64,000 bases of DNA from Nitrospirota bacterium (GCA_049325335.1 JBMOMC010000006.1:96001-160000); one strand, 5' to 3'. Counted from the stretch's first letter, positions 1 to 64,000 are shown. Numbers and translations: made by a program. The notes: generated by a model from the letters alone, not told the origin.

Positions 1-206
1 GGATCCTCACCGGGGAACTGGTAGCCGTTGCCCGCGTAGTCACGACCGAATTCATTGAGCTTGGGGAACGCTACGTGACAGACTGCGCAACTGACGTTAT
101 ATCGGCGCGCGAAGCCAGGGTTGGCTTCGGCCAGTTCCACACACGCCCCCAGAGATGCGACCAAGATCAGGGCACAGTGGGCGAACCGCCGAAAACCATG
201 CATCAT
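1..206 (-). CDS. cyc2: Cyc2-like monoheme cytochrome c-porin fusion, N-terminal part only (runs off the window edge)
   Basis: Manual translation from ATG 206: MMHGFRRFAHCALILVASLGACVELAEA|NPGFARRYNVSCAVCHVAFPKLNEFGRDYAGNGYQFPGED. It shows a signal peptide followed by the Cyc2 signature PxFAR-x5-CxxCH-x3-PxLNxFG-x5-NGY. The porin domain is not visible in the window. Confidence 0.75.
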   Translation of the reverse strand, partial: MMHGFRRFAHCALILVASLGACVELAEANPGFARRYNVSCAVCHVAFPKLNEFGRDYAGNGYQFPGED

Positions 207-245
207 GTGTTCATCACATACGGTGGGATGATTCACGTGCGCAGC

Positions 246-275
246 ATCATAGGTATCGGTTTCGATCCGTGTCAA
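246..275 (-). promoter_or_regulatory. sigma70-type promoter for the cyc2-like gene
   Basis: Minus strand TTGACA (275-270), N18, TATGAT (251-246). Confidence 0.6.
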
Positions 276-309
276 GGCGCATCTGTCACCCCGCGACCCG
301 TCGTCTCGG

Positions 310-338
310 TTGACACGTCGCACGGTTTGCTGTAAAAA
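310..338 (+). promoter_or_regulatory. Possible sigma70 promoter for the leader ORF/czc operon (transcript would be nearly leaderless at ATG 346)
   Basis: TTGACA 310-315, N17, TAAAAA 333-338 (imperfect -10). Confidence 0.4.
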
Positions 339-345
339 CGATCGC

Positions 346-708
346 ATGCGACTCTCGCATACGAGGCTTCGGAAAGCTCCCGTCATCCTGCTCTCGTGTC
401 TTTTGTTTTTCCAGCTCAGTGGTTTGACCTGCATTCAAGACGCCTCGGCTTCTCCCTTCAACGGGAACGCCTTCGACGTGGTGGCCGCGGTCGGCAATCC
501 GTCTCCGGAATCCGCGCCCGCTTCGGGCAATGATTTAAATGATTCAGAGGGGAGTCTCCACCACGACTGTCCCTGTCACCATCTCAGTTCTCTTTCGACG
601 GTGACGATCGAATCCGTGGTGTCTCCGGGTGCGCCCATCGCTCCGGTCTCCTTCTCCACTCCAGAGGATCTTCCGCAAATCCTGTTTCACCCCCCGCTTC
701 TTCTGTAG
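346..708 (+). CDS. DUF2946/CutF-like secreted leader protein with HHDCPCHH motif and C-terminal FHPP
   Basis: N-terminal hydrophobic signal, HHDCPCHH metal motif, ends PQILFHPPLLL, directly upstream of czcC. Confidence 0.7.
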   Translation: MRLSHTRLRKAPVILLSCLLFFQLSGLTCIQDASASPFNGNAFDVVAAVGNPSPESAPASGNDLNDSEGSLHHDCPCHHLSSLSTVTIESVVSPGAPIAPVSFSTPEDLPQILFHPPLLL

Positions 709-794
709 TTCTCCCGATTCCGTAGTCGATTCCTAGCTCCGAAGACTTACTCAACGGCGGTCTGCGTGTCGTGCCGCCAAGGAGGCGTGTTGCA

Positions 795-2048
795 GTGCCT
801 ATTCCACGAGTGATGTTCTGCGCGCTCATCGCGCTGATCGTTTCAAGTATCTTCATCAGATTGTCCACCGCAGAGGAGGGTGGCAAGCGCTATTCCCTGG
901 AAGAGATCTTGTCCCTTGCCGAACAGCGCAATCCGTCCCTTTCGGTCTTTCAATCGAATGTCGAGGCCGCTCGCGGTGCATTGACTTCCGCGCGCGCGTA
1001 TCCCAATCCCGAAGCCATGGTCGAACTCGGCACCGCCAAGCCACTGGACCCACCAAACGCCGACAGTGGGCGCGAACATCGTCTGGAACTGAGCCAATCC
1101 TTAGAGTGGCCCGGGAAACGAGCGTCTCGCAGACGGGCGGCGGAAGCGCAGGTGGGGGTGGCTCGCGGGAGCCTAGACGACTTCCGGCTGGAACTGCGGG
1201 CTCGGGTCAAGGAAGCTTTTTTTCAGACCGTGCTCGCCCAACACACCGCACAGGTCGCGGCGCAAAATCTGGCAACGGCCCGGAGTCTGGTGGAGTCCGC
1301 CACATTGCGGGTCGAATCGGGTGAAGCGCCTGAGCTGGAATTGATCCGGGCACGAGTGGAAGTCTTCAACGTGACGAGGGAGGCGCGCCGCGCCCACAAT
1401 CGTCTCCTCACCGCCCAAGCTGCGCTCAACAGCTTGCTGGCCGGAGCCTTGGGGGAGATTTTCTATGTGGTTGACGCTCCACCTCGTCTTGATGCCGCGT
1501 ACGAGTTGCCCGCTCTGATCGAACGCGCCCTCGCCGCGCACCCGCTCATCACCCGTCAGGAACATGCCTTGAAGGCGGCCGGGTACACGCTGTCCGAGCA
1601 ACGACTGGCCCGCGTTCCCGATCTCACCGTGACCGGATCGACCGGGGAGGAGATCGACAAACGCTCCTCAGCGATCGGATTGGCACTGGCCGTGCCGCTC
1701 TTCAATCAACGACGCGGTGACATTGCGGTCGCGAGGGCCGAACAGACAAAGGCCCAAGCGGAACTGGCGCAAACGCGCCTCGATCTCACGAAGGAGATTA
1801 CACAAGAGTACGAGAACTATCGCTTGGCAATGGATCAACTCGCCACGTTCGAAGAGGGCTTGCTCAAGCAGGCGGACGAGGCCTTACGCATCGCGCAATT
1901 GAGTTATGAACAAGGCGAACTGGACTTGCTGAACCTGCTGGATGCCCAGCGGGTCCAGCGCGCCACCTTACTCGAATATTACGACGCGCAGTTCGAACTC
2001 CAGACATCCCTCGCACGACTGGAACGCGTGACAGGAGGTTTGCAATGA
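795..2048 (+). CDS. czcC: TolC-family outer membrane efflux protein (CzcC-like)
   Basis: OEP repeats (ARAYPNP, RLARVPDL, YEQGELDLLNLLDAQR). GTG 795 follows AAGGAGG; ATG 813 is an alternative start. Confidence 0.9.
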   Translation: MPIPRVMFCALIALIVSSIFIRLSTAEEGGKRYSLEEILSLAEQRNPSLSVFQSNVEAARGALTSARAYPNPEAMVELGTAKPLDPPNADSGREHRLELSQSLEWPGKRASRRRAAEAQVGVARGSLDDFRLELRARVKEAFFQTVLAQHTAQVAAQNLATARSLVESATLRVESGEAPELELIRARVEVFNVTREARRAHNRLLTAQAALNSLLAGALGEIFYVVDAPPRLDAAYELPALIERALAAHPLITRQEHALKAAGYTLSEQRLARVPDLTVTGSTGEEIDKRSSAIGLALAVPLFNQRRGDIAVARAEQTKAQAELAQTRLDLTKEITQEYENYRLAMDQLATFEEGLLKQADEALRIAQLSYEQGELDLLNLLDAQRVQRATLLEYYDAQFELQTSLARLERVTGGLQ

Positions 2049-3263
2049 AGTTGGCAAGAGGAGCAGGAGGAACAGTCGCAGTGGCTCTGGTGTGGTTGGT
2101 GTTGGGGTGTCAGTCGCCTGCTTCCCAACCGGAGGCCGGGAAACAGGCCGAGCAAGCCGCGTCCCATCAGGACGAGCATGCTGAGGACGGGCATGCGGAG
2201 TCTGAGGAACGGGGAGGGCTCATCACGTTGAGCCCTCAAGCCCAACAGCTCGCCGGGATCACGGTTGAAGAGGTCGCCCGGCGGTCCTTACAGCGCGAGG
2301 TGCGATTGCCGGGCACGATCCAGGCTAACCAGAACCGACTTGCGCATGTCGGCCCCCGGATTCAAGGCCGTGTCGTGGTGGTGTCGGCGGGATTGGGCGA
2401 CCGCGTGGAATCGGGCGCAACGCTGGCGATGATCGACAGCCCTGAATTGGGCCAAGCCGAATCCGACTTCGTGACCGCCCGAGCGAAGTTCGTCGTTGCC
2501 GAGAAGGCGTACGAACGGGCCAAGACCCTGCTCGATGGCAAAGTGATCGGCACGGGCGAATTTCAGCGACGCGAGGGCGACTATCTGGCGAGCAAGGCCG
2601 AAGCGCAGGCCGCGGAAGACCGACTGCGGCTGTTGGGCTTGGAGGATCCGGAGATCGCCGATGTGAGCGGCACCCGATCGGTGCGATCCCAGGTCGCGAT
2701 CACCGCACCGCTGACCGGAACCGTCGTTGACCGGGACGTCACGCTGGGGGAGGTGGTCGAGCCGGCGAAAACGCTGTTTACCATCGCTGATCTGTCGGCG
2801 CTCTGGGGCGTGGCGGATATTTCGGAACGAGATCTGCCCACCGTCAAGAAGGGCTTGCCCGCCAAGGTCTCGGTCTCCGCGTATCCCCGTGAAGTGTTTT
2901 CGGGGAAGGTCACGTACATCTCCGATATCCTCGACCCCTCGTCGCGTACGGCGAAAGTCCGGGTCGAGATCGACAATGCGCGTGGGAAACTCAAACCCGA
3001 GATGTTTGCCACGTTTGTGATCCTGACCGAGGAAACCGAGGGCGTCCTCAGCGTCCCCGAACACGCGGTCCAACGGGACGGAGGCAACACGATCGTCTTT
3101 GTCTCCCAGGACGCGGGTTTTGAAAAACGCCTGGTTGAACTCGGGCCCGAACAACAAGGGTACTACCCGATCCAGTCGGGCCTCAAAGCGGGAGAGATCG
3201 TCGTCACAAAAGGCGCTTTCGTCCTCAAGTCCGAATCCGAGCGCGGGCAGATGGAGGAGGGCC

Positions 3264-3274
<11 letters not shown>
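2045..3274 (+). CDS. czcB: Heavy-metal RND periplasmic adaptor (CzcB/CusB-like)
   Basis: Lipobox LVLGC, His/Glu-rich N-terminus, biotinyl-lipoyl/beta-barrel motifs (LKPEMF), C-terminal GHGH. Confidence 0.92.
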
Positions 3275-6433
<3,159 letters not shown>

Positions 6434-6437
<4 letters not shown>

Positions 6438-6802
6438 AAGAGGTCAAAGCCTATATTCGCCACCACATGGTGAACCGGGTCATCGAGGCCTTGGAGGGCG
6501 CCGGGTTTGCAGACATGACTTTGATCGACGTCCAGCGGATCGCCAAAGGGGTCTCCACTCCCGAGGACAGGTATTCGCTTGAACTGGCGGAACAATACAT
6601 GGATGTCCTGCGCCTGGAACTGGTGTGCCGCGATCAGGACGCAGTCACGGTGGTTGACATCATCGAACGGACGGCTCGAACCGGACGGCGAGGGGACGGG
6701 CTGATCGCCGTAATCCCGGTGGAGACGGTCGTCCGAATCAGTACCGGCGAGCGCGGTGACGCGGCGCTCAGACCGGACGCGAGTCATGAATCGGATGCGT
6801 AA
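6434..6802 (+). CDS. P-II family protein (heavy-metal-efflux-associated PII-NG type)
   Basis: MKEVKAYIR...ARTGRRGDGLIAVIPVE...RISTGERG P-II motifs; overlaps the czcA stop. Confidence 0.85.
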
Positions 6803-7342
6803 ATGCGGCTCATAAACGGCCGACACCTGTTGAGATCGATTGGCATTTTGGTGTTCTCGATGGCAATCGGCCCCGCTGTCCTGGCGTTCGCCGTCGTCTA
6901 TTACGAGTGGACCGATGACGCCGGGGTGATTCACCTGACGGACGACGTGTCAAAGATCCCTTCAAAGTATCGAGGGCGCGTTCAAGAAGTCACCGTCCCC
7001 GACACGCAACCCTCCCCTGAGACCCAACCCTCTGATCCGCCGCAACCGTCCAGTCCACCGTCTACTCGCACCGAGGATCTCGATTCGAATGGACACAACA
7101 GGCAGTGGTGGCAGCAACGCGTCCAGGAATGGCGCGGTCGAAAAGCGACCGCGGAACAGAACCTCGCCGAGGCCCGAAACCGATATAACCGTCTCTATTC
7201 AAGACATGAACCCCTTGGCGGCGTCCGACAAGAGATCAGGCAGTATGAAATGGACATTCGTGAGGCGGACCGCATGATCGACGACGTCATTCCGGAAGAA
7301 GCGCGCAAGGCCGGGGCGCCGCCCGGATGGTTACGGGACTGA
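6803..7342 (+). CDS. DUF4124 domain secreted protein
   Basis: Signal peptide, YEWTDDAGVIHLTD motif, Pro-rich linker, coiled coil. Confidence 0.75.
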   Translation: MRLINGRHLLRSIGILVFSMAIGPAVLAFAVVYYEWTDDAGVIHLTDDVSKIPSKYRGRVQEVTVPDTQPSPETQPSDPPQPSSPPSTRTEDLDSNGHNRQWWQQRVQEWRGRKATAEQNLAEARNRYNRLYSRHEPLGGVRQEIRQYEMDIREADRMIDDVIPEEARKAGAPPGWLRD

Positions 7343-7370
7343 GCAGTTTGGGAAGAGGAGCCGGTGCGCG

Positions 7371-9281
7371 ATGAGTAAGCAGAACGATCTCGAAGCGGTT
7401 CGCGCGGGTTTCGAAGGACCGTGGTGGCGGTTTCCGGTACTGCGTAACGCGCTGGCCGCCGGCCTGATTGCCGGCGCTGGGTTTCTCCTCGCGCACCTCG
7501 GGCTGATCCCGGCCACCGTTGAGAACGTGTTCTATTGGATCGCGATCCCGCTTGGGGGCTGGCACTGGACTCGTGAGGGGATTGAGAACCTGCTTGTGAG
7601 GCGGGAAGTCGGGATTGAGATCTTGATGCTTGGCGCGACCCTGGGTGCCGGCGCTTTGGGGCTCTGGGACGAGGCCGCGGCATTGGTCTTTCTCTACGGC
7701 GCCGCCGAAGGTACCGAGGAGTACACCTATGCGCGCACACGCCATGCGATTCGCGCGCTCCTCGACCTCGCGCCCAAAGAGGCGCGCGTGCTGCGCGACG
7801 GCAGGGAAATCACGGTTGCCGGGGAAAGTTTGAAGCCAGGGGACATCTTTGTTGTGCGGCCCGGCGAGGCTATCCCCACGGATGGCCTCATCCGGTCAGG
7901 CACCTCTAGTCTGGATGAATCGCCCGTCACGGGCGAGTCCATCCCGGTGGACAAGGAACCGGGCATGCAGGTGTTCGCCGCGTCGATCAACAAACAGGGC
8001 GCGCTGGAGGTCGAGGCCACGGCCGCGTTCGCCGACAACACGTTGTCCAAGATCATTCACCTGGTGGAACAGGCCCAGGAGCGGAAGGGCCGGGCCCAGC
8101 AGTGGATTGAGCGCTTCGGCCGCCGGTACAGCCCTGTCGTGTTAGGCGTCGCCGCGTTGTTGCTCGTGGTTCCCTGGGCCATGGGCCTGCCGTTGCAGGA
8201 ATGGTCGCTGCGGGCCGTGGTGTTACTGGTCGCTGCGGCGCCCTGCGCGCTCATCATGTCCACGCCCGTCGCCGCGGCGGCCGGCATCGGTGCCGCCGGT
8301 CGCCGCGGCATTCTGATCAAAGGCGGGGTCCACCTCGAGCACCTCGGCCAGATCCGAGTGGTGGCTTTCGACAAGACCGGGACGCTCACGCGCGGCGAGC
8401 CGGTCGTGACCGACGTGATTCCGGTCCGAAGCTCCACCGCGGAGCTGCTCGCGATCGCGGCGGGACTGGAGCATCGGTCCGAGCACCCACTGGCCCAGGC
8501 CATCCTCCGCCACGCGAGGGCACAGGGTATCGAGCCACTCACGGCCGAGGAGTTCGAGGCGCTTGCCGGGTCCGGCGCCAAGGGCACCATCAACGATACG
8601 ATCTGGTACATCGGCAACCCCGACCTGTTTGAGCGCCTGGGCGTGGGCCTCGCGGCGGTCCAAGCGCAGATCGCGAGCCTGCAGGGAGAGGGCAAGACCG
8701 TGGTGCTCGTGGGCCACGGCAGGCGGCTGCTCGGGGTCATCGCCCTGCAGGATCAAATCCGACCCGGCATGAAGGATGTGATCGCGGCGCTGCACGCGGA
8801 GGGGGTGCGCGTCGTGATGCTCACCGGCGACAACGCCCGTAACGCCGGCGCCGTCGCCCGGCAGCTTGGCATCGACGACGTGCGCGCCGAGTTGAAGCCG
8901 GAGGACAAGGTCGCGGCCGTGCGCCTACTGGATAAACAGGACGGCGCAGTACTCATGGTGGGCGACGGCGTGAACGACGCCCCGGCCCTCGCCGGCGCGA
9001 CGTGCGGCGTGGCCATGGGCGCCGCCGGCAGCGATGCCGCCATTGAAGCGGCGGATGTCGCGCTCATGGCCGATGATCTCGCCAAGGTGGTGGAGGCGAT
9101 CCGCCTCGGCCGCAAGGCCCGTCGCATCAGCGCGCAGAACATCGTGTTCTCCGTCCTGCTTCTTGCCGTGCTCATTCCCACGGCGCTCGCCGGTTATCTG
9201 AGTGTGGCCGTCACGGTGTTCATCCATGAGACCAGCGAACTGCTTGCAGTGGCGAACGGACTACGAGTGGCGAGATGGTGA
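7371..9281 (+). CDS. Heavy-metal P1B-type ATPase, probably subclass P1B-4 (Co/Zn/Fe)
   Basis: TGES, APC, DKTGT, SEHPL, GDGVND and HETSE motifs; no N-terminal metal-binding domain. Confidence 0.93.
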   Translation: MSKQNDLEAVRAGFEGPWWRFPVLRNALAAGLIAGAGFLLAHLGLIPATVENVFYWIAIPLGGWHWTREGIENLLVRREVGIEILMLGATLGAGALGLWDEAAALVFLYGAAEGTEEYTYARTRHAIRALLDLAPKEARVLRDGREITVAGESLKPGDIFVVRPGEAIPTDGLIRSGTSSLDESPVTGESIPVDKEPGMQVFAASINKQGALEVEATAAFADNTLSKIIHLVEQAQERKGRAQQWIERFGRRYSPVVLGVAALLLVVPWAMGLPLQEWSLRAVVLLVAAAPCALIMSTPVAAAAGIGAAGRRGILIKGGVHLEHLGQIRVVAFDKTGTLTRGEPVVTDVIPVRSSTAELLAIAAGLEHRSEHPLAQAILRHARAQGIEPLTAEEFEALAGSGAKGTINDTIWYIGNPDLFERLGVGLAAVQAQIASLQGEGKTVVLVGHGRRLLGVIALQDQIRPGMKDVIAALHAEGVRVVMLTGDNARNAGAVARQLGIDDVRAELKPEDKVAAVRLLDKQDGAVLMVGDGVNDAPALAGATCGVAMGAAGSDAAIEAADVALMADDLAKVVEAIRLGRKARRISAQNIVFSVLLLAVLIPTALAGYLSVAVTVFIHETSELLAVANGLRVARW

Positions 9282-9343
9282 ACCGAGGGGGAGAGGCGGG
9301 GCGGATACACCCAGAGGAATTCCTACTCACGCGGAGGTCAGCT

Positions 9344-9982
9344 ATGAGCAAGCACAACACCGATTCCCCTCATGAACAGCGAATGGGGATGGACCGCCGT
9401 CTCTTGAAAATCTCGCTGGTCATTTCTTTCGCGCTGATCGCGTCGGGATGCGCTGTGCTCAGTCCTCGTACGGCTCCCCACACGATTACAAAGGCCGATG
9501 CGACGCTCGTTATTCCTCGAGGTGGTCAATACCATTTCCGCCAGCAACGGTTGACTGAGGAAGAAAGCAAGAGGATCAACGACCGCCTGGGCCGTCAGGC
9601 GGTCCAAGCGGGGGAGACGATCAGCTACTATGCGGTCACCCGCCATCGAAAACGGATGACAGGGGACTCGGGACTCGTGTTTGTTGAAATGATTGACGGG
9701 CCACAGGGCCCTTTGCGGCTCGTGCTTTCACTCCGCCATCAAGTGGTCCAAAATCTTGCTGTGAAAGACGGTTCGGCGGTCACAATAATCCGGCATGAGT
9801 TTCTCGATCAATTTATCGGGAGAGACTGGGAGCATTCATTCAAGGTCGAGACAGACCCGGCGGCGTTTCACCGGATTCCGGTCCCGATCGCGCCGCTTGC
9901 CGGACACGTTGAGTTATCCCAACGCATTGCCGATGCGGTATTGAAAGTGGTCGTGCTCGTTTCGGTTCTGAAGCTGGGATGA
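9344..9982 (+). CDS. Lipoprotein, degenerate FMN_bind-like fold
   Basis: RBS GGAGG; lipobox IASGC; FLDQFIG...IAPLAGHVELSQRIADAV resembles the FMN_bind C-terminus but lacks SGAT. Confidence 0.5.
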   Translation: MSKHNTDSPHEQRMGMDRRLLKISLVISFALIASGCAVLSPRTAPHTITKADATLVIPRGGQYHFRQQRLTEEESKRINDRLGRQAVQAGETISYYAVTRHRKRMTGDSGLVFVEMIDGPQGPLRLVLSLRHQVVQNLAVKDGSAVTIIRHEFLDQFIGRDWEHSFKVETDPAAFHRIPVPIAPLAGHVELSQRIADAVLKVVVLVSVLKLG

Positions 9983-10103
9983 CTGGATGCAGGTGGTCGG
10001 CATCGCTGCCCGGAGCGCCGTCCCAAAGCAAGGGCACCCTGGTGAGGTGGTGCGGCCCGGTCCGCTGCGTTCGTTCTCATCCCAACTGCTTGGAAGAAAA
10101 TGC

Positions 10104-10133
10104 TTGACCTCGTGGTTTATAGAGTGTTACGTT
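10104..10133 (+). promoter_or_regulatory. Possible promoter for the His-rich leader/uptake operon
   Basis: TTGACC 10104-10109; TGnTACGTT 10125-10133 in an AT-rich patch just before ATG 10144. Confidence 0.35.
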
Positions 10134-10143
10134 TTTAAAACAA

Positions 10144-10596
10144 ATGCTACCACTGGTTGGATATATAAGAAGTGCTCAGGCGGCGTTGTGGATCGTCCTG
10201 CTGGCATTCGGGCTTGACGGCCTGGTCTGGGATGGCGGCCTCGTCAATCACGCCCACACCGATGGAGAGCGATTTCATACACACCGGGACCTGCACAGGG
10301 CGGGTTTGGAGTCTCACGTCCACGCCCGTGATCATGGGCACGACCACGGTCCGACCGCTGTTCCTCACGATGCTGACGCGCTGTCCGGTATGTATTGGAC
10401 GGCGGCGGCCGGTCCCAACGACGGATTCCTTCACAGTCACGACGACGACCATGCGAGCGGCAAGTTTTTCCCGCCAAAGAAGGGCGAGGTATTCCACACG
10501 CCGCTTGGGGCGCTAGAAAACCCACCGCCAGCGTCATCCGACCCCGCGAAGCCTGAGGCTCCGCACTCGCGCGGCCCGCCTTTCCTGCTCGTCTAG
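10144..10596 (+). CDS. His-rich membrane-targeted leader protein ending in an RGPP arrest-type motif
   Basis: N-terminal hydrophobic segment, 16 His, no Cys, C-terminus PHSRGPPFLLV. Confidence 0.7.
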   Translation: MLPLVGYIRSAQAALWIVLLAFGLDGLVWDGGLVNHAHTDGERFHTHRDLHRAGLESHVHARDHGHDHGPTAVPHDADALSGMYWTAAAGPNDGFLHSHDDDHASGKFFPPKKGEVFHTPLGALENPPPASSDPAKPEAPHSRGPPFLLV

Positions 10597-10685
10597 CCTG
10601 ACGTTTTTTTACCCCTTGAATGCAAGCCCGGCCGCGCGATCGGCTTGGAGAAGCCGGTCCGGGCCGACGAGACAAAGGAGAGCCT

Positions 10686-11876
10686 ATGGAGCGCGTGATG
10701 CATGCCATCACGAGAGGAACGTGTGCGTTCGTGATGGCCCTGTTGGGCGCAAGCGTGGTGGGCGTGCCGGCCGCCAGCGCCCACACCAAAGGGATCAGCC
10801 TCAGTCGGTATGGCTTGATCGATATGTCGTGGACGGGCAACGTCTTGTACTCCAGCTACAGCGACTACGTGAACGCCTATCCCCAGCTCCGGCCGTACAT
10901 CGGCGGGGCGTTGCGCCAGGGGTTGGTGCTCAAGAGCTTTGACGTCTCGGTTACGCAGGATCTGTATCAATATCCCGCCAAAGCCGCGGTGTTCCTCGCG
11001 TTCGGCCAAGATTCGGCCGCGATCGAGGAGGCGTTCTTTCTCTTCCATAAGATGCCGTATCAGACCCAACTGAAGGTCGGGCAATTCCGCGCCCAGTTCG
11101 GCAAGTTGAACCAGTACCATGACCACGAATGGATCTTTGCCAACCCTCCAATGATCACCACCGTGCTCGCCAGCGACGATGGGTTCAAGATCCTGGGCGG
11201 CGAACTGACATGGCAACCGCCCTTGGGGCAGTTCGTGGAACTTGCAGTGGACGTCGGCCGCCGGGACACGCTGGGCGTCTTTCAGGCCAAGCCCGATCCG
11301 GTTGATCCGACCGAGCCGGACGCGACCGACATGTTTGTCATTACCAAATTTACGCACTACGTGGACCTCACGGACGCGTCGAGCTGGGAGTGGGGCGCCA
11401 CGTACGCCCAAGGGGGCAACAATTCGGATCCCGGCAACGACGATCAGGATCGCATCTACGGCTTAGATTTCACGTACAAATACAAACCAGCCCCGTTTAG
11501 TCCGTACGTGCGCTGGACCACCGAGTTGTTCCACGATACGAAGGAACTGACGCGCGTCGGGCTTCCGAATGAGATCGTCAAAGGCGTCTACTCTGAGGTC
11601 GACTATCGAGTGACCTACAATTGGGCACTTGGCGCCCGGTTCGACGCAGTCGCAGGCGACGTGGACCCGATCGATGCCGCGCTGGGTGACGTGACCCGCA
11701 CGCGTTATTCCGGCGGTATCCGCTATTTCTTCAACCCGGTGTCGCGTTTGAACCTTCAATTTGATCATATTCCGTCGGCTGACTCGGCGCCGGCGTCTAA
11801 CGTCGTCATCCTCCAGCTCAACGTGGGAGGAGGCACCGTAACCCCTGGTGTCGGGAAATTCTACACGCTATGGTAA
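10686..11876 (+). CDS. Outer-membrane beta-barrel associated with Zn/Mn ABC uptake
   Basis: RBS AAAGGAG; signal peptide; IEEAF...KVGQFRAQFGKLNQYHDHEW motif; amphipathic beta strands; upstream of ZnuABC-like genes. Confidence 0.7.
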   Translation: MERVMHAITRGTCAFVMALLGASVVGVPAASAHTKGISLSRYGLIDMSWTGNVLYSSYSDYVNAYPQLRPYIGGALRQGLVLKSFDVSVTQDLYQYPAKAAVFLAFGQDSAAIEEAFFLFHKMPYQTQLKVGQFRAQFGKLNQYHDHEWIFANPPMITTVLASDDGFKILGGELTWQPPLGQFVELAVDVGRRDTLGVFQAKPDPVDPTEPDATDMFVITKFTHYVDLTDASSWEWGATYAQGGNNSDPGNDDQDRIYGLDFTYKYKPAPFSPYVRWTTELFHDTKELTRVGLPNEIVKGVYSEVDYRVTYNWALGARFDAVAGDVDPIDAALGDVTRTRYSGGIRYFFNPVSRLNLQFDHIPSADSAPASNVVILQLNVGGGTVTPGVGKFYTLW

Positions 11877-11911
11877 CCTCTTCGGTCGACGACCAACGAA
11901 GGAGAACGTCC

Positions 11912-12871
11912 ATGCTGTCATCTCGGATCATCGCAATCGCCGCGGTGGTCGGCCTTCTGGCCTCAACGGCCGGCTCCGCCTCCGCAGCACTCAAGATCGT
12001 CACCTCGTTTCCGCAGGATGCCTCGATCGCCAAGGCGATCGGCGGGGAGCGTGTCGAGGTGGTAAGCCTCACGACGGGCGTCCAGAACCCTCACGCGGTG
12101 GATCCCAAACCGTCCTTTGCGATTCACCTGAACAAGGCCGACCTGCTGATCGTCAACGGCCAGAACATGGAGATGGCGTGGTTACCCATCGCCCTCACAA
12201 CCAGCCGGAACCCCAAGATTCTTGAAGGCGCGGACGGCTACCTGGATCCGTCACAAGGGATTACGTTCATCCCCTACTCGCAGGACGAACTCCAGGCCAC
12301 GCCGTTTTTTTCACTGAACCTGATCGTCGGCGATCCGACCAAGACGGGGAATCACCACTACTGGCTGGATCCGGAAAATGGCTTGGTTGTGGCGAAGAAC
12401 ATTCATGACAAGTTGGTCGCAATGGACCCAGACGGCGCCGAGATCTACACCGCGAATTACGAAGCGTTCACGGCAAAGCTCAAGGCGAAGATCACCGAAT
12501 GGGATCGGATGATGGCGCCGTTCAAGGGAATGAAAATTGTGAGCTATCACCGTGACTGGATCTACCTCACGAAGCGCCACGGATTGGCTCTGTTCGCATA
12601 CATCGAGCCGCGCGAGACGATTCCGCCGAGCGCGGGTGAGGTCGCGGCGCTGATCAAAAAGATGAAAGACAAGCACGTCCCCGTCGTCCTGGTGTCGCCG
12701 TGGCAGCCCCAGAAGATCTCGAAGGAGATCGCTCAACAGACGGGAGCCCACTTCGTGTCGCTGCCATCCACGGTCGATGAGCGGTTTGGCGCGAAGGATT
12801 ACATCGGGCTGTTCGACGTGATCTACGGCGACCTGACCAAGGCGCTCACCGATGCGAACCCTGGGCGTTGA
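11912..12871 (+). CDS. znuA: Zn/Mn ABC transporter substrate-binding protein (ZnuA-like, cluster A-I)
   Basis: NPHAVDPKPS, GNHHYWLDP and YH metal ligands. Confidence 0.88.
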   Translation: MLSSRIIAIAAVVGLLASTAGSASAALKIVTSFPQDASIAKAIGGERVEVVSLTTGVQNPHAVDPKPSFAIHLNKADLLIVNGQNMEMAWLPIALTTSRNPKILEGADGYLDPSQGITFIPYSQDELQATPFFSLNLIVGDPTKTGNHHYWLDPENGLVVAKNIHDKLVAMDPDGAEIYTANYEAFTAKLKAKITEWDRMMAPFKGMKIVSYHRDWIYLTKRHGLALFAYIEPRETIPPSAGEVAALIKKMKDKHVPVVLVSPWQPQKISKEIAQQTGAHFVSLPSTVDERFGAKDYIGLFDVIYGDLTKALTDANPGR

Positions 12872-12900
12872 TCTGCCCCCTCGGCTCTGAAGCCACGAGT

Positions 12901-13677
12901 ATGACGACGCAGATCCAAGCCGAACATCTGGCGATCGGCTATCACGGGAGAGCGATCCTCACGGACATTTCCCTGAAGATCGCTCCGGGCTCGTTCTGGG
13001 GCATCGTCGGCCCGAACGGGTCGGGCAAGACTACGTTGGTGAAGACGCTGGCCGGCATCTTGCCTTCTATTGGCGGACGGCTTGATCGCTCGCCGGAGCT
13101 CCGTTTTGGCTACGTGCCACAGCGCAACAATCTGGACGATATCTTTCCGCTCACGGTCTTGGACGTCGTGCTCATGGGGCGGTTCCCCAGGCTCGGCGTG
13201 GGGCGGCGGGTCAGGAAGGCCGACCGCGACCTGGCGCTGGATTACATGCGCCAAGTCGCGGTCGATCACCTCTCCGACCGACCGTTCCGGATCTTGTCCG
13301 GCGGCCAAAAACAGCGCGCACTGATCGCACGAGCCCTCACGTTCGAACCTGACGTCTTGGTGTTCGACGAACCCACGACTGGGATGGACCTGTCGGGTGA
13401 GCTGGAGATGATGCAATTGATCCTTGAACTGCATCAGCGGTCGGGGCGCACCGTGTTGATGATCACGCACGATTTGAATCTGATTGCCAACTATGCCGAA
13501 TCATTGATCGTGGTCCACGAGGAGCAGGTGATGACGGGGGAGGTCTCGCAGATCATGCGCGACGAGACGTTGGGGCGGATCTATCGCCAGAACATCCACG
13601 TCCACAGCATCCACGGCCGCACGCACGTCTTCGTGCATGGTCACGGCCGACACGACCGTTCGCGAGGGCGCGGGTGA
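12901..13677 (+). CDS. znuC: Metal ABC transporter ATP-binding protein (ZnuC-like)
   Basis: GPNGSGKTT, YVPQ, LSGGQKQR, DEPT; His-rich tail. Confidence 0.9.
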   Translation: MTTQIQAEHLAIGYHGRAILTDISLKIAPGSFWGIVGPNGSGKTTLVKTLAGILPSIGGRLDRSPELRFGYVPQRNNLDDIFPLTVLDVVLMGRFPRLGVGRRVRKADRDLALDYMRQVAVDHLSDRPFRILSGGQKQRALIARALTFEPDVLVFDEPTTGMDLSGELEMMQLILELHQRSGRTVLMITHDLNLIANYAESLIVVHEEQVMTGEVSQIMRDETLGRIYRQNIHVHSIHGRTHVFVHGHGRHDRSRGRG

Positions 13678-14516
13678 GTATTTGGGAGGCCCTGCCGATC
13701 CTCCAGAATGGTCTGGCGGCGTGTGTGATCACCGCGCTGGTCTGCTCGTTCCTCGGCGTATACGTGGTGTTGAAGCGCGTGGTGTTCGTGACAGCCGCCC
13801 TGTCGCAGACCGCCTCTTTGGGAATCGCGGGCGCGATGTTCCTGGGAGCGATGATCGGCGGCACCGGGCCAGACCACATCGGTTCGGTTTGGCCAATCGT
13901 CGCCGCGGTGGCCGCGAGTTGCGGACTGGCCGCCGTCCTGGCGTTCCAGCACGCCGAGCGTCGCCTCACGCGCGAGAGTCTGTTGGGCGTGGGCTATATC
14001 GTGCCCTCGGGCATTGCCTTACTGTTACTGGACTACGTCGGGGGCGCGACGCACGACATCGAGAACCTGCTGTTCGGGAACGCGGTGTTTGTCTCGACGG
14101 CACAGGTGCTGGTATTGGCGCTCGTGGCCGCGGTGGTCCTGGGTGTACACGCGTTGTTGTACAAAGAGTTTGTGTTTGTGGCGTTCGACCTGGAGACGGC
14201 GAAGGCGTCAGGAATGCGCACGGGGGCGCTCAACCAGGCGCTGTTTGCGTCGATCGGGCTGACGATCGCGGTGACGATCAGCTCGGTGGGCGCGTTGCCG
14301 GTGTTCGCGTTTATGGTCGTCCCGTCCGCCGCGGCGCTGCTGCTGACCCGCCGGCTCGCGCAAACCTTCGTGCTGTCCGCGGCCATCGGGGTGGCCGCCG
14401 CGCTGATCGGATTTTATGCCTCATTTCAATGGAGGCTGCCCACTGGCCCCGCGATGATCGCCGTCGCGTCCGCGTTTCTCGTACCCGGCGTGCTGGCGAG
14501 GAGGCGCAGCGGATGA
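13674..14516 (+). CDS. znuB: Metal ABC transporter permease (ZnuB-like, ABC-3)
   Basis: LGVYVVLKR, LLFG, AFD..AKASG, PTGP motifs; multiple TM helices. Confidence 0.9.
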   Translation: MSIWEALPILQNGLAACVITALVCSFLGVYVVLKRVVFVTAALSQTASLGIAGAMFLGAMIGGTGPDHIGSVWPIVAAVAASCGLAAVLAFQHAERRLTRESLLGVGYIVPSGIALLLLDYVGGATHDIENLLFGNAVFVSTAQVLVLALVAAVVLGVHALLYKEFVFVAFDLETAKASGMRTGALNQALFASIGLTIAVTISSVGALPVFAFMVVPSAAALLLTRRLAQTFVLSAAIGVAAALIGFYASFQWRLPTGPAMIAVASAFLVPGVLARRRSG

Positions 14517-14817
14517 AAGAGCGAAATCCACATGTTTGGTATACAGCCATCACGGTGTTCATCCACAGACCAGGAGCTTCTTGCGACGGCCTTGCGAGTG
14601 AGCCGATTGTGTAGTGGCTCTCTCTGACGTATCGGCGCGATCGCTGCGGCATGACGACTGGCTCGCCCCTGAGAACGCTCACCCGTCTTTTCCCCACGTC
14701 GCCACCTAAACGCCCCTGTTCTAAGTCGCCAGAATCAGCGACTCCTTGACCGTATCCGGTGCCTCGGTGGAGGTCCGCTGAAGCGTAGGCTTGCTTCCAA
14801 AACAGGGGAGGCACCGT

Positions 14818-15819
14818 ATGGGAAGGGGCACCGTCTGGCTGTTCGCCGGGGCGGCGATCGTCTTGCTACTCATGGTCGAGGCTGGCAGTGTGATGGCCTG
14901 CCCTGGCCGCGTCTTCAATCCTGTCACCGACGTGGACTGGATGGGCGTGTTCCCGATCAAGATCGGCGGGATGACGGTTGCGAGCTTTGATGCCGAGGAC
15001 ACCGAGACGGTCGGCACGTCTCCCATCTGTTTCTGCTCCGACCGCCCCCCTCCGCTCAACGCGCTCCCCGGGATTCCCGTCTCCTTCTGGGAGCCGGTCC
15101 GCCTGATCGAAGTCGTGCGCGATCCATACTGCTTTCCCTCGCTCGGCGGCATGGACCTCTCGCCCACGATCCAAGGTTTCGGCGCCAACTCCGGGACGCA
15201 GGCGACCGACGAGCACCACGCGTTCTATCAGGTGCACTACTACACGTACCCCTTATTTGCGCTCCTGGAACTCGTGCTCGATTTCGGCTGCCTGGAGAAC
15301 ACCGCGTTCGATCTCGCGTACGTCACCGAGTTGGATCCGCTCTGGAACGTCCCGGAACTCGCCGCGCTGCTGACGCCCGAGACGTTTCTCTTCGCCAGTC
15401 CCGCCTCGATCGCAGCGTGTGCGGCCGACTGCGCCGCGGCTACCGCGGGCTTTCCACTCGATGGCCTCTTCTGGTGCGAGGGGTGCTGGGGCGGGGTGTA
15501 TCCACTCAACGGTGCGCTCTCGGCCGGGAATGTGAGTCCACAGCAGGCCTCGGTCCTCGTTGCGAGCCGGATGTTGTTCAAGCTCCATCGGGAGGGCTTG
15601 CTTTGGGGCACGGTCGGGGCTGATGGGCTTTGCCGGAAGTACCCCATGCCGATCATGCGCAAGAGCCAGTACAAGCTGCAGCTCGCGTACCCCAAGCGGG
15701 GGCGGGTGTTTCCCCTCGGACGAAGCGATCTGGCGTGGGGCGTGGGGGCGTCGTTTCCGGTCGCGGGGGAGGATTTTGTGTACGTGGTGTGGAGGAAGCG
15801 TGACTGCTGCGTGTTGTAG
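14818..15819 (+). CDS. traU: Conjugal transfer protein TraU
   Basis: CPGRVFNPVTDVDW, SFWEPVRLIEVVRDPYCFP, GEDFVYVVWRKRDCC. Confidence 0.95.
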   Translation: MGRGTVWLFAGAAIVLLLMVEAGSVMACPGRVFNPVTDVDWMGVFPIKIGGMTVASFDAEDTETVGTSPICFCSDRPPPLNALPGIPVSFWEPVRLIEVVRDPYCFPSLGGMDLSPTIQGFGANSGTQATDEHHAFYQVHYYTYPLFALLELVLDFGCLENTAFDLAYVTELDPLWNVPELAALLTPETFLFASPASIAACAADCAAATAGFPLDGLFWCEGCWGGVYPLNGALSAGNVSPQQASVLVASRMLFKLHREGLLWGTVGADGLCRKYPMPIMRKSQYKLQLAYPKRGRVFPLGRSDLAWGVGASFPVAGEDFVYVVWRKRDCCVL

Positions 15820-16276
15820 GGTGGGGCTCGCGCTCTGGGCTTCGGTCCTCATCGCACCATCTTCCGCACTGGCTGCGGAGCGGCTTTATTACTTCTGGTC
15901 GTTCTCGATGCCGGAGGCGAGTCTCAAGTCCGCCTTGGCGGACGGGGATAAGGTCGGGCTAATCGCCGTGCTGCGCGGGCTCCCAGAAGGGTCGGCCAAG
16001 ACCTCGCTCGGCCGCCTCAAGCGCCTGTTAGGGAATCATAAGACCGAGGTCCTCATCGAGCCGCGTCTCTTCACGCTGTACGGCATCACCGGGGTTCCGT
16101 CTCTTGTCTACGCCGAAGGCGTCGATGCCTTGTGTGAGTCCTGCGCGCCGGTACCGCACCACGCGATCGTGACCGGAGACGTACCGCTCGGCACAGCCCT
16201 CGAATATTTGGCCCGTGAGGCACCTTCGGTCGAGCGATTTCTCGCCAAGCTCCGCGAGGGATTCTATGCGCGGTGA
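15800..16276 (+). CDS. trbC: F-type pilin assembly protein TrbC
   Basis: FWSFSMPEASL, VLRG, IEPRLF..YGITGVP, GDVPL..ALE; lies between traU and traN; start uncertain. Confidence 0.85.
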   Translation: MTAACCRVGLALWASVLIAPSSALAAERLYYFWSFSMPEASLKSALADGDKVGLIAVLRGLPEGSAKTSLGRLKRLLGNHKTEVLIEPRLFTLYGITGVPSLVYAEGVDALCESCAPVPHHAIVTGDVPLGTALEYLAREAPSVERFLAKLREGFYAR

Positions 16277-18164
16277 CGTGCGTGTCATTATGAGGTGGAT
16301 CGCAGCCGTCGTGCTGCTGTGTCTTCCACTTCCGGCCTGGGCGCAAAGCACGACATTCGACCAGGCGATTCAAGAAGGCCAGGCCTTCGGTCACGCCCAG
16401 CCGCAAGGCCAGGACGCCGCAAGCGGGCTGATCGATAGCGCGATCCAGAACCAGACGATTCCCGGCCTCACACCGCAAAGTCAATCCGACGCGGCCGCGC
16501 AGGGCAGCTTCTACCTCGACAATCCGAGCCAGCTCGACCTCCAGGGGCAGGGCGCGCTGTCCACGACCGAAGGTGGCTTGTTCCTCGGCCAGTCGTACAA
16601 CCTCCGGTCGCGGTCGGTGATCGTGCCGGACGATCCCATCATCACGGGCAGCCAGCAGGCCGCGAGCGGCACAGGGGGCTGCATTACGCAGCGCGTCTGC
16701 ACGGAGCCCACGAGTGAGGTGGTGAGCACCACGCAGCCGGTGACGTGCTCGATCGAGTACGCGGAGACGGGCGGCCAGTGTACCTATCCGCTTCCTCAGC
16801 CGGGGATCGTATCCGGAAGTGGGAACTCGGCGGTTTGCACCGATCACTATCTCTATGGGCGGGTGTTTCAGCCCGATGCCAGCACGGTCAACGTCCAGGT
16901 TCTGGACACCTCACCAAGCGGGTCCCCGCACTGGAACTGCGGTGGATCTGGATCGGGCCGCGGGGCCGGTGACTGGCACACGCTTGGCACGATGACGCTG
17001 CCGGTTCCGGCGGTTGGGATGGAGGTGTGTTTCTCCACGGTGGGTTCCGGGTGCAGCGGCACCAGCAACGTCTGTGTGTCGGGCGTCGGACAGACCGTGA
17101 ACCTTGCCTCGTGCCCTCCGAGCGGGGCACAGTCCGTCCGCGTCTCGTACACCGCAACGATCAGCACCACGCCGCCACCCCTCGACCCCGCGACGGTGCA
17201 GGCTGCATGCGGCGCGTATCTCAATGACCGCTGTGCCCAGGTCAACGAGCAGTGCACTGCGGCCGATTGCACGCGCTCGTACGTCTGTGTCGATACGAGC
17301 CAGGTAGTCGACGGCTGTGCGACGTACCGGAGCCAGGGCTGCACGCTGCAATCCAGCGCTTGCTCACTGACCAGTACCTACGGCCTATGCCTTGCGCAAC
17401 AAGAGACTTACGCCTGCACGACGCAGACGATCCAGGAAGGGTGCGCGCAGGAGAGCGTGCAGGTGATGTGTCCGGGCAGTCCGACTGGGATCAGATGTCT
17501 GGATCCGAACGACTGTGCGGATACGACCTCCGTCCCCAGCACCGACATGGCGCTGGCGACAAGCCACATGGCCAGCCTCAACGCGATCGAGGACGACCAT
17601 ACCGCCGATCCCCTCGTCATCTTTTCCGGCAGCGGGGAGAGTTGCCGGCGAACGATCGGAAGCGGGATCACGCGCGACTGCTGCGCGCTGGACACCGCCT
17701 TGCTGGGATGCAACGCCAACGAGGAGTTGCTGCAGACCCATCGGCAGAACGGCCAGTGCGTGCAGATCGGCACCTACTGCAGCCGCGACGTCAGTCTGCT
17801 CTTCGGGAGCGTGTGCGTCGAGCACACCACGAGCTTCTGCTGCTTCTCCTCGAAGCTTACGCGGATCATCCAGGAGCAGGGGCGGCCACAGCTCGGGATC
17901 AGGTGGGGGAGCGCCCAGAGTCCGGATTGCCGTGGGTTCACGCCCGAGGAGCTGCAACGGATCAACTTCCAGGCCATCGACTTCAGCGAGTACTCGTCCA
18001 CGATCGTCGCCAATCCCCCGGATCCCGCGCAGTTGAGTAGCCAAGCGCAGGGCTCTCCCGCACTCACACCTGATCCGAGCGCTGTGCCGGCACCATCGAG
18101 CGGCATCAGCAACACGCAGGTCCAGCAGGACCTCGACCAGTTCTTCCAGACGCACACGCCATGA
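16266..18164 (+). CDS. traN: Mating-pair stabilisation protein TraN
   Basis: Cys-rich; IFSG..ESC, IGTYCS, SFCCFSSKLTRIIQEQGRPQL, PDCRGFTPEELQ.I.F..IDFSE. Confidence 0.93.
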   Translation: MRGDVRVIMRWIAAVVLLCLPLPAWAQSTTFDQAIQEGQAFGHAQPQGQDAASGLIDSAIQNQTIPGLTPQSQSDAAAQGSFYLDNPSQLDLQGQGALSTTEGGLFLGQSYNLRSRSVIVPDDPIITGSQQAASGTGGCITQRVCTEPTSEVVSTTQPVTCSIEYAETGGQCTYPLPQPGIVSGSGNSAVCTDHYLYGRVFQPDASTVNVQVLDTSPSGSPHWNCGGSGSGRGAGDWHTLGTMTLPVPAVGMEVCFSTVGSGCSGTSNVCVSGVGQTVNLASCPPSGAQSVRVSYTATISTTPPPLDPATVQAACGAYLNDRCAQVNEQCTAADCTRSYVCVDTSQVVDGCATYRSQGCTLQSSACSLTSTYGLCLAQQETYACTTQTIQEGCAQESVQVMCPGSPTGIRCLDPNDCADTTSVPSTDMALATSHMASLNAIEDDHTADPLVIFSGSGESCRRTIGSGITRDCCALDTALLGCNANEELLQTHRQNGQCVQIGTYCSRDVSLLFGSVCVEHTTSFCCFSSKLTRIIQEQGRPQLGIRWGSAQSPDCRGFTPEELQRINFQAIDFSEYSSTIVANPPDPAQLSSQAQGSPALTPDPSAVPAPSSGISNTQVQQDLDQFFQTHTP

Positions 18165-19012
18165 GAACCGTGATGCTCGGCGTCGCAGTTGTGATGGCAA
18201 TGTCGCAGCCGGTCAAGGCCGAGTCCGGCGTGTTCTTCGACGGCAGCCGCGATGGTTGGTTCTGGTATCTGGAGCATCGCTCGGTTCCACCATCGAAGAA
18301 GCCGGCGCAGCCGCCGTTACCTCCGACCGTGAAAGCGATGCGGGAGCGCGCCGAGGAACTGCTCGCCCGGGCGATCGAGACGCCGACCGAGGCGCGGGTG
18401 GCGGCCTACATGGCCTATCAGCAGCAACTCACGCGCCGGTCGGAAGAGTTCGCGCGGGTGTGGCAGCGCGTGCTGTGGCAGCAGCCGGAACTGGACCCCA
18501 CCGTGGCCGATCCCGTCACCGCGGCCGCATTGTCGCCGATCCAAGCGGATCGCGTCAGGCGGCAAGACGCCGCGCTCGCGGACCTCGCCCGGACCGCGGG
18601 GCTGTTCTATTTCTTCTCCGGGAGCTGCTCGCTCTGCGAGGTCCAGTCGCCGATCCTGGCGGCCTTTGCGGAGGCGTATGGCTTTCGCGTGATCGCGGTC
18701 AGTCTGGACGGCGCGCCGGATCCGTTGTTCGCGCAGGCCAAGGTGGACCGTGGGGCGGCGGAGAAGCTCGGGGTGACGCAGGTCCCGGCGGTCTTTCTGG
18801 CCAGACCGCCGTCCGAGGTGCGGCGCGTGGGGACCGGCCTGCTGACCATGGAGGAACTGAGTCGGCGCATTGTGCGCCTGAGCGAAGCGAGTGAGGAGAA
18901 CAATGAAGAGGACATCGATGACGCGCTGGCTGCAATGGCCGATGATCGGGATGCTCTGCGGGCTTCTGTGGAGCGCGCCGGCGTGGGCCGATCTGCAGCA
19001 GCAACTGAATGA
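18161..19012 (+). CDS. traF: Conjugal transfer protein TraF (thioredoxin-like)
   Basis: GWFWY, PELD, FFSGSCSLC..Q.P, VSLDG, GVTQVPA. Confidence 0.92.
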   Translation: MRTVMLGVAVVMAMSQPVKAESGVFFDGSRDGWFWYLEHRSVPPSKKPAQPPLPPTVKAMRERAEELLARAIETPTEARVAAYMAYQQQLTRRSEEFARVWQRVLWQQPELDPTVADPVTAAALSPIQADRVRRQDAALADLARTAGLFYFFSGSCSLCEVQSPILAAFAEAYGFRVIAVSLDGAPDPLFAQAKVDRGAAEKLGVTQVPAVFLARPPSEVRRVGTGLLTMEELSRRIVRLSEASEENNEEDIDDALAAMADDRDALRASVERAGVGRSAAATE

Positions 19013-20267
19013 CCTTGCGGATTCGCTGGGCGTGATGACCGCAACCACGACGCCGGGGGCGTACGAGGGCCAGACCCGCGGCTATCTCACGGGTGGCGGT
19101 ATGTCGCTGCGGTTTCCGCAAGCGTCGCTGGATCTAGCCTCGATCAATCTTCCGAAAGTGCGGGCCGGTTGCGAAGGGATCGATCTCTATCTGGGCGCGT
19201 TCTCGTATATCAATACCGACCAACTCATCGCCAAGCTCAGGGCGATCGGGAGCGCATCGCTGGGCTATGCCTTCCAGCTCGCCCTGGAGGCGATCTCGCC
19301 GCAGATCTCGGGGATCATCAAGCACTTCGAGAACGTGACCGAACGGATCAATAACCTCAATCTCTCGTCGTGCCAGGCCGCCCGGGCGCTGGTGGATGCC
19401 ACGGGCTTGCCGGAGAAGATCCGTTCTTCACAGATCGGACGATGCACCGGGTCGCGCACGGCCTCTGGGGCGAGCCCGGACTACAGTGCCGCTCGCCAGG
19501 CGTGCGCCGCCGACCCGAGCACCGGTGTGGTGGGCGATGCCGAGGACCAGGCCCAGGGCAGGCGGGATCGTAACTACCTCTGGGAGGCGCTGAGTAACCT
19601 CAGTGGCGTGGATGAGCCGTCGCGAGAATTGATCCTCTCGACACTGGGTACTGTGGTCGCCGTGAATGACCAGGTCATCTCGTGGCAGCCGATCGTCTCC
19701 TTCGATCAGTTCGTCGATGGCGGGAACATCACGCGCTACGACTGCACCGGCGACTGCCTCGTGCAGGCGACCGTTTCCGAGCCAACTGCCACGGGCCTGA
19801 CGGAACTGGTTCGCCAGCGCATGGAAGGCATCCTGGACCAGGTGCGCACAAGACAGGCGTTGAGCGCGGCCAATATCAACTTCGTCTCAGCGGCTCCCTT
19901 GCCGCTCTATCGGATGGTCAACGCGCTCTCGACCCTCACGCCCGCGGTGGCGGACAGCTACCTCGCGCAATGGGCCGAGCCGTTGGCCCTACTCATGGCC
20001 CAACACTGGGTGGACACCACGGCGCGGCAGGCCCGGCGCGCGCTTTCCGTCGCGAAGGTCGAGAGCGCGGTGCAGGAGGCGATCGAGCGGCAGATCGCTG
20101 AGACGCAGGAGGACATCCGGACGCGCGTTCAGCGCACGCGCTTTGTGATGGACTCGATCCGCGTGGAAGTCGAGATGCTCGAGCGGGTGGAGCGGGCGAT
20201 GATGCGCAATCTGTCCGCGCATGGACTCGAAGCAGCTTACCAATTCAGCCGCACGCCAGGGCCTTAA
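18903..20267 (+). CDS. traH: Conjugal transfer protein TraH
   Basis: TTPGAYEGQTRGYLTGG, RAGCEGIDLYLGAFSYIN, NLSSCQAA. Confidence 0.95.
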   Translation: MKRTSMTRWLQWPMIGMLCGLLWSAPAWADLQQQLNDLADSLGVMTATTTPGAYEGQTRGYLTGGGMSLRFPQASLDLASINLPKVRAGCEGIDLYLGAFSYINTDQLIAKLRAIGSASLGYAFQLALEAISPQISGIIKHFENVTERINNLNLSSCQAARALVDATGLPEKIRSSQIGRCTGSRTASGASPDYSAARQACAADPSTGVVGDAEDQAQGRRDRNYLWEALSNLSGVDEPSRELILSTLGTVVAVNDQVISWQPIVSFDQFVDGGNITRYDCTGDCLVQATVSEPTATGLTELVRQRMEGILDQVRTRQALSAANINFVSAAPLPLYRMVNALSTLTPAVADSYLAQWAEPLALLMAQHWVDTTARQARRALSVAKVESAVQEAIERQIAETQEDIRTRVQRTRFVMDSIRVEVEMLERVERAMMRNLSAHGLEAAYQFSRTPGP

Positions 20268-20268
20268 G

Positions 20269-23238
20269 ATGGTCTATGAAATCCACACCTATGGCGGCGG
20301 CGAGTTTCTCGTCACGATTCTGACCGCGATCAAGCTGCTCCTCGGTGGGAGTGCCTATCTCACGCTGATTAAGGCCATGGCCGTGCTCGGCCTGATCATC
20401 TTCATCGGCTGGATCGTGTTCTCGTTCCGGTTTCAGCTTTCTTGGTTGCTCTGGTTTGCGCTGGCGTATCTGGGGTTTTTTGTGCCCAAGGTGGACGTAT
20501 CCGTGATCGACCACCTCCGGCCGGCCGACACCCAGGTCGTCACGGGCGTCCCGGCCCTGCTCGGCTATGCGGGCCATTTGTCGTCGGCGCTCGGGGACGG
20601 CCTCACGCGGCTGATGGAGCAGGCGTTCTCGTTGCCGACGGATATCGAGTTCCGAACAACGGGCTATGCGACCTCGCTTCACGCGGTGCGGGCGGGCTTG
20701 CTGGAGCAGATCCCCGAGCCGTACGTGGCGGGCAGCGCGTCGCGCTACATCCGCGATTGCGTGCTGTACGATCTGCTCGACGGCACCAAGGCGGTCAACG
20801 CGGTGCTCGCCAGCCCGGATCTCCTGGCGGTCTTTGCGTCCGATCATCCGAGCCGCTTCACCGAGACGCACATCGCAGGAGATGGAACTGAGATCCAGGG
20901 CACGCCGGAGGTGGTGACGTGCGCGGAGGGGTACAGCCGGCTGACCGCGGGGCTGAACGCCATCTACACCGGCTGGTGGGGGCGGTTCGTCCAGGCCCTG
21001 GCCGGGGCCAGAGGCCTACAGCCGACCGCGGTCGACTCGGTCATCACGACGTCGTATCAGCACCTGATGAACGTGGCCGCGACGCCGCAGGCCATTCTTT
21101 TTCAGTCGGCCATGATCCACAGCTTCGACGAAGCGATCCAGCTTCAAGCAAAGCTGACCGGATCTGACGCGTATCTCATAGGCCTCACGCTGGCGCAGGC
21201 CCAGTACCAGCAGCGCTCCGCACTGTTCACCATGGGGCAACTCGCCCAACGGCTGCTGCCGGTGTTGCGCAGCGCGGTGGAGGGACTCCTCTACGGTCTC
21301 TTCCCGCTCTTGATGCTGCTCCTCTTCACCCCACTGGGCCCGATGGTGCTGAAGACGTACGGAATCGGGTTTCTGTGGCTGCAGTGCTGGGGGCCGCTCT
21401 TTGCGATCCTGAACCTGTTGACCGCGGTGCAGGCCGAGCGAATGCTGGCGGCGTATACGTCTGCGGGCATCACGCTGGCGTCGTATCGGACGCTCGAAGC
21501 GTTGACCGCCGACGGCTTGGCGATCGCCGGCGCCCTGTCCCTGACGGTGCCGGTCATCGCATGGGCGCTGGCGTCCGGCACGTTCGCGGGTTTGTCCCAG
21601 GCTGTAGGGACGGTGACGGGTTCGGCCCAATCCGCGGCCGGGAGCGCGGCGGCCTCGGCCGGGATGGGCAACCTCAGTGCCGGGAACGTGAGTCTCTCGA
21701 ACCTGTCGGCGAACAAATTCAGCCCGGCGGCGGAATCGACGACCGGCGTCGCATTTCGAGACTACGGGACCGCGGTCGATGGCGGGTACGCGCCAGCCCG
21801 CTACGGATACGTGACGCCATCAGGCGGGGCGACGCAACTCGCGGTGAGCAGCTTGGGAGGCGCGCTCAGCGTGCAGACGGGACGCCAGGCGAGCCAGGAA
21901 CTCCGGCAGGCGTACCAGGACACGTATCAGCGCGCGCAGGAGGCGTTTCACTCCGAGTCGGCGCAATTCCATGCCGGGCTGACGCAGCAGGCGGAGCGCC
22001 ACACCGCGGCGCAGAGCGAGCATAGCGTCGGACGCATGGCCGAGACGGGGCGGTCGGCGGAGGCGCAACGGACGGTGGCGGCGGTGGACCGGGCAGCCAA
22101 CCAATTATCGGAGAAGTTCGGCTTCTCAGCCGATCAGGCGCGAACCATTGCGGAGCGGGCGCTACTCGCGAAAACAGTGGACCTAAAGGGCGGCGCAAAC
22201 CTATCGAGTTCGCTCGGTTTGGGAGGCCGAGGGATGGGATTCAATGCGGGATTGTCGGTCTCCGCCACCGGCGTCAAGAACCAGCATGAAGATGTCGGTG
22301 TCACCGCTAAAGAGCAGCAGGCCTTCGAGCATGCGTACTCAGCGGTCACGGACCAAGAAGCGCGGGACGCGTATGCGGTAAACGAACAGGCGAGGACGAG
22401 CGCCCAGGGCCGACACGGCCATACGGCGACAACGGGGAGCCGATCCGGTATCAGCGCGAGCTCGGGGCAGGAGAGCCAGAGAAGCCAGGGGCTGCGCGAT
22501 CTGATCTCCCAGCTCGCATCACTCTCCATTCAAATGAGAGAAAGCGAAGGCAGGTCCGTGGCGCTCAATCAGGACCAGACCGCTGCGCTGGTCCGCCACA
22601 TCAGCCGCGAGACAGGTAAGAGCGAGTCCTACGTCGCGACGAAGATCGGGGACGCGATGATCTCCAATTCGGCTGATCGGACCGCGATCGGTGATCGCAG
22701 TGTCGCGCAGTGGGCTCAGAGTTGGTATGACGAAAGCCGTCCGACGGAACAACTATCCGGGCGAAGCGGCTTCCAGAAGGAGATTGGCGGAAGGCTCGAT
22801 ACCGATCGAAGCGCGGTTCGCGATACGGCGGGTCGAACGGAAGGCGCGGTCGGTCACGAGCAAGACCGCATTAAGAATGGGGTAGCCTCAGAAGGTATAT
22901 CGACGAGACGACAGGCGCAGGAAATCCAGACACAGGCAGATCATCAGGCAGCCAGCACTACGGCGCGTGTGGATGCGGGCGAAACGAACGCGGAACAGGC
23001 TCGCGCTTCGGTAGGGCAGCATGGTGGGCAACTGGTGGGACGCGTCCAGGGATTTCAGCGCGGCGCAGCCAGCCTGGCAGAGACCACTGCGGAGGGAATC
23101 AAAGACCTCAATCCGTTTCGAGACGAAGACCGCACGCGGGTTTCGGCCAGCCGGGAACGTCTATTCGAAGAGACCGCTCCGCACCCAAACTTCTATCCAG
23201 AATCGCGGTTGAAAGCGCTGGAGCAGGCCGGACGCTAA
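20269..23238 (+). CDS. traG: Conjugal transfer protein TraG (F-type, TraG_N domain)
   Basis: YEIHTYGGGE, WLQCWGPLFAILN, TM segments, long polar C-terminal region. Confidence 0.93.
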   Translation: MVYEIHTYGGGEFLVTILTAIKLLLGGSAYLTLIKAMAVLGLIIFIGWIVFSFRFQLSWLLWFALAYLGFFVPKVDVSVIDHLRPADTQVVTGVPALLGYAGHLSSALGDGLTRLMEQAFSLPTDIEFRTTGYATSLHAVRAGLLEQIPEPYVAGSASRYIRDCVLYDLLDGTKAVNAVLASPDLLAVFASDHPSRFTETHIAGDGTEIQGTPEVVTCAEGYSRLTAGLNAIYTGWWGRFVQALAGARGLQPTAVDSVITTSYQHLMNVAATPQAILFQSAMIHSFDEAIQLQAKLTGSDAYLIGLTLAQAQYQQRSALFTMGQLAQRLLPVLRSAVEGLLYGLFPLLMLLLFTPLGPMVLKTYGIGFLWLQCWGPLFAILNLLTAVQAERMLAAYTSAGITLASYRTLEALTADGLAIAGALSLTVPVIAWALASGTFAGLSQAVGTVTGSAQSAAGSAAASAGMGNLSAGNVSLSNLSANKFSPAAESTTGVAFRDYGTAVDGGYAPARYGYVTPSGGATQLAVSSLGGALSVQTGRQASQELRQAYQDTYQRAQEAFHSESAQFHAGLTQQAERHTAAQSEHSVGRMAETGRSAEAQRTVAAVDRAANQLSEKFGFSADQARTIAERALLAKTVDLKGGANLSSSLGLGGRGMGFNAGLSVSATGVKNQHEDVGVTAKEQQAFEHAYSAVTDQEARDAYAVNEQARTSAQGRHGHTATTGSRSGISASSGQESQRSQGLRDLISQLASLSIQMRESEGRSVALNQDQTAALVRHISRETGKSESYVATKIGDAMISNSADRTAIGDRSVAQWAQSWYDESRPTEQLSGRSGFQKEIGGRLDTDRSAVRDTAGRTEGAVGHEQDRIKNGVASEGISTRRQAQEIQTQADHQAASTTARVDAGETNAEQARASVGQHGGQLVGRVQGFQRGAASLAETTAEGIKDLNPFRDEDRTRVSASRERLFEETAPHPNFYPESRLKALEQAGR

Positions 23239-23585
23239 TCGTTCTTTTCCGAATCGAGGAGTTCCTGACCGTAATTCCAGTAGGCCTTGGTTCCGGGGAT
23301 AGAAGGATTCCGCTCGCGCGCCTCGTCCCAGTCGACAAAGCGGGCCCACGCCTCCTGGGTTGGGCGCTCGCGTGCGAGCAGTCTGGCGATTGTCAGGATA
23401 AAGGAACCAGCTACGACTATCGCTGCGACCACCAACAGCCCGGCGAGAAAATCATAGTGGAACAGCCCACCGGCTACCAACCCTGCGACGATTAGCAGAC
23501 CGAACGTCGCAGCGAGCCTGCCCGCGCGGCGTCGAAGGGCCCGACGAGGGCGAGCGATTGAGGATGCGGTGGTCAGTTTGCCCAT
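23235..23585 (-). CDS. Small inner-membrane protein, putative entry-exclusion protein (Eex/TraS-like)
   Basis: Two TM helices; convergent on and overlapping the traG stop, the position of eex in SXT/R391. Confidence 0.55.
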   Translation of the reverse strand: MGKLTTASSIARPRRALRRRAGRLAATFGLLIVAGLVAGGLFHYDFLAGLLVVAAIVVAGSFILTIARLLARERPTQEAWARFVDWDEARERNPSIPGTKAYWNYGQELLDSEKND

Positions 23586-23662
23586 CGTTGTGCACCGCCG
23601 AATACCTTACGGTCGGTCGGACAAGGAAATCAACGCTAGGACCAACAGCCGGTTAAGGCGCA

Positions 23663-23938
23663 TCATCCAGCCCGTTGTTTCTGGGCTTCCATGTAAGCAC
23701 GCAGGAGCGCGTTGATTCGCGTTTGGTACCCGCGGCCTTGTCGTTTGAACCAGTTGAGGACGTCGCGATCCAACCGAATTGTCACGGACTCCTTCGGCTC
23801 CGGCATGCGCAACACGGCTTTTCGGAAAAACTCGTCGCCCAACTCAGGGATTTCCGAGTAATCGATCTCGGAGTCCTTCGTCGCGTCAACGCGCGCCCAG
23901 TCGGTCTTGGAGGGCTTTTTTGAACTTGGCTTGCTCAC
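23663..23938 (-). CDS. brnA: BrnA antitoxin
   Basis: TDWARV, IDYSEIPEL, VTIRLDRDVLNWFK..G.GYQTRINALLR. Confidence 0.93.
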   Translation of the reverse strand: MSKPSSKKPSKTDWARVDATKDSEIDYSEIPELGDEFFRKAVLRMPEPKESVTIRLDRDVLNWFKRQGRGYQTRINALLRAYMEAQKQRAG

Positions 23939-24179
23939 GAGTGTTCGCCTTTCGCAGCGAAATGATGCGAATTGTCTCCGGATTTCGTTCCGTAAACACT
24001 ACCACCATGAGCCGGCCGCGGACCAGACCCATTCCGATCTGCCGCGATTCGTCATAATCTCTCCGAGTGTCCGGCGCCACGAGCATCGGGCCGTCGAACA
24101 TCTCGGCCGCATCCGCGAAGTCGAGGCCGCGCTCGCGGATGTTACGCTCGTTCTTTCGGTGGTCCCACTCAAATTTCAT
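23886..24179 (-). CDS. brnT: BrnT ribonuclease toxin
   Basis: MKFEWD..KN..N...RGLDF, R.DY.E.R, IRIISLRKAN.RE. Confidence 0.93.
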   Translation of the reverse strand: MKFEWDHRKNERNIRERGLDFADAAEMFDGPMLVAPDTRRDYDESRQIGMGLVRGRLMVVVFTERNPETIRIISLRKANTREQAKFKKALQDRLGAR

Positions 24180-24303
24180 AATAGATTGTGTACATACGCT
24201 ATGTCAATACAGGTGCCACGACCCTGAGCAGTATAGGGAGGCCGTGAGCCACTGGTCAATTCTCTTGGCTGCAGGACCATGTTCAGATCGAGAATACGCG
24301 CAC

Positions 24304-24546
24304 TCAAGCTCGTCGCTTTGGAAGCGACCCCAATAGTTTTGAAGCGAGCCGGCCAGCATCGGGACGAGTCGGCGCGCGGTCGGCTCTGTCGCCCGGCACG
24401 CCGCCCTGAATGTGGCGCGACAGAATGTCTTTGACTCGCTGCGAGCGCTGAAAGCGCGGGATCTTCGCCAGCCACGAGATGATCGCCTGGTCCCGCTGAT
24501 CCTTTGGGTTCAGGTACATCTGGAAGAAGACGCCGCGCCTAGCCAT
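24304..24546 (-). CDS. Putative ParR-like (RHH) centromere-binding adaptor
   Basis: Small basic ORF translationally coupled to parM; beta-helix-helix pattern FQMYLNP..DQAIISWL...RSQRVKDIL. Confidence 0.65.
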   Translation of the reverse strand: MARRGVFFQMYLNPKDQRDQAIISWLAKIPRFQRSQRVKDILSRHIQGGVPGDRADRAPTRPDAGRLASKLLGSLPKRRA

Positions 24547-25543
24547 GGTAGAACCACGCCGCTTTGTGGTAGCCGCGCACGTTCGCGAGTTGCGGGTCGC
24601 CAATAAACACCATCTGGGGAAACGCCTTCAGCAGGAGGGGTTTCAGCAAGAGGCTACCGCCGCCGCTGCTGATCAGGTAGTCGATCGGCTGGCTGCTCCA
24701 GCGTCCCTGAATCCACGCAACGATCTCCCCCGCGAGCCCGGTCAGTTCAGCATCGATTAACGCCGCATCGAACTCGAGTCGGTTGCCCAACACATTGATC
24801 GCGCCGTCCCGCAGGGCCGTTTCGATCCCGGGCGCGTCCCAGTTGCCCGGGTACCGGCTGGTGAACTTCGGGATCGCGGCCTGGTAGACCGCGCTCATAG
24901 CAGCTTTGAGGCTACCTGAGCCCTTCTGCACGAACTCGCCCTGGTGCATTAGCACGAAGTCCGTGGTCTTGAAGCCAATATCGACAATCCCCACCCGCGC
25001 CTTGGCGTACCGCTCGTCCACGTTCCCCAAGGTGTCTTTGAAGATTAGGTCCATCAGCGCTCCGTAGGGCTGGGGGACGACCGTCAGATGCCGAACGAAT
25101 AGATCTAATGTTCTGCCGCCCACGGTGATGTGGAAGCGCCCCGAGAGCGTGTCCTCGATCACCGCGCGGTCGTCGAAATCGTCGACCGGCAGGCCGGTCA
25201 CCACCGCGTACTCCTCAGATGACGATTCCGCGAGCAGGGCGAGCGCGGTCAGGAATAGCACGCGATATTCTTGGCTCTGCGTTCGGACCCGATCGAGCGT
25301 CGCCCTGGCAAACTGGCCTTGGCGTCGGGCCAGCGTGCCCACGAAGTAGGAGGCGCCGTCGAGTATGACCGCCAGGTGATCGAGGCTGCCTGTCTGACCG
25401 TCTAGGCCTGACCGGAACGCCAGATCAACGGCGGGGCTGACGATCGACGGGAACAACACCGCATTTGCAGCATTTCCCTGACCTGACAGCACCGGCATCG
25501 CTTTGGTGTAGCCGAAGCCCACATCGAGTCCCACGTACCGCAT
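24539..25543 (-). CDS. parM: ParM/StbA actin-like partition ATPase
   Basis: GLDVGFGYTK, VTGLP, VPQPYG, IVDIGFKTTD, SGGG, ANVRGY; ATG 25543 preceded by GGAGG. Confidence 0.9.
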   Translation of the reverse strand: MRYVGLDVGFGYTKAMPVLSGQGNAANAVLFPSIVSPAVDLAFRSGLDGQTGSLDHLAVILDGASYFVGTLARRQGQFARATLDRVRTQSQEYRVLFLTALALLAESSSEEYAVVTGLPVDDFDDRAVIEDTLSGRFHITVGGRTLDLFVRHLTVVPQPYGALMDLIFKDTLGNVDERYAKARVGIVDIGFKTTDFVLMHQGEFVQKGSGSLKAAMSAVYQAAIPKFTSRYPGNWDAPGIETALRDGAINVLGNRLEFDAALIDAELTGLAGEIVAWIQGRWSSQPIDYLISSGGGSLLLKPLLLKAFPQMVFIGDPQLANVRGYHKAAWFYHG

Positions 25544-25557
25544 CGTCGCCTCCGCCG

Positions 25558-25637
25558 CCACGTTCATGAACATGTTCATGAACAAATCACCCGAATTGTC
25601 CCTTTCCCGCCCCACGTTCATGAACATGTTCATGAAC
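25558..25637. repeat. Two 26-bp direct repeats, each containing the perfect 22-bp palindrome GTTCATGAACATGTTCATGAAC; candidate parC centromere
   Basis: Copies at 25558-25583 and 25612-25637, immediately upstream of parM. Confidence 0.85.
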
Positions 25638-26168
25638 CTGCCACGGACAGCTCGCGATCGAGGCTCCCGCGAGTTCGATCATGCGCTCGATGGCCGCATT
25701 GGGGATCGAGTGAAAGCGCGCGTAGTACTCCACGACCACCGGTTCTCCCTGTCTGAGCCGGCTGCGAACTTCCAAGTAACTGAAATACAGGGACTGGTAC
25801 TCGCGCCCGTTCTCTTCTGCCAGCGCCCGTAGCTCTTCCAACCGCAGGCGCTCGTGGTGGGCGAACCAGGATCGCCAGGCCTTCCACGAGGCCGATGTCA
25901 CGCGCGCCGCGGTGCGCAGCTTCAGATTGAAGCGATGCGCCACCCTGGTCTTGCCGAAGAGCGTCGAGAAGGTCTTTCGTGACGAGGGCTCAATGGCGAA
26001 GGTGACGCCTCGCCGCTCGTAGTCCGCCTCGATTTCCGCGAGCAGACGCGGGACGTGCTGGCTGACCAGCGTGTGCCCGGCTTGTTGCGGGAAGTAGACA
26101 CGCTTCCCGGCCAGGCCGTATCGGTCGGCCAGCGCACGCAGATCCTCCGGGAGCTTCGATTTCCTCAT
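25587..26168 (-). CDS. Hypothetical protein, first gene of the par operon
   Basis: ATG 26168 with GGAG RBS (MRKSKLPEDL...); no family recognised. Confidence 0.6.
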   Translation of the reverse strand: MRKSKLPEDLRALADRYGLAGKRVYFPQQAGHTLVSQHVPRLLAEIEADYERRGVTFAIEPSSRKTFSTLFGKTRVAHRFNLKLRTAARVTSASWKAWRSWFAHHERLRLEELRALAEENGREYQSLYFSYLEVRSRLRQGEPVVVEYYARFHSIPNAAIERMIELAGASIASCPWQVHEHVHERGAGKGQFG

Positions 26169-26668
26169 CCTTGTCGCTCCCGGCGGTGCCACGTTGCCGG
26201 CTGCTTCCGTCCTTGAACTATAAGTGCCCACGCCCTCATCCCAGGTCCCTTGTCTGGTGCCGGTTTCCGGCTGGTCGTGGATGGTGTGGCATCGCTCTGT
26301 TCCTCCCCGCACGAAGGCTTCGTTCGGCCTGTCGCCACTGTAGCGGGACGCCGGCACCTGGTATCGCGCCGTTGTCGCCACATCCGTCGTCCATCTGGCC
26401 CGATCTGCCGCATCGCACATAGCCCGCAGTGGGCTACCGTGAGCGCGTGGGAAAACCCAAACCCCGAAAAATGAATTGGCCCCTGCGGGGTGGAGCGAGC
26501 CCCAGGCCCCTCCATCCCTCCCCGGAAGGGGAAGCGATCCCGCAGGCCTCGGCTGTCGTGGGACGTGACTCCCGGCCGTCGCCCTGCTCCCGGAAAAACG
26601 ATTCGGCTTCCGTCGGGACGGAGGGGTGGCGACGTCCCGCGACCAGGGACACGAAAGGAGGTGGAGCC

Positions 26669-26974
26669 ATGGCGACCGTGATCTATGAGCGCGCGTTCGA
26701 GGTGGAGGGAGCAGAGGCCCGGGCCGTGATCGTGGACCATTCGCAGCCGGACCGGCTGGAGCTGCACTTTGGGATCACCGAGCGATCCTGCTCGGGGAGT
26801 CCCGAGGTGGTGACCTACCGGAACCAGGTGCAGCAGGCCTGTGCCGATGTCTCGCGGAGCGTGCGGCGGGCCCTCTGGCAGGACCTGTTTCAGGAGGCGA
26901 AGGCTGAACTGGACCGCGAAGTCCGCATCGCGACCGATCCGCACCACGAACTGGCGGAGATAGAGCGGTACTGA
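26669..26974 (+). CDS. Hypothetical protein
   Basis: Strong RBS AAAGGAGG; MATVIYERAFEVEG... Confidence 0.7.
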   Translation: MATVIYERAFEVEGAEARAVIVDHSQPDRLELHFGITERSCSGSPEVVTYRNQVQQACADVSRSVRRALWQDLFQEAKAELDREVRIATDPHHELAEIERY

Positions 26975-27047
26975 GGGACGAAAAAGGAGTGGAGATGAGC
27001 GTGACCAAGGGCACGGTGCCCTTGGATCCCCTCAGAGGAGGACGCGA

Positions 27048-27317
27048 ATGGACGTAGTGGCTGGGTTGCTGGCGATGGATCGGTGCTTGAGGGCGGTGAC
27101 GTTCCAGCGTGGAGATCGCGTCCACGACGGACAGGCTCGTACTGGAACCGTGCTGGCTGGGCGGCTGGGGATCGATGGCGAGCTGGTGGAGAACGAGTTC
27201 CAGGTCCGCTGGGATGATGGCGACATCAGTTGGGTTGCAGAGAGGAGGCTATCGTGGAGGATCGAGGGTTACGAGACCGAACCGTGTGCGTCAGCGATGA
27301 TCTCGTCGATCGGTTAG
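27048..27317 (+). CDS. Hypothetical protein, possible SH3/KOW-like beta fold
   Basis: RBS AGGAGG; FQRGDRV..GTV...QVRWDDG pattern. Confidence 0.55.
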   Translation: MDVVAGLLAMDRCLRAVTFQRGDRVHDGQARTGTVLAGRLGIDGELVENEFQVRWDDGDISWVAERRLSWRIEGYETEPCASAMISSIG

Positions 27318-27517
27318 GCGATCTCTACCAGAAGTACCGGTTCGAGATGACGTTCGTGGAATTTCTGGAGATGGTCGTTGCCCGCATGGAAGCACGGTAT
27401 GGGCCATCCCGGGCCCGCGGCGGAGCGCGGCCGTGCGTGGTGCGCGCCGGCATGTCCGACCCCGCAGCCCCAGAAAGACGAACGCCAGATGCTGTGGAGA
27501 AGGCGTCCGCCTTCTGA
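27254..27517 (+). CDS. Hypothetical protein
   Basis: RBS GAGGAGG before GTG 27254; overlaps the previous ORF. Confidence 0.45.
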   Translation: MEDRGLRDRTVCVSDDLVDRLGDLYQKYRFEMTFVEFLEMVVARMEARYGPSRARGGARPCVVRAGMSDPAAPERRTPDAVEKASAF

Positions 27518-27542
27518 TTCCCACCAGCAGGAGGAGCACGAG

Positions 27543-27896
27543 GTGATTCGCACGCGTTCGATCCATCGGGCGCGACCCGGCAGCCTGGCGACGTACCGAT
27601 GGGGCTCGCTGCGAACGTTCGAGAATGGGCGGGTATTTGCGCCGTCCGAGGGGCTGCTCGCGGCGTACAAGGCGGGGAGGCTGTCGTGGGAAGCCTACGA
27701 GCGGCAGTACCTCGCGGAGATGGACTCGCTTTACCGACGCTCGGCGGATCTCTTCCTGGCGCTGCTTCGACGCCCCGAGGTCACCCTGGTCTGTTACGAG
27801 GCCACTCCCGCCCGATGCCATCGCCGGTTGCTGGCCGACCTGCTGGCTCGCATCGGGGGCGAACACGGCATCCAGGTCGCGCTGGATGTTCAGTAG
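27543..27896 (+). CDS. DUF488 family protein
   Basis: FAPS..LL, W..Y...YL.EM, TLVCYE....CHRRLLA. Confidence 0.8.
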   Translation: MIRTRSIHRARPGSLATYRWGSLRTFENGRVFAPSEGLLAAYKAGRLSWEAYERQYLAEMDSLYRRSADLFLALLRRPEVTLVCYEATPARCHRRLLADLLARIGGEHGIQVALDVQ

Positions 27897-27929
27897 GTCG
27901 AACACTTACCAATCATAGGAGGATCTGTC

Positions 27930-28328
27930 ATGGACTACTGTCGAATCACGATGCTGGGCCGGTTGACCCAGGACCCGGAGGTGCGAGCCACGCCAGGGGG
28001 GATGGCCGTGGCTGGCTTCTCCGTCGCCATCAATCGCAAGTACCGCAAAGCCGAGACCGAGGAGATGGTCGAGGCCGTTACCTTTGTGGCGGTCCGGGCC
28101 TTCGGCAAGCACGCCGAGCACGCAGGCCAGTACCTGCACAAGGGACGGCAGGTGCTGATCGACGGCGAACTGCGGCAGGACGAGTGGATGGATAAGGAGA
28201 GCGGAGAGAAACGCCAGCGGTTGTACGTGGTGGCGCAGCGAATCATCTATCTGGGGAAGTCCAACGGCAATGGCCAGACCGCCACCCCTGAAAGTCCCGA
28301 TCCGGGCGAGGCTGATATCCCGTTCTAA
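27930..28328 (+). CDS. ssb: Single-stranded DNA-binding protein
   Basis: LGRLTQDPEVR, YLHKGRQV.I.G.L, acidic tail DIPF. Confidence 0.95.
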   Translation: MDYCRITMLGRLTQDPEVRATPGGMAVAGFSVAINRKYRKAETEEMVEAVTFVAVRAFGKHAEHAGQYLHKGRQVLIDGELRQDEWMDKESGEKRQRLYVVAQRIIYLGKSNGNGQTATPESPDPGEADIPF

Positions 28329-28358
28329 ACCTCGAACGATCCTTTGGTGTTCCTGTTG

Positions 28359-28387
28359 TTGATCCCATCCTTGGCGCATGGTATAAC
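28359..28387 (+). promoter_or_regulatory. sigma70 promoter of the small basic gene
   Basis: TTGATC, N17, TATAAC with extended TG. Confidence 0.6.
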
Positions 28388-28455
28388 CGCTTGCTCTTCA
28401 CCCTGAAGTGAGCCAACCAAGCCGAGGAGTCGGTCAGCGATAGGAGGATGTCCCC

Positions 28456-28764
28456 ATGCCGAAGCTGTCAGCAGCAGCCAGAAAGAAGATCTCAGAGTCG
28501 ATGCGCAAAGCCTGGGCCGCGCGGCGTGCCAAGCAGGCTGGAGGTGGTTTGGTGACTCGGACATCTTCAATGGCGAAGTCAGCGGCGTCAAGTACCCATG
28601 CAGGTCAAGCGATTGCTGGAGCCGTTTCGGCGATCAAGAGGCTGACACTGGGAGACATTCAGGGGTTAGCCCACCGCAGAGGGTCTGTCGACCAGGTCGC
28701 AGAGTTAGTGAGCCTGGCAACCGAGCTGAAGGGGCTCCTCACGCCCACCGCGAAGACGCGCTGA
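28456..28764 (+). CDS. Small basic, putative DNA-binding protein
   Basis: RBS AGGAGG; N-terminal SAAARKKISESMRKAWAARR helix. Confidence 0.65.
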   Translation: MPKLSAAARKKISESMRKAWAARRAKQAGGGLVTRTSSMAKSAASSTHAGQAIAGAVSAIKRLTLGDIQGLAHRRGSVDQVAELVSLATELKGLLTPTAKTR

Positions 28765-28980
28765 TCCTCTCAATGATCGAGTAACGATCACGCTCGATTC
28801 CTGATACTCGGCCTATCTTCCTGGAACCTGGAAGATGGGCCGTATTGTTTCTCCGTGCTGTAGCGACCCGCCGCACCGCAATCGGTTCTCGGTAGTTCAA
28901 CCCGAAAGACGACTTCCAAGTTTGTACGGCAGGGGCACCGGCCCCTGGACCCCACCCCCAGTGACCAGGAGGTTCACGCC

Positions 28981-29493
28981 GTGCCAGACGCTGATGGAGA
29001 GTCTTGTCTTGATCGATCAGAGCTTCGACCACGTCGCCGTGCGATCGCGGTGGTCCGCATCCAGATGGTCCGGGAGGGGCGCTTTCCCTACGGGGCGACC
29101 GGCGTGAGTCAATCCTCGGACGCGGCCACGATCCTCCGGGCCTATCTCGCGGGAGCTGACCGGGAATTCTTCGTACTCCTGTTGCTCGACGGCAAGCACC
29201 GGGTCAACGCGCTCAACGTGGTGGCGATCGGCTCATTGACCGCGGCGCTGGTCCATCCGCGGGAAGTGTTCAAGCCCGCGATCTTGGCCAATGCCGCAGC
29301 CGTCATCCTGGGACACAACCACCCCAGCGGGGATATCGAGCCCAGTCGGGAGGATCGGGAGCTGACCGAGCGATTGGTCAAGGCGGGTCGGCTCCTGGGC
29401 ATCACCGTGCTCGACCACGTGATCGTGGGCGAGGAGCGCTTTTTCAGCTTCGCGGATCACCATCTGATTCCAGCGAATGGAGGGGCCCTGTGA
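28981..29493 (+). CDS. radC: RadC-like JAB domain protein
   Basis: DREFF, VHPREVF, HNHPSGD..PS.ED, LDHVI. Confidence 0.93.
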   Translation: MPDADGESCLDRSELRPRRRAIAVVRIQMVREGRFPYGATGVSQSSDAATILRAYLAGADREFFVLLLLDGKHRVNALNVVAIGSLTAALVHPREVFKPAILANAAAVILGHNHPSGDIEPSREDRELTERLVKAGRLLGITVLDHVIVGEERFFSFADHHLIPANGGAL

Positions 29494-31517
29494 GCGCCAA
29501 GACGGTGCAAGTCACGCTGCCTTGGCTGGAACTGCCCGACGCGCCTGCGGAGCCGATTCGCGCGGAGACGCTCCTCGCGGGCCTCAATCCCGAGCAACGC
29601 GAGGTGGTCCAACACGGCGAGGGACCGGTGCTGGTCCTGGCGGTGGCCGGTTCGGGCAAGACCCGCGCGATCACCCACCGGGCGGCGTATCTCGTCGCGG
29701 TCCGGGGCGTGCCGGCCTCGCGCATTCTGTGCCTGACGTTCACCAACAAGGCCGCGGCTCACATGCGCGAGCGGATCGCGCAGCTTCTGGGCGGCCAACT
29801 CGGGGGCATGACGGTCGCCACGTTCCACAGCCTCTGCGTGCGGTTGCTGCGCATGTACCACGCGTTCGTTCCTCGCAGTAACCGTTTCACCATCTACGAT
29901 GCGGATGATACGAGCGAGGTGGTGCGGCGCGTGGCCAAGGATCTGGAGGCCGAGGGCTACGAAGCCTCGCTGCGATCCGACCTCGATCGCCTCAAGCACC
30001 TGGGCGTCCCTCCGGATGGCGATCTGACTGGGGCGCTCGAATGCGGGGAGGGTCAGCGCGAGTATGTGGAGCTCCTGCACCGGGCGTATGCGCGCTACGA
30101 GCGGATGCTCGCGCGCTGCGATGCCCTGGACTTTACGGATCTGCTGTTCGCCACGGTCCGCGTGCTGGAACAGCACCCGCAGGTCTTAGGCCGCGTGCGG
30201 AGCCGCTACCAGCACCTCTTGGTCGACGAGTATCAGGACTCCTGCCCCTTGCAGGAGCGCTTGCTCAGGCTGCTGGCAGCGCCTGGCTACAACCTGTGCA
30301 CGGTGGGGGATGACGATCAGGCCATCTACGCCTTCCGGCACGCGGACGCGAGCGGGCTGCTCACCTTCGCACAGCGCTATCCGGGCAGCCGGATCCTGCG
30401 CATGGAGGAGAACTACCGCTCCACCGGAGCGATCATCGAGGCGGCGCGCCGCGCGATCGTGCCCAACACGCAGCGCCAGCCCAAGACGATCCGCACGGCG
30501 AATGCCGATGGCGAGCCCGTGCGCGTGGTGGGCTTTCCCTGGGAAGACGTGGAAGCTGGGTGGATCGTGGAGCAGATCCAACAAGCCCGGGCGCAGGGCG
30601 TGCCGTTCGGGGAGATCGCGGTGCTGTGCCGGGTGGCCTCGCTCTTTCGGCCGATCGAGCGCGAGCTGGCGCGGGCGCTGATCCCGTACCACCTGGTGGA
30701 TGGGCTGGCCTTCTGGGACCGCCGGGAGATCAAGGACCTGCTGGCCTACCTGCGGTGGATCCACAACCCGCACGATCTCGTGAGTTTCCTGCGGATCGCA
30801 AACGTGCCGCCACGGGGCATCGGCAAGAAGGTACTCGCGCAGATCGAGGAGCGTCTGCAGTCCGACCCGGCGCGATTGCTCCCGGAGGTCCTGCAAGCCG
30901 TGAGTCAGTCCTCGCGGCCGCTGCGTGCCTTGCGGTTCCAAGTCGATGCGCTCCGCGAGGAAGCCCGCTCGGTCCCGGCGCTCATCGCCGCGGTCCTCAC
31001 CCGATTGGGCTACGAAGCCCACCTGCTCAAGGCCTTTCCCGATGGCGCCCGGCGGCTCACGCACATCGAGCAACTGCAGACTATCGCGGCGCGCGACGGG
31101 CAGACCTCCGAGGACTCGCTGGGAGAGTTTCTCGCGCAAGCCGGCCTGGGACAGGGTGCGGATGGGAGCCCGGTCGAGGGTGTGCGGCTGATGACAATCC
31201 ACGCGGCCAAGGGCCTGGAGTTTCATACGGTCTTTCTCATCGGCCTGGAAGAGGGCATCCTCCCACATGCGCGCTGCCGCGAGACGATTGAAGAAGAGCG
31301 ACGGTTGCTCTACGTGGCGATCACCCGCGCCAAGTCGCGGCTTGTGCTCTCGTGGTGCCGACGGCGCCTGCTCCAAGGGCGGGACATCAGCCACCAGCCC
31401 TCGTCGTTTCTGGACGATATCCGTCCGGGATCGCGGCTCGGGTCGGTGGTCTGGGCAAAGCCGGGTCCCCGACGTGACGGTCTCTTGGCTGGGAGGGCAC
31501 GGCATGCAGATCGCTGA
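29490..31517 (+). CDS. UvrD/Rep/PcrA-family SF1 helicase (element-borne)
   Basis: AGSGKT, TFTNKAA, VDEYQD, VGDDDQAIY, NYRS, TIHAAKGLEF, EERRLLYVAITRA. Confidence 0.95.
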   Translation: MSAKTVQVTLPWLELPDAPAEPIRAETLLAGLNPEQREVVQHGEGPVLVLAVAGSGKTRAITHRAAYLVAVRGVPASRILCLTFTNKAAAHMRERIAQLLGGQLGGMTVATFHSLCVRLLRMYHAFVPRSNRFTIYDADDTSEVVRRVAKDLEAEGYEASLRSDLDRLKHLGVPPDGDLTGALECGEGQREYVELLHRAYARYERMLARCDALDFTDLLFATVRVLEQHPQVLGRVRSRYQHLLVDEYQDSCPLQERLLRLLAAPGYNLCTVGDDDQAIYAFRHADASGLLTFAQRYPGSRILRMEENYRSTGAIIEAARRAIVPNTQRQPKTIRTANADGEPVRVVGFPWEDVEAGWIVEQIQQARAQGVPFGEIAVLCRVASLFRPIERELARALIPYHLVDGLAFWDRREIKDLLAYLRWIHNPHDLVSFLRIANVPPRGIGKKVLAQIEERLQSDPARLLPEVLQAVSQSSRPLRALRFQVDALREEARSVPALIAAVLTRLGYEAHLLKAFPDGARRLTHIEQLQTIAARDGQTSEDSLGEFLAQAGLGQGADGSPVEGVRLMTIHAAKGLEFHTVFLIGLEEGILPHARCRETIEEERRLLYVAITRAKSRLVLSWCRRRLLQGRDISHQPSSFLDDIRPGSRLGSVVWAKPGPRRDGLLAGRARHADR

Positions 31518-32313
31518 GGGGATCAGGATGTCCCACAGCAAGGTCACGCGCTACGACTTCTGCCCGCGCGCGTATCGCCATTACTACGTGGAGGGCTGGC
31601 GGCCGATCGCCAAACGGCCGTCGCTGCTTTTCGGGGATGCCATCGATCGGTCGCTGTCAGCCTTGTTCCAGCAGGACGCCGATCCGCAGATCGTGTTCGG
31701 CCAGGCCTGGGAGGCGCTCAAGGACATCCCGGTGGCATGGGGCAAGCGGCACACGTGGGCAGCGCTCGGCGACATCGGCCGCGCACTGCTCGCGCGCTTC
31801 GTGAAGGAAGAGCGACCACGATTCACGGATGTCCATGCCGAGAATGTACAGCGCCACGTCTCGGCCGAACTCGGCGGCGTGACCTTTGTCGGCTACCCCG
31901 ATCTCTACGCCCGAGTGGATGGCTTGCGGACGCTGGTGGACTTCAAGACCGCGCAGGCGTCCTACGACGCCGAGGAAGTCCGGCTCAACGAGCAACTGAC
32001 CGCGTACTGGTGGCTCTTAGAAGCCAACGGCATCCCGGTGGATCGGGTAGCGTTCTGCGTGCTGCTGAAACTCAAGGAGCCCCGGATCGAGTGGCACTTC
32101 GCCACGCGCACGCCCGACGAAGTCGCCGAGTACCGGGAGAAGCTGGCACTGGTGGCGGCGGACATTGTCCAGGGGCGGTTCCCGAAGAAGACCTCTTCGT
32201 GCAGCCAGTGGGGCGGGTGCGACTACCGGCCACTGTGCTTGGGCGACGAGACGGCGATCCGCGCGCAGCTTGTGTTAACGGAGGAGATCACGGACGAAGA
32301 GATCATCGTGTGA
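31504..32313 (+). CDS. PD-(D/E)XK nuclease (RecB/AddB/Cas4-like, 4-Cys)
   Basis: S.S....Y..CPR, GYPD, VDFKT, QL..Y, C-terminal CSQWGGCDYRPLC. Confidence 0.88.
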   Translation: MQIAEGIRMSHSKVTRYDFCPRAYRHYYVEGWRPIAKRPSLLFGDAIDRSLSALFQQDADPQIVFGQAWEALKDIPVAWGKRHTWAALGDIGRALLARFVKEERPRFTDVHAENVQRHVSAELGGVTFVGYPDLYARVDGLRTLVDFKTAQASYDAEEVRLNEQLTAYWWLLEANGIPVDRVAFCVLLKLKEPRIEWHFATRTPDEVAEYREKLALVAADIVQGRFPKKTSSCSQWGGCDYRPLCLGDETAIRAQLVLTEEITDEEIIV

Positions 32314-32323
32314 GGAGGGCGAC

Positions 32324-33277
32324 ATGGCGACATCCCGGAATGGACAGGCCAAGACCGGCACCGCGTTGGCCGCGGTGGATCCGACTGAGCTGCTCAAGAA
32401 GGAGACGGAGATCACGGCGCGCGACTTCTACACGGTGTACGACCGCCGTCACGGGAAGCGCCTGATTCCCAGCGCGCGCGTCTACAACAACTGGGCGAAG
32501 GAGGCCGGGATCAAGACGCACATCATTGAATCGGGTTGCGATGCTGAACGGGCCTGGGCGCACGTGAAGGGATGGATCGGTCCCGAGTCGAACCCGGTCC
32601 TGCAGCGCGAGGCCAAGGTGACGATCGTCTGGAAGGTCGAATGTGAGGACCTGATCTGGAACGCGGTCGCCCCCAAGACCGACCGCGACGGGCAGATCGT
32701 CAAAGCCGGCAAGCCTTACACCATCGGTCCGGACGGGTTCCCGGTGCTCACCGACCCGGCCGACCAGCTCGCGATCATCCAGCAACTTTCCCGGATCAAA
32801 CGCTTCGGGGAGCGAACCGCGGTGACGAAGGCCGAAGCCATCGTGGAGAAGAAGCTCCTTGGCGTGGAGTACCGCGAGCCCGAGGAGATCACGCACGAAC
32901 AGCGTGAAGCCCAGGCCGTGGCCGAGGCGAACAGCGAGGCGGTCACGGACAGTCAGACCGTGAATGGAGACCCGACTGGACAGGCGAGCAGAGCGGCCAC
33001 GGACCCTGCTGGTCGCCCCTTCACTCGCGGGTTGACCACGGTCGTCCGCGTCGGTGGGAAGCGCGTGCGGACCGCAGGCATCGAAGCCGCGCAACTCGAG
33101 ACGATCTGGAACTGGGCCGAACGCGTGGGCAAGGACCGCGTGGCCGCGGTGCTCAAGACGTTCGGTGTGGTGAAGTCAGTTGAGCTTCGCAGAGACGAGG
33201 CGGATGAGGTGCTGAAGAGGCTCAAGGACATGAGCGTTCCGCCTGAGGGGTCTGCAGTGGACGCGAAGACGGCCTAA
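32324..33277 (+). CDS. Hypothetical protein, candidate single-strand annealing protein
   Basis: RBS GAGGAGG; follows the nuclease; helix RTAVTKAEAIVEKKLLG, linker and helical C-terminal domain. Confidence 0.5.
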   Translation: MATSRNGQAKTGTALAAVDPTELLKKETEITARDFYTVYDRRHGKRLIPSARVYNNWAKEAGIKTHIIESGCDAERAWAHVKGWIGPESNPVLQREAKVTIVWKVECEDLIWNAVAPKTDRDGQIVKAGKPYTIGPDGFPVLTDPADQLAIIQQLSRIKRFGERTAVTKAEAIVEKKLLGVEYREPEEITHEQREAQAVAEANSEAVTDSQTVNGDPTGQASRAATDPAGRPFTRGLTTVVRVGGKRVRTAGIEAAQLETIWNWAERVGKDRVAAVLKTFGVVKSVELRRDEADEVLKRLKDMSVPPEGSAVDAKTA

Positions 33278-33395
33278 GCGAAAACCGATTGTCGACTGCC
33301 ACGGGCCAGCGTTCAGTGCTGGCCCGTGGTGCTTTCACTCAGGCGAGCCGGTGTCATTCGATGCGGCTTGCCCTCACGAAGAAGGAGGAATGGCA

Positions 33396-34565
33396 ATGGA
33401 AACGGTGTCGGAGTTTTCCGCGTGGACTGGACGTGGGCGGTTGGATCAGCTCGTGGGCGAGCTCGAACGGCAGAAGGAGGCGAGGATCGACTTTGTGACC
33501 GACACGCGTAGCGTGACGGTGTCCGCGAAAGACGGATCGCTCTACCTGGTGCCGGCCGAGCCGCGCGCGATGGAGTGGCTTCCCCAGCAGGGGCTGCTGA
33601 TCAAGGACACGGCCCTGGAGCAGGTGGGCGCCAAGGCCATCCCTCCGGTGCCATGGCGATTCCTAAAGGAGCTGGCGAGGGAGCGGCCGGTGCGCGCGAT
33701 GGAGCTACTCAACGGCTTGATGCAGGACTCGCCAGGACGGCGGTTTATCCGCTGTTTAGATGGCCATGTCCGCGCGGTCCTGTCCGACCGATACCGCGTG
33801 CTGGATCACTACGATATCGCGTTCGCGGCCCTCGATGTGGTGCGAGCTGCCGGGGGCGAAGTGATCGAGGCCAGCCTGTCCGACACCCGGATGAAGCTCA
33901 AGTTCACGACCCGCACGGTCTGGGACGCGATCGACGAGAGCCGTAAGGGTGATCCCGGTTCCTGGTACTCCGGCGGCCTCGGCAACCAGGAGCACTTGCG
34001 GCGCGTGTCGGCACGGGTGGGGGACGAGCTGCCGGGTGGACCGGGGACTGTGCATCCGCTGGTGACCGTGTCCAACAGTGAAACCGGGCACGGCGGATTC
34101 GGCGTGCGGATCGGGCTCTTGCGCGCGATCTGTTTCAACCTCGCCACGGTGGAAGACGTAGTGGCCAAGGTGCATCTCGGCGACCGGCTGGCGGTCGGAA
34201 TCTTCACCGAGGAGACGGTGAGCGAGGAATCGAAGCTCATTTATCTCAAGGCACGCGATGCCATCAGGGCGGCGTTTCATCCCGAGACCTTCGCCCGGAT
34301 GGTCGCGATCGCGCGGCAGGCGCAGGAGGACGGGGTGACCTCGCCGCACTCGGCCGTGCAGAACGTGGCTAAGGCAGTAGGGCTCGCCGAGGAACGACGC
34401 ACTGCGCTGCTGGGGTACTTTCTGCGCGAGTACGACGCCACGCGATACGGCATGGCGCAGGCGGTCGCACGGTTGGCGCAGGATGAATCCGATCCGGACC
34501 AGGCCGGCGCGCTGGAGGACCTAGCTGGCGCGATTCTCCGCAGCCGCGATCTGACGCTCGTATAG
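33396..34565 (+). CDS. DUF932/DUF945-like protein
   Basis: RAVLSDRY..LD, VSNSETG.G, RAICFN, H.G motifs. Confidence 0.75.
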   Translation: METVSEFSAWTGRGRLDQLVGELERQKEARIDFVTDTRSVTVSAKDGSLYLVPAEPRAMEWLPQQGLLIKDTALEQVGAKAIPPVPWRFLKELARERPVRAMELLNGLMQDSPGRRFIRCLDGHVRAVLSDRYRVLDHYDIAFAALDVVRAAGGEVIEASLSDTRMKLKFTTRTVWDAIDESRKGDPGSWYSGGLGNQEHLRRVSARVGDELPGGPGTVHPLVTVSNSETGHGGFGVRIGLLRAICFNLATVEDVVAKVHLGDRLAVGIFTEETVSEESKLIYLKARDAIRAAFHPETFARMVAIARQAQEDGVTSPHSAVQNVAKAVGLAEERRTALLGYFLREYDATRYGMAQAVARLAQDESDPDQAGALEDLAGAILRSRDLTLV

Positions 34566-34583
34566 GTGGGCGACGGCGCAGCC

Positions 34584-34856
34584 ATGACACCAGAGGAAAA
34601 GGCGAGTGATGTGGATCTGTCGGAGCTAGGTGAAGAGGCGATGGATTCCCGCCAAGACATCGTTCGGACGCTGCGCCAGGCACTCGATGCCATCGATGGT
34701 GCCATAGAGAAGGCGCGCGCGGCGGCCGATCACGCCGACGACACATTCGGCAATCCGAATCCGGTCAGCGTCGCGCTCGAAGATCTGTTGGGCATGCTGT
34801 GCATCTGGTCCGCCGCGGCCTCGATGCTCCTTGATGACGTCGATGGTGACCGATAA
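34584..34856 (+). CDS. Hypothetical acidic helical protein
   Basis: ORF in operon orientation. Confidence 0.5.
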   Translation: MTPEEKASDVDLSELGEEAMDSRQDIVRTLRQALDAIDGAIEKARAAADHADDTFGNPNPVSVALEDLLGMLCIWSAAASMLLDDVDGDR

Positions 34857-34977
34857 CGGCCCGCCTGTCGTCGCCAGATTCTCGAAGCCCTTGGCCGAAA
34901 CGTAGGGATTTGCTGGGGAACCCCTTCGCTAGGATGGCGGTGATCAACCGAGGAAGTGTTCGAATCGGGAGGCTGCC

Positions 34978-35202
34978 ATGACCGAGACCTCTGAGATTCC
35001 ATGGCCTCTGCTCGAGCAGGTTGTGGGCGGAGCCTATCGAGAGTTCATGTTTATCGGGGAGGTGCAGGGCATTCTGCTCTTCAAGCACATTTGGACACGT
35101 CGATACCTCAATGTCGATCGGGTTGGCGATACGTATCGGTATGTGGACGGCGGATATGAACGAATTCCGTGCGCTGAAGCGCTGCGCCATGCCTTGAGCT
35201 GA
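34978..35202 (+). CDS. Hypothetical protein
   Basis: RBS GGGAGG; FMFIG...I.LFKHI.TRRYLN motif. Confidence 0.65.
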   Translation: MTETSEIPWPLLEQVVGGAYREFMFIGEVQGILLFKHIWTRRYLNVDRVGDTYRYVDGGYERIPCAEALRHALS

Positions 35203-35212
35203 CGAGGCGGCG

Positions 35213-36217
35213 ATGAAGTGGACCCTCGTTGACTTGGAGCGGTTCGCGGCGCTGTTTTGCGGGCGGTCCGACGCGTTCGGGGTGTTGCAGGCCGGGCGGA
35301 TCTGTGCGGTTCGCCGCCCACTGTCGCTCATCCAATACCGGCTGCACCTGGAGGGGAAGCTACGTCTGGGCATTTATCCGCTCTTGCCGGATGGCCACAC
35401 GCACTTTCTCGCGCTCGACTTCGATGGTCCGCAGGCCGAGTACGCGGCGGATAGGGCGTCAGTTGTCGCGGCGCAGCATGGCCTCACCCTATGCCGGGAG
35501 ATCAGTAAGAGCCGCGGTGTGCATCTGTGGCTATTCTTCAATGAACCCGTCCTGGCACGGGATACGAGGCTGATAGCGCTGATGCTGCTCCGCGAGGCTG
35601 GCGTGAAGGCCGAAATCTTTCCCAAGCAGGACGCGCTGCCGGCCGATGGGGTGGGGAACTTCATCTGGCTCCCGCTTTCTGGCGAGTCGGTTCCTCTGGG
35701 CAAGACGGTGTTCGTGGATCCGATTTCTCATCAGGCGTATGCCGATCAGTGGGACTTTCTTCACGGCATCCCCCAGGTTCATCCGCGCGAGATCGTGATC
35801 CTCGCCAGTCAGGCGCGGGCAGGTCAGGACCGACCGATCCCGGCCCGACCAGACGGGCCGGCTCGAATCCATCACGGCGAACTGCTACCGTGCGCGCGGA
35901 TCATGCTCCAGGGCGTCACCCGCGGCTGCCGCGACGTGGTGGCGTTTCGACTGGCGATCCATCTGAAAGCCAGAGGGCTTTCTCAACAACGGGCTGAGCA
36001 CATCTTGCGTCAGTGGGACGCCAAGAGCAATCAGCCGCCGTTGGGACTCTCGACGATCCGGGAGAAGGTGATATCCGTGTATCAGAGAAATTACACGAGC
36101 TACGGATGCGAGGACCCCTTGATCGCTCCGTTTTGTCGCGAGGGCTGCCCCATCCGTCGGTATCGTGCCGATGTCGGAGGGAAAAGGAGCGGCGATGAGC
36201 CTGGAAAGGATCGGTGA
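35213..36217 (+). CDS. Archaeo-eukaryotic primase (AEP, TOTE-type catalytic domain) with Cys-rich PriCT/PriL-like C-terminal domain
   Basis: F.GR.D, HL.G...GIYPL, ALDFD, SKSRGVHLWLFF, EIFPKQD, GNFIWLPL; C-terminal LPC...YGC...FC...CP. Confidence 0.8.
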   Translation: MKWTLVDLERFAALFCGRSDAFGVLQAGRICAVRRPLSLIQYRLHLEGKLRLGIYPLLPDGHTHFLALDFDGPQAEYAADRASVVAAQHGLTLCREISKSRGVHLWLFFNEPVLARDTRLIALMLLREAGVKAEIFPKQDALPADGVGNFIWLPLSGESVPLGKTVFVDPISHQAYADQWDFLHGIPQVHPREIVILASQARAGQDRPIPARPDGPARIHHGELLPCARIMLQGVTRGCRDVVAFRLAIHLKARGLSQQRAEHILRQWDAKSNQPPLGLSTIREKVISVYQRNYTSYGCEDPLIAPFCREGCPIRRYRADVGGKRSGDEPGKDR

Positions 36218-36410
36218 GATTCTCGAACGTCTTCCTGGGCTCACCTGCCCGCACTGCGGGGCGGGGCGTGATGCTCACAGCGTCGGATTGTCGTGGGATT
36301 CACGCGAACAGGACTGGCGGTGCCTGATCTGCGGATATAGAGCATACGAGCAAGCGACTGAACCTGCGGGAATTAAGGCGAGAGAACCAACCGGCGACGT
36401 TCGTCGCTGA
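36195..36410 (+). CDS. Small zinc-ribbon protein
   Basis: CPHCG...CLICG; RBS AAGGAG. Confidence 0.65.
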   Translation: MSLERIGEILERLPGLTCPHCGAGRDAHSVGLSWDSREQDWRCLICGYRAYEQATEPAGIKAREPTGDVRR

Positions 36411-36447
36411 CTCCGGTCTTTCGGTGCACGGCTGAGGAGGACGATAT

Positions 36448-36849
36448 ATGAATACTTCAGATCCGGTCGGATCCAATGGGAATGGTTGTGATGGACTAGG
36501 CGGGACGCCGATCGTCCTCATCCCTTTTGGATCTGAGTTTCTGGCGATGACTCCGGACAATTTGGCGAAAGCCCTCTCGGTTGGCCGCTTGGTCACCGGC
36601 CACACGCCAACACATCCGGGGACCGCTGGCCCGTCTCAAGAGACGCTCGTGGATGCGGATGGAATGAGCCGATTGACCGGCGTGCCTTCGAGTTGGTTTC
36701 TGGAACAGGCACGCCAAGATAAAATCCCCCATCTCCGAGTCGGGAAGTACGTGCGGTTTCGCCCTGCCGATGTGCTGCCAGCGCTTGAATCGGGGCGGGA
36801 GCATAGATCCACCCGCGTGGCCGTTCTCCAGAAGATCCCCGCTGGATGA
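36448..36849 (+). CDS. Excisionase-like HTH (HTH_17/Xis) protein
   Basis: LVDADGMSRLTGVPSSW....ARQDKIPHLRVGKYVRF; directly upstream of the integrase. Confidence 0.8.
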   Translation: MNTSDPVGSNGNGCDGLGGTPIVLIPFGSEFLAMTPDNLAKALSVGRLVTGHTPTHPGTAGPSQETLVDADGMSRLTGVPSSWFLEQARQDKIPHLRVGKYVRFRPADVLPALESGREHRSTRVAVLQKIPAG

Positions 36850-36949
36850 TCCCATCACTGGCTCTCTTCGTTAGGCGGCGAGCGCGCTTCTTCTTGACTT
36901 CGTTGCTGAGATTTCACCACATTAGCTCCGGTTCACTATAGAGGGATCT

Positions 36950-38287
36950 ATGGCCTGTGTGCGAAAGCGGCGAGGACGGTGGGTGATCGATTATCGAGAC
37001 CATCTCGGTCGCCGCGTGTGGGAATCCGTCGCCGGTACGCGGAAAGACGCCGACGACTTGCTCTCCCAACGTCTTCGTGAGGTGGGGCGGGGAGAATATC
37101 AGCCCCGGCGAGAGGAGCGGACGTTCGAGGAACTGGTCGAGGCCTATACGAACGCCCATATCAAAATGAACATCCGTAAAACCACTCGCAAAGATTACGA
37201 GGGACGAATCGCCCTCCACTTGAAGCCATATTTTCAAGGCTGGAAGATTCGGGCGATCTCGCCCGAGATCGTCGAGCGGTTCCGGGCACATCTGGTAGAG
37301 AACGGGGTCGGTCGTCGGACGGTCAACAAGTGTTTGATCATCCTGGGGGCGATGTTTCGCTACGCGATTCGACACCGTTGGGCCACGTTCAACCCGGCAG
37401 CCGAGGTCAAGAAACTCAAAGAGGGGTTGGAACATAGCGATCGACCGATCGACAACCATATCCTCCTGCCTCATGAGGTCCAGAAACTTCTGTCGAGCTT
37501 CAGCCCACAAGAGGAGCGGTGGCGCATTCTCGTAAAGACCGCAGTGTTGACCGGACTCCGACAGGGAGAGTTGCTGGGGCTGCAGTGGGGAGACATCGAC
37601 TGGAACGCCCGGCAGGTTTTTGTCCGACGGAGTTTCACGGCCGGCCAGTTCTATGAGCCGAAAACGAAGAGCTCTCGGCGGCGCGTCGATGTGCCGAGCG
37701 ATCTGCTTGCCGACCTAAAATCCTGGCGCCTGCAATGCCCGAAGGGTGAATTGGACTTGGTCTTTCCCAGCGGCGCCGGGAATCCGGAAAACCACGGCAA
37801 TGTGCTGCGGCGAGGATTCTATCCCGCGTTGCGGCGAGCCGGGCTGCGGTCCATTCGTTTCCACGATCTGCGCCACACGTACGCGAGTTTGCTGATCGCG
37901 AACAATGAGCACCCGAAGTACATCCAGACGCAGTTGGGCCATTCGTCGATCAAAGTGACGATGGATACCTACGGCCATCTCATGAAGGCGACGAACAATC
38001 AGGCGGCGGAGAAACTGGCGGCGCTGGTACTCGGTCCGAAAACGAATTTGAAAAAAAGTGGTAGCAAAACGGTAGCAACGGAAGGATTGGCGCAGGCGAG
38101 TAGTCTCACTAACCCCTTGATATTAAATGGTGCCGAGGGGGAGAATCGAACTCCCGACACAAGGCTTTTCAGGCCTCTGCTCTACCGACTGAGCTACCTC
38201 GGCGCCATGCGGCGATCAGGTGGGAAAAATCAAAGACCGAACCATAGCAAACGCATCAACGCGAAGTCAACGCACGGCACTATTTGA
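36950..38287 (+). CDS. Tyrosine integrase; ORF reads through the att site and the antisense tRNA
   Basis: N-terminal arm-binding domain, GLRQGELLGL, FHDLRH, LGHS, TYGH. Confidence 0.95.
   Translation: MACVRKRRGRWVIDYRDHLGRRVWESVAGTRKDADDLLSQRLREVGRGEYQPRREERTFEELVEAYTNAHIKMNIRKTTRKDYEGRIALHLKPYFQGWKIRAISPEIVERFRAHLVENGVGRRTVNKCLIILGAMFRYAIRHRWATFNPAAEVKKLKEGLEHSDRPIDNHILLPHEVQKLLSSFSPQEERWRILVKTAVLTGLRQGELLGLQWGDIDWNARQVFVRRSFTAGQFYEPKTKSSRRRVDVPSDLLADLKSWRLQCPKGELDLVFPSGAGNPENHGNVLRRGFYPALRRAGLRSIRFHDLRHTYASLLIANNEHPKYIQTQLGHSSIKVTMDTYGHLMKATNNQAAEKLAALVLGPKTNLKKSGSKTVATEGLAQASSLTNPLILNGAEGENRTPDTRLFRPLLYRLSYLGAMRRSGGKNQRPNHSKRINAKSTHGTI
38060..38122. promoter_or_regulatory. att-site arm: tandem GGTAGCAA repeats and an IHF consensus site
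   Basis: GGTAGCAA at 38060-38067 and 38071-38078; TATCAAGGGGTTA (WATCAA-N4-TTR) on the minus strand at 38110-38122. Confidence 0.65.
38128..38203 (-). tRNA. tRNA-Phe(GAA), CCA encoded; integration site
   Basis: GCCGAGG-TAGCTCAGTCGGTAGAGC-A-GAGGC-CTGAAAA-GCCTT-GTGTC-GGGAGTTCGATTCTCCC-CCTCGGC-ACCA, 76 nt. Confidence 0.98.
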
Positions 38288-40193
38288 TCTTCATCCCGGG
38301 CTGCACGGGTTCGACGTAGGCGAGCAACGCCGTCACCTCTTTATCGCCCGCGGCCAGGATCATGCCTTGGGATTCGATGCCCATGAGTTTGGCGGGTTTG
38401 AGGTTGGCCACTACCGCGACCAAACGGCCGATCAATGCGTCGGGCTCGTACTTGGTGCCGATGCCCGCGACGATCTGTCGCGTCTCGGTTCCCAGATCCA
38501 CTTGGAGCTTGAGGAGTTTCGAGGATTTGGGCACGCGTTCGGCCGCGAGGATTTTACCCACGCGCAATTCGACCTTGGCGAACTCGTCGATGCTGATCTG
38601 AACGGGCTGCGGCGCGGGAGTCGGCGCGGCAGCCTGAACCGGTTGGTCGGCCGCCGGCGCGGCAACAGGTGGTGTTTCGGACACGGAGGTTCTCCTGGGA
38701 AATAACGCTGGTGGTTTCAAGATCTGCTGGCCTTTGGCGAGATAGCCCCATGCGACGGGCCCGCAATCCTGGGTCTTCGACAACCCCAGGCTGTCCGCAA
38801 TAGCGAGCGCCGTGGCGGGCATGAACGGGGAGATCAATCGGGCCACGTGGCGGAGGGTTTCCGCCAGCGCGTACAACACGTCGTCGAGCCGGACGCGCTG
38901 GGCCGGATCTTTCGCCAGGCTCCATGGGGCGGATGACTCGATGTAGCGGTTGGCGCGATCGATGACCAGCCAGATTTCCTGCAACGCGCGATGGAATTGG
39001 AACGCAGCCAGCGAGGCGTCCACCTCGCGGTGGGCCGCGGCCGTCAGTTCCTCGAACCCGTCGTCCGGGCCTTGCGCGGGCAGGCGCCCCCCGGCGTAGC
39101 GCTCGATCATGGTGAGGGTGCGGCTCACCAGATTGCCGAGGTCGTTGGCCAGATCGCTGTTGTAACGGCTCACGAGCGCGTCGCGCGAAAAATCGCCGTC
39201 CTGTCCGAACGGGACTTCGCGCAGCACGAAATACCGGAACGGGTCCACGCCGAACTCGCCCGCCACCGTGCCGGGGTCCACCACGTTGCCGCGGCTTTTG
39301 GACATTTTCTCGCCGTCCACCGTCCACCACCCGTGCGCGAAAATCGTCCGGGGCAGCGGAAGGTCGAGCGCCATGAGCAGGGTGGACCAGTAGACCGCAT
39401 GCGTCGTCAAAATGTCCTTGCCGACCAAGTGCACGGTCGCAGGCCACCACCGGTCGAATCGCGCGGTGTCGGTCGCGTAGCCGGGGATCGAAATGTAGTT
39501 GACCAACGCGTCCACCCACACGTAGGTGACGAACGCGTCGTCGAAGGGAAACGGTACGCCCCACGGCAGCCGCGCTTTGGGGCGCGAGATGCACAGGTCG
39601 TTGAGTGGTTGCGCCAGGAATCCCAACACTTCGTTGCGGCGGCTTTCCGGGCGGATGAAATCCCGGTGGGTCTCGACGTGCTGAAGCAGGCGCCGCTGAT
39701 AGTGGCTCATTCGGAAAAAGTAGTTGGTTTCGGCGAGCCGCTCCACTGGACGCCGGCATTCGGGACATAAGCCGTCCACCACTTCGTCGTCGGCCCAGAA
39801 GCGCTCATCGGGGAGGCAGTACCATCCTTGATAGGTCTGCTGATACAACTCGCCGCGGTCGCGAAGCCGCGTGAGCACGTCTTGCACCACCGTGGTGTGG
39901 CGCGCCTGCGTGGTGCGCACAAAGTCGTCGTGGGAGATATCGAGCCGCTTCCAGAGCTCCTGGAACCGCACGACCAATTCGTCCACGTGCTGCTGCGGAG
40001 GCACGCCGCGTCTGGTCGCGGCCTGGTGGACTTTTTGTCCGTGCTCGTCGGTGCCGGTGAGAAAGAACACGTCGTCCCCGCGTAAGCGGTGGTGTCGCGC
40101 TAAGACGTCGGCGGCGATGGTGGTGTAGGCGTGCCCGATGTGGGGAACGTCGTTCACATAATAGATCGGGGTGGTGATGTAGTAGGCCGTCAC
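38280..40193 (-). CDS. metG: Methionyl-tRNA synthetase with C-terminal tRNA-binding domain
   Basis: YITTPIYYVND.PHIGHAY, KMSKS; GTG start 40193. Confidence 0.97.
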   Translation of the reverse strand: MTAYYITTPIYYVNDVPHIGHAYTTIAADVLARHHRLRGDDVFFLTGTDEHGQKVHQAATRRGVPPQQHVDELVVRFQELWKRLDISHDDFVRTTQARHTTVVQDVLTRLRDRGELYQQTYQGWYCLPDERFWADDEVVDGLCPECRRPVERLAETNYFFRMSHYQRRLLQHVETHRDFIRPESRRNEVLGFLAQPLNDLCISRPKARLPWGVPFPFDDAFVTYVWVDALVNYISIPGYATDTARFDRWWPATVHLVGKDILTTHAVYWSTLLMALDLPLPRTIFAHGWWTVDGEKMSKSRGNVVDPGTVAGEFGVDPFRYFVLREVPFGQDGDFSRDALVSRYNSDLANDLGNLVSRTLTMIERYAGGRLPAQGPDDGFEELTAAAHREVDASLAAFQFHRALQEIWLVIDRANRYIESSAPWSLAKDPAQRVRLDDVLYALAETLRHVARLISPFMPATALAIADSLGLSKTQDCGPVAWGYLAKGQQILKPPALFPRRTSVSETPPVAAPAADQPVQAAAPTPAPQPVQISIDEFAKVELRVGKILAAERVPKSSKLLKLQVDLGTETRQIVAGIGTKYEPDALIGRLVAVVANLKPAKLMGIESQGMILAAGDKEVTALLAYVEPVQPGMKIK

Positions 40194-40219
40194 GCCAGCT
40201 CGTTCAAAAGGCCAACTGC

Positions 40220-40294
40220 GGGCGTATGCCATACGCCCCTACAACGGCAAAGGCATCCGATCGGATGTGTGTAGGGGCGCACGGCCGTGCGCCC
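40220..40294. repeat. Inverted pair of GTAG-type REP palindromes (REPIN-like)
   Basis: GTAGGGGCGTATGGCATACGCCC (minus, 40220-40242) and GTAGGGGCGCACGGCCGTGCGCCC (40271-40294) around palindrome CATCCGATCGGATG. Confidence 0.8.
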
Positions 40295-40325
40295 GCGGTG
40301 AACCGTCGTTGTGTTGCTCCCGGTT

Positions 40326-41012
40326 TCATGTCTGAAGTTGCACGAGCTTTGGCTGCTTCGGCTCCGGGCCGTAGTACTCGTAGGCCAAGCAGCATTTGAG
40401 ACGGCCGCAGGAGCCGAGGAGTTGGGAATTGTTGACCGGGAGGTTTTGGGCCTTGACCATTTTGGTGGTCACGGGGTGGAACTTGGTCAGAAAGAGCGAG
40501 CAACACAGTTGCAGTCCGCAGGAGCCGACGCCGCCGAGCAGTCCGGCTTCGTCGCGCACGCCGATCTGTTTCATTTCGATGCGCGCGCGGAACTTGCCCG
40601 CCAGGTCCTTGACCAGGGCGCGAAAATCCACGCGCTGTTCGGCGGAAAATGACACGATCACCTTGCTCCGATCGAACAGCACTTCCACGTCGGAGAGCCG
40701 CATGTCCAGACGGTGTCCGGCGATCCCTTCGCGGCAGGCGTCGCGGATCTGCTGCGCGCGGGTCCGGCATTCCTGGATCCGTTCCACGTCGCGGTCCGTG
40801 GCCTTGCGCACGATGGGCCGAAGGGCCGACCCCCCGTTGAATTGCGGGAGCAACGGCCGCGACGGCAAGAACACCCGCGCGGGTGTGAGCCGTTCGGTCT
40901 TAACCAGCACCCAGTCGCCGCGTTCCAGGTCGAAGTCGGTGGGGTTGTAATAGTAGGTTTTGCCCTGGTCCCAGATTTTGACCGCAACGGTTTTTTTTAA
41001 TGGCGCGTTCAT
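40326..41012 (-). CDS. PSP1/RicT (YaaT) domain protein
   Basis: RVDFRALVKDL, RIEMKQIGVRDEA, CGLQLCC, CGRLKCCLAYE. Confidence 0.92.
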   Translation of the reverse strand: MNAPLKKTVAVKIWDQGKTYYYNPTDFDLERGDWVLVKTERLTPARVFLPSRPLLPQFNGGSALRPIVRKATDRDVERIQECRTRAQQIRDACREGIAGHRLDMRLSDVEVLFDRSKVIVSFSAEQRVDFRALVKDLAGKFRARIEMKQIGVRDEAGLLGGVGSCGLQLCCSLFLTKFHPVTTKMVKAQNLPVNNSQLLGSCGRLKCCLAYEYYGPEPKQPKLVQLQT

Positions 41013-42049
41013 CGAGTCCGTTCCATCGCAGGCCCCGACGGCCCCACGCGAAGTGAGAGATTGAGCAGCGCGACCTCCGCGGCCAACTGCGGATTCAGGT
41101 TGCGGGTGGTCGCCAACCAGAGCGCGTGCAGGCCGGACGCGGCCTCCAACACCTCGTCCACGGTTAAACGGTTTGCCCACCACGCGAGGTCCTCCCGGCG
41201 GTGGGCGTTGAGGACGCGCGCGGGGTCGCCGGCGGCCTGCCACGCGAGCACGTCGCGCAGCCAGAGCGTCAGCCACGCGAGCAATGCACGGAGGGCGTCT
41301 TGATCCTTGCCCACGCGTTCCGCCACGTCCAACACGCGCGGCGGCGCCGCGATCACGGCGGGATCGCCCAGGTCGTCGAACGCCACGGCTGCGTCGGTGT
41401 CGTGGCCGGCCGCGCGCACCGCGGGGCCGACACGACCTTGCGCGACGGCCAGGATGCGTCGGGCGTCATCGGGCGTTGCGCCGAGCGCGCCGGTTAAATG
41501 GCCCAGCACCGCCTCGGGCGGAGGGGCCGCGCAGCGGATCACTTGGCAACGCGAAAGGATCGTGGGCAGCAGCCGATCTCGTTGGGCCGTTACCAGCAGA
41601 AATATCGCGTGGCCCGGGGGTTCCTCCAGAATCTTGAGCAGCCCATTGGACGATTCTGCGTTCAGCCGTGCGGCCTCGGGAACGAGCACGACGCGGCGCG
41701 CGGCGGTCAGCGGTCGGTACGGGAGTTCGGCTTGCAAGCGGCGGACTTGGTCGATCGTGACCACCGACGCGTCCTCGGGTTCCAGCGTGAAGAGATCAGG
41801 GTGCCCGGCCGCGTCGTGTTGGCGGCACGACCGGCACGCGCCGCACGGCTCCATGTCCGCGGTCCCGCCCACCGGCGCCTCGCACTGGATCAGGCGCGCC
41901 CAGATCACTGCGAGCGTGCGCTTGCCGATATCAGACTCGCCCACGAACAGGTACGCGGAGCCGAGCCGGTTCGCGGCGACCGCGGAACGCAACCGCGCGA
42001 TGACCGGGCCGTGGCCGATCAGTTCGGCAAATCGGGTGGGCGCGTTCAT
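41009..42049 (-). CDS. holB: DNA polymerase III subunit delta'
   Basis: AYLFVG...GK, PCG.C.SC, HPD, LLKILEEPP, LPTILSRC. Confidence 0.93.
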   Translation of the reverse strand: MNAPTRFAELIGHGPVIARLRSAVAANRLGSAYLFVGESDIGKRTLAVIWARLIQCEAPVGGTADMEPCGACRSCRQHDAAGHPDLFTLEPEDASVVTIDQVRRLQAELPYRPLTAARRVVLVPEAARLNAESSNGLLKILEEPPGHAIFLLVTAQRDRLLPTILSRCQVIRCAAPPPEAVLGHLTGALGATPDDARRILAVAQGRVGPAVRAAGHDTDAAVAFDDLGDPAVIAAPPRVLDVAERVGKDQDALRALLAWLTLWLRDVLAWQAAGDPARVLNAHRREDLAWWANRLTVDEVLEAASGLHALWLATTRNLNPQLAAEVALLNLSLRVGPSGPAMERTR

Positions 42050-42720
42050 GAGCAGCCTCCGGCCGTTGCGGCGATACAGAGCGGTTCAGCCGCGGTCCAG
42101 ATGGCCCGACGGACCTCGTCGAGCGACCGGCGCGCGTCCACGATCGCGAATCGGTCCGGCGCGGCTGCGGCGAGGGTGAGGTACCCCTCGCGCACGCGGC
42201 GGTGGAACGCCACGGTTTCGCCGTCGAGGCGATTCGGGTCCCGCCGTTCCCGCACGCGCAACAACCCATCCTCTACGGGGATGTCCAACAGGATCACGAG
42301 GTCGGGTTCGATGCCGCCCGCGGCGAATCGGGTCAGGGCGGCGACCGCATCGAGGGGCAGGCCGCGTCCGTAGGCCTGGTAGGCCAAGGTGGCCTCCGTG
42401 AATCGGTCGCACAAGACCAACGCGCCGCGTTCCAGCGCGGGCCGGATCACGCGGTCCACGTGTTCGGCGCGGCTCGCCAGATACAACAAGAGCTCGGCGC
42501 GGGCCGACATCCCGGCAAAGGCGTGATCGAGCACCACGCCCCGGATCACCTCGCTCAGCGGAGTCCCGCCGGGTTCGCGCGTGGTGATCGTGGCAATGCC
42601 GCGATCCGTCAACGCGGCGGCGAGCGCGGCGAGTTGCGTGGACTTGCCGCTGCCGTCCACGCCTTCAAACGTGATGAAGCGGCCGGGGCGCGACTTCGCG
42701 GCTCGTGACGGGCCGGTCAT
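42046..42720 (-). CDS. tmk: Thymidylate kinase
   Basis: FITFEGVDGSGKST, TREPGG, CDRF, AYQ. Confidence 0.96.
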   Translation of the reverse strand: MTGPSRAAKSRPGRFITFEGVDGSGKSTQLAALAAALTDRGIATITTREPGGTPLSEVIRGVVLDHAFAGMSARAELLLYLASRAEHVDRVIRPALERGALVLCDRFTEATLAYQAYGRGLPLDAVAALTRFAAGGIEPDLVILLDIPVEDGLLRVRERRDPNRLDGETVAFHRRVREGYLTLAAAAPDRFAIVDARRSLDEVRRAIWTAAEPLCIAATAGGCS

Positions 42721-44528
42721 GCCGCGGACAACGCGATCTGCGTGACGCCGGTGGCGGCCGCCACCGGCGTGTTGGTCAGGAGAACAATTTGACGATCTCC
42801 CGCGGCGGCGGCCAACACGGCGACCAACGCCGCGCGTCCCTCCGGATCAAGGCCGGACAGCGGGTCATCCAGAATCAACGGCAGGCCCAGCCCCGCGCGC
42901 CGTGCGGTCCACGCGCCCAGGACCACGGCCAGTCGGACGGCGAGCACTTCGCCGGAGCTGAGCGCGTCGAGGGGCGTCTGGTCGGACGATCCGCGTCGCA
43001 TGACGCAGACCGTCCCGTCCCGTTCGCACACGGCGGTGATGCGCCCGTCGGATAAGGCGGCCACGTACCGATCGATCTCGGCCGCGTGTTCGCGCAACGG
43101 CGCGAATCCGCCGCCGTCGCTCGGCGCCGGTTGTGCGGACGGCGGGATGAGCGCGGGGGCGGCATCCAGTTCCCGCGTGATGAGCCGGATGGCGTCGCGG
43201 AGGCTTTCGACGTCCGCGTCCTCGCCGTCGCCGCGAATCAACGTGTCGGCGGCGGTCTTGGCGGTCCGCCACTCGGTCTCCAGGTCCGCGCGGGACTTGC
43301 CGCCCAAGACCGCGGCTTCTTCTCGGTCGAACGCCTGCACCCCGGCCGCCCATTCCTTGGCCGCGCGGCGATGGGCCTTGAACGTCTCGGCGTCGGCGGA
43401 TTTGGTCTGCGCGATGAGGGCCATCAACGCGGCGTAGGGTTTCTTGAGGCGGTCGTCGAGTTTAGCGGTCTTCTTGCGGACATCGGCCAACGCGGACTCC
43501 GCCGCGCGCCTGGCGGCCTGACGCCGGAAATCCATGACCAACGAGGCGACCAAGAGGCCTAACCCCGCGACCAAGCCGACCAAGTAGACGGCGCGGTACC
43601 ACCCCGACAGCGGCACGAACAACGCGATGACAAACGAGAGCCCGGTGACGCCCGCGCCGGCCTGGAACATCGGCGCTTTCAGGAAGGGCGTGCCTCCGGA
43701 CTCCTCGACGCGGGCGACCAGTTCGGAAGCCTGTTCGGCCAACGCGGTCCGTTCCTGCTCGACCGCGGGAACGGCTTTCAGGTAGGCCTCGATCAACGCA
43801 TCGAGGTTCTCCGGACCTTGGAGAAACGGCTGCATCTCGTCCGCGCGCGCGGCCGCGTCTTTCCGGCGCGCATCGAGCGCGTCCAGCGCGGCGAGCTTCT
43901 TGCGTAATTCGGTCTCGCGCGCCGTGGCCGCGGCCCGTTTGTCGGCGGATTCAGCGGCTTGTTCCGCGCGCGACAAGCGGCCGTGCAGCTCCGCCAGCCG
44001 CGAGACCTTGGCCGCGCGTTCCTCCGGAGAGAGGGCCGCGGCAACCGGCTGCAGCGGCGACGCGTCATCGCCGCGCCACGAGGGGGCCTCGGCGGCCGCG
44101 CTCATGGGAAGTGGGGATCGGGGCGACCAGACCGATGCGGAATGCGCTTGGGCCAAGGTCAGCCCGCCGCACTCGGCGTTCCACGGAGCGTCGGAGGCGT
44201 CCGCCTCGACCGGCGCGAACGCGCGCGACCCGAAATCCCATTTGAGCGTCTGCGTCATGCCTTTGCCGAAATCTCGAATCACGCGATAAATTTCTCCGCT
44301 CCGCGCTTTCACGGTGACCGCGGCCTGCGAGGCCTCTCCGGCGGGGCCGGGCGGCAACGTGAGCGTGTCCGGCGGCGCCCCGAACAGCAGTACCTCGAGA
44401 CAGTCGACCAACGTGGTTTTGCCCGCTCCCGTCCGTCCTGAGATGACGTTCAGCCCGGGTTTTAAGGGCAATTTGGTCACCTGGCGGAAGGAGCGAACCC
44501 CCAGGCAGGCGAGCTCGATGATGATCAT
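42717..44528 (-). CDS. SMC/Rad50-like (YhaN/AAA_23-like) coiled-coil ATPase with central TM hairpin
   Basis: GRTGAGKTT, LSSGE, LILDDP; hydrophobic pair in the mid coiled coil. Confidence 0.75.
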   Translation of the reverse strand: MIIIELACLGVRSFRQVTKLPLKPGLNVISGRTGAGKTTLVDCLEVLLFGAPPDTLTLPPGPAGEASQAAVTVKARSGEIYRVIRDFGKGMTQTLKWDFGSRAFAPVEADASDAPWNAECGGLTLAQAHSASVWSPRSPLPMSAAAEAPSWRGDDASPLQPVAAALSPEERAAKVSRLAELHGRLSRAEQAAESADKRAAATARETELRKKLAALDALDARRKDAAARADEMQPFLQGPENLDALIEAYLKAVPAVEQERTALAEQASELVARVEESGGTPFLKAPMFQAGAGVTGLSFVIALFVPLSGWYRAVYLVGLVAGLGLLVASLVMDFRRQAARRAAESALADVRKKTAKLDDRLKKPYAALMALIAQTKSADAETFKAHRRAAKEWAAGVQAFDREEAAVLGGKSRADLETEWRTAKTAADTLIRGDGEDADVESLRDAIRLITRELDAAPALIPPSAQPAPSDGGGFAPLREHAAEIDRYVAALSDGRITAVCERDGTVCVMRRGSSDQTPLDALSSGEVLAVRLAVVLGAWTARRAGLGLPLILDDPLSGLDPEGRAALVAVLAAAAGDRQIVLLTNTPVAAATGVTQIALSAA

Positions 44529-44624
44529 TCGGTCGGGTCGGCGTGGGTCCGCACGCGCGGCATCCTACGTCACTCGGCGGAAAATTGCAAACCGCGGGCG
44601 CGGCGGATAAGTTCTTGCATCACG

Positions 44625-45347
44625 TTGAAAAACTTAGTAGAGTGGTCGCGCGTTTCGCGCGGCCGTTCGTTCGATCGACGCGTGTGCTCGACGGTCGAAC
44701 GCGGCGTCGGCGGAGGGATCGGCATCCAGAATCGACTGAAACGATATTTTGTCACGGGCCTGCTGGTCGTCACTCCGCTCTGGGGGACGTACCTGATCCT
44801 GAAAGCCTTGTTCCTCTCCCTGGAAGGCGTGTTGGGAAATCTCCTCGCGTCGCACACGCAGTTCTACATCCCGGGGCTGGGAATCGTGGTGCTCGCCGTG
44901 ATGTTGTTGGTGGTGGGGATGTTGGCCACCAACATCTTCGGTCGCAAACTCGTGCAGGCGTGGGAAAATCTGCTCAAGCGCGTGCCGGTGGTCAAAACGA
45001 TCTACCAGGTCCTCAAGGCCGTGATGGACACGTTTTCGATCCATAACCGGGAGCAATTCAGCCGGGTGGTTCTCGTGGAGTTTCCGCGTAAAGGCCAATA
45101 CTCGATCGCGTTCGTGACCGGGATCACCCGGGGTGAGATCCAGCGGATCACACCCGAACGTTTGGTCAACGTGTACGTGCCCACCACGCCGAATCCGACG
45201 TCGGGATACTTCCTGTTTGTCCCGGAACCCGAGATCATTCCGCTCTCCATGAGCGTGGAGGACGGGATGAAGATGATCATCTCCGGCGGGATGTACACGC
45301 CGGCGAGCGGCGATGAGCCGGCGCCGTCCGGAGCGCCCGCGCGATGA
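44625..45347 (+). CDS. DUF502 membrane protein
   Basis: YFVTGLLV..P, RVPVVKTIY, VLVEFPR, YVPTTPNPTSG; start uncertain. Confidence 0.9.
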   Translation: MKNLVEWSRVSRGRSFDRRVCSTVERGVGGGIGIQNRLKRYFVTGLLVVTPLWGTYLILKALFLSLEGVLGNLLASHTQFYIPGLGIVVLAVMLLVVGMLATNIFGRKLVQAWENLLKRVPVVKTIYQVLKAVMDTFSIHNREQFSRVVLVEFPRKGQYSIAFVTGITRGEIQRITPERLVNVYVPTTPNPTSGYFLFVPEPEIIPLSMSVEDGMKMIISGGMYTPASGDEPAPSGAPAR

Positions 45348-46807
45348 CGACACGGCGCGCGGATCTGGCCGTGATCGTCATGGCAGCGGGACACGGCAAA
45401 CGCATGAAGTCCGCGTTGCCCAAGGTGTTGCACCCGGTGGGCGGGCGGCCCATGGTGGAGTATCCGCTGCGTGCGGCCGAGGCGCTGGGCGCTGCGCGCG
45501 TGGCGGTCGTGGTGGGCCACGGGGGCGACGCGGTGGCGGAATTCATCGGCAACCGCGCGTTGATCGCGCGCCAGGACCCGCCGCGCGGCACCGGCGACGC
45601 GGTGCGGTGCGCGTTGGCGCGGATGCCCGAGTTCGCGGGGACCGTGGTGGTGCTCAGCGGGGACACGCCGCTGGTGCGGCCGGAGACTGTGCAACGGCTG
45701 TTGACCCGGCACCGCGACGCGGGCGCGGCCGTAACGCTGGCGACCATGCGGCTCGATAACCCCGCGGGGTACGGCCGCGTGTTGATGGGCGCGGAGGGCC
45801 GCGTGGCCGGCGTGGTCGAGGAGCGCGACGCGACGCACGATCAACGGGCCATTCGCGACGTCAACGCCGGGTTGTACGCGCTGGAGGCCGAGTTTTTGCG
45901 CGGCGCGCTGGATGCGCTCAAACCGGACAACGCGCAGGGCGAGTATTATCTCCCGGACGTGATTGCTCCGGCGGTCGAGCGTGGCTTGGCCGTGCGCGGG
46001 GAGCCGGTCGATCCCGAAGAGGTGTCGGGCGTGAATACCCGATCGGAATTGGCGGGCGTGGAATCCGTGATGCGCGAGCGCATCCGGCAACGCTGGATGG
46101 CCGAGGGGGTGACCTTGCTCGATCCCGCGCGGATTTGGATCGACGACGCGGTTGTGATCGGATCGGACACCGTGATCGCGCCAGGGGCCTGGATCGAAGG
46201 CGACACCGTGGTGGGATCGGGCTGCCGCATCGGTCCGTCGAGCCACATCACGCACAGTCGGCTCGGGAACGGCGTCACGGTCAAGGACGGCTGTGTGATC
46301 GACGAGGCGGTGATCGAAGACCACGCTACGATCGGCCCGTTCGCGCACTTGCGGCCCGGCACGGTCCTGCGGCGCGACGCGCGCGTGGGCAACTTCGTGG
46401 AACTGAAGATGGCGGACCTGGGCCCCGGCTCCAAGGCGAACCATTTGAGTTATTTGGGGGACGCGGTGATCGGCGCGGGGGTGAATATCGGCGCCGGCAC
46501 CATCACGTGCAACTACGACGGGGTGAAGAAGTCGCGCACCGTGATCGAAAACAACGTGTTTATCGGCAGCGACAGCCAACTGGTGGCGCCGGTCACGGTG
46601 GGCAAGGGCGCGATCGTGGCGGCCGGCACCACGGTGACCCAGGACGTGCCGCCGGACGCCTTGGTCATCGGCCGCGTGCGGCAGCTCGTCAAAAAAGGAT
46701 GGGCCTCGGCCCTGCGGGCGACGACGCCCGCGCGGACGACAAAAACGAAGCCATCCGGTTCGAGCAAACCGAAGGCGCGGGCTCGAAGGACCAGCAAGAA
46801 ACGGTAA
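45344..46807 (+). CDS. glmU: Bifunctional UDP-GlcNAc pyrophosphorylase/GlcN-1-P acetyltransferase
   Basis: MAAGHGKRMKS.LPKVLH, hexapeptide repeats, HLSYLGD, TCNYDG. Confidence 0.97.
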   Translation: MTTRRADLAVIVMAAGHGKRMKSALPKVLHPVGGRPMVEYPLRAAEALGAARVAVVVGHGGDAVAEFIGNRALIARQDPPRGTGDAVRCALARMPEFAGTVVVLSGDTPLVRPETVQRLLTRHRDAGAAVTLATMRLDNPAGYGRVLMGAEGRVAGVVEERDATHDQRAIRDVNAGLYALEAEFLRGALDALKPDNAQGEYYLPDVIAPAVERGLAVRGEPVDPEEVSGVNTRSELAGVESVMRERIRQRWMAEGVTLLDPARIWIDDAVVIGSDTVIAPGAWIEGDTVVGSGCRIGPSSHITHSRLGNGVTVKDGCVIDEAVIEDHATIGPFAHLRPGTVLRRDARVGNFVELKMADLGPGSKANHLSYLGDAVIGAGVNIGAGTITCNYDGVKKSRTVIENNVFIGSDSQLVAPVTVGKGAIVAAGTTVTQDVPPDALVIGRVRQLVKKGWASALRATTPARTTKTKPSGSSKPKARARRTSKKR

Positions 46808-46828
46808 TCCCGGAAAGGCGGACACGGT

Positions 46829-48661
46829 ATGTGCGGTGTGATCGGGTACGTGGGCAAACAACCGGCGGTGCCCATTTTGATCGACGGACTCAAACGACTG
46901 GAATATCGCGGGTACGATTCCGCGGGCGTGGCGTTTCTCGAACACGGCGCGCTCCAGGTGCGGCGCGCGGTGGGCAAACTCGCGAGCCTGGAGTCGGTGA
47001 TCGCAGGGGAACGGTACGGTGCCACCATCGGGATCGGCCACACGCGATGGGCCACGCACGGCCGGCCGTCGGAGGAAAACGCGCACCCGCACCGCGCGGG
47101 CCGGGTGGTGGTCATCCACAACGGAATCATCGAGAACTACTTGCCGCTCAAGCGCGAACTCGCGGCCGCGGGCCGGACGTTCCGGTCCGAGACCGACACG
47201 GAGATCATCGCGCACCTGATCGACAGCGAAATGGCCAAGGGCCTCTCGTTGGAACCCGCGTTTCGCGCCGCGCTCACCCGATTGAAGGGCGCGTATGCGG
47301 TGGTGGCGATGGCGGAACACGAGCCGAACGTGCTGGTGGCGGCGCGGCACGGGTGCCCGCTGATCGTTGGGGTGGGCGACGGCGAGCAGTTCGTGGCGTC
47401 CGACGTGCCCGCGATCCTGTCGCACACGCGGTCCGTGGTGTTTTTGGACGACGGCGACGTGGTGGTTGCGTCCGCCGGTCGCGTGGCGATCAGCGACGTG
47501 CAGGGCCGGCCGCGCGAGCGGCAGCCGGTGCAGATTTCTTGGAGCCCGGCCATGGCGGAGAAGGGCGGGTACAAGCATTTTATGCTCAAAGAAATCCACG
47601 AGCAACCGCAGGCGCTCATCAACACGATCCAGGGACGGCTCTCGCTCGAAACCGGGGAGGTCAACCTGGAGGAGTTGGGCGTGCCGGCCGACGCGTTGCG
47701 CGCCGCGACCAAGGTGACAATTGCGGCCTGCGGCACGTCGTGGCACGCGGGGCTGGTCGGCAAGTTCCTGATCGAGGAACTCGCGCGGGTGCCGGTTGAA
47801 GTGGATATCGCGTCCGAATACCGCTACCGCGGACCGATCGTCTCGCCCACCGACGTGGTGGTCGGGATTTCGCAATCCGGCGAAACCGCGGACACCTTGG
47901 GCGCCTTGCGCGAAGCCAAGGCGCGGGGCGCCCGCACATTGGCCCTCTGCAACGTGGTGGGCAGCACCATCGCGCGCGAGGCCGACGGGGTGTTGTACAC
48001 GCACGCCGGGCCGGAGATCGGGGTGGCGTCCACCAAGGCGTTCGTATGCCAATTGGCGGGCATGATTTTGTTGGCATTGGCGTTCGGGCAAGCCAAGGGG
48101 CGGCTCGATGTTGCGACCCGCAAGCGGTTGGCCGACGCGTTGTTCGAATTGCCGGGTCGGGTCGAGGGGTGGTTGCACCATTCGGCCAAAACCGTGGCGG
48201 ACGTGGCGCGCCGGTTCTCGGGACGCAGCGATTTTCTGTATTTGGGGCGAGGGATTCAGTACCCCATCGCGCTGGAGGGCGCGCTCAAACTCAAGGAAAT
48301 CTCGTACATCCACGCGGAGGGGTATCCCGCGGGGGAAATGAAACACGGGCCGATCGCGCTCATCGACGAGAAGTTGCCCGTCGTGATGCTCGCGATGCGC
48401 GACGCAGCCTACGATAAGAGCGTGAACGGGCTGATGGAGGTCAAGGCGCGCGAAGGCCAGGTCATCGCGATCCTGACCGAGGGTGACGAGGATACCGCGG
48501 CCAAGGCCGATGCCGCGATCAGCGTGCCCGCGCTCGACCCCTTGGTGATGCCGATCATGGCGGTGGTGCCGCTGCAGTTGCTCGCGTACCACATCGCGGT
48601 GCTGCGCGGCAGCGACGTGGACCAACCCAGAAACTTGGCCAAGAGCGTGACCGTCGAATAA
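46829..48661 (+). CDS. glmS: Glutamine-fructose-6-phosphate aminotransferase
   Basis: MCG, LEYRGYDSAG, HTRWATHG, PRNLAKSVTVE. Confidence 0.98.
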   Translation: MCGVIGYVGKQPAVPILIDGLKRLEYRGYDSAGVAFLEHGALQVRRAVGKLASLESVIAGERYGATIGIGHTRWATHGRPSEENAHPHRAGRVVVIHNGIIENYLPLKRELAAAGRTFRSETDTEIIAHLIDSEMAKGLSLEPAFRAALTRLKGAYAVVAMAEHEPNVLVAARHGCPLIVGVGDGEQFVASDVPAILSHTRSVVFLDDGDVVVASAGRVAISDVQGRPRERQPVQISWSPAMAEKGGYKHFMLKEIHEQPQALINTIQGRLSLETGEVNLEELGVPADALRAATKVTIAACGTSWHAGLVGKFLIEELARVPVEVDIASEYRYRGPIVSPTDVVVGISQSGETADTLGALREAKARGARTLALCNVVGSTIAREADGVLYTHAGPEIGVASTKAFVCQLAGMILLALAFGQAKGRLDVATRKRLADALFELPGRVEGWLHHSAKTVADVARRFSGRSDFLYLGRGIQYPIALEGALKLKEISYIHAEGYPAGEMKHGPIALIDEKLPVVMLAMRDAAYDKSVNGLMEVKAREGQVIAILTEGDEDTAAKADAAISVPALDPLVMPIMAVVPLQLLAYHIAVLRGSDVDQPRNLAKSVTVE

Positions 48662-48663
48662 TC

Positions 48664-48686
48664 GTAGGGGCGCACGGCGTGCGCCC
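48664..48686 (+). repeat. GTAG-type REP
   Basis: GTAGGGGCGCACGGCGTGCGCCC. Confidence 0.75.
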
Positions 48687-48701
48687 TTGCCCGAGGACCG
48701 A

Positions 48702-50996
48702 ATGAACGATCTGTTATCGGATTTAAATCCCGCCCAACGCGAGGCGGTGCTCCGCACCGAAGGGCCCTTGTTGATCCTGGCCGGCGCGGGGAGCGGCAAG
48801 ACGCGCGTGATCACCTACCGCATTGCGCACCTCATCGAGACCCACCGGGTACACCCCGCGCAGATCCTGGCCGTCACGTTCACCAACAAGGCCGCTGGCG
48901 AGATGAAGGATCGCGTGCAGAGGCTGCTCGGTCCGGCGGGTCGCGGGGTGTGGGTGAGCACGTTTCACTCGGCCTGCGTGCGGATTCTGCGGACGCACGC
49001 CGAGCGCTTGAGTTATCCGCGCGAATTCGTGATCTATGATTCCGGCGACCAGGCCGCCTTGGTCCGGGAGTGTATGCGGGGTTTGGGCGTCAACGAGGAC
49101 GTATACAAACCGCAGGCCGTGGCGCGGCGTATCTCCGACCTCAAGAACGCACTGACCACGCCCGAGGCGTTTCGGGGCACGGCGCAGACGTTCGGGATGG
49201 ATGACGCGGTGGCGCGGACGTACCTGTTGTACCAGGATCGTCTGGCCCAGGCCGCCGCATGGGACTTCGACGATCTGTTGATGCAAACCGTGCGATTGTT
49301 CGAGCGCGCGCCCGACGTGTTGGCCGCGTACCACCGGCAGTTTCGGTATCTGTTGATCGACGAATACCAGGACACCAATCACGCGCAGTACCGGCTGGTG
49401 CGGCTGCTGGCGGGCGAGCGCGCCAATCTCTGCGTGGTCGGGGACGACGATCAGAGTATCTACGCGTTCCGCGGCGCGGACGTGCGCAACATTTTGGAGT
49501 TCGAAAAGGATTTCCCGAACGCCGCGACCGTCAAGCTGGAGCAAAATTACCGCTCCACCCAGGCGATCCTCGACGCGGCGTCCGCCGTGGTGGAGCGCAA
49601 CCCCTCGCGCAAGCCCAAACGCTTGTGGACCGATCGGCTGGGCGGGGAGAAGATTACGGTCGCACGGTTGGCCGACGACGAGACCGAGGCGGACTATCTG
49701 TGCCGCACGCTGCGCGAGCACGTCCGCGCGGGCAAGGTGTATCGCGATTTCGCGGTGCTGTACCGCACCAACGCCCAGTCGCGCGCGCTGGAAGAACGCT
49801 TGCGCAATGAGGCGATCCCGTACGTGATCGTCGGGGGGCTGCGGTTTTACGAGCGCAAGGAGATCAAGGACGTGGTGGCGTATTTGCGCGCGATCGTGAA
49901 CCCCTCGGACGCGATGAGCCTTAAGCGCATCATCAATGTGCCGACCCGCGGGATCGGGGCCACGGCGCTGGAACGCATCGACGCGCACGCGACGCAAACC
50001 GGATCGCCGTGGGCCGAGGCGTTGCGCGCGCTGGCCGCGGATTCGGAACGGTTGGTGGCGAACTCCCGGCGGTCGATCGAGCGTTTCTTGACGTTGATGG
50101 ACGGGTTGCGCGAGACCGCGAAGACCGCGACATTGCCCACGCTGCTCACCGCGGTGTTGGAGCGCACCCGCTACATCGAGTCGCTGCGCGAGGAGTTCGG
50201 CGCGGAGGCGGAATCGCGGATCGAAAACATCCAGGAGTTATTTTCCGCGGTCGAGGAATTCGAGGAACAGTACGCGGGCCAGAATGTGCCGGAGACGATC
50301 GCGCCCGGCGAAGACTCGGCGCCCCAATTATCTCCGCTGGCCGCGTTTCTCGACCGCGTGGCGTTGGTGGCGGATACCGACGCGCTGACGTCGTCCGACG
50401 GCGCGGTGCCGTTGATGACTCTCCACTCGGCCAAGGGCTTGGAATTCCCCGTGGTCTTTCTGGTCGGGGTGGAAGAAGGCATTTTCCCGCACTCGCGATC
50501 GCTCAACGACCCGGACGCGATGGAGGAGGAGCGTCGGCTTTGTTACGTGGGCATCACGCGCGCCAAAGAGCGGCTGTACGTCACCTACACCGGGTTGCGG
50601 CGGCTGTACGGCTCGGTGCAATTCAACGCGCCGTCGCGGTTCATCGAAGAGATCCCCGAGGAGCTCAAACACGAGATCGGCGTGCAGGAGCGCGTGGAGA
50701 CCGGCGTGGCGCGGGGATGGGACTCGCCAGGGCCGCGCCGGATGGGCATGGGAACGTCGCCGGCCGCCCGCGGACCCGGGCGAACACCCGCGTTCAACCC
50801 GTATAATCAAGAACCGCCCGAATCGCCGGAGGGCTCTTTGTTCGCGGTCGGCATGCGGGTGCGCCACCCGGTGTGGGGCGCGGGCACGATCCAGGCCTCG
50901 GAAGGCATCGGCGAGGACGCCAAGGTGGTGGTGGCGTTTCGCGCCGCGGGCACCAAGAAATTGGCGGTCAAATTCGCGAGATTGGAGCCGGCGTAA
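48702..50996 (+). CDS. pcrA: ATP-dependent DNA helicase PcrA/UvrD (chromosomal)
   Basis: All SF1 motifs plus C-terminal Tudor-like domain (G.RVRHP.WG.G). Confidence 0.95.
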   Translation: MNDLLSDLNPAQREAVLRTEGPLLILAGAGSGKTRVITYRIAHLIETHRVHPAQILAVTFTNKAAGEMKDRVQRLLGPAGRGVWVSTFHSACVRILRTHAERLSYPREFVIYDSGDQAALVRECMRGLGVNEDVYKPQAVARRISDLKNALTTPEAFRGTAQTFGMDDAVARTYLLYQDRLAQAAAWDFDDLLMQTVRLFERAPDVLAAYHRQFRYLLIDEYQDTNHAQYRLVRLLAGERANLCVVGDDDQSIYAFRGADVRNILEFEKDFPNAATVKLEQNYRSTQAILDAASAVVERNPSRKPKRLWTDRLGGEKITVARLADDETEADYLCRTLREHVRAGKVYRDFAVLYRTNAQSRALEERLRNEAIPYVIVGGLRFYERKEIKDVVAYLRAIVNPSDAMSLKRIINVPTRGIGATALERIDAHATQTGSPWAEALRALAADSERLVANSRRSIERFLTLMDGLRETAKTATLPTLLTAVLERTRYIESLREEFGAEAESRIENIQELFSAVEEFEEQYAGQNVPETIAPGEDSAPQLSPLAAFLDRVALVADTDALTSSDGAVPLMTLHSAKGLEFPVVFLVGVEEGIFPHSRSLNDPDAMEEERRLCYVGITRAKERLYVTYTGLRRLYGSVQFNAPSRFIEEIPEELKHEIGVQERVETGVARGWDSPGPRRMGMGTSPAARGPGRTPAFNPYNQEPPESPEGSLFAVGMRVRHPVWGAGTIQASEGIGEDAKVVVAFRAAGTKKLAVKFARLEPA

Positions 50997-51283
50997 TGGA
51001 TATCACGCGTGAACAAGTCGAGTACGTGGCCAAGCTGGCGCGGTTGGCGATCAGCGAGGAAGAGAAGGTCGTATTCGGGAAGCAACTTTCGTCGATCTTA
51101 ACGTACGTCGAAACACTCAATCGGGTGGATACGAGCGACGTGGAGCCGACCTCGCACGTGATTCCGATGCAGAACGTGCTGCGGGAAGACGCGGCCAAAC
51201 CGTCGTTGCCGCATGACGCGGCATTGGCGAATGCGCCGGATTCCGACTCGGGTTGTTTTCGAGTCCCCAAGATTATTGATTGA
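50996..51283 (+). CDS. gatC: Asp/Glu-tRNA amidotransferase subunit C
   Basis: ITREQVEYVAKLARL, LRED, FRVPKII. Confidence 0.95.
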   Translation: MDITREQVEYVAKLARLAISEEEKVVFGKQLSSILTYVETLNRVDTSDVEPTSHVIPMQNVLREDAAKPSLPHDAALANAPDSDSGCFRVPKIID

Positions 51284-51301
51284 TGTCGGGAGAGTGAACG
51301 T

Positions 51302-51652
51302 ATGCTGCGGTTGATGCTGCGGTCGAAAATTCATCGCGCCACGGTGACGGGCGCGGACTTGGATTATGAAGGCAGTCTGGCGTTGGATCAGAATCTGATC
51401 GACGCGGCGGGTATGTTGCCGTACGAGCAGATCATGGTGTCCAACCTCCAGAACGGCGAGCGGTTCGAGACCTACATTATCCCCGGTCCCCGCGGGTCCG
51501 GTATGGTGTGTTTGAACGGACCGACTGCGCGCAAAGCGATGGTCGGCGATCAGATCATCATTTTCTGTTATGAGTATTACTCGCAGGACGAGCTGGCGAA
51601 CTACAAGCCGACGATCGTGAAAGTGGACGAGAAGAACCGCATTAAAGGCTAA
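51302..51652 (+). CDS. panD: Aspartate 1-decarboxylase
   Basis: SKIHRATVT.ADL.YEGS, GERFETY. Confidence 0.95.
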   Translation: MLRLMLRSKIHRATVTGADLDYEGSLALDQNLIDAAGMLPYEQIMVSNLQNGERFETYIIPGPRGSGMVCLNGPTARKAMVGDQIIIFCYEYYSQDELANYKPTIVKVDEKNRIKG

Positions 51653-51660
51653 GACGAGTG

Positions 51661-51733
51661 GGCGAGCCGGGGAACCGGGGAGAGGGAGATAAGGACAAGA
51701 ACTTTCGCCGGTTCTCCGGCTCCCCGGCTCGCC
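51661..51733. repeat. Imperfect 20-bp inverted repeat (hairpin) between panD and the nucleotidyltransferase gene
   Basis: GGCGAGCCGGGGAACCGGGG (51661-51680) vs CTCCGGCTCCCCGGCTCGCC (51714-51733), 18/20 complementary. Confidence 0.7.
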
Positions 51734-51746
51734 GGTTCAAAGTCAG

Positions 51747-53252
51747 ATGCTGATAGACGCGCTCAAGCGGCCCGAACTGGCCTTTATTCAGGAAATCGCT
51801 GTGCGATTTCCCCAGGCCCAGGTGTACCTTGTGGGCGGAGCCGTGCGCGACGCCATGTTGGGGCGCGAGACCAAGGATTTGGACTTTGTGGTGCGCGGGG
51901 TGCCGGGCGAGACGTTGGAGCGGGCATTGGCCAAGCTCGGGTCTGTCAATTACGTGGGCAAGACGTTCGGGGTGTATAAGTTCGTGCCCCGCGGCGGGGA
52001 TCCGCAGGAGCCGTTCGACGTGGCGTTGCCGCGCACCGAGCATTCGGATGCGTTGTCCGGCGCGTACCGCGAGTTTTCGGTCCAGTCCGATCCCGGGTTG
52101 CCGGTGGAGGACGATCTGGGGCGCCGCGACTATACCGTGAACGCGATGGCGCTCAACGTGCTCACTGAGGAACTGGTGGACCCGTTCAACGGCAAAGGCG
52201 ATCTGTGCGCCAGACGATTGCGCGCGGTGGGCGAGCCGGATCGTCGCTTTGCGGAAGATTACTCGCGGATGCTGCGCGGCCTGCGGTTGGCCTGCCAACT
52301 CGGGTTCGACTGGGACGCGGACACGTGGGCGTCGATCGTGCGGTTGATGCCGCGGATCAACGCCACGCGAGGGAAGGATTTCATCGTGCCGCGGGAAACC
52401 GTGGGCCGGGAACTGGTGCGCGCGTTCGTGGCCGACCCGGTGAAGGCGTTGGATCTGTGGGACGCGAGCGGCGCGATCAGCGAAATCATGCCGGAATTGC
52501 TGCCCATGAAGGGGTGTCCGCAGCCGCCGAATTATCATGCGGAAGGCGACGTGTGGACGCACACGCGGCTGGCGTTGGAACGCGCGACCTCGCCGGAGTT
52601 CACAGCGGAGTGGCCGGACCGTCGGTTGGACGCGGAGGTGGTTTTCGCGGTGTTGCTCCACGACGTGGCCAAACCCGTGACCATCACCACGCCGGAGAAG
52701 GACGGCACCGACCGGATCCGGTTCAACAACCACGACAACGTGGGCGCGAGAATGGCGCGCGCGATCTGCGAACGATTGAAGTTGTCCCAGTTCCCGCGTG
52801 AGTCGCCGTGGCACATCGACTCGGAACGGTTGGGCTGGTTGGTGGCGCACCATCTGTTGCTCGTGCACGGCCCGGTCGCGGACATGAAGAACTCCACGAT
52901 CGAGAAGTATTTTTTCGCGGACCCCCAGGCGGGCGAGCAGTTGCTGATGGTGATGTGGGCGGACGGGTCCGCCACGGTTCCGCCGTCGGGGACTCCGGAT
53001 TTGACCAACTACCGCGCCATGCGCGGTCGGATCGCGAAGCTGGCGGAACTCGGCCGCGCGCGCAAAGGGTTGCCCCCGCCATTGGTGGACGGCCGGCGTA
53101 TCATGGCGGAGTTCGGCGTGCCCGCGGGACCGGTCGTCGGCAAGTATTTGGCTCTGGTCAGGGAGGCACAGTTGGCCGGGCAGGTGGCGACCGCGGACGA
53201 TGCGGTGGCGTGGCTCAAGCGGCAGATCGGAACGGCGGTGTCGGATGGCTGA
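51747..53252 (+). CDS. Class II tRNA nucleotidyltransferase/poly(A) polymerase family protein with HD domain
   Basis: [44 protein letters not shown]. Confidence 0.9.
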
Positions 53253-54717
53253 GCAGGCATTACACGGATTGACCATTCACGGGGCGTGTGAGCTGTTGGC
53301 GGAGCGCCGGATCAGCAGCCGTGAGTTGCTGGAGAGCGTGGAGGCGCGCATCGCCACGGTGGAACCCGAGGTGCACGCGTATCTTGCGCTCACGCGCGAT
53401 GCGGCCCGCGCGCAGGCTGACGAGGCGGATAGATGCCTTCGCGTCGGTGAACGCGTGACCCCGTTGACCGGGATTCCCATCGCGCTCAAGGACAACATGT
53501 GTGTCGCGGGCGTTAAGACCACGTGCGCGTCCAAGATTCTCGAAGGGTTCGTCCCGCCGTACGACGCCACGGTCGTCGCGCGGTTGCGGGCCGCGGGCGC
53601 GGTGTTCACGGGCAAGACCAACATGGACGAATTCGCGATGGGCTCGTCCACCGAGAACTCCGCCTTCGGCAACACGAGGAACCCGTGGGGTCGGGACCGA
53701 ATTCCCGGCGGGTCGAGCGGCGGATCAGCCGCGGCCGTGGCCGCGGACGAGTGCCTGGGGTCGCTGGGGTCGGACACGGGAGGATCGATTCGCCAGCCCG
53801 CAGCTTGTTGCGGCGTGGTGGGGCTCAAACCCACGTACGGCCGGGTCTCGCGGTACGGGTTGGTGGCGTTCGCGTCGTCCTTGGATCAGATCGGGCCGTT
53901 CGCCAAGGACGTGGAAGACTGCGCGCTGTTGCTCAACGCGATCGCGGGCCACGACCCGAATGATTCCACCTCCGCCGACGTGCCCCGCCCGGACTACACC
54001 GCGGAGCTCACGACCGGCGTGCGGGGCCTGCGTGTCGGGGTACCCAAGGAGTACTTTATCGCCGGGATGGATCGCGACGTGGAGGCCGCGGTCAAAACCG
54101 CGATCCGAACGCTGGAACGAGAAGGCGCGCGGGTCGAAGACGTGTCGCTCCCGAACACGGAGTACGCGGTGGCGGTGTATTACCTCCTGGCCACGGCCGA
54201 GGCAAGTTCCAACTTGGCGCGCTACGACGGCGTCAGATTCGGCTATCGCGCCAAGGCGCCCGCGAACTTGATGGACCTGTATGCTCGAAGCCGCGCCGAA
54301 GGATTCGGCCCCGAGGTCAAGCGCCGGATCATGCTCGGCACGTACGCGCTCTCGTCCGGGTACTACGACGCGTACTACGTCAAGGCCCAGCGCGTGCGCA
54401 CGTTGATCAAACGGGACTTTGACCGCGCGTTCGAGCGCGTGGACGTGATCGCCACGCCCACCGCGCCTACGCCCGCGTTCCGGTTCGGCGAGAAGACGCA
54501 GGACCCGCTGCAAATGTACCTCTCGGACATTTTCACGATCTCGGTCAACTTGGCTGGCGTGCCGGCCCTATCCATGCCGTGCGGGTTCTCGGGCGAGGGC
54601 CTGCCCATCGGGCTGCAACTGATTGGCAAACCGTTCGCGGAATCCACGATTCTTCGTGCGGCCGCGGCGTACGAGCGGGTGACGGAGTGGAAGACAAAAA
54701 AACCGGTGATTGGATGA
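53245..54717 (+). CDS. gatA: Asp/Glu-tRNA amidotransferase subunit A
   Basis: [34 protein letters not shown]. Confidence 0.97.
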
Positions 54718-54724
54718 TTCAGCC

Positions 54725-57960
<3,236 letters not shown>

Positions 57961-57964
<4 letters not shown>

Positions 57965-58893
57965 ACGAGTCATCGACGGACACCGCGGCTCGCGCAACCA
58001 CGCGGTCCGCCTTTCGCAGCGGGATGATCGCGCTGGTGGGGCGGCCCAACGTGGGCAAGTCCACGTTGATCAACCGGCTTGTGGGCGAAAAGGTGGCGAT
58101 CGTCTCGCCCGTGCCGCAGACCACGCGGACCCGCGTGCTCGGCATTCTGCGACGTCCCGAGGCGGAGTTGATCTTCGTGGACACGCCGGGCGTGCACAAA
58201 CCGCGGCATTTGCTCAACGAGTCCATGGTCCGCGCGGCGCGCGCCGCGCTCGACGAAGCCGACGTGGTGTGCCTGGTCATCGACGCCACGGCGGGCTGGC
58301 GTCCTGGGGATCGCGCGGTGTTGAACCTCGTTACGACCAGGCGGGGGCCGGTGGTGCTGGTGATCAATAAGGTGGACCGGGTCAAGAAGCCCGCGCTCCT
58401 GCCGCTGATCGACGCGTGCCGCAAGGCGTACGCGTTCGTGGAGATCGTGCCGATCTCGGCGCAAAAGGACGAGGATTTCGACCCGTTGCTCCGCGCCCTG
58501 GCCGCGCTGGTTCCGGCCGGCGAGGCGAATTATCCTGCCGATGAATACACGGATCAGACCGCGCGGGCGATGGCCGCGGAACTGATCCGGGAAGCCATCC
58601 TACTGCGCACGCGCGAGGAGGTGCCGCACGCGGTGGCCGTGCGCATCGAGGAGTTCTCCGAAGATCCCGCCACCGGGTTGGTGAGCATCCGCGCGCAGGT
58701 GCTGGTGGAAAAGGAGTCGCAGAAAGCCATTCTCATCGGCGCGGGCGGGTCCATGATGAAACAGGTGGGCGAGCAGGCGCGCCTGGAGATCGAACGCCTG
58801 CTGGGGACGAAAGTATATTTGTCGCTGTGGGTGACGGTGGAGCCGTCCTGGCGACAGGACGCGCGGCAACTGGGCGAATTGGGGTACGCGTGA
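57961..58893 (+). CDS. era: GTPase Era
   Basis: GRPNVGKST, QTTR, DTPG, NKVD, KH domain. Confidence 0.97.
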
Positions 58894-59129
58894 GAACCCG
58901 TTCAGGAAAGGGCCATCTGCTGCGTTGGCGCTGCGCTTGCTTCGCCAAGCGAGCGGAACTGGCCATTGCCAGCGCCGTAAATCGGCGCAGTGCGCTTTCC
59001 GCTCCTCACGTACGCAGCCAGTACGCTCCGGTGCGGTCACAGGCGGCTTCGCACGCCGTGCAAATATTATACGGGCCGACGCTGTCGGCCCTGTTCCGCC
59101 TTGCATCTGTCCCTTTCCTGAATGGGTTC
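58894..59129. mobile_element. MITE-like element (236 bp)
   Basis: Terminal IRs GAACCCGTTCAGGAAAGGG / CCCTTTCCTGAATGGGTTC (18/19); internal motifs shared with 60517-60643. Confidence 0.75.
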
Positions 59130-59155
59130 AACTGGCGGGTTACTCGGACACGCTC

Positions 59156-60517
59156 ATGACCGACGCGACGTTCGACATGATCGTGGAGACGTTCCGGAAG
59201 TTCCTGCGCCGGGGCGCGATCACGCATTTGTCCAACATGGCCGGCAAGATGCGGCCCGCGGACCTGGCCCAGGTGATCCGTCATCTCGGCACGGTCCAGG
59301 AGCGGCGCACGGTGTTCGAACTCCTGCGCGACATGAAGGCCCGGGCCGCAGTGGTCAGCGAGAGCGAACCCGAAGTGATCGGCGAATTGCTACTCGACAT
59401 GCCGCCCCACGATGTAGTGGTGGTCTTGCGCGAACTGGCCTCCGACGACGTGGCCGACATTCTGGGCAATATGCCCGAGGAAAAGGCGCAGGAAATCCTG
59501 CACCTGATGAAGGCCGATGAGTCGAGCGAGGTCAAGGACCTCTTGCAATACCCGGAGGAGACCGCGGGCGGCATCATGACCACCGACTTCGTGTCGTTGT
59601 ACGAGGACACGACGGTCAAGGACGCGATCGCGCACCTGCAAGAGACCTCGGCCAAACAAATGGTGTTCTACCTGTACGTGACCGACCGCGGGGGCCGGCT
59701 GGTGGGCGTGGTGTCGTTGCGGCAACTGCTCGTGGTGTCGCCGCTGACACCGCTCAAAAAAATCATGACCACGGACGTGATCAGCGTAGCGACCGACGTG
59801 GATCAGGAGGAGGTCTCCAAACTGGTCGCCAAGTACAACATCCTGGCGATTCCGGTGGTGGATAAGGATCACGTCTTGGTGGGGATCATCACCGTGGACG
59901 ACGTGGTGGACGTGATCCGCGAAGAAGCGACCGAAGATATCTTGAAGCTGGCCGGGGCGAGCGATGCCGACATGCTGCAACTCTCCAGTATCCGTGCCGC
60001 GCGGATGCGCATGCCGTGGTTGTTGACCAGTTTGGTAGGCGGCATAATCACCGGCGTGTTTCTCTGGATCTTTCGCCCCGCGATCCAACACGTGATCGCG
60101 CTGGCCAGTTTCATCCCGGTCATCACCGCGATGGGCGGCAACGTGGGACTCCAGACCTCCACGTTGGTGGTGCGTGGATTGGCCACGGGGCGCATCGAGT
60201 CCGCGGAGATTCGCGCCGTGTTCCTCAAAGAGTTGACCGTGGGGCTCATGATGGGGGCCTTGTGCGGAGTGATCGTGGGCGTGGTGGCTCAACTGTGGCA
60301 CGGACCGACTATGCTGGGAATCGTGGTGGGCGTGTCCATGTTCTCAGCCATTACGGTCGCCGCGCTCATGGGGACCCTAATGCCCATCTTCCTGCGGCGG
60401 GCCGGATTCGATCCTGCGATTTCCTCGGGCCCGTTCGTCACCGCGGCCAACGACATCACGGGGCTGGTTATGTACTTGGGGTTGGCGACGTTGTTGTTGG
60501 AACACCTTCTGACCTAG
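59156..60517 (+). CDS. mgtE: Magnesium transporter MgtE
   Basis: TAGGIMT, CBS pair, RMPWL, MGGNVG.Q, DPA..SGPF. Confidence 0.96.
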   Translation: MTDATFDMIVETFRKFLRRGAITHLSNMAGKMRPADLAQVIRHLGTVQERRTVFELLRDMKARAAVVSESEPEVIGELLLDMPPHDVVVVLRELASDDVADILGNMPEEKAQEILHLMKADESSEVKDLLQYPEETAGGIMTTDFVSLYEDTTVKDAIAHLQETSAKQMVFYLYVTDRGGRLVGVVSLRQLLVVSPLTPLKKIMTTDVISVATDVDQEEVSKLVAKYNILAIPVVDKDHVLVGIITVDDVVDVIREEATEDILKLAGASDADMLQLSSIRAARMRMPWLLTSLVGGIITGVFLWIFRPAIQHVIALASFIPVITAMGGNVGLQTSTLVVRGLATGRIESAEIRAVFLKELTVGLMMGALCGVIVGVVAQLWHGPTMLGIVVGVSMFSAITVAALMGTLMPIFLRRAGFDPAISSGPFVTAANDITGLVMYLGLATLLLEHLLT

Positions 60518-60643
60518 GAGCCTGTCCATGAAAGGCCATCTGCGGCGTTGTCGGTCGACCTTGCGTGCTCACGTACGACCCAGTACGCTCCGCGCGCAAG
60601 GTTCGCCCTCCGCCTTGCGTCTGGCCTTCCCTGAACAGGCTCC
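60517..60643. mobile_element. MITE-like element (127 bp), same family as 58894-59129
   Basis: IRs GGAGCCTGTCCATGAAAGGCCA / TGGCCTTCCCTGAACAGGCTCC; shared GCCATCTGC, CTCACGTACG..CCAGTACGCTCC and TCCGCCTTGC. Confidence 0.75.
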
Positions 60644-60677
60644 AACTGGGCTCATTCGGATAGACTCCTGACCCGGC

Positions 60678-61493
60678 ATGTGGCTCGACAGTCAGGCCAT
60701 CGTGTTGGCGGGCCAGAAACTCGGCGAATCCGACACCGTGGTGACGCTGCTGACCTTGGAGCGCGGGTTGCTCAAGGGCGTGGCCAAGGGCGCGCGGCGG
60801 ATGAAGAGCCGGTTTGGCGGCGCGATTCAGCCGTTCACCTACGGACAGGCCGTGCTGTTCGAGCGCCGTGCCACGGGGCTGCGCTCGCTCAACCATTTTG
60901 ATCCGATCCATTCGTTCCAGCGCCTGCGTGAGGAGTTCGACCGGTTGAGCGACGCGGCGGTCCTGGCCAACGCGGCGCGACGCCTGCTTCCGGAAGACCA
61001 ACCAGCCCCCGACGCGTTCGCGGTGCTGCTCAAGGCGCTCCGATCGCTGGAAGCCGGGCGCGACCGGGACGGGGGCGTGTTGTGTTGGGCGTTGTTGTCG
61101 TTGCTGCAAGCCGCCGGGTACCAACCGAGGGTGGATCGCTGTTTGGCTGGACGCCACGGCCCACGGTCCGCAACGGTCTCCGGCCGGTGGCTGTTCGTGC
61201 CCCATGTGGGCGGCGCGGTGTGCCCGTCCTGCGGGCTGGATGCGGTGTCAGGCCCGACCGGCCCGGCCACCGCGTTTGCCATGACGCCGGGCGCGCACGC
61301 GCTCTTGCGCCAGGCCCTTCGGATGCCGCCCGCGCTGCGGGCCAGGCTATCGGCCGGGCACGCCGTTGTTCGGGAGGTCAGGGTCCTGCTCGAAGCCTGT
61401 ATTGCCGAACGCGGACGACGCCTGGTGAAACGCCCGGTGCCGGATCGTTCGGCGGTTCCGCCGGTGAATGTCCGGAAGCCCCGCCACGTCTAA
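60678..61493 (+). CDS. recO: DNA repair protein RecO
   Basis: AIVL....GESD..V.LLT..RG....VAKGARR.KSRF, GYQP. Confidence 0.92.
   Translation: MWLDSQAIVLAGQKLGESDTVVTLLTLERGLLKGVAKGARRMKSRFGGAIQPFTYGQAVLFERRATGLRSLNHFDPIHSFQRLREEFDRLSDAAVLANAARRLLPEDQPAPDAFAVLLKALRSLEAGRDRDGGVLCWALLSLLQAAGYQPRVDRCLAGRHGPRSATVSGRWLFVPHVGGAVCPSCGLDAVSGPTGPATAFAMTPGAHALLRQALRMPPALRARLSAGHAVVREVRVLLEACIAERGRRLVKRPVPDRSAVPPVNVRKPRHV
61465..61493 (+). promoter_or_regulatory. ECF-sigma autoregulatory promoter
   Basis: TGAATG, N16, CGTCTAA; same motif at 63174-63202. Confidence 0.7.
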
Positions 61494-61518
61494 TGTCGCG
61501 ACGGAGATGAGGACGGTG

Positions 61519-62124
61519 ATGAACGCGGCCTCGTCGAGCCCGCCGGTGGTCGATGACGACGGTCAGTGGGTCGCCAAGGCGCAACGCGGGGACGAGCACG
61601 CGTTCGGGGAGCTGGTAATCCGGTATCGGACCCGCATGTACCAGGTGGCCTACGGCATGGTCAATCACCACGAGACCGCGATGGATCTCGCGCAGGAGGG
61701 GTTTCTGCGCGCGTACCAGCATCTGGCCGCGTTCCGTGGCGAGGCCAAGTTCTCGACGTGGCTGCGGCGGATCGTCACCAACGTGTGTTTGGATTACGTG
61801 CGGCGGGCCGAACACCGCACCGCGACCGCGTCGTACGACGAAACACGGGCCGAAGACGACGATCCCGACGGGGTGAGTTTGGCTGGCGCGTTGGATCCGC
61901 CGGACGCGAGGGTCACGCGCCGCGAACTCGGGCTCGCGATTCTGGAGGCGATGCGGGCGTTGACGCCGGAGCAGCGGGCCGCGATTGTGTTGCGCGAAGT
62001 GGAGGAGATGTCGTACGAGGAGATCGCCAAGACCATGGACTGCGCCGTGGGCACCGTGATGTCGCGACTACACTATGCTCGCAAGCGGCTGCAGTCCCTG
62101 TTGCGGGAACACCATGAGCGGTGA
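61519..62124 (+). CDS. ECF RNA polymerase sigma factor
   Basis: GD..AF.ELV..Y, DLAQE.F, KFSTWL.RI, SYEEIA, GTVMSRLHYAR. Confidence 0.93.
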   Translation: MNAASSSPPVVDDDGQWVAKAQRGDEHAFGELVIRYRTRMYQVAYGMVNHHETAMDLAQEGFLRAYQHLAAFRGEAKFSTWLRRIVTNVCLDYVRRAEHRTATASYDETRAEDDDPDGVSLAGALDPPDARVTRRELGLAILEAMRALTPEQRAAIVLREVEEMSYEEIAKTMDCAVGTVMSRLHYARKRLQSLLREHHER

Positions 62125-62647
62125 CCACACGATGAGCGGTTCGGGCGAGTGCGACGCGATTGCCCCGTTGTTGAGCGCGTGGGTTGACGGCGAGGTATTC
62201 GGCCGCGAACGGGCGCTGGTTGAGCGCCACGTGGCGGGTTGCGCGCGTTGCCGAACCGTGGCGGGCGACTACCGCGTGATCGGCGCGACATTGTCCGTCG
62301 CGACCCATCGCGCCGCGGCGCGCGACCTGTCCGCGATCGCGTGGCCCCCGATTCCGGCGAGCGCGCCGATTCGCGTCGAGCCCGCCTTGACACCCCGGCG
62401 GCGCCTCCTCTATGATGTCGCGCGCTGGTTCAATCCCTGGCCGGTCTTTGCGGGCGCGGCCGCGATGGTGGCGTTGATCGTGGGCATCGGCCTGTGGCGG
62501 CCCTCGCTTCCCGAGGCGTTGGTGGAAATCGAGCGCCTCGACGCGGCAGGGCCGGTGATGGTGCTGACCGGCGGCGACGGCCGCACCACGATCATTTGGT
62601 TAGTTGATCCCGAAGAAACCCCGCAGCCAGAGGCAGCCCCGATATGA
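62114..62647 (+). CDS. Zinc-binding (ZAS, zf-HC2) anti-sigma factor, membrane anchored
   Basis: LLSAWVDGE, HVAGCARC (HxxxCxxC), one TM helix. Confidence 0.88.
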   Translation: MSGDHTMSGSGECDAIAPLLSAWVDGEVFGRERALVERHVAGCARCRTVAGDYRVIGATLSVATHRAAARDLSAIAWPPIPASAPIRVEPALTPRRRLLYDVARWFNPWPVFAGAAAMVALIVGIGLWRPSLPEALVEIERLDAAGPVMVLTGGDGRTTIIWLVDPEETPQPEAAPI

Positions 62648-63093
62648 CACGTACGATACTCGTCGCCATATGGATCGTCGTCGCCGGCTCGCTGAGCCTT
62701 GCCGTCAGCGGCTGGGCCGCGGATCAGCCAGTGAAATTGACGGTGCAGGTCGTTCAGGCGTCGAATCAAGGCGCAACCGTTGATCCCGCGTTGGCCAAGA
62801 TCCGCGCGCAGTTGTCTTCGTTGAAATTCAGCAGTTACCGGCTCCTTGAAACCCACCCCTTGTCCACCACGGTCGGCGCCAAACACGCGGTGGCGCTGCC
62901 GGGCGGACGCACCATGGATCTTTATCCATACGGCGTTTCCGGCGGGAGTTTGGAAGTGCTCGTCACCATTACGGACGGCGCCAAACGCATCCTCGACACC
63001 ACGGTCAGGCTCCCCAACAACGGCACCATCGTGGTGGGCGGACCGTCGCATGGCGACGGCGTGTTGATCGTCGCGCTCTCCGGCTCGTTCTAG
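62644..63093 (+). CDS. Secreted hypothetical protein in the ECF operon
   Basis: Signal peptide; beta-rich; coupled to the anti-sigma stop. Confidence 0.7.
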   Translation: MTRTILVAIWIVVAGSLSLAVSGWAADQPVKLTVQVVQASNQGATVDPALAKIRAQLSSLKFSSYRLLETHPLSTTVGAKHAVALPGGRTMDLYPYGVSGGSLEVLVTITDGAKRILDTTVRLPNNGTIVVGGPSHGDGVLIVALSGSF

Positions 63094-63173
63094 CTCCAGC
63101 CGTACGCCACTCCCCGTGCGGGCGCTCGCGGCGTCTTGCAACCCGCCTCACCAGCTACCCCCCAGTCCGGCAT

Positions 63174-63202
63174 TGAATAATCGATCGGCCACCGTCGTCT
63201 GA
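63174..63202 (+). promoter_or_regulatory. ECF-sigma target promoter
   Basis: TGAATA, N16, CGTCTGA. Confidence 0.7.
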
Positions 63203-63237
63203 TTGGCCGTAGACCGACACGCGTAAGGAGGGGTGCC

Positions 63238-64000
63238 ATGGTACGAACACTGCTGTGGGGAATGATCGTCGGCGTCGCGATCTGGGGTGCGGGACTGAAC
63301 ACGGTATTCGCGCACGATGAGGCGTGGGAGGACCGCTGGGATGAGGCGTCGGATGTGGAGGCCGCTCCGGACTTGGATCGGTTGTCGGCGTACGGGGAGT
63401 GGGTGTGGGAGCCCGCGCACGGCCGCGTATGGCGGCCGTATGTGGAGGCGGATTGGCGGCCGTATTGGCGCGGCCACTGGAGCCGGCGCAACGAGTGGGT
63501 CTGGGTCTCGGCCGATCCCTGGGGCAATGCGCCGTTTCATTACGGGGAGTGGGCGTGGTCCCTTCGGTTCGGGTGGGTGTGGATTCCCGGCACGGTGTGG
63601 TCGCCCGCGCGGGTCACGTGGATCGTGGACGGACCGGTCATCGCCTGGGCGCCGGCCGGCCTGCACATCACGATAGGATCCGATCCCAGATTTTGGGTGT
63701 ATGCGGACATCGACCACTTCAACCGGCACATCGTGCGTCCGCATCGTCTGCCCCCGGCGTACCGGCACGTGCACCGCGGCGCGGTGATCCGGGACGTTGA
63801 CCGCGTGGTAGCGCCGCATCGCCCGCCGAAACGCACGTTCCGGAACGAACGTTCGCGGGAGCGCACGCACATGGTCAGCGACGAACGCCGCGTCAGTCCT
63901 CCGCGAGACCACCGTCCGAACCGCCGGTTCACCGTCGAGTCGCCCCGCGAACCAAACCGGGGCGCGGGCGTAGGACGAGGATTCGACCGGCGCGACGCCC
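63238..64000 (+). CDS. DUF6600-like Trp-rich secreted protein, partial (not in the ORF track)
   Basis: RBS AAGGAGG; manual translation MVRTLLWG...LSAYGEW...GRVWRP....DWRPY..GHW....WVWVS.DPWG.APFHYGEW...GWVWIPG..WSPA.V.W; open to the window end. Confidence 0.85.
   Translation, partial: MVRTLLWGMIVGVAIWGAGLNTVFAHDEAWEDRWDEASDVEAAPDLDRLSAYGEWVWEPAHGRVWRPYVEADWRPYWRGHWSRRNEWVWVSADPWGNAPFHYGEWAWSLRFGWVWIPGTVWSPARVTWIVDGPVIAWAPAGLHITIGSDPRFWVYADIDHFNRHIVRPHRLPPAYRHVHRGAVIRDVDRVVAPHRPPKRTFRNERSRERTHMVSDERRVSPPRDHRPNRRFTVESPREPNRGAGVGRGFDRRDA

Follow-up and report, generated by a model that had tools for sequence, protein, structure and literature searches.

The window (the whole 64,000-nt stretch of Nitrospirota DNA analysed here) carries, all on the + strand, a small open reading frame followed by the gene of a porin-like beta-barrel and then by a ZnuA-type binding protein, an ATPase and an ABC-3 permease in one overlapping string (7, 4 and 4 nt) (Table 1). 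The small frame, henceforth referred to as the leader, is separated from the barrel gene by an intergenic region of 89 nt. Its length, its 16 His and lack of Cys, its SRGPPFLLV* end and the position of its RGPP codons had been described in the initial annotation, and all coordinates match the sequence and the ORF list. The leader ORF gave no Pfam family at E≤0.01 and no NCBIfam family.

Table 1. Features of the leader, the RNA behind it and the downstream operon (positions counted from the first nucleotide of the window).
Feature	Position	Strand	Remarks
Promoter-like site	10104..10133	+	TTGACC (10104-10109), 18-nt spacer, TGn-TACGTT (10125-10133); read by eye
Leader ORF	10144..10596	+	150 aa, 16 His, 0 Cys, C-terminus SRGPPFLLV*
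N-terminal hydrophobic segment	10180..10236	+	AALWIVLLAFGLDGLVW, about residues 13-31, after basic R9; read from sequence
First His motif	10249..10284	+	H36-x-H38-xx-G41-xxx-H45-x-H47 (HAHTDGERFHTH); invariant positions in alignment
Second His motif	10432..10452	+	H97-x-H99-xx-D102 (HSHDDDH); H97, H99 and D102 invariant
5' arms of long-range helix	10567..10593	+	anti-AUG 10567-73 and 10576-78, anti-SD 10580-93; MFE
RGPP, predicted arrest motif	10570..10581	+	R143 G144 P145 P146; R, P, P invariant, residue 2 A or G (12/12)
CGTC/GACG stem plus T7	10590..10610	+	short, across the stop codon; present in sequence, not considered functional
Inner G+C-rich hairpin	10626..10664	+	GCCCGG...ATCGGCTT / AAGCCGGT...CCGGGC; enclosed by long-range helix
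3' arm of long-range helix	10666..10688	+	GACGAG, SD AGGAGAG (10676-82), barrel ATG (10686-88); MFE, pairing probability
Porin-like beta-barrel	10686..11876	+	396 aa, signal peptide, C-terminal ...FYTLW; no Pfam family
ZnuA-family (cluster A-I) substrate-binding protein	11870..12871	+	PF01297 1.9e-51; 7-nt overlap with barrel gene
ABC ATPase, ZnuC/AztA-like	12868..13677	+	PF00005; 4-nt overlap with ZnuA gene
ABC-3 permease, ZnuB/AztB-like	13674..14516	+	PF00950 7.1e-45; 4-nt overlap with ATPase gene

The AF2 model of the barrel is all-beta (mean pLDDT 80.6), with OprP and OprO as its best PDB folds (TM 0.60–0.61). Homologues of the barrel number 28, and a search of 401 genomes from the phylum found its family in 55. 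The ZnuA-family protein has the signatures GNHHYW and YHRD and, when aligned to MntC, shows His where MntC has Glu; its ligand positions we take to be His at all three. Because all equivalog scores fall under their cut-offs (AztC 110.9 bits against 350; AztA 195 bits for the ATPase, also under its cut-off), no named NCBIfam orthologue can be given. The placing of the leader ahead of the barrel and ZnuABC genes is borne out by its recurrence in four lineages: the order leader, barrel, ZnuA, ABC ATPase is found in the window and at the loci L006, L007 and L010, with the permease too where the contig continues. At L007 a HupE/UreJ_2 gene lies two genes upstream of the leader and L006 has CbiM+DUF4198, while the operon of the window lies among efflux genes on an ICE-like element. 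The leader is not obligatory for barrel–ZnuABC, since 9 of the 12 genome-contig loci examined and 4 of 28 phylum loci stand without such a leader; three loci without upstream DNA (L015, L019, L020) were left out of the genome-contig inspection. Two frames were judged to be chance occurrences in G+C-rich DNA, namely an ORF at L013 with RSRGPP near its N-terminus and a regex match at L017 with 419 aa to the stop.

The ATG of the leader has no Shine-Dalgarno (SD) sequence. The promoter-like site upstream of it might place the transcript start 2–5 nt before this ATG, giving a near-leaderless mRNA. This stretch is conserved in the close relatives L002 and L003, and similar TTGACA-N17-TGnTAC(G/A)(A/T)T sites stand upstream of the leader in L007 and L010; by its own rules, a consensus promoter scan called no sigma-70 site at the window leader. 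The hydrophobic segment is predicted to act in export or anchoring, as a basic residue followed by a hydrophobic stretch of 12–17 residues is kept in all full-length relatives, a pattern in which cleaved signal and anchor are indistinguishable. AF2 models just one part of the leader confidently, a helix at residues 4–31 (pLDDT 70–90), and no metal site is readable from the model because its mean pLDDT is 51.5. The first His motif probably provides metal ligands exposed to the periplasm.

The leader belongs to a family of 12 members from Nitrospirota and NC10/Methylomirabilota that share 21–82% identity with the window protein. Twelve positions are invariant in 12/12 aligned sequences (H36, H38, G41, H45, H47, H60, H97, H99, D102, R143, P145 and P146), that is, nine His/Gly/Asp positions plus the R, P and P of R[AG]PP, and judged by this conservation the leader is a real coding gene. 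Conservation of RGPP among homologues had been set as a check on the initial proposal, and R[AG]PP is found in all 12 relatives, with A and G both occurring at its second residue within one clade (RGPP in P0041, RAPP in P0038 and P0039). The alignment is free of gaps from H97 to P146 in 12/12 members, the last HxH and the Arg are separated by exactly 43 residues in the nine counted (H99 to R143 in the window), and the motif lies 2–6 residues before the stop in ten members and 14 and 29 residues before it in the other two. By analogy with RAPP peptides, in which the stall position has been read from toeprints (PMC12992588), ribosomes are expected to stall with the P site occupied by Pro145 (10576-78) and the A site by Pro146 (10579-81). 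Cys is absent from the window protein and from six of the eight other members counted (P0036 has two, the L010 member one), and no Cys column is conserved. HMM search and profile comparison both place the leader outside DUF2946: the PF11162 profile matched none of nine family members at E≤10, and across genome G000 its matches lie elsewhere than at the window leader ORF.

Scanning genome contigs with the leader alignment gave 89 pattern matches, none of them confirmed, and the metagenome scan gave one locus among 207. In the phylum, 4 of 401 genomes had matches, two of which were judged spurious (E 0.007 and 0.0085; one in a 491-aa frame, one with four stops). A representative library returned five matches at E≤0.001, three of them long proteins (621–1766 aa) with many His-rich stretches, and the ESM Atlas returned unnamed clusters only.

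At least three other leader classes show the same arrangement of an R[AG]PP leader before the barrel. At 24 of 28 other phylum barrel loci stands another kind of small ORF, hydrophobic at its N-terminus, with a Cys/His motif (FHHH..HxDCPxC, or HAYAxxEL..HGC..W.QH) and with R[AG]PP 1–7 residues before the stop, ending 41–211 nt upstream of the first start codon of the barrel frame. The distance from ligand motif to Arg is 43–45 residues where the motif is CxxC (13 loci) and 46–47 where it is xGC (8 loci). The next gene at these barrel loci is of the ZnuA family in 21 of the 23 scanned, a scan that left out L031, L041, L044 and L048, where a crude rule gave no long next ORF. These classes thus have in common with the His-only leader a place directly before a porin-like barrel and a ZnuA-family gene, predicted export, R[AG]PP 1–7 residues before the stop, a spacing of 43–47 residues and an SD often paired with the arrest region. 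They differ in their linked binding proteins, which have GNPHY with YHDS, YHKL or YHEH in place of GNHHYW with YHRD, and neither the CxxC nor the HGC class shows profile similarity to the His-only leader outside the tail: hhalign aligned 11 columns of tail with the CxxC class (20% probability) and 16 columns with the HGC class (2%). Nine of the 24 other-class leaders scanned, eight of them of CxxC type, had weak PF11162 matches (E 0.007–0.23, below cut-off), and in the phylum that profile reached E≤1e-4 in 1 of 301 genomes, too few for a DUF2946 alignment. A scan of G000, the genome of the window, found only three small ORFs that combine a hydrophobic N-terminus with an R[AG]PP no more than 12 residues from the stop. 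Two of these head barrel–ZnuA operons, one being the paralogous operon L025, which is itself among the 24 loci with another leader class.

This pattern bears on an alternative, namely that the leader encodes a plain small exported or anchored His-rich metal-binding protein, a buffer or chaperone, in which RGPP is incidental or structural, the operon being controlled at its promoter by a Zur/Fur/NikR-type regulator. The nine invariant His/Gly/Asp positions would equally suit a stable metal-binding protein, barrel operons without any leader exist, the barrel–ZnuABC operon at L009 is preceded by an 81-aa ORF that has 21 His but lacks RAPP, and at L010 a Fur-box-like palindrome (TGATGA-GAA-TCATCA) lies between promoter and leader. 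Such a protein would nevertheless have to keep R[AG]PP invariant through an A/G swap, at a fixed distance from HxH and mostly just before the stop, while identity over the residues in between falls to about 20%, which is hard to explain for a folded domain; AF2 predicts no fold for it. Motifs of R[AG]PP type are moreover selected against in ordinary proteins (PMC12992588), and here unrelated leader classes have only the tail and its spacing in common. No Zur/Fur box was recognised by eye at the window promoter, where a metalloregulator could still act in addition. We therefore regard this alternative as improbable and favour a leader whose translation is itself the regulatory event.

A long-range helix between the last leader codons and the ribosome-binding region of the barrel gene, enclosing inner hairpins, had been proposed from the start; both hairpins and the helix are present, and the helix is contained in the minimum free energy (MFE) fold. 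CTCGTC (10588-10593) pairs with GACGAG (10666-10671) and TTTCCT (10581-10586) with AGGAGA (10676-10681), the latter with one G-U pair, while inside them GCCCGG (10626-31) pairs with CCGGGC (10659-64) and ATCGGCTT (10639-46) with AAGCCGGT (10651-58). The inner hairpin is the same in L002 and L003 except for a loop base and one inserted base. The MFE fold of 10560-10700 has −60.3 kcal/mol (z = −2.39; 2 of 200 shuffles fold as well). In the same fold 10567-73 is joined to 10692-98 and 10576-78 to 10687-89, so that the barrel AUG is enclosed too. An Rfam search of 9900-10900 at E≤1 returned no family.

The probability that the SD pairs with the 3' end of the leader is 0.98 in the window, 1.00 in L006, 0.85 in L007 and 0.99 in L010, values reached by 3, 2, 50 and 1, respectively, of 300 synonymous recodings (of RGPPFLLV in the window, where 10 of 300 base shuffles also reached 0.98). 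Mean pairing of the controls is itself high (0.07–0.54 for synonymous recodings, 0.18–0.58 for base shuffles), and the pairing at L007, reached by 67 of 300 shuffles as well, is indistinguishable from them; C/U-rich Pro/Leu codons opposite a purine-rich SD account for much of the pairing. Masking of the SD is predicted in the window, L002, L006, L007, L010 and the paralogue, whose SD is paired to the codons immediately 5' of the RGPP (z = −4.19). At the 24 other-class loci, with start codons chosen by a crude SD rule, mean pairing probability is 0.52 against 0.37 for shuffles; 13 of the 24 reach 0.5 and only 4 beat all but two or fewer of 40 shuffles.

Covariation of the anti-SD arm had been suggested as a test, and the outcome is divided. 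The pairing is remade with different sequence in four lineages (arms CUUUCCU, CCCCUCC and CCUCCUAGU), but in close relatives and metagenome variants the arms are unchanged and there are zero compensatory changes to count. The four metagenome DNA contig sets (X2–X5) contain close variants only, with no single piece spanning the whole stretch. Folding with and without the arrest site, the other computation proposed, was likewise favourable in part. With −15..+15 around the site blocked in silico, the unpaired probability of the SD rises from 0.03 to 0.64 in the window and partially in L007 (0.32) and the paralogue (0.36), but the SD stays paired in L006 and L010 (both 0.06), so that it is clearly freed only in the window.

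Since the SD stays paired in the blocked folds of L006 and L010, its unmasking alone may not explain those loci. This lends some weight to a transcriptional output of the same arrest leader, in which the stalled ribosome would shield the RNA from Rho, release of the stall would let Rho terminate in the leader–barrel intergenic region, and the helix would be secondary. CruR, the closest characterised leader that controls uptake, acts through Rho-dependent termination (PMC9426467). The 89-nt intergenic region is, though, G+C-rich and almost fully paired in the predicted fold, which makes it a poor candidate for a Rho loading site, and in all four lineages and the paralogue the arrest codons are predicted to sequester SD and AUG, which matches the CutF arrangement. 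We consider output through Rho unlikely at this operon.

The alternative arm of the initial proposal, a CGTC/GACG stem with T7 that terminates transcription unless a stalled ribosome covers its 5' arm, did not survive comparison. The element exists, and its 5' arm would sit at the edge of the stalled ribosome. Its stem, however, has 4 base pairs only, the terminator scan of the + strand does not list 10590-10610, and the MFE fold puts these bases into the long-range helix instead. Even in close relatives the element decays: L002 has TTCTTCA and L003 TTCTTTA in place of the T-run, the stem being weakened in both, and two metagenome contigs have 1–2 Ts of the T7 deleted. Nothing comparable occurs in L006, L007 or L010, and the terminator was rejected for this lack of conservation. 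As an attenuator it is hardly credible.

With fair confidence, then, we read the ORF at 10144-10596 as a cis-acting regulatory leader of CruR/CutF type in which histidines replace cysteines, and by analogy it probably works as those do. The N-terminal hydrophobic segment would bring the translating ribosome to the membrane, and the His motifs would already be exposed beyond the cytoplasm before synthesis of the C-terminus is complete. The ribosome would arrest at R143-G-P145-P146, a motif of the RAPP/RGPP class. The footprint size of a stalled ribosome is established; one stalled at 10576 should cover about 10561-10591 and with it the arms 10567-10593 of the helix that is predicted to bury SD and AUG. 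During the stall the barrel gene could be translated, with the overlapping, translationally coupled ZnuA, ZnuC and ZnuB genes following, and once the ribosome reached the stop codon four codons later the helix would re-form. Occupancy of the His sites, for which HxHxxGxxxHxH and the HxHxxD 43 residues before the Arg are candidates, may alter the pull on the nascent chain or its fold and hence the length of the stall, Zn, Ni and Co being candidate metals. For uptake the expected logic is that of CruR, a long stall and an operon ON without metal, release and OFF with it. The operon lies among efflux genes on an ICE-like element, and therefore its metal logic could instead be CutF-like.

Under this reading the leader is the likely regulator of an unannotated porin-like barrel family, whose role would be to let the substrate of a cluster A-I ABC importer in through the outer membrane. 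As part of the metal cargo of the ICE-like element, the leader–operon unit may constitute a homeostasis module that is self-contained and transferable. A wider generalisation, which we offer tentatively and hold to be rather doubtful, is that interchangeable ligand motifs (CxxC, HGC, His-only) placed 43–47 residues from R[AG]PP head porin plus ZnuABC-type modules as a modular, regulator-free control of metal import in Nitrospirota and their neighbours, the ligand motif setting the metal and the His-only leader being the first non-copper arrest sensor. The switch would then travel with its operon as conjugative-element cargo because it needs no trans-acting regulator. Small R[AG]PP leader genes of this kind are missed by automated annotation or labelled hypothetical.

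As to what is known of such leaders, both RAPP and RGPP arrest ribosomes strongly and are refractory to EF-P. A survey that covers such leaders before metal genes reports that the motifs are depleted from proteomes and overrepresented at the C-terminal end of small membrane or secretory proteins encoded ahead of metal genes (PMC12992588). The window leader has the features used in that survey, with RGPP near its C-terminus, a length under 300 aa, a predicted export or membrane segment and a position upstream on the same strand. The main text of PMC12992588 has 0 occurrences of zinc or ZnuA. Among the leaders it describes, the Streptomyces lividans uORFs SLIV_16130 and SLIV_18480 have conserved Cys/His and precede copper-related genes, whereas the window leader is Cys-free. 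The initial annotation had known of no characterised His-only version controlling ZnuABC-type uptake. His-only CutF-like proteins are in fact in print, mentioned as SSN clusters 14 and 17 next to HupE/UreJ, uncharacterised, and proposed as Ni/Co rather than Cu sensors (PMC9973294); compared by description, they adjoin HupE/UreJ and not porin–ZnuABC, although at L007 a HupE/UreJ_2 gene likewise stands near the leader. The supplements of PMC9973294, in their accessible part, do not mention ZnuA, PF01297, HupE, Nitrospirota, Methylomirabilota or Rokubacteria. The rest of that statement stands: no His-only leader was found characterised in the literature, and none tied to a ZnuABC-type operon.

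The leader shares with ApdA, ApdP and ApcA the core arrest motif close to the C-terminal end, a small size, a secretory or membrane character (by prediction in the window) and a regulated gene downstream on the same strand, but those peptides monitor Sec/YidC and not metals. The closest parallel is CruR (Bp2923) of Bordetella pertussis, the prototype of Pfam DUF2946, in which 45 residues, conserved within 1–2, separate CXXC from RAPP, altering this spacing impairs regulation, and the output is Rho-dependent termination between leader and transporter gene (PMC9426467). Each is a small protein, exported (by prediction in the window), and its gene opens the uptake operon of an outer-membrane transporter. 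In both, R-A/G-P-P stands shortly before the stop and a metal-ligand motif keeps a constant spacing from it (45 residues in CruR and 43 in the window leader); about 90–160 nt of intergenic sequence follow, and metal is expected to turn uptake off. The match in spacing is only analogous because the ligand motif differs (HxH against CXXC). Unlike CruR, the window leader has His-only ligands (0 Cys), no CXXC or CxxxC and no PF11162 match, precedes a porin-like barrel and ZnuABC and not a TonB-dependent transporter, and is predicted to act by unmasking SD and AUG and not through Rho, with a metal that is presumably not copper. In that predicted output it resembles CutF of Rhodobacter capsulatus, a co-translationally exported sensor (PMC9973294; bioRxiv 10.1101/2025.02.05.636593) with the RNA logic predicted here, a stem-loop that hides the downstream ribosome-binding site and is opened by a stalled ribosome. 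CutF, in contrast, carries a Cys motif and one of PPP type, and the gene under its control encodes a detoxifying multicopper oxidase; copper strengthens the CutF stall (ON with metal), whereas the target in the window is an importer; CruR and CutF themselves differ in whether metal releases or strengthens the stall (PMC9973294). Exported nascent-chain metal sensing by self-stalling is established only for copper, in CruR and CutF, and always with cysteine ligands. A Cys-free family with the same arrest motif and geometry offers a concrete case in which to ask whether the mechanism can read other metals, and whether the spacing of about 43–47 residues reflects the combined length of exit tunnel and translocon.

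The leader ORF comprises 150 codons with 16 His and no Cys and ends in SRGPPFLLV*, its RGPP codons lying at 10570–10581, just where the initial annotation had placed them. A word-indexed search returned four relatives (55–82% identity), a 160-aa relative came from a profile search of 1.84 billion representatives, and after a second profile search the family stood at 11 database proteins; where a source is named, it is a MAG of Nitrospirota or of candidate division NC10. In a 12-row alignment of the family, in which identity to the window leader falls as low as 21–25%, the residues H36, H38, G41, H45, H47, H60, H97, H99, D102, R143, P145 and P146 are invariant. The arrest motif is therefore conserved among homologues in its R, P and P, as had been anticipated, and its second residue is A or G, both being found inside one clade. 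All rows are gap-free from H97 to P146, and the last HxH lies 43 residues from the Arg in all nine leaders counted directly. Two to six residues follow the motif in 10 of the 12 leaders (14 and 29 in the remaining two). The N-termini of all full-length members consist of basic residues followed by a hydrophobic stretch; in the AF2 model of the window leader (overall mean pLDDT 51.5) a helix at residues 4–31 is the only confident part.

The window gene order was assigned using Pfam and NCBIfam. The genes for the barrel, the ZnuA-family protein, the ATPase and the permease overlap successively by 7, 4 and 4 nt. Pfam holds no model for the barrel family; the protein is a predicted beta-barrel (mean pLDDT 80.6) with a signal peptide and an aromatic C-terminal residue, and the best matches of its model among solved structures are the porins OprP and OprO (TM 0.60–0.61). 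In alignment, the window ZnuA-family protein carries a His where Mn-type MntC has Glu, and three His fall at what we take to be the ligand positions of the ZnuA family, a zinc-type pattern that suggests Zn as the metal.

Features of the window and of the loci compared with it. Strand is given where assigned.
Locus	Feature	Coordinates	Strand	Remarks
Window	ICE-like element	1–38287
Window	CzcCBA-like RND efflux genes	771–6437		Pfam/NCBIfam
Window	DUF4124 protein	6803–7342		Pfam/NCBIfam
Window	P-type ATPase without N-terminal metal-binding domain	7371–9281		Pfam/NCBIfam
Window	235-aa protein	9275–9982	+	no family; lipoprotein-like signal (…LIASGC…)
Window	Leader	10144–10596	+
Window	396-aa protein (barrel)	10686–11876		no family
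Window	ZnuA-family binding protein	11870–12871
Window	ABC ATPase	12868–13677
Window	ABC-3 permease	13674–14516
Window	TraU	14791–15819		start of the F-type transfer genes
Window	TrbC
Window	TraN	16215–18164
Window	TraF
Window	TraH
Window	TraG	20221–23238
Window	Tyrosine integrase	36950–38287		adjoins Met-tRNA ligase gene
L006	CbiM+DUF4198 fusion and outer-membrane protein	421–3281		just 5' of His-only leader
L007	HupE/UreJ_2 protein	1500–2546		just 5' of His-only leader
L009	81-aa ORF, 21 His	3557–3802	+	directly 5' of barrel-ZnuA-ZnuC-ZnuB
L010	Inverted repeat	3320–3334		between promoter-like site and His-only leader
L021 (C2:214381–214740)	DUF2946-like ORF, 119 aa	1492–1851	−	ends SRAPPVL*
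L025 (C1:126500–132000)	Leader, 129 aa	4645–5034	−	ends SSRGPPRSSQ*
L025	Barrel	3285–4571	−
L025	ZnuA-family protein	2338–3396	−

The CzcCBA-like genes, the P-type ATPase and the leader operon are inserted among the transfer genes of the ICE-like element, which also encodes a BrnA antitoxin, a ParM-like actin, RadC, an AEP primase, a UvrD-type helicase and a PD-(D/E)XK nuclease; from this gene order the leader operon is therefore cargo of the element. At its end the P-type ATPase gene overlaps that for the 235-aa protein, which is conserved beside the same neighbours in L003; this locus lies in a congeneric genome and is syntenic with the window from the ATPase to ZnuA.

In three loci (L006, L007 and L010), the ORFs 5' of the barrel homologues belong to the same family as the window leader (those of L006 and L007 being taken, from length and contig size, as identical to the database proteins P0038 and P0039), and the order leader, barrel, ZnuA, ABC ATPase recurs, followed by the permease where the contig extends. 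These loci come from Methylomirabilota, Nitrospiria and one unclassified MAG; among genome contigs, a His-only leader was present in just three of the 12 barrel loci with upstream DNA. The Ni/Co-type uptake genes near the L006 and L007 leaders echo the HupE/UreJ neighbourhood reported for His-only CutF-like proteins, and these CbiM and HupE neighbours suggest Ni/Co as the metal. At another barrel locus, L009, the ORF preceding the operon has neither a hydrophobic N-terminus nor RAPP and represents another type of His-rich ORF in this position; the binding protein there shares the signature GNHHYW/YHRD with that of the window.

In front of the L010 leader stands a perfect 6-3-6 inverted repeat, TGATGA-GAA-TCATCA, that resembles Fur-family boxes, so this lineage may also have transcriptional control. 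In the window, a small palindrome (GTTTT-T-AAAAC, 10133–10143) sits between the putative −10 and the leader ATG. Its counterpart in the close relative L002 (562–572) reads TTCT-A-AGAA, where a T-to-C change is matched by A-to-G on the opposite arm, and that in L003 reads GTTT-CT-AAAC. An operator or a hairpin at the 5' end would be conceivable roles for the palindrome, which is too short to judge. That the leader is a plain His-rich periplasmic protein, with a conventional regulator controlling the operon, seems to us improbable. The reading that we favour, with a fair degree of confidence, is of a His-only ribosome-arrest leader of the CruR/CutF kind that gates translation of the porin-like barrel and a zinc-type ABC importer. 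Within it, arrest-based cis-regulation, as predicted from sequence, is well supported, and we infer that the leader histidines sense the metal.

How arrest might reach the barrel gene is indicated by the RNA. The pairings first proposed between the last leader codons and the barrel ribosome-binding region (CTCGTC 10588–93 with GACGAG 10666–71, and TTTCCT 10581–86 with AGGAGA 10676–81), together with two inner hairpins, were all located in the sequence, and the long-range helix is contained in the MFE fold of 10560–10700 (−60.3 kcal/mol, z = −2.39; 2 of 200 shuffles as good). In that fold the helix extends further, 10567–73 pairing with 10692–98 and 10576–78 with 10687–89, so that the AUG at 10686 is enclosed as well. 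The intergenic RNA folded without the leader 3' end was no better than shuffles (z = −1.12), and no Rfam family was found in 9900–10900 at E≤1. An alternative 4-bp stem, CGTC/GACG followed by T7, had also been pointed out; both elements are present, but the T7 run is not kept in L002 or L003, and on this ground we regard such a small terminator as having next to no likelihood.

In the MFE folds of the window, L002, L006, L007 and L010, the barrel Shine-Dalgarno sequence (SD) pairs with leader sequence at or just 3' of the Pro-Pro codons, the pairing arms differing in sequence among these loci. We compared the probability that the SD pairs with the leader 3' end with 300 synonymous recodings and 300 base shuffles per locus. 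It was 0.98 in the window (reached by 3 recodings and 10 shuffles), 1.00 in L006 (2 and 2) and 0.99 in L010 (1 and 0). In L007 it was 0.85, reached by 50 recodings and 67 shuffles; control means are high (0.07–0.54 for recodings, 0.18–0.58 for shuffles) because Pro and Leu codons naturally pair with a purine-rich SD, and L007 by itself is therefore uninformative. As to covariation in the anti-SD helix, the pairing recurs with differing arms; in L002, L003 and metagenome contigs the arms are unchanged, which gives zero countable compensatory changes. Blocking −15 to +15 around the P-site codon, in imitation of a stalled ribosome, agreed with the proposed unmasking in the window, where the unpaired probability of the SD rose from 0.03 to 0.64, but less so in L007 (0.03 to 0.32) and hardly in L006 and L010 (0.01 to 0.06 in each), where other C-rich stretches re-paired the SD.

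Of 401 genomes searched in the phylum, 55 have barrel relatives (E≤1e-10). Leaving aside the window operon and its twin in another genome, 28 barrel loci (L028–L055) were returned from 27 other genomes, and 24 of them have a small upstream ORF that combines a hydrophobic N-terminus with a Cys/His motif, carries R[AG]PP 1–7 residues from its stop and ends 41–211 nt 5' of the first start codon of the barrel frame; no such ORF was found at L038, L052, L053 and L054. At least three leader classes occur, with ligand-to-Arg spacings of 43–47 residues: FHHH..HxDCPxC with RAPP (13 loci, CxxC to Arg 43–45), HAYAxxEL..HGC..W.QH with RGPP (8 loci, 46–47) and a mixed His/Cys class (2 loci). Matches to PF11162 (DUF2946) were weak and sub-threshold in nine of the 24 leaders (E 0.007–0.23). 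A ZnuA-family gene comes next in 21 of the 23 loci scanned. The binding-protein signature tracks leader class, GNHHYW/YHRD going with His-only leaders and others with CxxC or HGC, a match that is purely descriptive because kin share both traits. RNA pairing across these 24 loci is weaker than in the His-only loci: the mean probability that the SD pairs within −15 to +20 of the P-site codon is 0.52 vs 0.37 for shuffles, reaching 0.5 in 13 loci and 0.8 in nine, and just four loci were matched by two or fewer of 40 shuffles. The MFE partner of the SD falls within −31 to +20 in 19 loci; a simple SD rule served to choose the start codons, and for the five outliers the choice may be mistaken.

In a six-frame scan of the window's own genome, R[AG]PP stood no more than 12 residues from the stop in 40 ORFs, only three of which are ≤300 aa with a hydrophobic N-terminus. 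Besides the window leader, these are the DUF2946-like ORF of L021 (23.4 bits, 23.7 with neighbours) and the leader of a paralogous operon, L025. The former lies about 60 nt 5' of an ApbE-like (FAD:protein FMN transferase-like) gene and a thioredoxin-like gene, and is a further candidate for an arrest leader, its target lying outside transport. The latter, probably about 94 aa in reality (start MKRATS...), has a signal peptide and the HGC..W.QH motif and is followed by a barrel paralogous to that of the window (27% identity, E 2e-28), the ZnuA-family gene and an ABC-3 permease, with an RND pump gene 5' of it. The barrel SD of this operon, GGAGGAG, has as its predicted partner CUCCUCC, immediately before the RGPP codons (z = −4.19; 0 of 200 shuffles).

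RAPP and RGPP are described as robust, EF-P-refractory arrest motifs, depleted from proteomes and over-represented towards the C-terminal end of small secretory and membrane proteins encoded 5' of TonB receptors, YcnI, PCuAC and PepSY genes; in vitro, translation of CruR stops with the P and A sites occupied by the two Pro codons (Fujiwara et al. 2025, PMC12992588). Neither 'zinc' nor 'ZnuA' appears in that paper's main text. For CutF, copper-induced stalling of the exported nascent chain is reported to melt a stem-loop hiding the cutO ribosome-binding site (PMC9973294; bioRxiv 10.1101/2025.02.05.636593), and among 5,334 CutF-like proteins the authors describe two SSN clusters, 14 and 17, that have solely histidine-rich motifs, adjoin HupE/UreJ genes and may sense Ni/Co (PMC9973294). 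The earlier statement that no His-only version is characterised for ZnuABC-type uptake is upheld by the literature covered, which excludes the member lists of the CutF-like clusters: we came across no His-only arrest leader that has been characterised, nor any described ahead of an operon of the ZnuABC type. His-only CutF-like proteins, though, are already mentioned in print as these two clusters. In CruR, expression of the TonB-dependent transporter encoded downstream is lost when RAPP is mutated, a 45-residue spacing is conserved, the effect of changing it has been probed, and arrest is proposed to be relieved by copper, letting Rho terminate (PMC9426467). A Rho-mediated output of the arrest we consider unlikely for the window leader, for which masking of the downstream ribosome-binding site is predicted.

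No His-only family member scanned matched PF11162, and the family has no profile similarity to the CxxC or HGC leaders of the phylum beyond an 11–16-column tail. Unlike DUF2946 proteins, the window leader lacks CXXC, and by the tests available it is not one of them; it may have arisen independently, or be a relative too diverged to be recognised. In every feature that can be judged from sequence it would work as CruR and CutF do: it has a putative export signal and R[AG]PP near its stop, its candidate ligand motif keeps a constant spacing of about 43–45 residues, masking of the next ribosome-binding site is predicted, and it stands first in a metal-transport operon.
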